NCBI GenBank assembly: GCA_964016885.1
Contig: OZ024757.1
Span: forward strand, 9,362,001-9,426,000
Reading direction: 5' to 3'
Length of the DNA: 64,000 nt
Origin: Eledone cirrhosa
Taxonomy: Eukaryota
Positions 1 through 64,000 of the stretch are shown here, one piece after another. Position numbers and translations under genes: made by a program. The notes under the pieces are model-generated. The model had not been told where the DNA came from. It saw only the letters and a program-made list of their open reading frames with translations, and made no database searches. The stretch's first letter is position 1, and every line of letters starts with the position of its first letter.

Positions 1-394
1 CTTGATAACAGTCGTTATAACTAAAATGTATTCTTACATACACACGCATACCGTGTGTGTACACAGAATCTCACAGTCACACACGCACACACATGCTTCA
101 CACACTCAAAAAGCCACCAAACCAACGGAGAAACACACACAAACCGTTACTCGTTAATGTTATATACAACCCAATATACATATATGTACAGATCAACATA
201 CGCAAAACACTAGCATGACTTCACTTATATATATATATATACACACTATTTTATTCATCAGTTCCAGCATACACAATATGTAGACTTTCATGTTTACAAA
301 TATATGATGTAATCTCGATTTGACATTAATGTTGAAACACGTGTCATAGTTCTCTGTACAGACTAATAGAAAGTGTGTTTGAAATAAAACTTAC

Positions 395-460
395 GTTCGT
401 TGGAGACAGTGTCTATTGTTATGCCTGGCTGAGAGACAAGCTTCTCTACAGGTGAAATAA
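395..460 (-). CDS. Putative repeated exon B (66 nt, phase 1-1), (I)ISPVE[K/N]LVSQPGITIDTVSNE; further copies at 1825-1890, 3292-3357, 4799-4864, 6225-6290, 7678-7743, 9170-9235, 10621-10686, 12121-12186
   Basis: Minus strand reads ttttcttccatatttcttccag|TT ATT TCA CCT ... AAC GAA C|gtaagt: polypyrimidine tract plus CAG acceptor, GTAAGT donor, length divisible by 3, no stop. Confidence 0.7.
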
Positions 461-1082
461 CTGGAAGAAATATGGAAGAAAATAATAGGAATGCAAGAAG
501 CTTTTCTTGGGAAGAGTTTGTTATCAATTTGAAGAAATGGTAGAATAAGACGTTGTATTTTGAATTACCTAGACCCATTTAGTTATATATGGGCTGTCTG
601 GAATTATGAGACAAATATGGTAGTTTCGATATGTGCATAAAGAACAAATATATATGATGGGATAACCAAATATGTAGAGCAATAGCTGATCTAGTCATAC
701 GAGGATAAGGAGTATGAACAACGAAGGAAGACCTGAAATAGTGAAGAAGTGTCGGAGGAAATTTTGTTAAAGATGAGAACTCTGATCTGTGAGATTATTC
801 CATCTACCTCAAAGTATCTTGTGCAACATTCATCTTCTCTTTTTAACCAGAAATGTCATTCTTTCATAGATAACTCTGATAATAGCCTGAAAAAGTGTAT
901 CTTTACTTTTGACCTCATTGTAATGTCTCTAAGGATCAAGGTCAATAAAATATTTATCCTTGATTATGTTAGGGAGATTGTAATATAATATTCTTGACTG
1001 AAATAAGTGGTTATAAATTTACTGATCAAAACATAAATAAGTTTCTGAATAATTAATAGTTAATTTTAAATTAATAACTTAC

Positions 1083-1142
1083 TCTTTTCGGCAAGTTTGG
1101 TCTTGAGTGTTGCACTTCGAGAAGACAAATATGAAGCGTCAG
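1083..1142 (-). CDS. Putative repeated exon A (60 nt, phase 1-1), (P)[19 protein letters not shown]; further copies at 2513-2572, 3982-4041, 5489-5548, 6913-6972, 8368-8427, 9858-9917, 11309-11368
   Basis: Minus strand reads ttttgtttatgttttctag|CT GAC GCT TCA ... GAA AAG A|gtaagtta: canonical sites, length divisible by 3, open in the same phase as exon B. Confidence 0.65.
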
Positions 1143-1301
1143 CTAGAAAACATAAACAAAATAATAGTAAAACTGTATGTATATATATACAAATTTATAT
1201 TACAAATACAGAAAACAGTTATTAGATTCATTATCTCTGATATACTGATAAATACACCAGGTCCGAACACAAAAAGAAACAAGTTACCATGTCCTTACCA
1301 A

Positions 1302-1370
<69 letters not shown>

Positions 1371-2731
1371 TATAGGAACACGGCGTCTTAGCTTCTTCGT
1401 AAATATACATTTACTACTGAATTTTCTCTAATCTTGATAACAGTCGTTATAACTAAAATGTATTCTTACATACACTCGCATATCGTGTGTGTACACAGAA
1501 TCTCACAGTCACACACGCACACACATGGTTCACACACTCAAAAAGCCACCAAACCAACGGAGAAACACACACAAACTGTTACTCGTTAATGTTATATACA
1601 ACCCAATATACATATATGTACAGATCAACATACGCAAAACACTAGCATGACTTCACTTATATATATATATACACACTATTTTATTCATCAGTTCCAGCAT
1701 ACACAATATGTAGACTTTCATGTTTACAAATATATGATGTAATCTCGATTTGACATTAATGTTGAAACACGTGTCATAGTTCTCTGTACAGACTAATAGA
1801 AAGTGTGTTTGAAATAAAACTTACGTTCGTTGGAGACAGTGTCTATTGTTATGCCTGGCTGAGAGACAAGGTTCTCTACAGGTGAAATAACTGGAAGAAA
1901 TATGGAAGAAAATAATTTAAATGCAAGAAGCTTTTCTTGGGAAGAGTTTGTTATCAATTTGAAGAAATGGTAGAATAAGGCGTTGTATTTTGAGTTACCT
2001 AGACCCATTTAGTTATATATGGGCTGTCTGGAATTATGAGACAAATATGGTAGTTTCGATATGTGCATAAAGAACAAATATATATGATGGGATAACCAAA
2101 TATGTAGAGCAATATCTGATCTAGTCATACGAGGATAAGGAGTATGAACAACGAAGGAAGACCTGAAATAGTGAAGAAGTGTCGGAGGAAATTTTGTTAA
2201 AGATGAGAACTCTGATCTGTGAGATTATTCCATCTACCTCAAAGTATCTTGTGCAACATTCATCTTCTCTTTTTAACCAGAAATGTCATTCTTTCATAGA
2301 TAACTCTGATAATAGCCTGAAAAAGTGTATCTTTACTTTTGACCTCATTGTAATGTCTCTAAGGATCAAGGTCAATAAAATGTTTATCCTTGATTATGTT
2401 AGGGAGATTGTAATATAATATTCTTGACTGAAATAAGTGGTTATAAATTTACTGATTAAAACATAAATAAGTTTCTGAATAATTAATAGTTAATTTTAAA
2501 TTAATAACTTACTCTTTTCGGCAAGTTTGGTCTTGAGTGTTGCACTTCGAGAAGACAAATATGAAGCGTCAGCTAGAAAACATAAACAAAATAATAGTAA
2601 AACTGTATGTATATATATACAAATTTATATTACAAATACAGAAAACAGTTATTAGATTCATTATCTCTGATATACTGATAAATACACCAGGTCCGAACAC
2701 AAAAAGAAACAAGTTACCTTGTCCTTACCAA

Positions 2732-2840
<109 letters not shown>

Positions 2841-4198
2841 TATAGGAACATGGCGTCTTAGCTTCGTAAATATACATTTACTACTGAATTTTCTCTAATC
2901 TTGATAACAGTCGTTATAACTAAAATGTATTCTTACATACACACGCATACCGTGTGTGTACACAGAATCTCACAGTCACACACGCACACACATGGTTCAC
3001 ACACTCAAAAAGCCACCAAACCAACGGAGAAACACACACAAACTGTTACTCGTTAATGTTATATACAACCCAATATACATATATGTACAGATCAACATAC
3101 GCAAAACACTAGCATGACTTCACTTATATATATATATACACACTATTTTATTCATCAGTTCCAGCATACACAATATGTAGACTTTCATGCTTATAAATAT
3201 ATAATGTAATCTCGATTTGACATTAATCTTGAAACACGTGTCATAGTTCTCTGTACAGACTAATAGAAAGTGTGTTTGAAATAAAACTTACGTTCGTTGG
3301 AGACAGTGTCTATTGTTATGCCTGGCTGAGAGACAAGGTTCTCTACAGGTGAAATAACTGGAAGAAATATGGAAGAAAATAATAGGAATGCAAGAAGCTT
3401 TTCTTGGGAAGAGTTTGTTATCAATTTGAAGAAATGGTAGAATAAGACGTTGTATTTTGAGTTACCTAGACCCATTTAGTTATATATGGGCTGTCTAGAA
3501 TTATGAGACAAATATGGTAGTTTCGATATGTGCATAAAGAACAAATATATATTTGATGGGATAACCAAATATGTAGAGCAATAGCTGATCTAGTCATACG
3601 AGGATAAGGAGTATGAACAACGAAGGAAGACCTGAAATAGTGAAGAAGTGTCGGAGGAAATTTTGTTAAAGATGAGAACTCTGATCTGTGAGATTATTCC
3701 ATCTACCTCAAAGTATCTTGTGCAACATTCATCTTCTCTTTTTAACCAGAAATGTCATTCTTTCATAGATAACTCTGATAATAGCCTGAAAAAGTGTATC
3801 TTTACTTTTGACCTCATTGTAATGTCTCTAAGGATCAAGGTCAATAAAATATTTATCCTTGATTATGTTAGGGAGATTGTAATATAATATTCTTGACTGA
3901 AATAAGTGGTTATAAATTTACTGATCAAAACATAAATAAGTTTCTGAATAATTAATAGTTAATTTTAAATTAATAACTTACTCTTTTCGGCAAGTTTGGT
4001 CTTGAGTGTTGCACTTCGAGAAGACAAATATGAAGCGTCAGCTAGAAAACATAAACAAAATAATAGTAAAACTGTATGTATATATATACAAATTTATATT
4101 ACAAATACAGAAAACAGTTATTAGATTCATTATCTCTGATATACTGATAAATACACCAGGTCCGAACACAAAAAGAAACAAGTTACCATGTCCTTACC

Positions 4199-4347
<149 letters not shown>

Positions 4348-5707
4348 TATAGGAACACGGCGTCTTAGCTTCGTAAATATACATTTACTACTGAATTTTC
4401 TCTAATCTTGATAACAGTCGTTATAACTAAAATGTATTCTTACATACACACGCATACCGTGTGTGTACACAGAATCTCACAGTCACACACGCACACACAT
4501 GGTTCACACACTCAAAAAGCCACCAAACCAACGGAGAAACACACACAAACTGTTACTCGTTAATGTTATATACAACCCAATATACATATATGTACAGATC
4601 AACATACGCAAAACACTAGCATGACTTCACTTATATATATATATACACACTATTTTATTCATCAGTTCCAGCATACACAATATGTAGACTTTCATGCTTA
4701 TAAATATATAATGTAATCTCGATTTGACATTAATCTTGAAACACGTGTCATAGTTCTCTGTACAGACTAATAGAAAGTGTGTTTGAAATAAAACTTACGT
4801 TCGTTGGAGACAGTGTCTATTGTTATGCCTGGCTGAGAGACAAGGTTCTCTACAGGTGAAATAACTGGAAGAAATATGGAAGAAAATAATAGGAATGCAA
4901 GAAGCTTTTCTTGGGAAGAGTTTGTTATCAATTTGAAGAAATGGTAGAATAAGACGTTGTATTTTGAGTTACCTAGACCCATTTAGTTATATATGGGCTG
5001 TCTAGAATTATGAGACAAATATGGTAGTTTCGATATGTGCATAAAGAACAAATATATATTTGATGGGATAACCAAATATGTAGAGCAATAGCTGATCTAG
5101 TCATACGAGGATAAGAAGTATGAACAACGAAGGAAGACCTGAAATAGTGAAGAAGTGTCGGAGGAAATTTTGTTAAAGATGAGAACTCTGATCTGTGAGA
5201 TTATTCCATCTACCTCAAAGTATCTTGTGCAACATTCATCTTCTCTTTTTAACCAGAAATGTCATTCTTTCATAGATAACTCTGATAATAGCCTGAAAAA
5301 GTGTATCTTTACTTTTGACCTCATTGTAATGTCTCTAAGGATCAAGGTCAATAAAATATTTATCCTTGATTATGTTAGGGAGATTGTAATATAATATTCT
5401 TGACTGAAATAAGTGGTTATAAATTTACTGATCAAAACATAAATAAGTTTCTGAATAATTAATAGTTAATTTTAAATTAATAACTTACTCTTTTCGGCAA
5501 GTTTGGTCTTGAGTGTTGCACTTCGAGAAGACAAATATGAAGCGTCAGCTAGAAAACATAAACAAAATAATAGTAAAACTGTATGTATATATATACAAAT
5601 TTATATTACAAATACAGAAAACAGTTATTAGATTCATTATCTCTGATATACTGATAAATACACCAGGTCCGAACACAAAAAGAAACAAGTTACCATGTCC
5701 TTACCAA

Positions 5708-5770
<63 letters not shown>

Positions 5771-7131
5771 TATAGGAACACGGCGTCTTAGCTTCTTCGT
5801 AAATATACATTTACTACTGAATTTTCTCTAATCTTGATAACAGTCGTTATAACTAAAATGTATTCTTACATACACTCGCATACCGTGTGTGTACACAGAA
5901 TCTCACAGTCACACACGCACACACATGGTTCACACACTCAAAAAGCCACCAAACCAACGGAGAAACACACACAAACTGTTACTCGTTAATGTTATATACA
6001 ACCCAATATACATATATGTACAGATCAACATACGCAAAACACTAGCATGACTTCACTTATATATATATATACACACTATTTTATTCATCAGTTCCAGCAT
6101 ACACAATATGTAGACTTTCATGTTTACAAATATATGATGTAATCTCGATTTGACATTAATGTTGAAACACGTGTCATAGTTCTCTGTACAGACTAATAGA
6201 AAGTGTGTTTGAAATAAAACTTACGTTCGTTGGAGACAGTGTCTATTGTTATGCCTGGCTGAGAGACAAGGTTCTCTACAGGTGAAATAACTGGAAGAAA
6301 TATGGAAGAAAATAATTTAAATGCAAGAAGCTTTTCTTGGGAAGAGTTTGTTATCAATTTGAAGAAATGGTAGAATAAGGCGTTGTATTTTGAGTTACCT
6401 AGACCCATTTAGTTATATATGGGCTGTCTGGAATTATGAGACAAATATGGTAGTTTCGATATGTGCATAAAGAACAAATATATATGATGGGATAACCAAA
6501 TATGTAGAGCAATATCTGATCTAGTCATACGAGGATAAGGAGTATGAACAACGAAGGAAGACCTGAAATAGTGAAGAAGTGTCGGAGGAAATTTTGTTAA
6601 AGATGAGAACTCTGATCTGTGAGATTATTCCATCTACCTCAAAGTATCTTGTGCAACATTCATCTTCTCTTTTTAACCAGAAATGTCATTCTTTCATAGA
6701 TAACTCTGATAATAGCCTGAAAAAGTGTATCTTTACTTTTGACCTCATTGTAATGTCTCTAAGGATCAAGGTCAATAAAATGTTTATCCTTGATTATGTT
6801 AGGGAGATTGTAATATAATATTCTTGACTGAAATAAGTGGTTATAAATTTACTGATCAAAACATAAATAAGTTTCTGAATAATTAATAGTTAATTTTAAA
6901 TTAATAACTTACTCTTTTCGGCAAGTTTGGTCTTGAGTGTTGCACTTCGAGAAGACAAATATGAAGCGTCAGCTAGAAAACATAAACAAAATAATAGTAA
7001 AACTGTATGTATATATATACAAATTTATATTACAAATACAGAAAACAGTTATTAGATTCATTATCTCTGATATACTGATAAATACACCAGGTCCGAACAC
7101 AAAAAGAAACAAGTTACCTTGTCCTTACCAA

Positions 7132-7226
<95 letters not shown>

Positions 7227-8584
7227 TATAGGAACATGGCGTCTTAGCTTCGTAAATATACATTTACTACTGAATTTTCTCTAATCTTGATAACAGTCGT
7301 TATAACTAAAATGTATTCTTACATACACACGCATACCGTGTGTGTACACAGAATCTCACAGTCACACACGCACACACATGGTTCACACACTCAAAAAGCC
7401 ACCAAACCAACGGAGAAACACACACAAACTGTTACTCGTTAATGTTATATACAACCCAATATACATATATGTACAGATCAACATACGCAAAACACTAGCA
7501 TGACTTCACTTATATATATATATACACACTATTTTATTCATCAGTTCCAGCATACACAATATGTAGACTTTCATGCTTATAAATATATAATGTAATCTCG
7601 ATTTGACATTAATCTTGAAACACGTGTCATAGTTCTCTGTACAGACTAATAGAAAGTGTGTTTGAAATAAAACTTACGTTCGTTGGAGACAGTGTCTATT
7701 GTTATGCCTGGCTGAGAGACAAGGTTCTCTACAGGTGAAATAACTGGAAGAAATATGGAAGAAAATAATAGGAATGCAAGAAGCTTTTCTTGGGAAGAGT
7801 TTGTTATCAATTTGAAGAAATGGTAGAATAAGACGTTGTATTTTGAGTTACCTAGACCCATTTAGTTATATATGGGCTGTCTAGAATTATGAGACAAATA
7901 TGGTAGTTTCGATATGTGCATAAAGAACAAATATATATTTGATGGGATAACCAAATATGTAGAGCAATAGCTGATCTAGTCATACGAGGATAAGGAGTAT
8001 GAACAACGAAGGAAGACCTGAAATAGTGAAGAAGTGTCGGAGGAAATTTTGTTAAAGATGAGAACTCTGATCTGTGAGATTATTCCATCTACCTCAAAGT
8101 ATCTTGTGCAACATTCATCTTCTCTTTTTAACCAGAAATGTCATTCTTTCATAGATAACTCTGATAATAGCCTGAAAAAGTGTATCTTTACTTTTGACCT
8201 CATTGTAATGTCTCTAAGGATCAAGGTCAATAAAATATTTATCCTTGATTATGTTAGGGAGATTGTAATATAATATTCTTGACTGAAATAAGTGGTTATA
8301 AATTTACTGATCAAAACATAAATAAGTTTCTGAATAATTAATAGTTAATTTTAAATTAATAACTTACTCTTTTCGGCAAGTTTGGTCTTGAGTGTTGCAC
8401 TTCGAGAAGACAAATATGAAGCGTCAGCTAGAAAACATAAACAAAATAATAGTAAAACTGTATGTATATATATACAAATTTATATTACAAATACAGAAAA
8501 CAGTTATTAGATTCATTATCTCTGATATACTGATAAATACACCAGGTCCGAACACAAAAAGAAACAAGTTACCATGTCCTTACC

Positions 8585-8709
<125 letters not shown>

Positions 8710-10076
8710 CATATATATAGGAACACGGCGTCTTAGCTTCTTCGTAAATATACATTTACTACTGAATTTTCTCTAATCTTGATAACAGTCGTTATAACTA
8801 AAATGTATTCTTACATACACTCGCATACCGTGTGTGTACACAGAATCTCACAGTCACACACGCACACACATGGTTCACACACTCAAAAAGCCACCAAACC
8901 AACGGAGAAACACACACAAACTGTTACTCGTTAATGTTATATACAACCCAATATACATATATGTACAGATCAACATACGCAAAACACTAGCATGACTTCA
9001 CTTATATATATATATACACACTATTTTATTCATCAGTTCCAGCATACACAATATGTAGACTTTCATGTTTACAAATATATGATGTAATCTCGATTTGACA
9101 TTAATGTTGAAACACGTGTCATAGTTCTCTGTACAGACTAATAGAAAGTGTGTTTGAAATAAAACTTACGTTCGTTGGAGACAGTGTCTATTGTTATGCC
9201 TGGCTGAGAGACAAGGTTCTCTACAGGTGAAATAACTGGAAGAAATATGGAAGAAAATAATAGGAATGCAAGAAGCTTTTCTTGGGAAGAGTTTGTTATC
9301 AATTTGAAGAAATGGTAGAATAAGACGTTGTATTTTGAGTTACCTAGACCCATTTAGTTATATATGGGCTGTCTGGAATTATGAGACAAATATGGTAGTT
9401 TCGATATGTGCATAAAGAACAAATATATATGATGGGATAACCACATATGTAGAGCAATAGCTGATCTAGTCATACGAGGATAAGGAGTATGAACAACGAA
9501 GGAAGACCTGAAATAGTGAAGAAGTGTCGGAGGAAATTTTGTTAAAGATGAGAACTCTGATCTGTGAGATTATTCCATCTACCTCAAAGTATCTTGTGCA
9601 ACATTCATCTTCTCTTTTTAACCAGAAATGTCATTCTTTCATAGATAACTCTGATAATAGCCTGAAAAAGTGTATCTTTACTTTTGACCTCATTGTAATG
9701 TCTCTAAGGATCAAGGTCAATAAAATGTTTATCCTTGATTATGTTAGGGAGATTGTAATATAATATTCTTGACTGAAATAAGTGGTTATAAATTTACTGA
9801 TCAAAACATAAATAAGTTTCTGAATAATTAATAGTTAATTTTAAATTAATAACTTACTCTTTTCGGCAAGTTTGGTCTTGAGTGTTGCACTTCGAGAAGA
9901 CAAATATGAAGCGTCAGCTAGAAAACATAAACAAAATAATAGTAAAACTGTATGTATATATATACAAATTTATATTACAAATACAGAAAACAGTTATTAG
10001 ATTCATTATCTCTGATATACTGATAAATACACCAGATCCGAACACAAAAAGAAACAAGTTACCATGTCCTTACCAA

Positions 10077-10169
<93 letters not shown>

Positions 10170-11527
10170 TATAGGAACATGGCGTCTTAGCTTCGTAAAT
10201 ATACATTTACTACTGAATTTTCTCTAATCTTGATAACAGTCGTTATAACTAAAATGTATTCTTACATACACACGCATACCGTGTGTGTACACAGAATCTC
10301 ACAGTCACACACGCACACACATGGTTCACACACTCAAAAAGCCACCAAACCAACGGAGAAACACACACAAACTGTTACTCGTTAATGTTATATACAACCC
10401 AATATACATATATGTACAGATCAACATACGCAAAACACTAGCATGACTTCACTTATATATATATATACACACTATTTTATTCATCAGTTCCAGCATACAC
10501 AATATGTAGACTTTCATGCTTATAAATATATAATGTAATCTCGATTTGACATTGATCTTGAAACACGTGTCATAGTTCTCTGTACAGACTAATAGAAAGT
10601 GTGTTTGAAATAAAACTTACGTTCGTTGGAGACAGTGTCTATTGTTATGCCTGGCTGAGAGACAAGGTTCTCTACAGGTGAAATAACTGGAAGAAATATG
10701 GAAGAAAATAATAGGAATGCAAGAAGCTTTTCTTGGGAAGAGTTTGTTATCAATTTGAAGAAATGGTAGAATAAGACGTTGTATTTTGAGTTACCTAGAC
10801 CCATTTAGTTATATATGGGCTGTCTGGAATTATGAGACAAATATGGTAGTTTCGATATGTGCATAAAGAACAAATATATATGATGGGATAACCACATATG
10901 TAGAGCAATAGCTGATCTAGTCATACGAGGATAAGGAGTATGAACAACGAAGGAAGACCTGAAATAGTGAAGAAGTGTCGGAGGAAATTTTGTTAAAGAT
11001 GAGAACTCTGATCTGTGAGATTATTCCATCTACCTCAAAATATCTTGTGCAACATTCATCTTCTCTTTTTAACCAGAAATGTCATTCTTTCATAGATAAC
11101 TCTGATAATAGCCTGAAAAAGTGTATCTTTACTTTTGACCTCATTGTAATGTCTCTAAGGATCAAGGTCAATAAAATGTTTATCCTTGATTATGTTAGGG
11201 AGATTGTAATATAATATTCTTGACTGAAATAAGTGGTTATAAATTTACTGATCAAAACATAAATAAGTTTCTGAATAATTTATAGTTAATTTTAAATTAA
11301 TAACTTACTCTTTTCGGCAAGTTTGGTCTTGAGTGTTGCACTTCGAGAAGACAAATATGAAGCGTCAGCTAGAAAACATAAACAAAATAATAGTAAAACT
11401 GTATGTATATATATACAAATTTATATTACAAATACAGAAAACAGTTATTAGATTCATTATCTCTGATATACTGATAAATACACCAGGTCCGAACACAAAA
11501 AGAAACAAGTTACCATGTCCTTACCAA

Positions 11528-11660
<133 letters not shown>

Positions 11661-12808
11661 CATATATATAGGAACACGGCGTCTTAGCTTCTTCGTAAAT
11701 ATACATTTACTACTGAATTTTCTCTAATCTTGATAACAGTCGTTATAACTAAAATGTATTCTTACATACACTCGCATACCGTGTGTGTACACAGAATCTC
11801 ACAGTCACACACGCACACACATGGTTCACACACTCAAAAAGCCACCAAACCAACGGAGAAACACACACAAACTGTTACTCGTTAATGTTATATACAACCC
11901 AATATACATATATGTACAGATCAACATACGCAAAACACTAGCATGACTTCACTTATATATATATATACACACTATTTTATTCATCAGTTCCAGCATACAC
12001 AATATGTAGACTTTCATGCTTATAAATATATAATGTAATCTCGATTTGACATTAATGTTGAAACACGTGTCATAGTTCTCTGTACAGACTAATAGAAAGT
12101 GTGTTTGAAATAAAACTTACGTTCGTTGGAGACAGTGTCTATTGTTATGCCTGGCTGAGAGACAAGGTTCTCTACAGGTGAAATAACTGGAAGAAATATG
12201 TAAGAAAATAATAGGAATGCAAGAAGCTTTTCTTGGGAAGAGTTTGTTATCAATTTGAAGAAATGGTAGAATAAGACGTTGTATTTTGAGTTACCTAGAC
12301 CCATTTAGTTATATATGGGCTGTCTGGAATTATGAGACAAATATGGTAGTTTCGATATGTGCATAAAGAACAAATATATATGATGGGATAACCACATATG
12401 TAGAGCAATAGCTGATCTAGTCATACGAGGATAAGGAGTATGAACAACGAAGGAAGACCTGAAATAGTGAAGAAGTGTCGGAGGAAATTTTGTTAAAGAT
12501 GAGAACTCTGATCTGTGAGATTATTCCATCTACCTCAAAGTATCTTGTGCAACATTCATCTTCTCTTTTTAACCAGAAATGTCATTCTTTCATAGATAAC
12601 TCTGATAATAGCCTGAAAAAGTGTATCTTTACTTTTGACCTCATTGTAATGTCTCTAAGGATCAAGGTCAATAAAATGTTTATCCTTGATTATGTTAGGG
12701 AGATTGTAATATAATATTCTTGACTGAAATAAGTAGTTATAAATTTACTGATCAAAACATAAATAAGTTTCTGAATAATTAATAGATAATTTTAAATTAA
12801 TAACTTAC

Positions 12809-12868
12809 TCTTTTCGGAGAGTTTGGTCTTGAGTGTTGCACTTCAAGAAGACAAATATGTAGCGTCAG
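12809..12868 (-). pseudogene. Exon A copy with an in-frame stop (CGA>TGA)
   Basis: Plus strand has cttcaagaag at 12841 where the other copies have cttcgagaag. On the minus strand this gives TCT TCT TGA. Splice sites are intact. Confidence 0.6.
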
Positions 12869-13037
12869 CTAGAAAACATAAACAAAATAATAGTAAAACT
12901 GTATGTATATATATACAAATTTATATTACAAATACAGAAAACAGTTATTAGATTCATTATTTCTGATATACTGATAAATACACCAGGTCCGAACACAAAA
13001 AGAACCAAGTTACCATGTCCTTACCAAATATATATAT

Positions 13038-13084
<47 letters not shown>

Positions 13085-13518
13085 GGACCACTGCGTGTTA
13101 GCTCCGTAAATATACATTTACTACCAAATTTTCTCTAATCGTTATAACTAAAATGTATTCTTACATACACACGCATATCGTGTGTGTACACAGAATCTCA
13201 CAGTCACACACGCACACACATGGTTCACACACTCAAAAAGCCACCAAATCAACGGACAAACACACACAAACTGTTACTCGTTAATGTTATATACAACCCA
13301 ATATACATATATGTACAGATCAACATACGCAAAACACTAGCATGACTTCACTTATATATATATACACACTATTTTAATTCATCAGTTCTAACATACACAA
13401 TATGTAGACTTTCATGTTTACAAATATATAATGTAATCTCGATTTGACATTAATGTTGAAACACGTGTCATAGTTCTCTGTACAGACTAATAGAAATTGT
13501 GTTTGAAATAAAACTTAC

Positions 13519-13584
13519 CTTTTTTGGAGACAGCGTCTCTTTTTATGACTGGCTCAGAGATAATGTCCTCTACAGGACTCACAA
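13519..13584 (-). CDS. Diverged exon B copy, VSPVEDIISEPVIKRDAVSKK
   Basis: cag acceptor and gtaagt donor are kept, it is still 66 nt, and the frame is open despite many substitutions. Confidence 0.65.
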
Positions 13585-13795
13585 CTGGAAAAGAATACGG
13601 AAGAAAATAATAGGAAAGCTAGAAGGGTTTCTTGGGAAGAGTTAGTTGTCAATTTGAAGAAAACGTAGAATAAGGTGTTGTATTTTAAATTAGCTAGAAC
13701 AATTTAGTTATATATGGGCTGTCTGGTATTATGAGACAAATATTGTAGCTTCCCACTGGGCCTAAAGAACAAAAAGAGCCAAGTTACCATGTCCT

Positions 13796-13852
<57 letters not shown>

Positions 13853-14333
13853 CATATTCAAGTATTTTTATAAATGCACGATTCAGGACCACGGCGTCTT
13901 AGCTCCGTAAATATACATTTACTACCAAATTTTCTCTAATCATGATAACAGTCGTTACAACTAAAATTTATTCTTACATACACACGCATACAGTGTGTGT
14001 ACACAGAATCTCACCGTCACACACGCACACACATAGCTCACACACTCAAAAAGCCACCAAACCAACGGACAATCACACGCAAACTGTTACTCGTTAATGT
14101 TATATACAACCCAATATACATATGTGTATACATCAACATACGCAAAACACTAGCATGACTTCACTTATATATATATACACACTATTTTATTCATCAGTTC
14201 CAGCATACACAATATATAGACTTCCATGTTGTTTACAAATATATAATGTATTCTCGATTTGTCATTAATGTTGAAACACGTGTCATAGTTTTCTGTACAG
14301 ACTAATAGAAAGTTTGTTTGAAATACAATTTAC

Positions 14334-14399
14334 ATTCTTTGGAGACAGCATTAGTAGGTATGCTTGGCTCAGAGACAAATTTCTCTAGAGGGGAAATAA
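14334..14399 (-). CDS. Diverged exon B copy, ISPLEKFVSEPSIPTNAVSKE
   Basis: 66 nt, cag acceptor, weaker gtaaat donor, open frame. Confidence 0.55.
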
Positions 14400-15033
14400 C
14401 TGGAATAAAATACGGAAGAAAATATTAGGAAAGCTACAAGGTTTTCTTGGCAAGAGATTGTTGTCAATTTGAGGAAATGGTAGAATAATGTGTCGTATTT
14501 TAAATTAGCTATAACTCTTTAGTTATATGTGGGGCGTCTGGAATCGTAATACAGATATTACTGGTTCCCACTGGTCCTAAAGAACAAATATATATGATGG
14601 TATAACCAAATATTTAGAGCAATGCCCGATCTACTGGATACGTGTATGAGGAGTATGAACAACGAAGGGGGACCAGAAATAGTGAAGAAGTGTGGGAGGT
14701 AATTTTGTTAAATATGAGAACACCGATGTGTCTGATAATTCCATCTACCTCAATGTATCTAGTGCAACATTCACCTTTTCTTTTGAACCAGATATAATGT
14801 CATTCTTTCTTAGATAACTCTGAAAATGCGCTGAAAAGTTGTATCTTTACTTTTGACTACATTGTAAGATCTCTGATGATGGAAGTGAATAAAATGTTTA
14901 TCCTTGATTATATTAGTGCGTTTGTAATATAAAGTGTGATATTCATGACTGAATTAGGTAGTTACAAATTTACAGTTCAAAATATAAACAAATTACTGAA
15001 TAATTAATAAATAATCTTTAAATTATAACTTAC

Positions 15034-15093
15034 TATTGTGAAAACGTTTGGTTTTTGATGTTGATCTTCGAGAAGACACATAAGATGTGTCAG
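15034..15093 (-). CDS. Diverged exon A copy, DTSYVSSRRSTSKTKRFHN
   Basis: 60 nt, ttttctag acceptor, gtaagt donor, open frame. Confidence 0.6.
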
Positions 15094-15144
15094 CTAGAAA
15101 ATATAAAGAAAATAATAGTAAACCTATATGTATATATAGACATA

Positions 15145-15322
15145 ATTGTTTTTACATTTGGCACAAGCCCAGCAATTACCCAGTACATTACTGGAACTTT
15201 CTTTTATCGACCCCGTAGTTATGAAAGGCAAAGTTAACCTCGGCGGTATTTGAACTCAGAATGGCAAGGGCCGTAGCACTATGCGTCAAAGCATCGCGTC
15301 CGACTCTCTTCCAATACTGCCA
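15145..15322 (-). mobile_element. tRNA-derived SINE inserted in a diverged array unit
   Basis: Minus strand shows A-box-like TGGCAGTATTGG, B-box-like GAGTTCAAATA and the core GCCTTTCAT...GGGGTCGATAAAA. Related copies occur at 16470, 20850 and 46800. Confidence 0.8.
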
Positions 15323-15430
15323 AATAATATTACAAATACATGAAACTGTTATTAGACTCATTATCTCTGATATACTGATATATACACCAGGCCCGTTCAC
15401 AAAAAGTACAATGCACCCGCTGTCCTTGCC

Positions 15431-15471
<41 letters not shown>

Positions 15472-15962
15472 TGTATATGTATTTATATAAATGAAAACAT
15501 TCAGGATCACGGCGTCTTACCTTCGTGAATATACATTTACTACCAAGTTTTCTTTAATCATGATGACAGTTGTTATGCCTAAAATGTATTTTTACATACA
15601 CACGAATATGGAGTGTGCACACAGAAACTCACACTCGCTCACGCACACACAGTGCTCAAACACATCATTACACAAAACACACTGCAAAAGCCACCAACGG
15701 ACAAACGCACACAGACAGTTACTCGATAATGTTATATACAAACCAATATACATATATGTATACAGCAACATACGCAAAATACCAGCATGACTTCATTTAT
15801 ATATATATACACACTATTTTATTCATCAGTTCCAGCATACACAATATATAGTCTTCCATGTTTACAAATATATAATGTAATCTCGATTTGATATTAAGGT
15901 TAAAAAACGTGTTATAGTTTTCTGTACAGACAAATAGAAAATGTGTTTGAAATACAATTTAC

Positions 15963-16028
15963 GTTCTTTGGAGACAGCATTAGTAGGTATGCTTGGCGCA
16001 GAGACTAAGTTCTCTACAGGGGAAATAA
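15963..16028 (-). CDS. Diverged exon B copy, ISPVENLVSAPSIPTNAVSKE
   Basis: 66 nt, cag acceptor, gtaaat donor, open frame; lies inside ORF-track entry 15862..16050. Confidence 0.55.
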
Positions 16029-16464
16029 CTGGAAAAAAATACGGAAGCAAATAATAGGAAAGCTACAAGGTTTTCTTGGCAAGAGTTTGTTGTCAATTTG
16101 AGGAACTGGTAGAATAAGGTATCGTATTTTAAATTAGCTATAACTCTTTAGTTATATCTGGGGCGTCTGGAATCGTAATACAAATATTACAGATTCCCAC
16201 TGGTCCTAAAGAACAAATATATATGATGGTATAGCCAAATATTTAGAGCATTGTCAGATCTAGGGGATATGTGTATGAGGAGTATAAACAACGAAGGTAG
16301 ATCAGAAATAGTGAAGAAGTGTCGGAGGAAATTTTGTTAAATATGAGAACACTGAATCTGTGAGATAATTCCATCTACCTCAATGTATCTAGTGCAACAT
16401 TCATCTTCTCTTTTGAGCCAAATATAAAGAAAATAATAGTAAACCTATATGTATATATAGGAAT

Positions 16465-16536
16465 AATTGGTTTTTATTTTGGCACAAGGCCAGCAATTAG
16501 CCAGTAGATTACTGGAACTTTATTTTATCGACCCCG
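16465..16536 (-). mobile_element. 3' fragment of the same SINE
   Basis: tttggcacaaggccagcaatt...actggaactttattttatcgacccc matches 15157-15215; it is cut by a deletion into unit sequence. Confidence 0.7.
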
Positions 16537-16926
16537 TTATAACTAAAATGTATTCTTACATACACACGCATACAGTGTGTGCACACAGAACATCACACTC
16601 ACTTACGCACACACAGTACTCAAACACATCATTACACAAACTACACTGCAAAAGCCGCCAATGGACAAACGCACACAACCTGTTACTCGATAATGTTATA
16701 TACAACCCAATATACATATATGTATACATCAACATACGCAAAACACCAGCATGACTTCATTTATATATATATACACACTATTTTATTCATCAGTTCCAGC
16801 ATACACAATATATAGTCTTCCATGTTTACAAATATATAATGTAATCTCGATTTGAGATTAATGTTGAAACACGTGTCATAGTTTTCTGTACAGACTAATA
16901 GAAAGTTTGGTTGAAATATAACTTAC

Positions 16927-16992
16927 GTTCTTTGGAGACAGTATCTGTTAGTTTGTCTGGCTGAGAGACAAAGTTCTCTACAGGAGACATAA
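16927..16992 (-). CDS. Diverged exon B copy, MSPVENFVSQPDKLTDTVSKE
   Basis: 66 nt, ttttttttccag acceptor, gtaagt donor, open frame. Confidence 0.65.
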
Positions 16993-17589
16993 CTGGAAAA
17001 AAAATACGGAAGAAATTAATAGGAAAACTAGAAGGTTTTTTTGTGAAGAGTTTGTTGTTAATTTGAGGAAATGATAGAATAAGTTGTTTTTTTAATCAAT
17101 TCGAACCATTTCTTTGGTTTGTTCTGTCAATGTCATTCTTTCTTATTCCACACATGTAAAACTTCCGAAAGGAGTAAAGTGTGGCTAGTCATATGTGAGG
17201 TGTCTGCTATTATGACACAAATATTGTACAGTTTCCTACTGGTCCGGAAGAACAGATATACTATTTCTCTACAGCAGTCTTAACTGGAATATGTAAGGAT
17301 GAAAATAATAAGTAACCCTTTCTTTTACCCCCCTTTGAACGTCCCTAATTATAGAGGTCAATAAAATATTTATCCTGGATTATGATAGGGAGTTTTTAAT
17401 ATAAAAATGTGTTATTCTTGCCTGAATTAAGTTGTTTGAAATTTACGGTTCAAAACTTAAATAAATTACTGAATAACTTAATATATAATGTTTAAATTAG
17501 ACGTTTTAAAAGTATTTTAGGCATTATTGGTGCACTGAGAAGAGAATACAGTGGAACGGTCACCTGGAAAATATATTGAGAATATTAAA

Positions 17590-17692
17590 CCAGTCTGCTG
17601 ATAAGCAAATCTGGCTAATCAGTGGATCTGCTAATATGCAGATTTGACTGATCAACCAGTCTGCTAATATGCAAATCAGGCCGATCAGTCAC
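17590..17692. repeat. Three imperfect ~33 bp tandem repeats
   Basis: tctgctgataagcaaatctggctaatca / tctgctaatatgcagatttgactgatca / tctgctaatatgcaaatcaggccgatca. Confidence 0.7.
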
Positions 17693-17737
17693 TGTGTATT
17701 TTTGAAAATAGCATATATTTTCACTAGCTCTGACAGT

Positions 17738-17817
17738 TTGGCAGGTGAACAGTAGGCTGTACTGATGAAGGGTGATACCTAGAAACATTAGTGTCTGCAG
17801 TTCTGTTCACATGCCAA
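17738..17817 (+). ncRNA. Minimal type-I hammerhead-ribozyme-like motif (Penelope pLTR type)
   Basis: CTGATGA (17762-68), stem II AGG/CCT, GAAAC (17782-86), near-palindromic short stem III CATTAGTG, GTC triplet (17793-95). Flanks GGCAGGTGAACAGTAGGCTGTA and TGCAGTTCTGTTCACATGCC pair over ~19 bp. One extra A before GAAA is non-canonical. Confidence 0.7.
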
Positions 17818-18489
17818 CACAAGAGCAAGAATGAAGGGTTCATTATACTGACATGGCTATAAAATTGAGGCTTGTTTGTATAATTGCAATCAGCTTTCAA
17901 GTCTGTTGATTTGAATTCGGGTATTGAAACAAATATTGATATAGTTCGGGAGAGTTATGTTTGCAATGAAATCATATATACTAATTGAATATTCTGCTTG
18001 TGACGCTAAACTCCGCCTGTTGCAGACTGCGCAGCAACCATTCCATTGCTGTTTGATGATAGTTTGTGACAGAGATATACAAACTCCGTAACTTGAGCAA
18101 TTGCTGGGTTTATTACTAGTTAAGTAACGAACTCCCGACCTCATCAACAGAACCACTGAATGCAACTTTCACCTGTGACCTGACAAGTTGTGTGATATTT
18201 AGTATGTATGTACTATTCCTTCACCCATCTATTGACGTTGCTGTTACTGTGGAAAACTGTGAGGTTATGGTCCCCGTGAGTGATGTAGAATGCCCTGAGT
18301 GTCAATCAGGGTCCAGTGAATCCTCCCTAGACTCATTTGTGACAAAGAATATCTACACAATTATTATGTTTTGCCGTCTCTGTCCCACCAGTTTGTGATG
18401 TAGCAGACCACCACCCATTATTCCAATGACAAAAAAGATGGAGCGCGTGGACCTGAGCTATAAAGACCCCCCGAAAACCATGATCAGAC

Positions 18490-18800
18490 AAGGAAAATTG
18501 TCAGTATAAGAACAATATTGAGGGGCTAACATCGGTCAGCATCACCCGTGATTTAGCCAATCTCTTTATTATATTGTTGGAAAGGGCACATAAAGAAAGA
18601 GTAGCCAATAACTATTTACCCCTAAATATGTACTCCCATTATGTAGAGATTATTTGTATAGTAGTATAGACATGCCGCTAAAGAAATCATCAAGGGACTA
18701 GAAATAAACGGTATGGAAATCATTCAGCAAATAAATACCCAACTCCATCCACTAGAGTATCAACATACACTGCCCAAACCACAGACTACCTGTCTTAGAC
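18490..18800 (+). pseudogene. Decayed Penelope-like reverse transcriptase fragment
   Basis: Manual translation QYKNNIEGLTSVSITRDLANLFIILLE...PLNMYSHYVEIICI resembles the PLE RT pattern G..MGS..SP.LANLFM..LE...RYVDDI. Confidence 0.45.
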
Positions 18801-19235
18801 ACACAACTCTGTATTCTTCTTCTTTTCGTGTCCAAAAGAGTGCCAGTTATAAAGCTTGGCTAGATGTATTCTATTTTTATTGTCATTTTGACTTATTTAT
18901 ACTTTCTTAAACGAAAATCCCATTGCTGAATTCTAACAATAGTGAATACTCACTTCCACCATTATAGGCTTACTGATGAAGTGTGATAAATAATTAAGTA
19001 TTGCATATGATTGAACAATATATATTGTAGTCAGCACATGTAGACAATTATCTATATATATAAAACTGATGTTGTCTGTATGTCCTCATTTTTGCAAAGT
19101 CTATACAACTCCACATTTCTACTCCGATTGACTTCAAACTTGTTAAATTTGTTGTGTCTCTCCTTTGTTCTATCCTACACCATCTTGTTTTTGTATGTTG
19201 TGTGTTGTGTGCTCAGTTTGCGTATGCAATACATC

Positions 19236-19310
19236 CGTGTGTGCGTGCGCGCGCGCGCGCGTGTGTGTATGTGTGTGTGTGTGTGTGTGCGTTTGTGTGT
19301 GTGTGTGTTT
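19236..19310. repeat. (GT)n/(GC)n microsatellite
   Basis: Directly visible. Confidence 0.9.
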
Positions 19311-19449
19311 ATTTATTATTTATGTTTATTTATTTGTCACTAGTTGGTTGTTTGTTCTATCTGTGTGTGTTTGTTTTGTTAGTTTGTTTTTTGTGTGTGT
19401 CTTTATGTCTTCATTTTGTCCTTAATTACTAGTTGTGATGTTGCTATTC

Positions 19450-19990
19450 CACTCATGTTTTCTGTTTAATTTTGGGTGGAGTTCGTTTATATTCGTCGCC
19501 CCTGTGATTTGCCTGAACATTGCATCTTTTCTGTGCGTGCATATCATTTTTAATCTCTATGTTCTCTAATGTGCCCCAATGTTCTATTTTGGCATGTTGG
19601 TGGAGTACTGATGAGTTTTTCCCATCCTGGAGTTCTCGCCAGTATTCACTTGCTCCTATGCTACGGAGTGTTTCACCTATCTATGTTATATTCTTATTCC
19701 TACACTGTCCGTCAGTACATCTTATGCTATATACTACGTTCCTAATTGTTGCAGTTGGTTGCGGGCTTAGCTTGCAGACTTTGCATTTCCTATCACCACA
19801 GGGGGTTCTTTGAAATGGGTGTGTTTGGCTAATTAGGGTTTTTATGGAATACCTGGTCTTTCAATTACCTTAATATTTGATTTGAGCTTATCTAGGGCCC
19901 TTCTAAATCTGTAAGCCAGTTCGCCTCTAGGGATTGTATTGACGAACATTACTTATTCCTAATCCTTTCTATTATGTTCCAAAATTGCTC
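19450..19990 (-). mobile_element. Penelope-like element 3' fragment with a decayed GIY-YIG endonuclease
   Basis: Minus-strand translation of 19800-19640 is CGDRKCKVC...NVVYSIRCTDGQCRNKNIT*IGETLRSIG, i.e. VVY..C..C..YIGET.R with the Tyr codon mutated to a stop. Confidence 0.75.
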
Positions 19991-20851
19991 CTATACATGG
20001 GACAAGTTCCATATATATATATATATTAATAAAAACGATGAAGATTCGTGGCATGTATTTAGTTTTTGTATTGTGTATCAACCTGCTACGCGCGTTTCGT
20101 AGCGGATTGGCTCAGGTTAACCCATAGAAGTTATGGATCCGACTCCATTATCGATCTGCTCTTCTTACTGGCGATCCGACAAAAAATATCGTATATATAT
20201 ATATGTGTGTTGAAAGAGGGAGAAAAAGTAAAGGAGAGATTATATTATTTATTCAAGTGTGAGCCACATAAGCACTGATATAGAGTTACTGTCCTTGAGT
20301 TCAAACTTCATCCCCTTCTTTTTTCACTATGTGGGACGTTTCCCTCACCACATCACATTGAATGATGTTATTTAAAGAGTGACAATTTTGCTGTTTTTTA
20401 GGCATAACTGGAACTGGTTGGTCTTAACCACGGTGATACTTAGTGTCGCGGAGGTGTAACTCCTTTTATCATTCAACGAGGGAAAATGATTCCATGTTTT
20501 GTGACATACTCCAGCACTAAAATTGTCACTTCAGCCAATGATCAAAATACAGCCACTCACAAGGCAGAAGAGGAACAGAAAATGGATAAATTAACAAGAT
20601 TTTTTTTTACAATCTCTTCGCGCTTCTGCGACTAGCATTTCCCTCCGTTGAGAGGAAGGGTATCATGCCTGAGAAATAAGTCCGGAGAGATACATTGGCT
20701 TATACAGCTAATATTGCTAGTCTTCTGTTCTGTGGGGCGGCGTAAAACAGACAAGTTGTTTAGAAGTTGTGTACTTATATTTTGGAGAAATAAAATTATA
20801 TCCTAGTGTGTTATTTACAATTTAACAAACTGGGTTTATTATAACGTACTT

Positions 20852-21055
20852 TAAGGGCGGTGGATTGGCAGTATTGGTAGAGTGTCGGACAGCATGCTTT
20901 GTGGCATATAGTTACAGCATTTTACGTTCTGAGTTCAAAACTTACCTAGATTAGCTTTGCCAGTAACATGTACGGGGTCAATAACATAAACTACTAGTAA
21001 TACACTAGGGTAGATTTAATCGTCTTTCCCTTCAAATTGCTGGCTTTGTGTAGAA
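20852..21055 (+). mobile_element. Diverged tRNA-derived SINE
   Basis: ggcggtggattggcagtattggtagagtgtcgga...ttctgagttcaaa...aattgctggctttgtg; this is the reverse complement of the 15.2 kb and 47 kb copies. Confidence 0.7.
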
Positions 21056-21070
21056 AGAATTATAACTTAC

Positions 21071-21296
21071 CAGGCTGCATATCGATTGTGTGCGATTCAT
21101 TAACATTCGCTGTGGCTGTTGGAAACTCCACAGTCTGAGGTGCAGGATCGATAGGTGTTATATTATATTGTTCCTGCTTCTTTTGTCGTGGTCGGCGACG
21201 TTTTTCACGATAGCACGGGCAGACGGACTCAGCAAGCCGTCGGGCCCTTTCAGCACATCTTCGGAGAAAGCCGCGGCGCTTTTTTGGCTCCGACAT
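21071..21296 (-). CDS. Putative first coding exon of the repeat-protein gene (MSEPKKRRGFLRRCAERARRLAESVCPCYREKRRR...HTIDMQP); product unknown
   Basis: ATG at 21296, then 75 codons plus 1 nt, ending in G|gtaagtta (phase 1, matching exons A and B). It is a GC-richer, non-repetitive ORF in an AT-rich setting. Confidence 0.6.
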
Positions 21297-21554
21297 TATC
21301 AAAAAAAATTAATAAAGAAACAAAAAGATAAAAACAAAACAAACAAACAGATAAACACAAAAACAAATGAGATCAGTTATCAAACACTCAATCAATCAAA
21401 CAAACAATCAGACAATGTAGATCAATTATCAGCAGTAATAAATTTCTGGATTGTTATACAGAAGAATAATTTGTATAAAATACAAAATACACTTGTACAC
21501 TTTCGAGAAAATATTTCACTAATGGCGGAAAATATTGATATAGTATGAATCTAT

Positions 21555-21726
21555 AGGTATACATACATATATATATATATACATACACAAATACATACAT
21601 ACACACATATATACATACACACATACATACATACACACATATATATATACACACACTCACATTTATATATATATATACATGCACATACATGTATACATGC
21701 ATAAACACACCCATACATACAGATAG

Positions 21727-21759
<33 letters not shown>

Positions 21760-21781
21760 GATATATATATATATTTGCCTC

Positions 21782-21870
<89 letters not shown>
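21555..21870. repeat. Compound (TA)n/(CA)n/(TG)n microsatellite
   Basis: Directly visible. Confidence 0.9.
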
Positions 21871-21872
<2 letters not shown>

Positions 21873-21957
21873 GACGTCATAATAGCAAATGACGTCATAA
21901 TAGCAAATCGAGAAATCCGTGAAAATACATTCATATAATTTAACGTCCTGGATTCGA

Positions 21958-21970
21958 ATGATGGTGGTGG

Positions 21971-22001
<31 letters not shown>

Positions 22002-22450
22002 GATGGTGGTGGTGTTGGAGGTGGTTGTGCTGGTGATGGTTGTGCTGGTGATGGTTGTGGTGGTGGTGGTGGTGATGGTGGTGGTGGTGCTGGTGATGAT
22101 TTTGCTGGTGATGGTTGTGGTGGTGGTGGTAATGGTGGTGGTGTTGGAGGTGGTGGTGCTGGTGGTGGTGGTAATGGTGGTGGTGGTGGTGGTGGTGGCA
22201 ATGGTGGTGGTGTTGGAGGTGGTGGTGCTGGTGGTGGTGGTAATGGTGGTGGTGGTGGTGGTGGTGGTAATGGTGGTGGTGTTGAAGGTGGTGGTGCTGG
22301 TGGTGGTGGTAATGGTGGTGGTGGTAATGGTGGTGGTGTTGGAGGTGGTGGTGTTGGAGGTGGTGGTGCTGGTGGTGGTGGTGGTGGTGCTGGTGGTGGT
22401 GGTGCTGGTGATGGTTGTGGTGGTGATGGTTGTGGTGGTGGTGGTGCTGG

Positions 22451-22481
<31 letters not shown>

Positions 22482-22735
22482 GATGGTGGTGGTGGTGATG
22501 GTTGTGGTGGTGCTGGTGGTGGTGGTGCTGGTGGTGGTGGTGCTGGTGGTGGTGGTGCTGGTGGTGGTGGTGCTGGTGGTGGTGGTGCTGGTGGTGATGG
22601 TTGTGGTGGTGCTGGTGGTGGTGGAGGTGGTGGTGATGGTGGGGGTGGTGGTGGTGGTGGTGCTGGTGGTGGTGGTGCTGGTGGTGGTGGTGCTGGTGGT
22701 GGTGGTGGAGGTGGTGGTGGTGGTGATGGTGCTGG
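21958..22735. repeat. Degenerate (GGT)n trinucleotide tract, ~780 bp
   Basis: GGT with in-register GCT/GAT/AAT/TGT interruptions and internal sub-repeats. It produces the poly-Pro and poly-Val ORFs in the track. Confidence 0.95.
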
Positions 22736-22944
22736 AGAAAAAAATCTTATGTAGTTTTCTTCCAAATTAAGTTCACCGCCTTCTCTTTCATCTTGTCTTC
22801 CTTCGCCTCCATATCTGGTGTAGGTGAGCTATGAGGCCTCAGTCATACCAACACTTTCCCTTCTACCCATGTGCAGCCACTCACCCCTGATGCCGCTTGG
22901 TGTCCCTGTCCCCGGCTCCATGCCCCATCCTCCATCCCCAACAG

Positions 22945-23095
22945 TCGACATCTGCAGTACTTGCAGCACCACGAACAAACGGAAGAGGGGCCGGAACTGT
23001 TCGGGGTGCGACTGCTTCCACCACATCACCTGTGTTGGCTTGACGCGTCGAGCTTACAGTGCCCTCGCAGCGTGGAGATGCAGAATCTGTCTCTT
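22945..23095 (+). pseudogene. PHD-finger coding fragment, probably retrotransposon-derived
   Basis: CSTC...CSGC..FHHITC...WRCRIC fits C4HC3 with the conserved Trp. There is no further recognisable coding context. Confidence 0.55.
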
Positions 23096-23599
23096 CCCCT
23101 CGTCTGCCCAGCCACGGACGTCTGGTACTCCACCTGATGAGACAGCGAGCTTGTCTGATGTCCAAGCCTCGCTGTTTTTTATTTTTACACGATTGTATGT
23201 AAAATCCCCGACATGTCTTAGTTTTGTCTCCTTTCCTTGTGCGCCCTTGTGGCTAATAAACAAATATATCTATCTATCAATATATATATATATATATATA
23301 TCTATCAATATATATATATATATATATATATATTTATTTATTTATTTATTTATATATGGGTTGGTGCGGACGGATAAGTCCTGGTGGTGTTTCTACCAAG
23401 GTTATTGGGCTGCTGCCTATTGTGTGCTCCGCGCATCTTAGCCCCATGTGCTAACCTACCCCCTGCTGGACCGCACTGGGTTACCCTATGCTTGCCGGTA
23501 GGTGTTGGTGAGATACCGTCACCATTATTAAGCCTGTATGCGGGGAATTTTTCTAGTAGGTTGCTGTTAATTCTATTGACCGAACGAAATTGGTACGGG

Positions 23600-25200
23600 T
23601 GTGGGGGTCTCCCTGGCCTACCGCCCTTGTTGTTATGATGCTGGCCAAAGCTATCCGCATTACTAGTTCGACCTGTATGTTTCCCTTTAACAATCCCACT
23701 GCCACGGTGGTTATTGGTGCGGCACGCTATTACACTGGTCCTATGGGAAGGGGGCCTAGTAGAGCCTGCGTCATAGATATACGAAATCCTGTTGCTATAA
23801 CCTCATTCAGCCAGTGCTTTGTTGTAGTAGTCGGCAGTTTGGTCAATGTGGTCCTTGTTGGCCGACAGCCTCGAGATTCTATGTGAGATGCTACTCACTA
23901 TAGAGTTAAGTGTAGATTTGGGGTGATTAGATGCTTTGTTGATGTAAGACAGGACCTCATCTGGCTTGTGGTATGGTCTGTATGAGCCAGTATCTTATTC
24001 TAACGTTACATCCAGGAAGTTAACTATTTTATGGTTGTGGTAAATTGGAACTGAGAGGCCGTACGTTTTAAAGAACTTATGTATATGCTTATTGATGTTT
24101 TCTATCCTACGGGGTCTGTGATTCCTTACAGTAAATAAGGCGTCGTCCCTATATATACCTCTTTGTAGTACAGGGGTCTCGTCTCTGAGCTTGTGTAGGG
24201 GATATATTCCAGCCAGGTCGGTTACCTGCGCCGAGTCACTCGACCCCCATCGTGATATCAAAATTTTCAGGACGGTTGGCTCGGGTCCAGTAAGAGCCTT
24301 CGAAGTGAATGATAGTTCGTCTCGCTGCAAGCATTATGTCTATTTCTTTTTTTAGTTAAACTAGTGTTAGATCTAGCTAAGATGATGGCCTTATTTAGGA
24401 GTATAGGGGAGATAGAGGCGTAGTAATTATCTATGTCGAACTGAATACATTTTAAAGAGACCTTATCAGGTATATCTGTGAACCATTTGATGACCTGGTC
24501 AGTATTGTTCCAAAGACGGACCTTGGCCTTACTATTTAGTACGAGTATTATCCTATCAATGATCACTTTGCTAATTCTACCTATATCCGAAGTGGAGGGG
24601 CATATTAATCTAACTGAAGGTCTTTTAAAATTACATTTATGATCCTTAAGAGTCTGTGTATTTATCTATATCTAAGCCAGTTACAATATTCTTACCTAAT
24701 CTATTTATGTCGTTTAATGTGCTTCTTGGTGATTTTTTGTAATTTTTGCTGAGCTTATTTGAGATGAATTGTCTATATCTACTTACATCCAACTTATACA
24801 GGTTCTTGGTTTTATCAGAGGCTACAAAAAGGTGCTTATTGTTCTTGATTTTAGTGATTAGGGGGTCCAGAGAAGTCAGGAAAGCATTAGTATACTTGCG
24901 TCTATTCTTAAACTTGACATTCTTGATCATGTTGAGCAGGTCTTCGGCAAAGGCGTCCAACAGTGTGTTGTGCGGTGGGTTCCTGTAGGCCTTAAATCCA
25001 TACCTTTCTTTAAGTGCCGGTTGTTTATCTGTATCCTTGTCCATATGGTAGGCCTTCCATCTGACTCTGCGTATAAACGAATTAGTCGCGGCGATGCGTT
25101 GTTTGAGATAAGTTTTTTCTGCTTGGTAACGCTATTGACTTGAGAGACATCGGTAACGGTTGTTTCTCCTACATAATGGCAAGTAGCGTGTTGAGATCTA
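23600..25200 (-). mobile_element. Decayed Penelope-like element, RT region
   Basis: Frameshifted fragments YGFK..RNPP, ASDKTKNLY, WNNTDQVIKWF, FDIDNYYASIS, GSSDSAQVTDLAG, GIYRDDAL and VNFLDVT occur in PLE RT order. Confidence 0.85.
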
Positions 25201-25995
25201 CTGATTGGAGAACGATAATAATAAGGTTAAAGTATCGTAGGAGAGGATGAAGCAGAGAGAAAGAAAGAGGTACGATACAGAATACTAAATGCCAATAGCC
25301 GAAGCGTAGCGTGCTCGATACTTGGGTTAGCAGGGTTAAATATTAGAGGAGGTTAATATTTAGCGTATGGTTTAAGCAGAGCGGGAATAAGCAAATGAAT
25401 GAGTCAGTGAAAGTGTTACAAGCCGTTAAAACATTTCTTTATATAGCTATTACACGTGTTTCGCACAGAGGGGCTCATCGGAATCAGATATTCCAATAGT
25501 TAGGTCTGTAAGTATAATTACCGTTGAGAAATTATCACAACTTCACATATTCCTGCATTCTGTTCGAAAATAGTAAACACAATGGCGTCGGTGAAAGGGA
25601 CATAACTCGCTAAGGGAGGTAATTACCCGGTGCCTGGCTGGATGTCACTCAGTTAGTTCTGGCCAATCCCAGCTATGGGAAATTTTTAACATTTTTTTTA
25701 ACATTAGCAGGGTGGGTCTGACCTAGTAGATATCATGCAGTGTTTTGGTGGGAAAAGAACAGACGGTTGATAGTGACATCATACCTTGCACACTGGTATA
25801 CCTAATGCAGGGGAGCTGTAGTAGAGTGTGATGTAGAAGGCTGTGGAGGTATGATGCTATTCAGGTTCAAGTTGTATGTTCATAAGTTTAATTAATCAAT
25901 TATGTTATTCGGGTTCAGGCAGTAGGTTAATTGTATCTCTCTGCTTTCATTCTTTGTATCTCTCCGCTTCATCCTCTTCTACGATACTTTAACCC

Positions 25996-25997
<2 letters not shown>

Positions 25998-26078
<81 letters not shown>
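25998..26078. repeat. (TA)n microsatellite; another lies at 26962-27084
   Basis: Directly visible. Confidence 0.95.
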
Positions 26079-26084
<6 letters not shown>

Positions 26085-26958
26085 GATCCGAAGGCATGGT
26101 ATAAATTTCCAATCATTCTAATCACGACACATGTTTCAGTAAGGGATGGATCGATCGTGTGATCATGATCGATTATCACTCACTAGAGTTTTCCTCCCCA
26201 TATGATGATTCAGCAGCCAAAACACGCCAGCTGCTATCGTCTTCAGTCAGGGTCACAATTCTCTCAAGTCTCTATCTCTCAATAGCTGTAAAAGAAGCTG
26301 GACAGGTTTAATCTCAGCATCAGATCTGTAGAATTTTGGTCGGTCACAATTAGTGTTAGTGAGTACGCACACACTTACACACACCGACGCGATGTCAGGG
26401 AGAAAATATATATACACACCAACACAGTATGCAGCGAAAGTTAGCTTACAAAACAACAAACGTTATATTGGTCAAATCTAAATTTTCACGATGTAAATTA
26501 GAAAAACATTGAGTCAACCACAGCCCTATACACACGCAAGTAAATTCCGTTCAACGTTCTGCTATACGTGTATATATTGAATTGTAACATCCGTATCGTC
26601 TAAATAGTGTATGTTTTGGTATATACACATCCATGTGAAGAGCAAGTAGTCAGCTCGTATCGAACTCTATATGTGCCGGTGTCCCGTTGAGAGTCTGAGT
26701 CCCCGAGTCTGTGCGTGCAAGCACCCGCCATGTAGGCCAACAAGGGGCTCCATGTAGGGTTGGGTATTTGAGTTAGGGTGTCAGTGTGTGCGTTTTCCCG
26801 TCAAATGGGCCCTCGGGCCCTTAAGATAAGCGTTTGAGACTTAAGATAAGTGTTATTAAATGAAATTGGAGATATACAAAAGCGTGGAGAACTTAATATT
26901 GCTAACAAAAGTTTATTGGACTGTATGAAACAACCAATAATACACCTTACTACATAAC

Positions 26959-27086
<128 letters not shown>

Positions 27087-27089
27087 TGA

Positions 27090-29180
27090 TTACTTCAACT
27101 TTGCAGATGATTGCCGTCTCCCGATGCACCCCCATCAACCATCACCAACTCCAAACGTCCATCCATGGCCTCTTAGGTGGCTTTTAAGTTCAGTATTAGA
27201 TTTGCACGGTCTGCAGTAAATGTGACAGACAAAAGGTGTGCCCTCTATTGGATTTATTGGATCAGTTTGTGGGATATCATCCCTATGTGCCCTCATATGC
27301 CTATTAAGACCAGAGATTGATTTGCAGGTCTTTTTGCACACCACACATGTCTCACCTAGCATTGGAGGGATAGAGCTGCATACTGTTGGCTTTTTATGAG
27401 ATTTTAAATGAGTGATGGCCCCAGATTTAGTGAGCTGTAAACGACCACACACCTTACATATCCAGCACCCTATGTTCATACTGTGGCTCCTCCGAAGCTA
27501 ACGTTTAAGTCTTCATGATCAAGACATCTCTCTTCAAACATTCTGAAGCCTTCCATCACATGTCCTCTCCATTTACCCCTCTTTCAAGCAAGCACTTCCA
27601 AGTTCTGAACTTCAAACCGTTGATCTTTAAGGTTGTTTTTTTTAGGCAATCCTTATATCTTTTTTCTTGGTTTGTGTTGAGGGCGCTTCCCAGTGTGCAA
27701 TTGAGTGTAAAATAGTTGTTTTGGGAGTATTTCCTCATTCATGCGCACAGCATGGCCTACCCAACGCATTTGAGAGGATATGATGGTAGATTCAATGCTC
27801 GTGCAAACAGCATCTATACGGATTTGTGTGCCAGGTATTTTTGTTGCCATTTGATGTTTAGGATTCGTCTTAAACACTTTTGATTAAAGTGTTCAAGCAA
27901 ATTAAGGTGTCTACGATGTACTGTCCACGTTTCTGAAGAGTACATCAGAGCACTCAGAATGTAGACTTTGTACACACTAATCTTGGTCTTGATATTGATT
28001 CCATGATCCGCCCACACTCTCTTTTCAAGTTTTCTGAAGGCTACAGAGGCCTTTTGAATGCGCAGGTGTATTTCTGAATCCAGTGAACCATCCCTTGATA
28101 ATGCACTACCCAAATAAACAAAAGCGTCAACTACACCCAACCTAGTTTCATGCACCATTATATTTGGTTCAATATATGCTGATGGTGTGAACATTACCTT
28201 GGTACTTTTTAGATTAATTTTCATGCCAAGGGCATTCCAGGTCGCTGCAAAACAATTGCATGTCATCTTGAGAGTGAGCCAGAAAGTCAGCATCGTCTGA
28301 ATGCAGGAGTTCACTAATTAATATTTGGAACACCTTGAATTTAAATTGAACCTTCTTTGGTCAAAGATTCTTTCTGTAGTTCTAACTTGCAATAGAACAC
28401 CCTTTGCACAGTCCTGGAATGCATGAGTCAGCATCACAGCAAAAAATATTGCAAACCGTGTGGGAGCCGGGATATCTCCCTCCTTCACGCCATTATCAAT
28501 TAGGATTTCATTTGACAATTCTCCATTCAAGACAACCCGAACTTTCATATTTCTGTGCAGACGGACGAACATATCAATAAACTTTGGTGGGCACTCTATA
28601 CATACAATTGATCCCTGAAGTTTATCCACGTTCCATCGAAGTCAACATTATTCAAAAGTTTTTTCAAAGCCTCATGTACTCTAGCTGTTTTAACTTTCCA
28701 ACATCAATACGCTTCAGTGTTTTGATCTCACATATGCGAGATTTTTTCCGAATATGTAACTTAAACTTCCCCCGAACCATCTTAGGGTCTGTGTAGCATT
28801 CTGCACTACACACGACGAGCACATTACAGACATCATTCAGGTAGCATTTCCGGGTTACTATGAAATCTATCATGTGGCCATCTTTTGATCTTGGGTGTAT
28901 CCAGGTAACTTTATGCTTCTTCTTTTGGCAGAAGAATGCAAATTGCTAGGTTTAGTTCCCAACAGAGCTCAAGCAGCTTCAAACCATTGGCATTCATCTT
29001 ACCGATGCCGCAATGGCCTAGTGCATACCATGTCTCATGGTCTCTGCCAACTCGGGATTTGAAATCACCAAGAATGATCACATTTTCTTCGACTGGAGTA
29101 GATGTAATTGTAACACGGAGGGATTCATAGAATGTCATAATACTTTCTTTACTGGCCAGGAGAGTTGATTCTAAAGGGCA
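27090..29180 (-). mobile_element. Decayed, 5'-truncated and internally deleted RTE-clade LINE with C-terminal C2H2 fingers
   Basis: APE motifs ILGDFKSRVG and IDFIV; RT motifs GVKEGDIPAPTRF, FVYLGS, LMYSSETW, RWVGHAVRM; C2H2 motif CVVCKKTCKSISGLNRHMRAH; multiple frameshifts. Confidence 0.85.
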
Positions 29181-29288
29181 CTCTAAATGTTGTGCTAGAG
29201 TTTCTCGATCATTGTCTGAGCCTAAGCCAGATGACAAGTAATCACACACACACATATATAATAATAATAATAATGATAATAATAATAA

Positions 29289-29930
29289 GGGAAGAAGACG
29301 CACATGGTGGAAAGAAGGTCATGAAATCGCTCCCGTAAGTTTTTGAATTTTAACATATTTAAATCAATTGTGAAATAACAATTCTTAGTACGAATGATGC
29401 ATAAAGCATCCGAATCAAGCCTCAGGAAGATTCGGATCCATAATATATTGTTATATCGCTCAAATATTCAATTTTGTAATATACATTTTACATTCAAAAA
29501 AGAAAATGGTTATAAATGGAAGAAAACCACCCCTCTGTCTACACTATATAGAACAGCCAAATAACAGCAATTTCACCAACACCACAAACTAGATACACCA
29601 CCTACCCCATCACTCCTCTGTGTACACTAAATACAACAGCCAGATAGCAGCAATTTCACCACCACCAATCCCAGCATAATAATTATAATTACTATTATTA
29701 TTGTCTCAAGTCTTCACAAAATGTTTAATTCCAATATTAAGAAAAATATGTCAACACATATATTAAACAACGCCATCACTACAGTCACCGCCGCCACCAC
29801 ACATCCATCATTACTACCACTATCCCATCACCGCCGCCACCACCCATCCATCATTACTACCACTATCCCATCACCGCCGCCACCACTCCTTCATTGCTAC
29901 CACCGCTATTCCCCCATTACCTTCTGTTAA
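29289..29930. repeat. Unclassified non-coding repeat R; other copies at ~42924-43430 and ~47323-47700
   Basis: Shared blocks gaagaagacgcac...gaaggtcatgaaatcg, atattgttatatcgctcaaatattcaa, ctctgtctacactatatagaacagcc and ccaccactccttcattgct. Each copy follows an (AAT)n tract. Confidence 0.8.
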
Positions 29931-29939
29931 CTTACGAAA

Positions 29940-30990
29940 GGGGAAGGAGTCATGTCGATAGACTCTACTTAAGGAGATCTGAAGGTGGAAGAGGTCTTAT
30001 CAGCATAGAGGACTGTGTTCAGATGGAGAAAAACAACCTACACAAATACGTGACTGATAGTAAGGAGCCAATGCTCAGAACTGTACTGAAGGAGGGGACA
30101 ATAGGCCAGCGGATGTCCAAGGAGGAAATAACATCAAGGAGAAAGAGCAGCCTTCAGGAAAAATCCCTTCATAGTACCTTCTTTGAGAAAACTGAATTTA
30201 GAGATCCACAGATGTGGAACTGGTTGAAAAGAGGAGACCTTAAAAAGGCTACAGAAGGAATGCTAATGGCTGCGCAGGAGCAGGCCCTCAAAACGAAGTG
30301 GTTGAAACACCATATTTACAAGGGGAAGGCTAGCCCACTGTGCAGGATCTGTGGAGAGAGAGAGGAGACTGTGGCTCACATTGTCTCCGAGAGTAAACAC
30401 CTAGCCCAGACCCACTATAAGGGCTGGAGACACGATGTGATGGGCAGGGTGATCCACTGGCACCTGTGCAAAGTAAACAATTTACCACATTCTGAGAAAT
30501 GGTATGAGCGTAGGCCAGAGGCGGTGATGGAGAACAATCAGGTGAAGGTGCTGTGGGATTTTAGGATACAGACGGACAAAAAACTGGAACACAATAGACC
30601 TGACCTGGTGGTTGTGGACAAAGAAAAAAGATCGTGTCTGATTGTGGATGTGGCCTGCCCATTCGACACGAGAGTGCAAGAGAAGGAGAGGGAGAAAATT
30701 AACCGATACCAGGACCTAAAATGGGAGGTGAAAAGGATTTGGAACTGCCATGAAGTCAAAGTGATCCCGATTGTCATAGGCACACTGGGGACTATCTCCA
30801 AAAGTTTCCAGGGATGGTTAAAGAAAATCGGCCCCTTCACGCTTTTTGGAACGCTTCAAAAGGCATGCTTGCTTGGAACAGAAAGAACCCTCCGATACGT
30901 CCTGAATATCTGAGGCTGCAGGTAGTGGCTTGATATTCAATCCAACGGACTTTCCAGTTAACTAACATCAATGACTGAGACTCAAGGAAT
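29940..30990 (+). mobile_element. R4/Dong-clade non-LTR retrotransposon, family A, 3' fragment
   Basis: RLY..R.EGGRGL, CRIC..ETVAHIVS, RHD, and the restriction-like endonuclease motif RPDLVV...IVDVACPFD...EK..RY.DL. Stop at 30913, short 3'UTR, (AAT)n tail. Confidence 0.9.
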
Positions 30991-31023
30991 AACAACAACA
31001 ATAATAATAATAATAATAATAAT

Positions 31024-34000
31024 GATTTCTTTATTAACCACAAGGGTTTACATAAAGTAGACATTAAGGAGAGTGCAGGACAATACAGGACGGTACAAAT
31101 GGGCATTTCTGCGTGTAAAAAACAAAAACAGAGGATGTAACAAAAAATAAAAATGAAAAATTCCCCAATAGGGGGAAGACTTCGGAGGGACATTTGTGGA
31201 GAAAGCCCAGTAAAAGGCCACAATGACCCTGACAACCTAGGCAAGTGCCCTCTCCCAGTTTTCCACCTTTAATTTACAGATATATACTCAGAGTAGGCCC
31301 ATTCACTCGGGCCATTCTTGCTTCTCTCACCCATCTTTCAACAAAATGCTGGGAAGAGAGCACTTCCCTCTCTACTCTGATTTTCCTTTTCAAATGAAAT
31401 TTGAATAAGTCAATCAGAGCATCACCGAAGAGGTAAGTGCTCGTCTTCAGCCCTTTCAAACGTGTCCACCATACTATTTCTTTCGCCATGGCCACCAGAC
31501 AGATAAAAACTGCCTGCCCTTCCCGGCTAAAGGAGGAGGGCGGGGCAATCCTCACGATGGACTCAGATGATAGCCGGATCCGTCCTAAACGCGACAGCAG
31601 GTGTTCGATATAAACCAACAAGTCAGCAATTTTCGGACACTGGACGAGTGCGTGCAGGCGGTTTCGTCGCCCTGCGCGCATCTCGGACATGCCCGGCTGA
31701 CGGCACCTCCATGCCTGTAAAGTTTATCCCGAACTGGCAAGGCTCCTTGGTAGCACTGCCTGGCCAGAGATTTCTGGAAGTTGTCCATAGGCCCTGGCCC
31801 GAAAGTTCTTCCGAAAAGATTGGCTAGTTAATTTTCGTCGACGCCTAGAGTTTCCCCAAGTACGTCGTCGCTCTTCCCCTCCACTAATCCTCTATAGAAC
31901 GCCGAGGTGGAGTTTCCACCGATCACATTGCCCGATTGGTCGAGGGCTGTGAGCGCCTGAAGACATTCCAGTCTCCAGGCGCTCCCTCTCGGTCTTCGCT
32001 TGACCCAGAACTGCAGCTCCGTCAAGGAAACGAGCTGGGGAAATACGTGTCTAGCAAACGGCGACCACACCTGATCACCGTCGAGGAAGAAGTGGAAATG
32101 TAGCCTGAGCGCGTGCCTGCGCATCATCAGCCACGGCATGCCCGGCCCTCCACGTAGCGGGTGTTGACAACAAATGGACCGCCTGACCATCGGAGCGCGT
32201 CCCTTCCACAAAAAGCGAAAGAGCAAACGCTCCAGCGCAGTCAGGCGAGGCTTAGTACAAGGTACGACGGTCAGGCGGTAGCAGATGACAGACGCGATGT
32301 ACGCGTTAGCCACCTCTGCTCGACCTTTCAGGGATAGCTTCCTCTCCGCCCATTTCTGTGTGAGAGAAGCCACCCTGCTCGTCACCTCGTCCCAGTTTTT
32401 GTCCGTCTGGAGGTCCGGACCAGACCCCTAGCAATTTAACCGGTCCGTCCGTCCAGCGTCCGACGACGCTGTTGGACGGCATGGACCTGCCTCTCCAGGT
32501 GCCGAGCTGCAGGCCCACTGACTTTTCCTGGTTGATCATTGCTCCTGTCACCGCTTCGTATTCTCTTAGTGTAGTGCCGATCGCCTCGATGTGTTTGGCA
32601 TTCGACACCACTACGGTGACATCGTCCGCATATGCTGACACGGATCTTCCGCATCCTAGTTCGCGCGGACGCCCCTCAACGTCTCCAGTTTGTGCAGTAA
32701 TGGCTCGAGAGTCAATACGTACAAGAGGGACGAGAGGGGACATCCTTGGCGGACCGAGCGGATGATGTTGAACGGTTCCGACAGGTGACCGTTCACTCTC
32801 ACCACAGAGCAGATGTCGCTGTGCATGGCAGAGATCCAGCCTCTGAAGACGGGCCCAAAGCCAGCCGCCCTCAGGACTGTCGCTAGGTAACGATGGTCGA
32901 CCCTATCGAAAGGTTTCGACTGATCTAAATTGATCAAGGACCCACCCGTGCCAGGTTCCTTAGCTACACTCTCTACGGTGTATCGCATGAGGTGGAGGTT
33001 GTCGTGGATGGATCTGCCGGGAATGGCGCATGTCTGCGCCTCTCCCACCAGACCACCAATGACAAGCGCCAACCTCTTTGCTAGCACCTTGGCCAAAATC
33101 TTGAACTCTGTGTTTAGCAGAGTTATGGGCCGGAAATTATCTATGTTATCCCCCTTGTTCGGATCCTTTCTCAGCAGTGCCACCGCTCCTCGGCTCACAG
33201 AACTGGGAATTCTCCCGTTCTGTTGCCAGTTGCAGTAGACGTCCGCCAAGAGGCCTCCGAACAAGTCTGGCATCTGTACGTAAAGTTCATAGGGCAGACC
33301 ATCCAAACCAGGCGATTTACCCCTTGTGCAGCCAGTCATTGCCTCCCTTACTTCAGCGGCTGTTATAGGCTTTTCGCAACACTTCGCCTCAGTGGCCGAG
33401 AGCCGCGGCAGTCCGTCGCGGTAGACACTAAAGTCCATCCCTCGACCCGGCCCACCGCTGCCCCCGAACAGCTGAGCGAAGTGTTGCTGAAAAGCTTCAC
33501 ACATTTGCCCGGGATCGAGTACCATGCGCCCGTCGTGGTCCACCAAAGACCGGATCGTGGCTTTGTTGCCACGACGCGCCTCCGCCACTCGGGCCCATTG
33601 AACGGCTTTCGTCCCCTCGTGTCTGAGAGCACGCACCCTTGCTCTGACAACGCTGCCTTCGTGCTTTGCATTGAAGAATTGGTCAAGGGCCAATTTCGCC
33701 GCAAGCACGTCGGTCGCAATGCCTTTGCTAAGTGTCTTGTCTAATTTTCTAACTAGTTATCCCTCTGCTCTATTTTTCTCTATTGCTAAAGCCTTACTAA
33801 ACCTAATGGATTCTATTCTAATCGCTCTTTTCAGAGCAAACCACCACTTGTTGTTGACGATGGCCCCCGTCAACGCCCGCTTAACTAGTTCGCTAATCCG
33901 GTCTCTGTAGGCCTTGCGCGCTGGTAAGGACGCGTTTAGCTTCCAGTAGCCGGGTCCTCGTCTATGAAGCCTATCTAAGTCAAGCACACAGATCACGAAT

Positions 34001-36416
34001 TTGTGGTCCGTGTAGCTGACTATCTTGAATTGTGGACAGCCTATGCTAGACCTATCTATTTCCCTACAAAATACTCTATCTAGATATGATCTGGATGACC
34101 CTATGCGATTTGTCCAAGTCCACATTGGCACATTCGGGAAATCCAATTGCTACCTGTCAGACAGTTCAAAACGCCTGAGCAGGTTGGTGAGGCTCTTGCA
34201 AACTCCACCCCTATCCGCTAATCCCACAATTTCCAGGCGTGCATCTAAGATCCCGTTCCAGTCGCCCACTAACACTAAAGGTCTCCAGACGCCGGAAGAA
34301 ATCAGGCCGCCCTGCTCCTGTCGGGGCATAGACGGCCACTAGCCTGAAAGCTTGCCCGTCTCCGCTGGTCACGTCCAGCACCACCAGCTTACCCTCTGGG
34401 TCCAGGAAGATGGCCCGTATGGCGAGATCCAAACCTCTCCGAAAAAGCACAGCAACTCCTCCCCCCGATCCAGGACGGCTGGGAGATGCGTACACATCGT
34501 AGCCGCCGAAGATCGGTGCGAGGGCCCGTGCTTCGGAGATTCTGGTCTCGCTGATGGCCACTACATCTATGTTTAGTGATCTGAGGTCGTTGAGCAGGTG
34601 ACCCTGCTTCCATGACGACCCCAAGCCACGCGCATTTATGCTACCTATTCTGAGTGACGTCATGTTTAAAATAGAGTGGAAAAGATGGGAAAGACCACTT
34701 ACCGTACTTTTCGAAGAGGAGGGATGGTTTTTACATCTCATTTCACTTGATCGTCTTGTGAAGGGACCGTTGAATCATCCCTTCGGCTGGTCGTCGGCTC
34801 TTCTATGAGAATGTCTGAATATACTCTTCGATTGATAGTTCCTCCTAGGTCCCTGAAATCACCAACTGCGTTGGGGAATTTCGTTTTAATGTTTGTGTAT
34901 TGTTTCTGTGCTAGTTTTAGTAGTCTTATGTTAGTTGGCGTTTTGATTGGTGCTGGTATTATGTAGTCGTGTTGTGAAATGTCTGTGTGTTCAATTATGT
35001 AAGTCATTAGTTTCTTGTTGTGTGTATTTATTGCCGTGCATTTGTTTATCTTGGGGTGGGGTGTGGTTCTGCTATTTTCTTGTCGTTGTTGCTGGGTGTG
35101 TGTGTCTTGTTGTTGTGTTTGCGATGTTGGTGCTTGTGGTGGTGGTGTTGAAGGTGTTGTTGGTGGTAGGGTTGTCGCCGGTGGTGATGGTGGTGCTAGT
35201 GTGGGTGGTGATGGTGTTGGTGGTGTTGCTGCTGTGGGTCTCTTTGCAGTAGACTTTAACCTTTTTTCATTTCTTTCCTCCCTTTTCAAAGGCGACGATG
35301 CGCTGCTTCTGCGTTTGTGCCTTCTTACGACCTTTTGCCATCCCTCTTCCACCTCACACTCCATGTCTGATTCTGTGAGGTCGGGGAGGGGTACCAGCTC
35401 CAGTCTTTCACTTGTTGTTGTTGGTGATGTTTGCAGTGGAGTCTCTGTTGGAGCTGCTGTTGATATTATTGTTGTTGTTGTTAATACTTCCACTGCTGCT
35501 GTTCTTGATTTCCGTGGCGGGGTATGGGTGCCACGGCCCTATCGTTCCTGGTTGCCGCTTGTCCTGTTGCTGGTAGCAGTGGAGCCAGTTTCGGAAGGAG
35601 GGGGTTTTCTCCTTTCTCAGGGTCTTCTCGTTGCAGAAGGCCCTGAGCTGAGTCTTCGATCTACAGCGAAAGCATTTTGGGCGTTTGCCCTCAACACTTA
35701 TGGGCAGTTGAGTGCCGTTATCGAAGTCTATTACATCCGGGATAGCTTCCATGCACTCCTGGTTGGTTTGCATTAACATCTCAATGGAGGTGCCGACCCA
35801 ATCTTCTCTTACTCTTTTCTGTACTTGCAGTACAGTTGTTTTGTCCTCGATTCCGATGAGGACAGACGCGGCCAGCCAAGAAGGGGCCATCCGGGGGGGG
35901 GGGGGGGGTCAGTTTGACACTCACAATTTTTTTCCCGCAGTAGGAGGGCACCAACACCATTTCCTCGCTCCTTAGGGTCACTACGGATTGAGCCTTTGCC
36001 TCCTGGGGTGTGGCAAAAAGCACGTCTACGGTGGCATATGTCTTGCCTCGGGTGATATGCGTTTTACGCTGCCACAGAGACCCTAAGGCTTTTTTGTATT
36101 TGAGCCTCTGTGGCTCTTTCAACCCTACGGGATTTTGTGCTTACTGTACAGTACGTGACCGTACAGTGCTATTGGGTTTCGAAAAATGTTTCGGCTGCCT
36201 TGCAGATTGCTCGGTGTCCGGTTTTCGTCACCATCTTCTTCGCTTCATCTAATTCCTCATTTGCTATGAGGATGGTTTCCAGGTTCTTTGCGATACCTGC
36301 AAACGAGATTGGTTTTTCTTTGCTGCTGTTGTTGTTGTTGTTGTTGTTGTTGTCGTAAGAGCTGCTGTTACTTTTGTTGTTGCTGCAGGTAGTACGACTA
36401 CTGCCGCCGTCGTGGT

Positions 36417-36458
<42 letters not shown>

Positions 36459-37030
36459 TGCTGCTAATGCTGTTGTTGTTTATGATGCTGCTGATGCTGC
36501 TTCGGCTGCTACTGTTGTTTTCCTTGTCACTGTTACTGCTGCTGCTGTTATTACGGCTGCTACTGCTATTATTCATGACGTCAGACGAATGAAATGGCTT
36601 TTCGTATTTGCGGCACACCTTTTTCGTCGTTGTCGTCGTCGTGGAGAAATGTTCCATGCTTTGCACGTGATTTTGTAAACTATTTTTCTTTACTGGCGTC
36701 GCTTGCGAAAGAGAAGGGGGGGGGGAGAGAGACAATCTTCTCTCTGCTGTAGTGACGATTGAGGAAGAAGACGGAATGAGTGGGAGTGACTTGTGAAAAT
36801 TATTTTTCGTAGCCATGTTTTTTTTGACTTAAAATAAATATTGGGCACAAAACCCCAATAAGCGGTTATTTAACCCCGAAGCGCCAAATAACGGACAGAA
36901 AGACCCCTCTCACGAGGAGGAGGGTGTTTTTGTCTACAATTTGGTTAAAGTTTTAAACAATTTACAATTGTTATAGCGGTCAAAATTTACAATACCTTAC
37001 AGAGCCGAGCCTCGGTCAACCATGGCATTC
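31024..37030 (-). mobile_element. Tx1/L1-clade LINE, copy 1, full length (~6.0 kb), 5' type A, disrupted ORFs
   Basis: ORF1 from 36816 (low complexity, RPKCFRC knuckle). ORF2 from 34663 (IGSINARGL APE, KSPGLDGL, FRPITLLN, RQGCPLS, YADD). AATAAA then (ATT)n at the 3' end; (ATT)n also at the 5' end. Confidence 0.93.
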
Positions 37031-37079
<49 letters not shown>

Positions 37080-40000
37080 GTGCTTTCTTTATTAACCACA
37101 AGGGTTTACATAAAGTAGACATTAAGGACAGTACAGGACAATACAGGACGGTACAAATGGGCATTTCTGCGTGTAAAATAAAAAAGGGTGTAATAAAAAA
37201 AATAATGAAAAATTCCCCAATGGGGGGGAGACTTCCGAGGGACATTTGTGGAGAAAGCCCATTAAAAGGCCACAGTGACCCTGACCACCAAGGCAAGAGC
37301 CAGTTTTCCACCTTTAATTTACAGACACATACTCAAAGTAACAAAATGCTGGGAAGAGAGCACAAATGAAATTTGAAAAAGTCAATCAGGGCATCACCGA
37401 AGAGGTAAGTGCTCGTCTTCAGCCCTTTCAAACGTGTCCACCATACTATCTCTTTCGCCATGGCCACCAGACGGATAAAAACTGCCTACCCTTCCCGGCT
37501 AAAGGAAGAGGACGGGGCAATCCTCACGATGGACTCAGCTGATAGCCGGATCTGTCCTACTCGCGACAGCAAGTGTTCCACATAAACCCACAAGCCAGCA
37601 ATTCTCGGACACTGGACGAGTGCGTGCAGGACGGTTTCGTCGCCCTGCGCGCATCTCGGACATGCCCGGCTGACGGCACCTCCATGCCTGTAGAGTTTAT
37701 ATAGAACTGGCAAGGCGCCTCGGTAGCACTGCCAGGCCAGAGGTTTCTGGAAGTTATCCATAGGCCCCGGCCCGAAAGTTCTTCCGAAGAGATTGGCTAG
37801 TTAATTTTCGTCGACGTCTAGAGTTTCCCCAAGTACGTCGTCGCTTTTTCCCTGCACTAATCCTCTATAGAACGCCGATGTGGAGTTTCCACCGATCACA
37901 TTGCCCAATTGGTCGAGGGCTGTGAGCGCCTGAAGACATTCCAGTCTCCAAGCGCTCCTTCTCGGTCTTCGCTTGACCCAGAACTGCAGCTCCGTCAAGG
38001 AAACGAGCTGGGGAAAGACGTGACTAGCAAACGGTGACCACACCTGATCACCGTCAAAGAAGAAGTGGAGATGTTCTGGCCTGAGCGCGCGTCTGCGCAT
38101 CATCAGCCACGGCATACCCAGCCCTCCACGTAGCGGGTGTTGACAGCAGATCGACCGCCTGACCATCGGAGCGCGTCCCTTCCACAAAAAGCGAAAGAGC
38201 AAACGCTCCAGCGCAGTCAGGCGGGGCTTAGGACAAGGTACGATGGTCAGGCGGGAGCAGATGACAGACGCGATGTACGCGTTAGCCACCTCTGCTCGAC
38301 CTTTCAGGGATAGCTTCCTCTCCGTCCATTTCTGGGTGAGAGAAGCCACCCTGCACGTCACCTGGTCCCAGTTTTTGTCTGTCTGGAGGTCCGGACCAAA
38401 CCAGACCCCTAGCAATTTAACCGGTCCGTCCGTCCAGCGTCCGACGACGCTATTTGACGGCATGGACTTGCTCTCCAGGTGGCGAGCTGCAGGCCCACTG
38501 ACTTTTCCTGGTTGATCATTGCTCCTGTCACCGCTTCGTATTCTCTTAGTGTAGTGCCGATCGCCTCGATGTGTTTGGCGTTCGATACCACTACGGTGAT
38601 ATCGTCCGCATATGCTGACACGGATCTTCCGCATCCTAGTTCGCGCGGGACTCCCCTTAACGTCTCCAATTTGTGCAGTAATGGCTCGAGAGTCAATACG
38701 TACAAGTGGTACGAGAGGAGACATCCTTGGCGGACCGAGCGCATGATGTTGAACGGTTCCGAAAGGTAACCGTTCACTCTCACCACAGAGCAGATGTCGC
38801 TGTGCATGGCAGCGATCCAGCCTCTGAAACGGGCCCAAAGCCAGCCGCCTTCAGGACTGCCGCCAGGTAACGATGGTCGACCCTATCGAAAGCTTTCGAC
38901 TGATCTAAATTGATCAACCCACCCGTGCCAGGTTCCCTAGCTACCCTCTCTACGATGTATCGCATGAGGTGGAGGTTGTCGTGGATGGATCTGTCGGGAA
39001 TGGCGCATGTCTGCACCTCTCCCACCAGACCACCAACGACAAGCGCTAACCTCTTTGCTAGCACCTTGGCCAAATTCTTGAACTCTGGGTTTAGCAGAGT
39101 TATGGGCCTGAAATTATCTATGTTATCCTCCATGTTCGGATCCTTTCTCACATCGTCACCGCTCCTCGGCTCACAGATCTGGGAATTCTCCCGTTCTGTT
39201 GCCAGTTGCAGTAGATGTCCGCCAAGAAGCCTCCGTACAAGTCTGGCATCTGTACGTAAACTTCATAGGGCAGACCCACAAAACCAGGCGATTTACCCCT
39301 TGTGCAGCCAGTCATTGCCTCCCGTACTTCAGCGGCTGTTATCGGCTTTTCGCAACACTCCGCCTCAGTGGCCGAAAGCCGCGGCAGTCCGTCGAGGTAG
39401 ACACTAAAGTCCATCCCTCGATCCGGCCCGCCGCTGCCCCCGAACAGTTGAGCGAAGTGTTGCTGAAAAGCTTCACACATTTGCCCGGGATCGAGTAGCA
39501 TGCGCCCGTCGTGGTCCAACAAAGACCGGATCGTGGCTTTGTTGCCACGACGCGCCTCCGCCACTCGGGCCCATTGAACGGCTTTCGTCCCCTCGTATCT
39601 GAGAGCACGCACCCTAGCTCTGAGAACGCAGCCTTCGTACTTTGCATTGAAGAATTGGTCAAGGGCCAATTTCGCCTCAAGTACGTCGGTCGCGATGCCT
39701 TTGCTAAGCGCCTCGTCTAATTTTCTAACTAGTTCTCCCACTGCTCTATTTTTCTCTATAGCTAAAGCCTTAATAAACCTAATGGACTCTATTCTAATCG
39801 CTCTTTTCAGAGCAAACCACCACTTGTTTTGACGATGGCCCCCGTCAACACCCGCTTAACGAGTTTGCCCAATCCGGTCTCTGTATGCCTTGCGGGCTGG
39901 TAAGGACGCGTTTAGCTTCCAGTAGCCGGGTCCTCGTCTATGAAGCCTATCTAAGTCAAGCACAAAGATCACGATTTTGGGGTCCGTGTAGCTGACTATC

Positions 40001-42863
40001 TTGATATTTTGAATTGTGGACAGCCTATGCTAGACCTATCTATTTCCCTACAAATTACTATATCTAGATATGATCTGGATGACCCGATGTGTTTTGGCCA
40101 AGTCCACAATGGCACATTCGGGAAATCTAATCGGTACCTGTCAGACAGTTCAAAACGCCTGAGCAGATATGCGAGTCTCTGGCACCCACCTCCCCTATAA
40201 GCTAATCCCACACACTCCCAGCGTGATCCCGTTCCAGTCGCCCACTAACACTAAAGAGCGGGACGTTCCAAGAATGGTCTCCAGACGCCGGGAGAAATCA
40301 AGCCGCCCTGCTGCTGTCAGCCACTAGCCTGAAAGCTTGCCCGTCTCCGCTGGTCACGTTCAGCACCACTAACTTACCTTCTGGGTCCAGGAAGATGGCC
40401 CGTATGGTGAGATCCAAACCTCTCCGAAAAAGCACAGCAACTCCTCCCCCACGATCCAGGACGGTTGAGAGATGCGAACACATCGTAGCCGCCGAAGATC
40501 GGTGCGAAGGCCCGTGCTTCGTAGATTCTGGCCTCGCTGATGGCCACTACATCTATGTTTAGTGACCTGAGGTCGTTGAGCAGGTGGCCCTGCTTCCATG
40601 ACGACCCCAAGTCACGCGCATTTATGCTGCCTATTCTGAGTGAGGTCATGTTGAAATGGAGTTGAAAAGATGGGAAAGACCACTTACCTTACTTCTCGTA
40701 GAGAAAGGATGGTTTCTCCATCCTTTTCACTGCTTGTGGCCTCCTCAGGAAGGATGTCCTTATAAATCCTCCTGGAGAGTGCTTGTCGGAAGTCTCCGAT
40801 GTCTTTGGGAAATTTTTGTTTTAGTGTCGTGTACGTTTTCTGTGTGATGCGAGTGATTTTTATGTGTGCAGGTTGTGTGAACTTTTGGGTGTTATGTATT
40901 CTTTTTCTGTGGTTCTGGTGTTGTGTTGGATGTAGTGTAGTAATTGGTTGTTGTTCAAATGCAATTCTGTGTAGTGTGTATAGTTTTGGTTGTTTTGTTT
41001 TGATTGCGTTTGTGGTGGGTTTGTTTCTGTTTCGCTTTTTGGTGACTTTTGTGGTGTTGGTGATGGTGGTGTTGGAGTTAATGATGGTGATGGTGTTGGT
41101 GTTTGTGGTGATGGGGTTGGTCATGCTGGTGTGGATGGTGGCATAGCTGTCCTAACTTTTTTTGTTTGATAGTTTATTTGTTTCTCTCTGTATTTTGTTT
41201 TTGGAGGGGGAAGGAAGAGGATTTTTTTCTTTTTAGGCTTCTTTTTCTTTTTTTCTTTTTTTCTTTTTTTTGCTTCTTTTCCTTTTTTTCTTTTTTCCTG
41301 ATACCGTTTTCCACTCCTCGTCGTCACAATCTGTCTCCAGTTGCGATAGGTCTGGGAGTGAAAAATCCTCCACAGGCGTTAGTTTTGGTTGTGGCGTGGT
41401 GGATGGTGTAGGCGCTGGTGATAGTTCTGGCGCGTTGGGTGGTGGTAGTGTTCGTTTTGCTACTTTTGCTGGGGTTGCTGCTGCTACAGTTGCTTCTGTT
41501 GTTGCTGCTACAGTTAGTTGCTGCCATTTCTGCTGCTGATGGTGTTGATGGTTGAGCCACTGGGGTGGGTAAGAGAGGTGGCCTCAACTTTTTAACCTGA
41601 GGGCAGAAAGCCCTTAGGTGGGTTCCTTCACCACAAACGACACACCTAGGCCTTATACCCTCGACGATTACGGTGAGGTAGCTGCCGTCAGTGAGGTCTA
41701 TTACCTCTGGGATTTCCTGAATGCTTTTTGGGTCCGCTTGGATCAGGAGCTCCATCCCAGATCCGGACCAGTTCTCCTGCTTTTCATTTTGCTATTTCGA
41801 TTATTTTAGTTTTGGCCTCGATGTCGGCGAGGACGTCAGCCATTACCCAGGAAATTTCGATGGCTGGTGGAACGTGGATCACCCTGATCTTTACAAGTCT
41901 CTGGCCACAATAGTTTGGGACGAGTGTGAAGTCGTCGCTTCTTAATGGGGCCATGGAGTACTCTCTGGCCTCCTGTGGTGTTCCAAAGAACACGTCCACG
42001 ATTCCATATTTCTGCCCACGTCTGATGTGGGTTTTGTTGCCCACAGATGTCCCAAAGCTTTTTGGATCTGGGACTCTGATGCCCGTTCCACTCGGCGCGA
42101 TTTTATGTTAATCGTCCGATAAGACACGATGCATAGGCGCCGATGCTCCATTTCTATTAGGTGGGGGGCTGACCCTGTACCCATCTTTCTTTACCATTCT
42201 CTTGGTTTCATCTAATTCTTCCTGAGTTACCTCGATTGTTTCGCATTTTTTGGCTGCTTTGGCAGACGACACGGTGGTGTTGATGTGTTTGTTGTTGTTC
42301 TCATTGTTGTTGTTGCTGTTGTTGTTATTGTTATTTTTATTATTGTTATTTTTAGTTTCAGTTGTGGAGGTGGTGGTGGCGTCAGTGGTGTTCGGTGTGG
42401 AAGAGTCGATTCTAGCTGAATCCATTTCGATGTCACGAGATAATTTTTTTTTGTTTCTGTTATCGCTGTGGTGGTGGTGGGGGTGGCGGCTTCAACACCT
42501 GCAGTCAGTGGGAATGGCGGGAAATGAATGTATGCATGAGACAAATTTAATTTATTGCTACTGCTTATATTTTTAGTGTTGGCAAACGTAGTAATATTTA
42601 CAATGGTGGTGTCGGTGTGAGGTGTTAGTTTGTGAGGAAGGCTGTCAGCCAGGTGTAGCTGTGAGTCGTCCATGTTTTTTTCAAACTAATTTTTTGTTTG
42701 ATAATTATAAAAGTTTAAATTTTGGGCTCAAGGCCCCAATCTTTTTGAGTGCCCTTTTCCGAAAGCAAATTATGTGACGTTATAAACACCTAACAACAAA
42801 AATTTTCCATAAATGGCAATTTGAAACAACTGAAAACAACAAACCTTTGCGGAGCTCACGATG

Positions 42864-42865
<2 letters not shown>
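37080..42865 (-). mobile_element. Tx1/L1-clade LINE, copy 2, near full length, 5' type B, disrupted ORFs
   Basis: ORF2 fragments are near-identical to copy 1, but the 5'UTR and ORF1 differ (from 42673; RPRCVVCGEGTHLRAFC CCHC knuckle). (AAT)n on both sides. Confidence 0.93.
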
Positions 42866-42925
<60 letters not shown>

Positions 42926-43709
42926 CCACCGAATCAAGTCCCATAAAATTTCGGATCCATATTATATTGTTATATCGCTCAAATATTCAATTTTGTATTA
43001 TATATTTTGTATTCAAAAAAGAAAATGGCTATAAATGGAAGAAAACACCCTCTGTCTACACTATATAGAACAGCCAAATAACAGCAATTTCACCAACACC
43101 AGAAACTTGATGCACCACCTACCCCATCACACTAAATATAACAGCCAGATAACGGCAATTTCACCACCACCACCACCAATCCCAGCATCATAATAATAAT
43201 TACTATTATTATTGTCTCAAGTTTTAACAAAATGTTTAATTCCAATTTAACGGGAATATGTCAACACAATATATATTAAACATACGCGACACAAACTCAT
43301 AGATACTACATATCACAAAACTCAGTAACGACAACGCCACCGCCGCCACCACTCCATCCATCATTGCTACCACTATTCCATCACCGCCGCCACCACTCCT
43401 TCATTGCTACCACCACTATTCCCCTGTTAACTTGAGAGAGAAAGTGGAAGGTGGCGGTATCACTTGACAAGGGAGAGGCTAGCAAAAGATATAAATAGAT
43501 TGACTTAGTGACCTGGCCACCGGCCAAACGTCAACATCAACAACTATGGAACTGCTGGCTCACCCCTTCCTCACCAACAATATAAAAAGCCCCAGCACCA
43601 CCACCGACATAGCCAACAACAATAACAGGCAACTTCAGCAAAAAGTATATTATATTATTGTAATGCACTGGGTGATTGCTGGCCTTGTGCCTGGAGTGGA
43701 GACAATTAT

Positions 43710-46700
43710 TAATAATTTCATTCTTAAGCCACGCAATGCTCACATTAAGGAACCACTCATGATAATAACAATAAAAAAAAAACAACAAAAAGAAAACCCC
43801 GTGACCAAGAAATACCGGGATGGCGGCCGGCGGCGAATAGCCGTGTCTCTAGGGGAGAACGACCCCTCTAGTCTTGATCGACACTCGTTCTAGAAGTGGT
43901 AACACGAAATGATTACCCCTTGGCGGATAAGGATAAAACGCGACAAACTAAACATTACTGATTTAAATCATCTCTATTATGCATCGGCTAAAGTCACCAC
44001 TCACTTATGTGGAGTGAAAATGAAAAAACAAAGGAATTCAATCGCCAAATAAACCTTCTCCGATCTGACATAGAAATTTTAACAAACTATTAAGTAGGTG
44101 AACATGTTAAACAAACTAAACTTAGAAAATTGAAAAAGAAGTACAGTATAAAATCAACAAGTGACAAAGACATGCTGAAGAAATAATCAAGCAAAAAGTG
44201 TCGGCCAAAGCTGCTCGTATAAGGCGCTTTGAAAAACGATCTAGATTCTATAAGGACAATAATATGTTCAAAAACAACCAAAGAAACTTCTACAGAAAAA
44301 TTGGTAAGTCAACAATAACTGCTAAATCAATACCACCCAAGGAGGAAGTGCAAACATTCTGGTAAAAGATCTGGGCCGAAGAAAAAGTTCATAACATACA
44401 TGCCCCATGGATAGACAGACAAATGAAAGATACAGCTCACCTTGAGGAACAAATATGGGAAAATATAACAGTTGAATAGCTGCGCTTGGCTCTAAGAAAA
44501 AACAGCAAATGGAAATCCCCAGGAAAAGACAAAATACAAAACTTTTGGATAAATGCCTTCACAGAGTCTCATGAGCTGTTAGCCCAACTTTACAATAAAA
44601 TAGTTAATGAGCCAGAAAAGATACCATCATGGCTAGTTAACGGCATTACATTCCTGCTTCCGAAGAATGATGAGACAAACAATCCCCAAAATTACAGACC
44701 GATAACTTGCTTGACCACAATGTATAAAATTTTAACATCAGTCCTAACTGAATACACATATGACCACCTGATAACAAATGACCTATTTCCCATTGAGCAG
44801 AAAGGGTGTAAACGAGGCTCATATGGCTGTAAGGATCAGCTTCTGGTTAACAAAATGATACTGGAAGATTGTCATAATAGACACAAAAATCTATCGATTG
44901 CTTGGATAGTGAAACAAAATCACTGGAAGCTGGAGAAGTTAATATTAATTGTTGAATTTTTCAGGGTGTCTCTTTATCACCGCTTTTATTCTGCATCTCA
45001 CTTATACCATTAAGTAAAATGCTCAATGAAACAAAACATGGATATAAAGTCTATGACAAAACCATTAATCACTTGTTCTACATGGATGACCTGAAACTAT
45101 TTGCAAAAAATGATGAACAATTGCAAGGGCTATTATCCACTGTGGAGCAGTTCAGTGATGACATTAAAATGGAGTTTGGACTAGATAAATGCGCCAAAGC
45201 AACGTTCACCAGAGGAAAGCTGCTGAAGAGTTCAGACATTAATCTTGATCGGGGGAACGTGATAAGAGAACTTGATCAAGAAAAAACTTACAAATATCTA
45301 GGTGTTTGTGAAGGAGACGGAATCAAGCACTCAACAATGAGGGACAGGATAAGGAAGGAATGTTACCTCAGAGTAAGAGCAATCTTAAGAACGGAATTGA
45401 ATGCAAGGAATAGGATCGATGCCATAAACACGCTTGCCATACCAGTAGTAACCTACAGTTACAATGTCATCAACTGGTCAAGCACAGAGATCCGTAGGCT
45501 CGATACAAAAATTCGAAAATGCTTAGCCATGCACAGAATGCATCACCCTAAAGCAGATATAGATAGAATATATCTCCCTAGGAAAGAAAGAGGACGTGGG
45601 TTAATCCAGTTAGACATTGCGTTGAAAACTGCAACAATTGGATTATCTACATATCTAAGGGAATCACATGATTGGATGATCAAACTCGTTTTGAAACACG
45701 AAAGCATCACAAGATCAAATTCTCATTACAAAAGATGCACAAAGATACAGTAATGGACTACAAATTTCAGAAGTCCCATTTACTGCTGAAATGGAAAACA
45801 CAGAAAAAGCAAAGCAGGTAAAAGTAACTGCAAAGAAAGAACTGCTACAGAAACTGGCTAAGAAATGGCAAGAAAAGCCTCTGTTTGGAAAATACCCAGA
45901 GCAAGCTAACAATCCTGATGTTGACAAAACTTTAACCCATCAGTGGTTGGCATCTTCTGGACTGAAATCGGAGACTGAAGGACTAATTATATCAGCACAA
46001 GATCAGTGTCTGCCAACAAAAAATTACCCTGCCAACATAATAATAAATGGATGTAGCCCATTATGCCGTGTATGAAAAAACAACCAGAGACCATTGACCA
46101 TATAATTTCAATGTGCAGTCCTATAGCTCCAACCGAATACCTAATGAGGCATGACAGAGCTGCACAATACATACATTGGATAACGTGTAAGCATTTTGAC
46201 CTGCCCCATCAAAAGAATTGGTGGGAGCATCAACCACCTCCCATACTTGAAAAAGATCACATCTCAATCTTGTGGAACTTTAGCATCCAAACAGACCGAA
46301 AAATAGATGCAAATAGACCTGATATAATATGGAAGGACTTTAAAAAGAGGGTATGCCTGCTAATTGATATGTCTGTTCCAATAGACAAAAATGTATCTAT
46401 AAAAACATTTGAAAAATTGAGCAAGTATAAGGGCCTGGAGATAGAAATTGGAAAAATGTGGAAATTGAAAACTAAAACAATACCTGTGGTTGTTGGCGCT
46501 CTGGGAATGATACCTAAGGGGTCTAATGATTACTTATCGCAAATCCCAGGAAACCCGCGTATAGGAGAAATACAAAAGATAGTACTAATGGGAACTGCCG
46601 ATATACTAAGGAAGATTCTGTCAATATAAGTACATCACAAGTCTAAACACTAAGGATGCATGTGTGAGCATGTATGTTCTTTCTTGAACATGGCGGACCT

Positions 46701-46773
46701 TGTTGTCTCTTGAGGTCACTGGTCGTGACTTGGTGATAACTCGTATGAACATAAAACAAGATAAATGCAACTG
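43710..46773 (+). mobile_element. R4/Dong-clade retrotransposon, family B, long disrupted copy (5' boundary approximate)
   Basis: WKSPGKD, YRPITCL, EQKGC, KDQLL, HLFYMDDLKL, YKYLG, RHD and RPDII...LIDMSVP motifs. Stop at 46629, then an (AAT)n tail. Confidence 0.9.
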
Positions 46774-46795
46774 TAATAATAATAATAATAATAAT

Positions 46796-47076
46796 GGTTT
46801 CTACTTTTGGCACAAGGCCAGCAACTATCAATGCATTACTGGTACTTTATTCTATCGACCCTGGAAGGTTGAAAGGCAAAGTTAACCTCGGCGGGATAAC
46901 TTAGGCACAAGGCCAGAAATTAACCAGTGTATTACTGGTACTTTATTTTATCGACCCCGTAAGGATGAAAGGCAAAGTTAACCTCGGCGAGATTGGAACT
47001 CAGAATGGCAATGGCCGTAACTCTATACCTCAAAGCATAGCGTCCGACCCTCTACCGATAATGCCAATCCACCGCC
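46796..47076 (-). mobile_element. tRNA-derived SINE with an internal tandem duplication of its 3' part
   Basis: ggcacaaggccag...ctggtactttat...atcgaccc...gaaaggcaaagttaacctcggcg appears twice, and the A/B-box head lies at 47076-46990. (AAT)n on both sides. Confidence 0.85.
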
Positions 47077-47128
<52 letters not shown>

Positions 47129-47129
<1 letters not shown>

Positions 47130-47275
47130 TGGAACGCTTCAAAAGGCATGCTTGCTTGGAACGGCAAGAACCCTCCGATACGTCCTGAATATCTGAGGCT
47201 GCAGGTAGTGGCTTGATATTCAATCCAACGGACTTTCCAGTTAACCAACATCAATGACTGAGATTCAAGGAATAA
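47129..47275 (+). mobile_element. R4/Dong family A, ~150 bp 5'-truncated copy inside (AAT)n
   Basis: Matches 30846-30990 and has (AAT)n on both sides. Confidence 0.88.
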
Positions 47276-47282
47276 CAATGGC

Positions 47283-47323
<41 letters not shown>

Positions 47324-48129
47324 GAGAAGAAGACGCACGAGGTGGTGGAAGGTCATGAAATCGGTCCCGTAAATTTTGAATTTTTAACATATTTAAATCA
47401 TTTATGAAATAACAACTCTTAGTACAAATGCTACGTAAAGCATCCGGCTTGAGCCCCCAAAAATTAGGACCCAAAATATATTGTTATAAGGCTCAAATAT
47501 TCAAATATTCAACTTTGTATTGTACATTGTATATCCCAAAAAGAAAATGGCTATAAATGGAAGAAGAACCCACCCCCCTCCTCTGTCTACACTATATAGA
47601 ACAGCCATTTCAATTTCACCACCACCACTCACTGCTGCCATCATTACCACCACTATCCCATCACCACCGCCACCACTCCTTCATTGCTGCCACCGCTACA
47701 ACACCATCACTACAGTAATACGATCATATCACCACCACCACTGCCTCGGTATCGACATCACCACCACCACTGTCTCAGTATCGCTACCGCCGCTACTGTC
47801 ACCACTTCTCCTTGCTGGCTGCTGCCACCACATTATAGAATCCCTACTACTAAAAAAGAGGAAGGCATCAAAATATATAAATAGACTCAAAAGAAAAAAG
47901 AAAAAACAAACAACAAAACCAAAGCAGCACAGCAAAAGCAAACAGAGAAAAAAAAACAAAAAAAAAAAACGTAAAGAAAATAAGAATGACGAGAGGAACA
48001 AGCGGACGGACAGAGAAGAGGGGGGGGGAAAACTAAGTCAGACATTCGAACACTACATTACAATGAAACTTATGCATATTCATTTTTTGGGTCTTTTCTG
48101 CCTGTGTGTTTGTTTGTTTATCTGTGTTC

Positions 48130-51100
48130 GTCTACAGCGTGGTGATAATGCCACACAAGCGCCAATTGGAGCAGCGCAAACACCGGCGGCGGTGAATCCA
48201 CAGATGGCTAAGTAACCATACATTCGCCGATCCTCGATAAGAGTGTTTAAATATCGAACCTAAACAGTTCGAATAATGGTGAAATGGAGACTAGAACGTC
48301 ATGTGACAGACTCTCACCCAACAGGTGCTCCCTGGCTCAGCAGCAGGAACCTGACTGTCAACCAAATACTGCTGACGGTGGAGGAAGACGAAGAAGGAAA
48401 GGGGCCAGAACCAACTTGACGAAATAATTGAATAGAACTGTTATGCAATGTTACCTGAAAAGTAACCCCAAGGAGAGGGGCTATAGGAGACGGATGCATA
48501 ACATCTGGAACGAGATTGGTCTATTTACATTAGATGAACAAAAATTGGCCGGGCAGGCTCGGGTAATAAGAACTAATGGGTGGATAAGCGAGCTGGAACT
48601 GGAGGAACTGAGCAGAGAGATTAGCTTGGAGATGGAGGGTGTAATATGCCAGACAAACGAGCCAGAGGGAAATGAAGGTGAAGAGGTCGAGGGAACGGAG
48701 GAACCACCCGAAGCAGACAATGATCTGAATGCTAAGATAAATAATACCTGGAACAGAGATACGGCCACTGAGGAGATGAATGCTGACGGGCTAGGACAAG
48801 ATTCGGTTGACATCCTAAATTTAGTGGTAGATGAATTGAACATTGATAGTGGGAGACCTATGAACCTAAGATTTGTAGACAGGAAAAAGTTAAATGAAAC
48901 AACAGCTAAGGTAAACAAAGTCATCCCATACCTTGAGGCGAGGAGCCTTCACCAGTGCAACAATATCCTCAAAGCAACAGCAAATACGGTGAGGAAACTA
49001 CTTGGTATAAAAGCGAGAGGAAACAACAGACAAGAAAGAGCAGAGCCTTGGTGGAAGAAACGACTGAGTGGTCAAATCAATGAAATGAGGAATGACATAG
49101 GAAAGCTTGAGTCACTACTGAATGGGACACTAAAAAAACATAGGCACTAAAAATAGACTGGAAATAAAGTACAAATCTAGGTGGAAAAAGCTAAATATTA
49201 TCATAGAGGAACTGAAGCAACGCATTGTAGCCGAGACTGCAAAAATCAGGCGATACGAGAACAGAGTCAGTCAGTATAAACAGAACCGCATGTTCGACAA
49301 CAACCAGAAGATGCTGTTTGGACAGCTTGAGGGGAAAGAAAGAGGCAACGACTTGATCCCTGGGGCGGAACAAACTAAAACATTCTGGAGAGGAATATGG
49401 GAGCAGGATGTAAGACATAATGACCAGGCAGGGTGGATTGAGACAGTACAGAGGGAGTTCGGTGAACAGGCACACCAACAAACTGATTTGAGTATCACAG
49501 TTGAAACTCTTAAGGGGCAGGCCAAAAAACTAACCAACTGGAAATCACCAGGCCCAGATGGTGTGCAGGGGTATTGGATTAAACATTTAACATCCCTCCA
49601 CCCGAAGCTGACGGCCATGTTCAATGACTGCTTGGTGTCGGGTGAGGTGCCAGAGTGGTTGACAAAAGGTACCACAGTTTTGATAATGAAAGACCGAATC
49701 AAGGGTAATGATGTTACCAACTATAGACCTATCACATGTCTGTCCGTAGTGTGGAAACTGTTGACGAGCATTGTGTCTGAGGAAATCTACCATCACCTCC
49801 ACACAAACAACTTGTTACCGGACGAACAGAAAGGATGCCGAAAGAAGTCACGTGGTACAAAGGACCAGTTACTTATTGATAAGATGGTAATGGGGAATTG
49901 CAGGAGGAGACACACTGATCTTGCCATGGGATGGATAGACTACAGAAGGGCATTTGATATGGTGCCTCATTCTTGGATCACCAAAAGCCTGGAGATCTTC
50001 AAGGTGGCAGATAACATCAGACAGTTGCTGGGCAGGAGTATGGGGTCCTGGGAGACAGAGTTGACATCAACTGGAGAATCCTTGGGAAGCGTGAAGATCA
50101 AGAGAGGTATCTTCCAGGGAGATAGCCTGTCCCCTCTGTTGTGTGTCCTTGCCCTGATGCCCTTGACCATTGTGCTGCGAAAAGTGAGAGCAGGATACAA
50201 GTTGGGAAAGGGAGAGCTTACCATCAATCACCTCCTCTTCATGGACGATCTTAAGCTCTTCGGGAAGAGTGAGAAGGAGTTGGATGTGCTTGTTGACACT
50301 GTCCGTATTTTCAGCAGTGATATATGTATGCAGTTTAGTGTTAGTAAATGTGGAGTCATTGTGATGAGGAGGGGTAGGTTGAGCAGAAGTAACGGAATCC
50401 AGATACCAACAGGTGAGATGATAAAGGAAATTGACTCTGAGGAAGGATACAAGTATTTGGGAGTTCTGGAGGCTGATGGCATAAAGAACAAGAAAATGAA
50501 GGAATTGTTAAGAACTGAATACATTCGGAGAGTAAGGAGCGTATTGAAGTCACATCTGAACAGCAGAAATGCCATAAGCGCAGTAAATTCCCGAGCTGTG
50601 TCTATTATTAGGTACAGTGCGGGAATTCTGAGATGGAATGTTGCTGAACAAAAAGAAATGGATAGGAAGACTAGGAAGCTATTGACTATCTACAACATGT
50701 TCCACAAGAGGAGTGATGTCGATAGACTCTACCTAAGGAGATCTGAGGGTGGAAGAGGTCTTATAAGCATAGAGGACTGTGTTCAGATGGAGAAAAACAA
50801 CCTACACAAATACGTGACTGATAGTAAGGAGCCAATGCTCAGAACTGTACTGAAGGAGGGGAGAATAGGCCAGGGGATGTCCAAGGAGGAAAAAGCATCA
50901 AGGAGAAAGAGCAGCTTTCAGGAAAAATCCTTCATAATACCTTCTTTGAGAAAACTGAATTTAGAGATCCACAGACGTGGAACTGGTTGAAAAGAGGAGA
51001 CCTTAAATATGGTTGAAACACCATATTTACAAGGGGAAGGCTAGCTCATTGTGCATGATCTGTGGAGAGAGGAGACTGTGGCTCACATTGTATCCGAGTG

Positions 51101-51690
51101 TAAACACCTATCCCAGACACACTATAGGGGCTGGAGACACGATATGATGGGCAGGGTGATCCACTGGCACCTGTGCAAAGTGAACAATTTACCACATTCT
51201 GAGAAATTGTATGAGCATAGGCCAGAGGCGGTGACGGAGAACGATCAGGTGAAGGTACTGTGGGATTTTAGGATACAGACGGACAAGAAACTGGAACACA
51301 ATAGACCTGACCTGGTGGTTGTGGACAAAGAAAAAAGATCGTGTCTGATTGTGGATGTGGCCTGCCCATTCGACACGAGAGTGCAAGAGAAGGAGAAGGA
51401 GAAAATTAACCGATACCAGGACCTAAAGTGGGAGGTGAAAAGGATTTGGAACTGCCATGAAGTCAAAGTGATCCCGATTGTCATAGGCGCACTGGGGACT
51501 ATCTCCAAAAGTTTCCAGGGATGGTTAAAGAAAATCGGCCCCTTCACGCTTTTTGGAACGCTTCAAAAGGCATGCTTTCTGGGAACAGCAAGAACCCTCC
51601 GATACGTCCTGAATATCTGAGGCTGCAGGTAGTGGCTTGATATTCATTCCAACGTACTTTCCAGTTAACCAACTGAGATTCAAGGAATAA
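48130..51690 (+). mobile_element. R4/Dong family A, near full length (5' boundary approximate), few disruptions
   Basis: N-terminal CY.KSNP..RGYRRRM..IW and PWWKKRL motifs; 566-aa RT segment (WKSPGPDG, GIFQGDSLSP, FMDDLKL); RLE domain; (AAT)n tail. Confidence 0.93.
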
Positions 51691-51715
51691 AAACAATAAT
51701 AATAATAATAATAAT

Positions 51716-54700
51716 GATTTCTTTATTAACCACAAGGTTTTACATAAAGTAGACATTAAGGACAGTGCAGGACAATACAGGACGGTACAAATGGGCATTT
51801 CTGCGTGTAAAAAACAAAAACAGAGGTTGTAACAAAAAATAACAATGAAAAATTCCCCAATAGGGGGGAGACTTCGGAGGGACATTTGTGGAGAAATCCC
51901 AATAAAAAGCCACAGTGACCCTGACCACCAAGGCAAGTGCCCTCTCCCAGTTTTCCACCTTTAATTTACAGATATATACTCAGAGTAGGCCCATTCACTC
52001 GGGCCATTCTTGCTTCTCTCACCCATCTTTCAACAAAATGCTGGGAAGAGAGCACTTCCCTCTCTACTCTGATTTTCCTTTTCAAATGAAATTTGAAAAA
52101 GTCAATCAGAGCATCACCGAAGAGGTAAGTGCTCGTCTTCAGCCCTTTCAAACGTGTCCACCATACTATCTCTTTCGCCATGGCCACCAGACAGATAAAA
52201 ACTGTCTGCCCTTCCCGGCTAAAATAGGAGAGCGGGGCAATCCTTACGATGGACTCAGATGATAGCCGGATCCGTCCTAAACGCGACAGCAGGTGTTCGA
52301 CATAAACCCACAAGTCAGCAATTTTCGGACATTGGACGAGTGCATGCAGGACGGTTTCGTCGCCCTACGCACATCTTGGACATGCCCGGCTGACGGCACC
52401 TCCATGCCTGTAGAGTTTATCCCAAACTGGCAAGGCTCCTCGGTAGCACTGCCTGGCCAGAGATTTCTGGAAGTTGTCCATAGGCCCTGGCCCGAAAGTT
52501 CTTCCGAAGAGATTGGCTAGTTAATTTTCGTCGACGCCTAGAGGTTCCACAAGTACGCCGTCGCTCTTCCCCTCCACTAATCCTCTATAGAACGCCGAGG
52601 TGGAGTTTTCACCGATCAGATTGCCCGATTGGTCGAGGGGTGTGAGCGCCTGAAGAGATTCCAGTCTCCAGGCGCTCCCTCTCGGTATTCGCTTGACCCA
52701 GGATTGCAGCTCCGTCAAGGAAACGAACTGGGGAAAAACGTGTCTAGCAAACGGTGACCACACCTGATCACCGTCGAGGAAGAGGTGGAGATGTCGTAGC
52801 CTGAGCGCGTGCCTGCGCATCATCAGCCACGGCATGCCCAGCCCTCCACGTAGCGGGTGTTGACAACAGATGGACCGCCTGAGCATCGGAGCGCGTCCCT
52901 TCCACAAAAAGCGAAAGAGCAAACGCTCCAGCGCAGTCAGGCGAGGCTTAGGACAAGGTACGACGGTCAGGCGGTAGCAGATGACAGACGCGATGTACGC
53001 GTTAGCCACCTCCGCTCGATCTTTAAGGGATACCTTCCTCTCCGCCCATTTCTGTGTGAGAGAAGCCACCCTGCTCGTCACCTCGTCCCAGTTTTTGTCC
53101 GTCTGGAGGTCCGGACCGAACCAGACCCGTATCAATTGAACCGGTCCGTCCGTCCAGCGTCCGACGACGCTGTTGGACGGCATGGACCTGCCTCTCCAGG
53201 TGCCGAGCTGCAGGCCCACTGACTTTTCCTGGTTGATCATTGCTCCTGCCACCGCTTCGTATTCTCTTAGTGTAGTGCCGATCGCCTCGATGTGTTTGGC
53301 GTTCGACACCACTACGGTGACATCGTTCGCATATGCTGACACGGATCTTCCGCATCCTAGTTCGCGCGGGATGCCCCTCAACGTCTCCAGTTTGTGCAGT
53401 AATGACTCGAGAGTCACTACGTACAAGAGGGACGAGAGGGGACATCCTTGGCGGACCGAGCGCATGATGTTGAACGGTTCCGACAGGTGACCGTTCACTC
53501 TCACCACAGAGCAGATGTCGCTGTGCATGGCAGTGATCCAGCCTCTGAAGACGGGCCCAAAGCCAGCCGCCATCAGGACTGCCGCTAGGTAACGATGGTC
53601 GACCCTATCGAAAGCTTTCGAGTGATCTAAATTGATCAAGGACACAACCGTGCCAGGTTCCCTAGCTACTACATCTATGTTTAGTAACCTGAGGTCGTTG
53701 AGCAGGTGAACCTGCTTCCATGACGACCCCAGGCCACGCGCATTTATGCTGCCTATTCTGAGTGAGGTCATGTTTAAAATAGAGTGGAAAAGATGAGAAA
53801 GACCTCTTACCGTACTTTTCGTAGAGGAGGGATGGATTTTACATCCCTTTTCACTTGATCGTCTGATGAAGGGACCGTTGAATCGTCCCTTCTACTGGTC
53901 ATCGGCTCTTCTATGAGTATGTCCGAATATACTCTTCGGTTGATAGTACCTCCTAGGTCTCTGAAATCACCAACTGCGTTGGGGAATTTCGTTTTAATGT
54001 TTGTGTATTGTTTCTGTGCTATTTTTAGCAGTCTTATGTTAGTTGGCGTTTTGAGTTTTGAGCTGCTGTTACTTTTGTTGCTGCTGCAGGTACTACGACT
54101 ACTGCCGCCGCCGCTGTTGCTGTGGTTGTTGTTGTTGTTGCTGCTGCTAATGCTGTTGTTGTTTATGCTGCTGCTGATGCTGTTGCGGCTGCTGCTGTTG
54201 TTTTCATTGTCACTGTTGCTGTTGTTATTACGGCTGCTACTGCTATTATTCCTGACGTCAGACGAATGAAATGGGTTTTCGTATTTCCCGCACACCTGTT
54301 TCGTCGTCGTTGTTGTCGTGGAGAAATCTTGCACGCTTTGCACGAGACTTTTCTTTTCTGTCGCCGCTTGCGAAAGAGAAGGGAGGGAGAGAGACACATT
54401 TAAAGAAGGGAGGGAGAGAGACAATCTTCTCTCTGCTGTAGTGACGATTGAGCAAGAAGAAGTCGGAATGAGTGGGAGTGACCTATGAAATTTCTTTTTC
54501 GTAGCCATGTTGTTTTTTTTTGTTTAAATTAAATATTGGGCACAAAACCCTAATAAGCAGTTATTTAACCCCGAAGGGCCAAATAACAGGCAGAAAGACC
54601 CGTCTCACGAGGAGGAGGGTGTTTTTGTCTACAAGTTGGTAAAAGTTTTAACAATTTACAATTGTTATAGCGTTCAAAATTTGCAATACCTTACAGAGCC

Positions 54701-54724
54701 GAGCCTCCGTCAACTATAGCATTC
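51716..54724 (-). mobile_element. Tx1/L1-clade LINE, copy 3, 5' type A, two large internal deletions
   Basis: Both ends match copy 1. ORF2 jumps from NIDVV to AREPGT near 53667, and ORF1 jumps from NSSS to KTPTNIRLL near 54055. Confidence 0.92.
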
Positions 54725-54746
54725 AATAATAATAATAATAATAATG

Positions 54747-54786
<40 letters not shown>

Positions 54787-54787
<1 letters not shown>

Positions 54788-55027
54788 TACTTATCGCAAA
54801 TCCCAGGAAACCCGCGTATAGGAGAAATACAAAAGATAGTACTAATGGGAACTGCCCATATATTAAGGAAGATCCTGTCAATATAAGTACATCACAAGTC
54901 TAAACACTAAGGATGCATGTGTGAATATGTATGTTCTTTCTTGAACACGGCGGACCTTGTTGTCTCTTGAGGTCACTGGTTGTGACTTGGTGATAACTCG
55001 TATAAACATAAAGCAAGATAAATGCAA
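54787..55027 (+). mobile_element. R4/Dong family B, ~240 bp 5'-truncated copy inside (AAT)n
   Basis: Matches 46531-46770 and has (AAT)n on both sides. Confidence 0.88.
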
Positions 55028-55044
55028 ATAATAATAATAATAAT

Positions 55045-56040
55045 AAGGGAATCACATGATTGGATGATCAAACTCGTTTTGAAACACGAAAGCATCAAAA
55101 GATCATATTCCATTACAAAAGATGCACAAAGATACAGTAATGGACTACAAATTTCAGAAGTCCCATTTACTGCTGAAATGGAAAACACAGAAAAAGCAAA
55201 GCAGGTAAAAGTAACTGCAAAGAAAGAACTGCTACAGAAACTGGCTAAGAAATGGCAAGAAAAGCCTCTGTATGGAAAATACGCAGAGCGAGCTAACAAT
55301 CCTGATGTTGACAAAACTTTAACCCATCAGTGGTTGGCATCCTCTGGACTGAAATCGGAGACTGAAGGACTGATTATATCAGCACAAGATCAGTGTCTGA
55401 CAACAAAAAATTACCAAGCCAACATAATAAAAAATGGGTGCAGCCTATTATGCCGTGTATGCAAAAAACAATCAGAGACCATTGACCATATAATTTCAAT
55501 GTGCAGTCCTATAGCTCCAACCGAATATCTAAACAGGCATGACAGAGCTGCACAATACATACATTGTATAATGTGTAAGCATTTTGACCTGCCCCATCAA
55601 AAGAATTGGTGGGAGCATCAACCACCTCCCATACTTGAAAAAGATCACATCTCAATCTTGTGGAACTTTAGCATCCAAACAGACTGAAAAATAGATGCAA
55701 ATAGACCTGATATAATATTGAAGGACTTCCAAAAGAGGGTATGCCTGTTAATTGATATGTCTGTTCCAATAGACAAGAATGTATCTATAAAAACATTTGA
55801 AAAATTGAGCAAGTATAAGGACATGGAGCTAGAAATTGGAAAAATGTGGAAATTGAGAACTAAAACAATACCAGTGGTTGTAGGCGCTCTGGGAATGATA
55901 CCAAAGGGGACTAATGATTAATTATCGCAAATCCCAAGAAACCCGCGTATAGGAGAAATACAAAAGATAGTACTAATGGGAACTGCCCATATACTAAGGA
56001 AGATTCTGTCAATATAAGTACATCACAAGTCTAAACACTA
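55045..56040 (+). mobile_element. R4/Dong family B, ~1 kb 5'-truncated copy lacking most of its 3'UTR
   Basis: Matches 45656-46652, starts in (AAT)n and ends abruptly at aaacacta. Confidence 0.88.
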
Positions 56041-59000
56041 GTAGGTGGTAGTAGATGACGGACGCGATGTACGCGTTAGCCACCACCGCTCGACCTTTCA
56101 GGCATAGCTTCCTCTCGGCCCATTTCTGGGTGAGAGAAGCCACCCTGCTCGTCACCTCGTCCCAGTTTTTGTCCGTCTGGAGGTCTGGACCGAACCAGAC
56201 CCCTAGCAATTTAACCGGTCCGTCTGTCCAGCGCCCGACGACGCTGTTGGACGGCATGGACCTGCCTCTCCAGGTGCCGAGCTGCAGGCCCACTGACTTT
56301 TCCTGGTTGATCATTGCTCCTGTCACCGCTTCGTATTCTCTTAGTGTAGTGCCGATCGCCTCGATGTGTTTGGCGTTCGACACCCCTACGGTGACATCGT
56401 CGGCATATGCTGACACGGATCTTCCGCATCCTAGTTCGCGCGGGATCCCCCTCAACGTCTCCAGTTTGTGCAGTAATGGCTCGAGAGTCAATACGTACAA
56501 GAGGGACGAGAGGGGACATCCTTGGCGGACCGAGCGCATGATGTTGAACGGTTCCGAAAGGTGACCGTTCACTCTCACTACAAAGCAGATGTTGTTGTGC
56601 ATGGCAGCGATCCAGCCTCTGAAACGGGCCCAAAACCAGCCGCCCTCAAGACTGCCTCTAGGTAACGATGGTCGACCCTATCGAAGGCTTTCGACTGATC
56701 TAAATTGATCAAAGACCCACCCGTGCCAGGTTCCCTAGCTACCCTCTCTACGATGTATCGCATGAGGTGGAGGTTGTCGTGGATGGATCTGTCGGGAATG
56801 ACGCATGTCTGTGCCTCTCCCACCAGACCACCAACGACAAGCGCCAACCTCTTTGCTAGCACCTTGGCCAAAATCTTGAACTCTGTGTTTAGCAGAGTTA
56901 TGGGCCTAAAATTATCTATGTTATCCCCCTTGTTCGGATCCTTTCTCAGCAGCGCCACCGCTCCTCAGCTCACAGAGCTGGGAATTCTCCCGTTCTGTTG
57001 CCAGTTGCAGTAGACGTCTGCCAAGAGGCCTCCGAACAAGTTTGGCATTTGTACGTAAAGTTCATAGGGCAGACCATCCAAACCAGGCGATTTACCCCTT
57101 GTGCAACTAGTCATTGCATCCCGTACTTCAGTGGTTGTTATCGCCTCAGTGGACGAAAGCCGCGGCAGTCCGTCGAGGTAGACACTAAAGTCCATCCCTC
57201 GATCCGGCCCGCCACTGCCCCCGAACAGCTGAGCGAAGTGTCGCTGAAAAGCTTCACACATATTCCCGGGATCGAGTAGCATGCGCCCGTCGTGGTCCAC
57301 CAAAGACCGGATCGTGGCTTTGTTGCCACGACGTGCCTCCGCCACTCAGTCCCATTGAACGGCTTTCGTCCCCTCGTGTCTGAGAGCACGCACCCTAGCT
57401 CTGACAACGCAGCCTTCGTGCTTTGCATTGAAGAATTGGTCAAGGGCCAATTTCGCCGCAAGTACGTCGGTCGCGATGCCTTTGCTAAGCGCCTCATCTA
57501 ATTTTCTAACTAATTCTCCCTCTGCTCTATTTTTCTCTATTGCTAAAGTCTTACTAAACCTAATGGACTCTATTCTAATTGCTCTTTTCAGAGCAAACCA
57601 CCACTTGATGTTGACGATGGCCCCCGTCAACGCCCGCTTAACTAGTTCGCTAATCCGGTCTCTGTAGGCCTTGCGCGATGGTAAGGACGCGTTTAGCTTC
57701 CAGTAGCCGGGTCCTCGCCTATGAAGCCTATCTAAGTCAAGCACACAGATCACGAATTCGTGGTTGTGTAGCTGACTATTTTGAATTGTGGACAGCCTAT
57801 GCTAGACCTATCTATTTCCCTACAAAATACTCTATCTAGATATGATCTGGATGATCCTATGCGATTTGTGCAAGTCCACATTGGTACATTCGGGAAATCC
57901 ATTCGGTACCTGTCAGACAGTTCAAAACGTCTGAGCAGGTTGGTGAGACACTTGCACCCTCCTTCCCTATCCACTAATCCCACACAATCCCAGCGTGCAT
58001 CTAAGATCCCGTTCCAGTCGCCCACTAACACTAAAGAGCGGGACGTTCCAAGAAAGGTCTCCAGACGCCGGAAGAAATCACGCCGCCCTGCTCCTGTCGG
58101 GGCATAGACGGCCACTAACCTGAAAGCTTGGCCGTCTCCGCTGGTCACGTCCAGCACCACCAACTTACCTTCTGTGTCCAGGAAGATGGCCCGTATGGCA
58201 AGATCCAAACATCTCCGAAAAAGCACAGCAACTCCTCCCCCCGATCCCGGACGGCTGGAGATGCGTACACATCGTAGCCGCCGAAGATCGGTGCGAAAGC
58301 CTGTGCTTCGGAGATTCTGGTCTCGCTGATGGCCACTACATCTATGTTTAGTGACCAGAGGTCGTTGAGCAGGTGGCCCTGCTTCCATGACGACCCCAAG
58401 CCACGCGCATTTATGCTGCCTATTCTGAGTGAGGTCATGTTGAAAAGGAGTGGAAAAGATGGGAAAGACCACTTACCTTACTTCTCGTAGGGGAAGGACG
58501 GTTTTTCCACCCTTTTCACTGCTTGTGGCCTCCTCAGGAAGGATGTCCTTATAAATCCTCCTGGCGAGTGCTTGTCGGAAGTCTCCGATGTCTTTGGGGA
58601 ATTTTTGTTTTAGTGTCATGTACGTTTTCTGTGTGATGCGAGTGATTTGTATGTGTGGAGGTGGTGTGAATTTTGGGGTTGTTGTGTAGTCTTTTTCTGT
58701 GATGCTGGTGTTGTTTTAGATGTAGTGTAATAATTGCTTGTTGTTCAAATTTAATGCTGTGTAGTGTGTATCGTTTTGGTTGTTCTGTTTTGTTTGCGTT
58801 TGTTGTGCGTTTGTTTCTGTTTCGCATTTTGATGACTTTTGTGGTGTAGGTGATGGTGGTGTTGGGGTTAATGATGGTGATGGTGTTGGTGTTTGGGTTG
58901 ATGGGGTTGGTGATGCTGGTGTGGATGGTGGCATATCTGTCCTAACTTTTTTGTTTCTTAATTTATTTGTTTCCCTCTGTATTTTGTTTTTGGAGGGGGA

Positions 59001-60659
59001 AGGAAGAGAATTTTTTCTTTTTTGGTTTCTTTTTTTTTTCCGGATACGTTTCCCACTCCTCGTCGTCACAATCTGTCTCCAGTTGTGATAGGCCGGGGAG
59101 TGGAAAATCCTCCACAGCCGTTAGTTTTGGTTGTGGCGTGGTGGATGGTGTAGGCGCTGGTGCTAGTTCTGAAGCGTTGGGTGGTGGTGGTGTTGGTTTT
59201 GCTGGTGGTGGTGGTGGTGTTGGTTTTGCTACTGTTGCTGGGGTTGTTGCTGTTATAGTTGCTTCTGTTGTTGCTGCTACAGTTGTTGCTGCCATCTCTG
59301 CTACTGGTGGTGTTGATGGTTGTGTCACGGGGGTGGGTAGGAGAGGTGGCCTCAACCTTTTAGCCTGAGGGCAGAAAGCCCTTAGGTGGGTTCCTTCACC
59401 ACAAACGACACACCTAGGTCTTCTGCCCTCGCCAATTACCGTGAGGTGGCTGCCGTCAGTGAGGTCTGTTACCTCTGGGATCTCCTCAATGCTTTTTTGG
59501 TCCGCTTGGATCAGGAGCTCCATCCCAGATCCGCACCAGTTCTCCTGCTTTTCTTTTGCTATTGCTATTATCTTTGTGTTGGCTTCTATTAGCCAGGGAA
59601 TTTCGATGGCCGGTGGAACGTGGGTCACCCTGATCTTTACGAGTCTCTGGCCACAATAGCTTGGGACGAGTGTGAAGTCGTCACTTCTTAATGGGGCCAT
59701 GGAGTGTTCTCTAGCCTCCTCTGGTGTTTCAAAGAACACGTCCACTGTTCCATACTTTTGCCCACGTCTGATGTGGGTTTTTCTTGCCCACACATGTCCC
59801 AAAGCTTTTTGGATTTGGGACTCGGATGCCCGTTCAACTCGGCGCGAATTTACATTTATTGTTCTATACGACACGGTGCATAGGCGCCGATGCTCCATTT
59901 TATTAGGTGGGGGGTGAGGTTGACCCTGTACCCATCTTTCTTTACCATTTGTTAGGCATTTTCTAAATCCTCCTGAGTTACCGTAAATGCTTCGAATTGT
60001 TTTGCTACTCTGGCGAAACTGAGGGGGGGGGGTTATAATGTCATTGTTGTTGGTGTTGCTATCGTTAATATTAATTTTAGTTTCAGTTGTGGTGGTGGTA
60101 ACGTCAGTCGTCTTTGGTGGGGAAGAGTCCATTTTGCTTGATTTCATTTCGACATCACGAGTTAATTTATTTTTTTCTTCTTTTGTTTCTGTTGTCGCGG
60201 TGGTGGTGGTAGTGGTGGTTGTCGCGGTGGTGGTGGTGGTGGTGGTGGTGATGGTGGAGGCTTTAACACCTGCAGTCATTGGTAATGGCGGGAAATGTAT
60301 GTCTGCCTGAGACAAATTTAAAATATTGCTAGTGCTTATATTTTTTTTTTGTGTTGGCAAACGTAGTAACATTTACAATGGTGGTGTCGGTGTGAGGTGT
60401 TAATTTGTGAGGAAGGCTTTCAGCTGCTTCGTGCAGAGGTGAATTAGCCATTTTTTTCAAAGAAATTTTTTGATAATAATAAAAGTTTAAATTTTGGGCA
60501 CAAGGCCCCAATCTTTTTGGGTGTCCTTTTCGGAAAACAATGTATGTGCGCTTATAAACAGTTAACAATAAAAAATTTCCATAAATGACAATTTTTAACA
60601 AACGGAAATAACAAACCTTTGCGGAGCTCACGATGATACGATTTACAACGTAGGTCGCC

Positions 60660-60660
<1 letters not shown>
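56041..60660 (-). mobile_element. Tx1/L1-clade LINE, copy 4, 5' type B, 3' end missing
   Basis: 469-aa ORF1 segment with a CCHC knuckle; ORF2 fragments run through YADD and break at YIASVIYY; the 5' end abuts (AAT)n. Confidence 0.92.
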
Positions 60661-60692
<32 letters not shown>

Positions 60693-60694
<2 letters not shown>

Positions 60695-63600
60695 TTTCTT
60701 TATTAACCACAAGGGTTTACATAAAGTAGACATTAAGGACAGTGCAGGACAATGCAGGACGGTACAAATGGGCATTTCTGCGTGTAAAAAAACAAAAACA
60801 GAGGATGTAACAAAAATAACAATGAAAATAACAATGAAAAATTCCCCAATAGGGGGGAGACTTCGGAGGGACATTTGTGGAGAAAGCCCAGTAAAAAGCC
60901 ACAATGACCCTGACCACCAAGGCAAGTGCCCTCTCCCAGTTTTCCACCTTTAGTTTACAGATATATACTCAGAGTCGGCCCATTCACTCGGGCCATTCTT
61001 GCTTCTCTCACCCATCTTTCAACAAAATGCTGGGAAGAGAGCACTTCCCTCTCTACTCTGATTTTCCTTTTCAAATGAAATTTGAAAAAGTCAATCAGAG
61101 CATCACCGAAGAGGTAAGTGCTCGTCTTCAGCCCTTTCAAACGTGTCCACCATACTATCTCTTTCGCCATGGCCACCAGACAGATAAAAACTGCCTGCCC
61201 TTCCCGGCTAAAGGAGGAGGGCGGGGCAATCCTCACGATGGACTCAGATGATAGCTGGATCCGTCCTAAACGCGACAGCAGGTGTTCGACATAAACCCAC
61301 AAGTCAGCAATTTTCGGACACTGGACGAGTGCGTGCAGGACGGTTTCGTCGCCCTGCGCGCATCTCGGACATGCCCGGCTGACGGCACCTCCATGCCTGT
61401 AGAGTTTATCCCGAACTGGCAAGGCTCCTCGGTAGCACTGCCAGGCCAGAGATTTCTGGAAGTTGTCCATAGGCCCTGGCCCGAAAGTTCTTCCGAAGAG
61501 ATTGGCTAGTTGATTTTCGTCGACGCCTAGAGTTTCCCCAAGTACGTCGTCGCTCTTCCCCTCCACTAATCCTCTATAGAACGCCGAGGTGGAGTTTCCA
61601 CCGATCACATTGCCCGATTGGTCGAGGGCTGTGAGCGCCTGAAGACATTCCAGTCTCCAGGCGCTCCCTCTCGGTCTTCGCTTGACCCAGGACTGCAGCT
61701 CCGTCAAGGAAACGAGCTGGGGAAAAACGCGTCTAGCAAACGGCGACCACACCTGATCACCGTCGAGGAAGAGGTGGAGATGTCGTAGCCTGAGCGCGTG
61801 CCTGCGCATCATCAGCCACGGCATGCCCAGCCCTCCACGTAGCGGGTGTTGACAACAGATGGACCGCCTGACCATCGGAGCACGTCCCTTCCACAAAAAG
61901 CGAAAGAGCAAACGCTCCAGCGCAGTCAGGCGAGGCTTAGGACAAGGTACGACGGTTAGGCGGTAGCAGATGACAGACGCGATGTACGCGTTAGCCACCT
62001 CCGCTCGACCTTTCAGGGATAGCTTCCTCTCCGCCCATTTCTGGGTGAGAGAAGCCACCCTGCTCGTCACCTCGTCCCAGTTTTTGTCCGTCTGGAGGTC
62101 CGGACCGAACCAGACCCCTAGCAATTTAACCGGTCCGTCCGTCCAGCGCCCGACGACGCTGTTGGACGGCATGGACCTGCCTCTCCAGGTGCCGAGCTGC
62201 AGGCCCACTGACTTTTCCTGGTTGATCATTGCTCCTGTCACCGCTTCGTATTCTCTTAGTGTAGTGCCGATCGCCTCGATGTGTTTGGCGTTCGACACCA
62301 CTACGGTGACATCGTCCGCATATGCTGACACGGATCTTCCGCATCCTAGTTCGCGCGGGACTCCCCTCAACGTCTCCAGTTTGTGCAGTAATGGCTCGAG
62401 AGTCAATACGTACAAGAGGGACGAGAGGGGACATCCTTGGCGGACCGAGCGCATGATGTTGAACGGTTCCGACAGGTGACCGTTCACTCTCACCACAGAG
62501 CAGATGTCGCTGTGCATGGCAGCGATCCAGCCTCTGAAGACGGGCCCAAAGCCAGCCGCCCTCAGGACTGCCGCTAGGTAACGATGGTCGACCCTATCGA
62601 AAGCTTTCGACTGATCTAAATTGATCAAGGACCCACCCGTGCCAGGTTCCCTAGCTACCCTCTCTACGATGTATCGCATGAGGTGGAGGTTGTCGTGGAT
62701 GGATCTGTCGGGAATGGCGCATGTCTGCGCCTCTCCCACCAGACCACCAACGACAAGCGCCAACCTCTTTGCTAGCACCTTGGCCAAAATCTTAAACTCT
62801 GTGTTTAGCAGAGTTATGGGCCGGAAATTGTCTATGTTATCCCCCTTGTTCGGATCCTTTCTCAGCAGTGCCACCGCTCCTCGGCTCACAGAACTGGGAA
62901 TTCTCCCGTTCTGTTGCCAGTTGCAGTAGACGTCCGCCAAGAGGCCTCCGAACAAGTCTGGCATCTGTACGTAAAGTTCATAGGGCAGACCATCCAAACC
63001 AGGCGATTTACCCCTTGTGCAGCCAGTCATTGCCTCCCGTACTTCAGCGGCTGTTATCGGCTTTTCGCAACACCTCGCCTCAGTGGCCGAGAGCCGCGGC
63101 AGCCCGTCGAGGTAGACACTAAAGTCCATCCCTCTACCCGGCCCCCCGCTGCCCCCGAACAGCTGAGCGAAGTGTCGCTGAAAAGTTTCACACATTTGCC
63201 CGGGATCGAGTAGCATGCGCCCGTCGTGGTCCACCAAAGACCGGATCGTGGCTTTGTTGCCACGACGCGCCTCCGCCACTCGGGCCCATTGAACGGCTTT
63301 CGTCCCCTCGTGTCTGAGAGCACGCACCCTAGCTCTGACAACGCAGCCTTCGTGCTTTGCATTGAAGAATTGGTCAAGGGCCAATTTCGCCGCAAGCACG
63401 TCGGTCGCAATGCCTTTGCTAAGCGCCTCGTCTAATTTTCTAACTAGTTCTCCCTCTGCTCTATTTTTCTCTATTGCTAAAGCCTTACTAAACCTAATCG
63501 ATTCTATTCTAATCGCTCTTTTCAGAGCAAACCACCACTTGTTGTTGACGATGGCCCCCGTCAACGCCCGCTTAACTAGTTCGCTAATCCGGTCTCTGTA

Positions 63601-64000
63601 GGCCTTGCGCGCTGGTAAGGACGCGTTTAGCTTCCAGTAGCCGGGTCCTCGTCTATGAAGCCTATCTAAGTCAAGCACACAGATCACGAATTTGTGGTCC
63701 GTGTAGCTGACTATCTTGAATTGTGGACAGCCTATGCTAGACCTATCTATTTCCCTACAAAATACTCTATCTAGATATGATCTGGATGACCCTATGCGGT
63801 TTGTCCAAGTCCACATTGGCACATTCGGGAAATCCAATCGGTACCTGTCAGACAGTTCAAAACGCCTGAGCAGGTTGGTGAGGCTCTTGCACCCTCCACC
63901 CCTATCCGCTAATCCCACACAGTCCCAGCGTGCATCTAAGATCCCGTTCCAGTCGCCCACTAACACTAAAGAGCGGGACGTTCCAAGAAAGGTCTCCAGA
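60693..64000 (-). mobile_element. Tx1/L1-clade LINE, copy 5, continues beyond the window
   Basis: Same 3'UTR and (ATT)n tail as the other copies; uninterrupted ORF2. Confidence 0.95.
60955..63966 (-). CDS. ORF2 polyprotein (APE endonuclease C-terminal half, reverse transcriptase, CCHC zinc finger); N-terminus outside the window
   Basis: 1003-aa open frame containing GDWN, SYLDR, YTDH, GYWKLN, QSKAFDRV, RQGCPLS, YADD and CPRC...HALVQC. Confidence 0.95.
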   Translation of the reverse strand: MLVGDWNGILDARWDCVGLADRGGGCKSLTNLLRRFELSDRYRLDFPNVPMWTWTNRIGSSRSYLDRVFCREIDRSSIGCPQFKIVSYTDHKFVICVLDLDRLHRRGPGYWKLNASLPARKAYRDRISELVKRALTGAIVNNKWWFALKRAIRIESIRFSKALAIEKNRAEGELVRKLDEALSKGIATDVLAAKLALDQFFNAKHEGCVVRARVRALRHEGTKAVQWARVAEARRGNKATIRSLVDHDGRMLLDPGQMCETFQRHFAQLFGGSGGPGRGMDFSVYLDGLPRLSATEARCCEKPITAAEVREAMTGCTRGKSPGLDGLPYELYVQMPDLFGGLLADVYCNWQQNGRIPSSVSRGAVALLRKDPNKGDNIDNFRPITLLNTEFKILAKVLAKRLALVVGGLVGEAQTCAIPDRSIHDNLHLMRYIVERVAREPGTGGSLINLDQSKAFDRVDHRYLAAVLRAAGFGPVFRGWIAAMHSDICSVVRVNGHLSEPFNIMRSVRQGCPLSSLLYVLTLEPLLHKLETLRGVPRELGCGRSVSAYADDVTVVVSNAKHIEAIGTTLREYEAVTGAMINQEKSVGLQLGTWRGRSMPSNSVVGRWTDGPVKLLGVWFGPDLQTDKNWDEVTSRVASLTQKWAERKLSLKGRAEVANAYIASVICYRLTVVPCPKPRLTALERLLFRFLWKGRAPMVRRSICCQHPLRGGLGMPWLMMRRHALRLRHLHLFLDGDQVWSPFARRVFPQLVSLTELQSWVKRRPRGSAWRLECLQALTALDQSGNVIGGNSTSAFYRGLVEGKSDDVLGETLGVDENQLANLFGRTFGPGPMDNFQKSLAWQCYRGALPVRDKLYRHGGAVSRACPRCAQGDETVLHALVQCPKIADLWVYVEHLLSRLGRIQLSSESIVRIAPPSSFSREGQAVFICLVAMAKEIVWWTRLKGLKTSTYLFGDALIDFFKFHLKRKIRVEREVLSSQHFVERWVREARMARVNGPTLSIYL

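What the first reader, a model, noticed from the sequence alone, without database searches (positions are those of the whole stretch)
34650..34702. The Tx1 ORF1-ORF2 spacer looks like a mini-intron that fuses the two ORFs in frame
Seen in all four copies with this junction (34650-34702, 40636-40687, 53758-53810, 58425-58476): the ORF1 stop lies inside a donor (type A CG|GTAAGT or CG|GTAAGA; type B AG|GTAAGT). A pyrimidine-rich tract follows, then CTCAG|A inside ORF2 codon 5. Splicing would remove the stop and the ORF2 ATG and give ...KV-R-IGSINARG or ...EV-R-IGSINARG in frame. The spacer is 53 nt in type A and 52 nt in type B, so the unspliced frame offset differs while the splice phase is kept. 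Inference: ORF2 expression by splicing, which is unusual for L1-clade elements. Caveats: the intron is very short, the pyrimidine tract ends ~17 nt before the AG, and in-frame fusion has a 1-in-3 chance.
Basis: partly seen in the sequence, partly recalled or inferred. Interest (0 to 1): 0.7.

Follow-up and report, generated by a model that had tools for sequence, protein, structure and literature searches.

The report
LINE splice donor, not a mini-intron
These jumping genes (LINE retrotransposons, likely of an octopus) carry a near-perfect splice-start signal on the stop codon of their first gene, but the tiny intron proposed is likely just the ordinary gap between the two genes; the signal is predicted to be clamped by the RNA at the far end of the second gene and likely serves to cut that whole gene out, though no spliced RNA has been seen.

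Summary
The four junctions are as described (minus strand, GT..AG, 53/52/53/52 nt, in-frame if spliced). The donor is real: it is the best-scoring donor in three elements scored, with chance about 1e-3 to 1e-4. The mini-intron is not supported. Its in-frame AG is expected from coding alone (76%), it ranks poorly as an acceptor, sister families carry AAG, AAG, TAG or GAG there and keep their ORF2 ATG, pyrimidine-rich spacers are common in relatives without donors, and none of 1058 laid contigs shows the 53-nt skip. Instead, 43 of the 53 nt pair in the predicted fold with the ORF2 end and 3'UTR start 3.4 kb away. The strongest acceptor lies in the 3'UTR; a join there would give ORF1 plus 20 residues, a stop and the element's polyA signal. 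Type A ORF1 is a chimera joined where a donor exon would end, directly after a CAG of type B: a likely fossil splice. Best reading: a U1-bound donor used for long-range splicing, masked by a helix; untested in RNA. The scan reported this donor and helix before on other pieces of the same genome; I re-tested them here.

The parts
31020..37030 (-). Copy 1, Tx1-like LINE, ORF1 type A, near full length, decayed; (ATT)n at both ends
37080..42864 (-). Copy 2, ORF1 type B, full length, decayed, with deletions in the 3' helix arm
51716..54725 (-). Copy 3, type A, internal deletions in ORF1 and ORF2 (none with GT..AG ends)
56043..60660 (-). Copy 4, type B, 3'-truncated; ORF1 with CX2CX4HX4C knuckle
60690..64000 (-). 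Copy 5, 953-aa intact RT and zf-RVT part of ORF2 plus 3'UTR; runs off the window
34650..34702 (-). Copy 1 junction: donor GT at 34702-34701, ORF1 TAA 34701-34699, spacer, ORF2 ATG 34663-34661, AG at 34651-34650; 43 of 53 nt predicted paired with 31240-31298
40636..40687 (-). Copy 2 junction (AAG|GTAAGT, 52 nt)
53758..53810 (-). Copy 3 junction (ACG|GTAAGA, 53 nt); predicted paired with 51932-51990
58425..58476 (-). Copy 4 junction (AAG|GTAAGT, 52 nt)
31240..31298 (-). 3' arm of the long-range helix: last ORF2 codons, ORF2 TAA (31276-31274) and start of the 3'UTR
51932..51990 (-). 3' arm of the helix in copy 3
34871..34882 (-). Upper helix arm in ORF1 (KFP codons, kept in types A and B), predicted paired with 31157-31168 in the 3'UTR
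31030..31133 (-). 3'UTR pyrimidine tract and CAG (last intron base 31109; also 37167, 51801, 60778), the top-ranked acceptor of each element with a 3' end, followed by a 19-codon frame, TAA and AATAAA (31035-31030)
34703..34746 (-). Chimeric end of type A ORF1: join at 34746|34745 (also 53854|53853); the last 43 nt are 81-83% like the last 42 nt of type B, which follow GCAG at 40733-40730
34387..34395 (-). Second donor motif in the EGKL codons of the endonuclease (also GT at 40377 and 58168, AAG|GTAAGT)

Best explanation
The 52-53 nt are the ordinary ORF1-ORF2 spacer of a Tx1-like LINE whose ORF1 stop carries a real splice-donor motif, and this donor likely splices not to the AG 53 nt away but to distant acceptors, most likely the strong one in the 3'UTR, while a predicted long-range helix likely masks it in full-length RNA. 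Steps: (1, shown) donor motif on the stop; (2, shown as complementarity, predicted as structure) donor, spacer and ORF2 start pair with the ORF2 end and 3'UTR, looping out ORF2; (3, inferred) U1 binds the donor on the nascent RNA; when the 3' end is made, either the helix displaces U1 and the RNA stays full length for ORF2 translation from its own ATG and for retrotransposition, or the donor is joined to the 3'UTR CAG, giving an ORF1-only mRNA (ORF1 + Arg + 19 aa, stop, own polyA signal); (4, inferred) in head-to-tail arrays the donor occasionally joins an AG in the next element, which would have made the type A chimera.
For: Donor top-ranked and improbable by chance. Helix: best duplex of the junction over the whole element lies at the ORF2 stop in copies 1 and 3 (-58.7 and -53.3 kcal/mol; 0 of 30 shuffled queries reach it in either); DNA-level scores 46, 40, 53, 54 against shuffle means of 21-22 and maxima of 34-38 in 300; it forms in the global MFE of copies 3 and 1; it extends about 170 nt up into type B ORF1. 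3'UTR acceptor ranks first in 4 of 4 copies with a 3' end, against 3 of 26 distant intact relatives. Type A: identity to type B is 56-63% up to ...CAAG, which aligns with the donor exon end of type B, and 81-83% over the next 43 nt, which in type B start after CAG. Of 25 listed contig pieces, 10 stop matching at 34702-34703, at least 4 running on for 28-1139 nt, so further ORF1 types share the sequence from the donor on (the list is a selection). An ATG stands within 25 codons before the endonuclease motif in 51 of 56 distant loci. Precedents: Copia shGAG splicing (PMC5580714, section 8) and a DHBV structure that hides splice sites (PMC3356268, passage).
Against: No spliced RNA and no ORF2-less copy was seen; the long join was not tested (no lay covered both ends). 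Unbiased mismatch counts show no excess of G-U over A-C (4:3, 4:3, 7:5, 10:9), so an old inverted duplication without RNA function is not excluded. Copy 2 has lost the core helix. The four 3' ends are one family, so the acceptor rank is one observation with about 12% background. The parent family of the type A chimera, with GT at the join, is not in the window; a template switch at a shared AG gives the same join, and the join is now one base off the type B phase. Only 2 of 25 distant relatives have a strong donor on the stop and their tree sisters do not; the helix ranks first in 3 of 19. The helix cannot form until 3.4 kb later, so it cannot block early splicing. Splice scores use recalled human-type frequencies, not host-trained ones.
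Confidence: 0.5

Rival explanations
1. One reading: a 52-53-nt spliceosomal intron removes the ORF1 stop and ORF2 ATG and yields an ORF1-ORF2 fusion protein, regularly or as the main route to ORF2.
For: Perfect donor; no AG between intron nt 6 and the end; in-frame join in 4 of 4 copies; adenosines at intron nt 36-38 fit the fly minima of about 35 and 15 nt (PMC5762160); introns of 37-65 nt exist even in human (PMC4463651 abstract); AG kept in 4 of 4 sister variants; a second donor 257 nt downstream could define an exon behind this AG. Predicted gene models of fish and frog relatives join ORF1-type domains to ORF2, but they are predictions whose DNA I could not see.
Against: Frame expected in 76% of recodings; weak acceptor; YAG in only 1 of 4 sister variants; ORF2 ATG kept; no joint in 1058 contigs of four runs over 34590-34790, although the same method showed deletions at depth 8-24 nearby (contigs can drop rare forms); a spliced RNA that encodes the RT should leave intron-less copies (inference from cis preference, recalled); distant L048 has the same donor but its first AG is 112 nt away and out of frame; no ORF1 homologue of 822-2345 aa found among 152 candidates (weak).
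Confidence: 0.1
2. The donor is a U1-binding site that is rarely spliced: it protects the nascent RNA from early 3'-end formation, and the helix couples translation by hiding the ORF2 AUG until the ORF1 ribosome melts it, also bringing the 3' end next to the ORF2 start.
For: The helix covers the ORF1 stop, ORF2 AUG and ORF2 stop together; a second consensus donor sits 310 nt downstream (about 1% by recoding of the first 140 codons); U1 blocks premature termination in Copia EVD (PMC5580714 section 8); ORF2 translation depends on ORF1 translation in SART1 and L1 (PMC2881922 passage). The MS2 long-distance helix over the replicase start is a recalled analogy.
Against: No AATAAA between the donor and the true signal in any of the five copies, only an ATTAAA at the ORF2 stop in three, so little to suppress; does not explain the top-ranked 3'UTR acceptor.
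Confidence: 0.27
3. Neutral history: the 3'UTR arose by an inverted duplication of the junction and the donor is an inherited accident.
For: No G-U strand bias; antisense duplex energies close to sense over the long arms; most distant relatives lack both features.
Against: Donor kept in two ORF1 types only 56-63% alike and in further types; silent positions of the KFP arm kept in both types; chimeric join at the donor position.
Confidence: 0.13

Closest known systems
Tx1-clade non-LTR retrotransposons that target microsatellites (Kibi (TC)n, Koshi (TTC)n, crocodilian (TTCC)n/(TTTC)n; PMC4494074, abstract and passages); L1-Tx1 families active in Octopus vulgaris (PMC13282606, passages)
   Same: Two ORFs, APE endonuclease, RT and zf-RVT, CCHC knuckle in ORF1, insertion in a simple repeat, here (ATT)n.
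   Different: Different repeat; the passages seen mention no splice donor, intron or long-range helix.
Ty1/Copia shGAG splicing, Arabidopsis EVD (PMC5580714, abstract and section 8)
   Same: Conserved strong donor in a retroelement; splicing gives an RNA for the structural protein only; U1 also guards the full-length RNA.
   Different: LTR element with a short intron at the protease and a separate internal polyA site; shown by experiment. Here a LINE, a 3.6-kb candidate intron, no RNA evidence.
[quoted passage not shown]
   Same: Complementary sequences far apart protect the RT-coding template from splicing.
   Different: There both splice sites of one intron are involved; here the helix covers the donor and ends before the best acceptor.
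L1 and SART1 ORF2 translation by coupling or reinitiation (PMC2881922, passage)
   Same: Bicistronic RNA with a short spacer and an ORF2 ATG.
   Different: No donor or clamp described in the passage.
HAL1 half-L1 elements (PMC5753468, passage)
   Same: ORF1-only derivative, the product that a retrotransposed long splice would leave.
   Different: None found here; origin by splicing is not stated in the passage.

Membership tests
L1/Tx1 group LINE | ORF2 with N-terminal APE endonuclease, RT and C-terminal zinc-binding domain | tested here: met
   PF03372, PF00078, PF13966
L1/Tx1 group LINE | ORF1 with RRM-like region and CCHC knuckle | tested here: met
   CX2CX4HX4C in type B; atlas look-alikes zf-CCHC 0.93 and ZCCHC3-type RBD 0.89 (leads); Pfam gave no ORF1 family
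Tx1 clade | RT phylogeny with named Tx1 elements | tested here: inconclusive
   Tree of 89 rows joins the element only with P0042 (100/100); no named Tx1 reference was in the tree
Tx1 clade | Target-sequence preference | tested here: met
   (ATT)n at all 8 intact ends seen in the window; tail and target cannot be told apart here
Spliceosomal (U2) intron, 52-53 nt | Consensus 5' splice site | tested here: met
Spliceosomal (U2) intron, 52-53 nt | Branch point, pyrimidine tract and YAG at the 3' end | tested here: inconclusive
   CAG present, geometry possible, but weak score, no clear branch motif, YAG in 1 of 4 sister variants
Spliceosomal (U2) intron, 52-53 nt | Spliced RNA or intron-less retrocopies | tested here: inconclusive
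   No joint in 1058 contigs; no run on record as RNA; contigs show presence, not absence
Spliceosomal (U2) intron, 52-53 nt | Length within the host intron range | not testable with these tools
   No host genome held; no cephalopod minimum found
Copia-type subgenomic splicing | Conserved donor at the end of the structural gene | tested here: met
Copia-type subgenomic splicing | Detected spliced structural-protein mRNA | not tested
   No lay covered donor and 3'UTR together; no RNA run on record

The most novel reading that the evidence does not exclude
A LINE lineage runs a splicing switch: a U1-bound donor on the ORF1 stop competes with a 3.4-kb-range RNA clamp to choose between an ORF1-only mRNA and the full-length template, and in head-to-tail arrays the same donor splices into the next element and founds new families with swapped ORF1.
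Probability: 0.35. Interest if true: 0.78.

Novelty: new variant of a known kind. Interest (0 to 1): 0.52.

Why it matters
How LINEs balance much ORF1 protein against little ORF2 protein is explained by reinitiation in the few elements studied. A LINE that uses the host spliceosome and a long-range RNA helix for this would parallel Copia and hepadnaviruses, and would give a mechanism for ORF1 replacement between LINE families. It makes sharp predictions (one junction sequence, one helix) that existing cephalopod RNA data can test. The proposed fusion intron itself is probably a by-product of codon choice.

Tried and rejected
No host genome held. No RNA holder listed. Run X8 (88 Mb) may be RNA, because a single-copy-type deletion has depth 13.4 there and 10.8 in X1, but its kind is not on record, so its unspliced contigs are not counted as RNA evidence. 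One search showed 15 of 25 joints, none a 53-nt skip; X16 (1 contig), X20 (0) and X6 (1) were uninformative. Local hairpin around the donor: z -0.4 to -1.5, rejected. Helix over the second donor: different partners, within shuffles in 4 of 6 pairings, rejected. Deletions in copy 3 have no GT..AG ends. Acceptor on the ORF2 stop, as proposed for other families in earlier notes: this family has TG there and no AG near it scored above 6. No Rfam or tRNA hit in the window. No relatives in viral contigs. Of 80 metagenome loci, 24 gave no endonuclease motif by pattern; 6 of these were placed by tblastn and none had a donor above 5.8 bits. The ORF2 end assigned to L048 is probably about 200 nt too far, so its rank is unreliable. 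Literature searches for a fusing intron, donor or clamp in LINEs listed nothing of the kind by title and abstract start; subscription papers, Repbase and supplements were not seen.

Full report
Observation. The window holds five copies of one LINE family on the minus strand, each set in (ATT)n. ORF2 has endonuclease, RT and zf-RVT domains; ORF1 comes in two types. A homologue from Argonauta hians at 53% identity makes an octopod host likely; the host was not determined.

The donor is real. On a matrix of recalled human frequencies it is the top site in copy 1 and tied top in copies 2 and 4, with a chance of 1.4e-3 to 1e-4 on a stop codon. It is kept in two ORF1 types that are 56-63% alike upstream of their last 42-43 nt. 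Among 25 listed contig pieces, 10 stop matching at 34702-34703 and at least 4 of them run on, so more ORF1 types share the sequence from the donor onward (the list is a selection from 1058).

The mini-intron is not supported. A donor that overlaps the stop has phase 2 by construction, and any in-frame AGN codon is a phase-2 AG; with this element's codon usage the first AG of the ORF2 start is in frame in 76% of 20000 recodings. The AG ranks 58 of 264, 24 of 248, 27 of 126 and 11 of 182 as an acceptor. Loose-end consensus of four sister variants keeps the AGA codon but reads AAG, AAG, TAG and GAG, and shows an own ATG in three (agreement 0.56-1.0; their donors were not seen). Spacers of distant relatives are also pyrimidine-rich: 10 of 13 at 0.6 or more, median 0.69, against 0.71-0.79 here. 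An ATG precedes the endonuclease motif in 51 of 56 loci. Laying four runs on 34590-34790 (15, 654, 388 and 1 contigs) gave no joint at all, while the wider lay showed deletions at depth 8-24 (15 of 25 joints listed, none this one). Contigs drop rare forms and no run is on record as RNA, so this speaks against a family of intron-less copies, not against rare splicing. [quoted passage not shown]

What the spacer does match. Earlier notes of this scan pointed to a long-range helix, which I tested. The best duplex of the junction over the element lies at the ORF2 stop in copies 1 and 3, beyond all 30 shuffles each; copy 2, with deletions there, fails. Alignment scores without G-U credit are 46, 40, 53 and 54 against maxima of 34-38 in 300 shuffles, and 33 for copy 2, within its shuffles. 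The helix appears in the global MFE of copy 3 and copy 1, where 43 of the 53 nt, the donor, the AUG and the AG are paired. Complementarity continues about 170 nt into type B ORF1, and the KFP arm is kept in both types. The strand test is neutral (G-U to A-C 4:3, 4:3, 7:5, 10:9), so RNA function is predicted, not shown.

Where the donor could go. The top-ranked acceptor in all four 3' ends is a pyrimidine tract and CAG in the 3'UTR; a phase-2 join would add Arg and 19 residues, then TAA, 12 nt before AATAAA. In 26 distant intact relatives the top acceptor was in the 3'UTR in 3. This is the geometry of a donor spliced to an AG in the next element of a head-to-tail array. The parent family is not in the window, and a template switch at the shared AG cannot be excluded.

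Breadth. Of 80 distant loci (24-37% identity), 25 distinct ones had an ORF1 stop near ORF2; 2 carry a strong donor on the stop (L048, L027), neither with an in-frame short intron to a YAG, and their tree sisters lack it. The junction's best partner was at the ORF2 end in 3 of 19, about three times chance but weak. The system looks lineage-restricted.

Comparison. It works most like Copia shGAG splicing (PMC5580714, abstract and section 8) combined with the DHBV splice-suppressing structure (PMC3356268, passage); it is a member of the L1/Tx1 group by domains and target type, with clade placement inconclusive. Five searches listed no report of such a donor, intron or clamp in a LINE; most papers were seen as listings only, and supplements were not seen.

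Verdict. Observation confirmed; fusion intron unlikely (0.10); donor used for long-range splicing under a predicted clamp 0.50; U1 or translation role without regular splicing 0.27; neutral 0.13. New variant of a known kind, interest 0.52.

Noticed in passing
L048:5010-5150 and L050:4751-4891: A distant Tx1-like element ends directly before a U1 snRNA gene (Rfam RF00003, 104 bits) and itself has AAG|GTAAGT on its ORF1 stop; possibly a U1-gene-targeting family. L027 has two U5 genes upstream of its ORF1.
   Followed up: partly
window 34387-34395, 40372-40380, 58163-58171 (minus): Second consensus donor in the EGKL codons of the endonuclease; the majority letters in run X1 give AAG|GTAAGT; none of 38 distant loci scores above 5.6 at this motif.
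   Followed up: partly
window 34703-34790 and 53811-53900 (minus): Type A ORF1 end is a chimera with a 14-codon duplication, joined at a donor-like end and after a CAG of type B.
   Followed up: yes
window 1-17500: Tandem array of about 1.45-kb units, 94-99% alike among the first units, each with an (AT)n run.
   Followed up: no
window 31020-31275 (minus): One frame of the 3'UTR is open for about 85 codons in copies 1-3; broken in copy 5.
   Followed up: no
window 31492-31512 with 32393-32413; 37453-37484 with 38369-38400; 52184-52204 with 53089-53109: An inverted repeat about 880 nt apart inside ORF2, seen in three copies.
   Followed up: no
window 29945-30990, 45019-46652, 48443-51620, 55022-56040 (plus): Another RT-bearing LINE family on the plus strand whose ends adjoin the Tx1-like copies at the same AAT repeats.
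   Followed up: no
P0001, P0002: Predicted gene models of two characiform fish join ORF1-type domains to a Tx1-like ORF2, with different residues at the join; likely gene-finder products, DNA not seen.
   Followed up: partly
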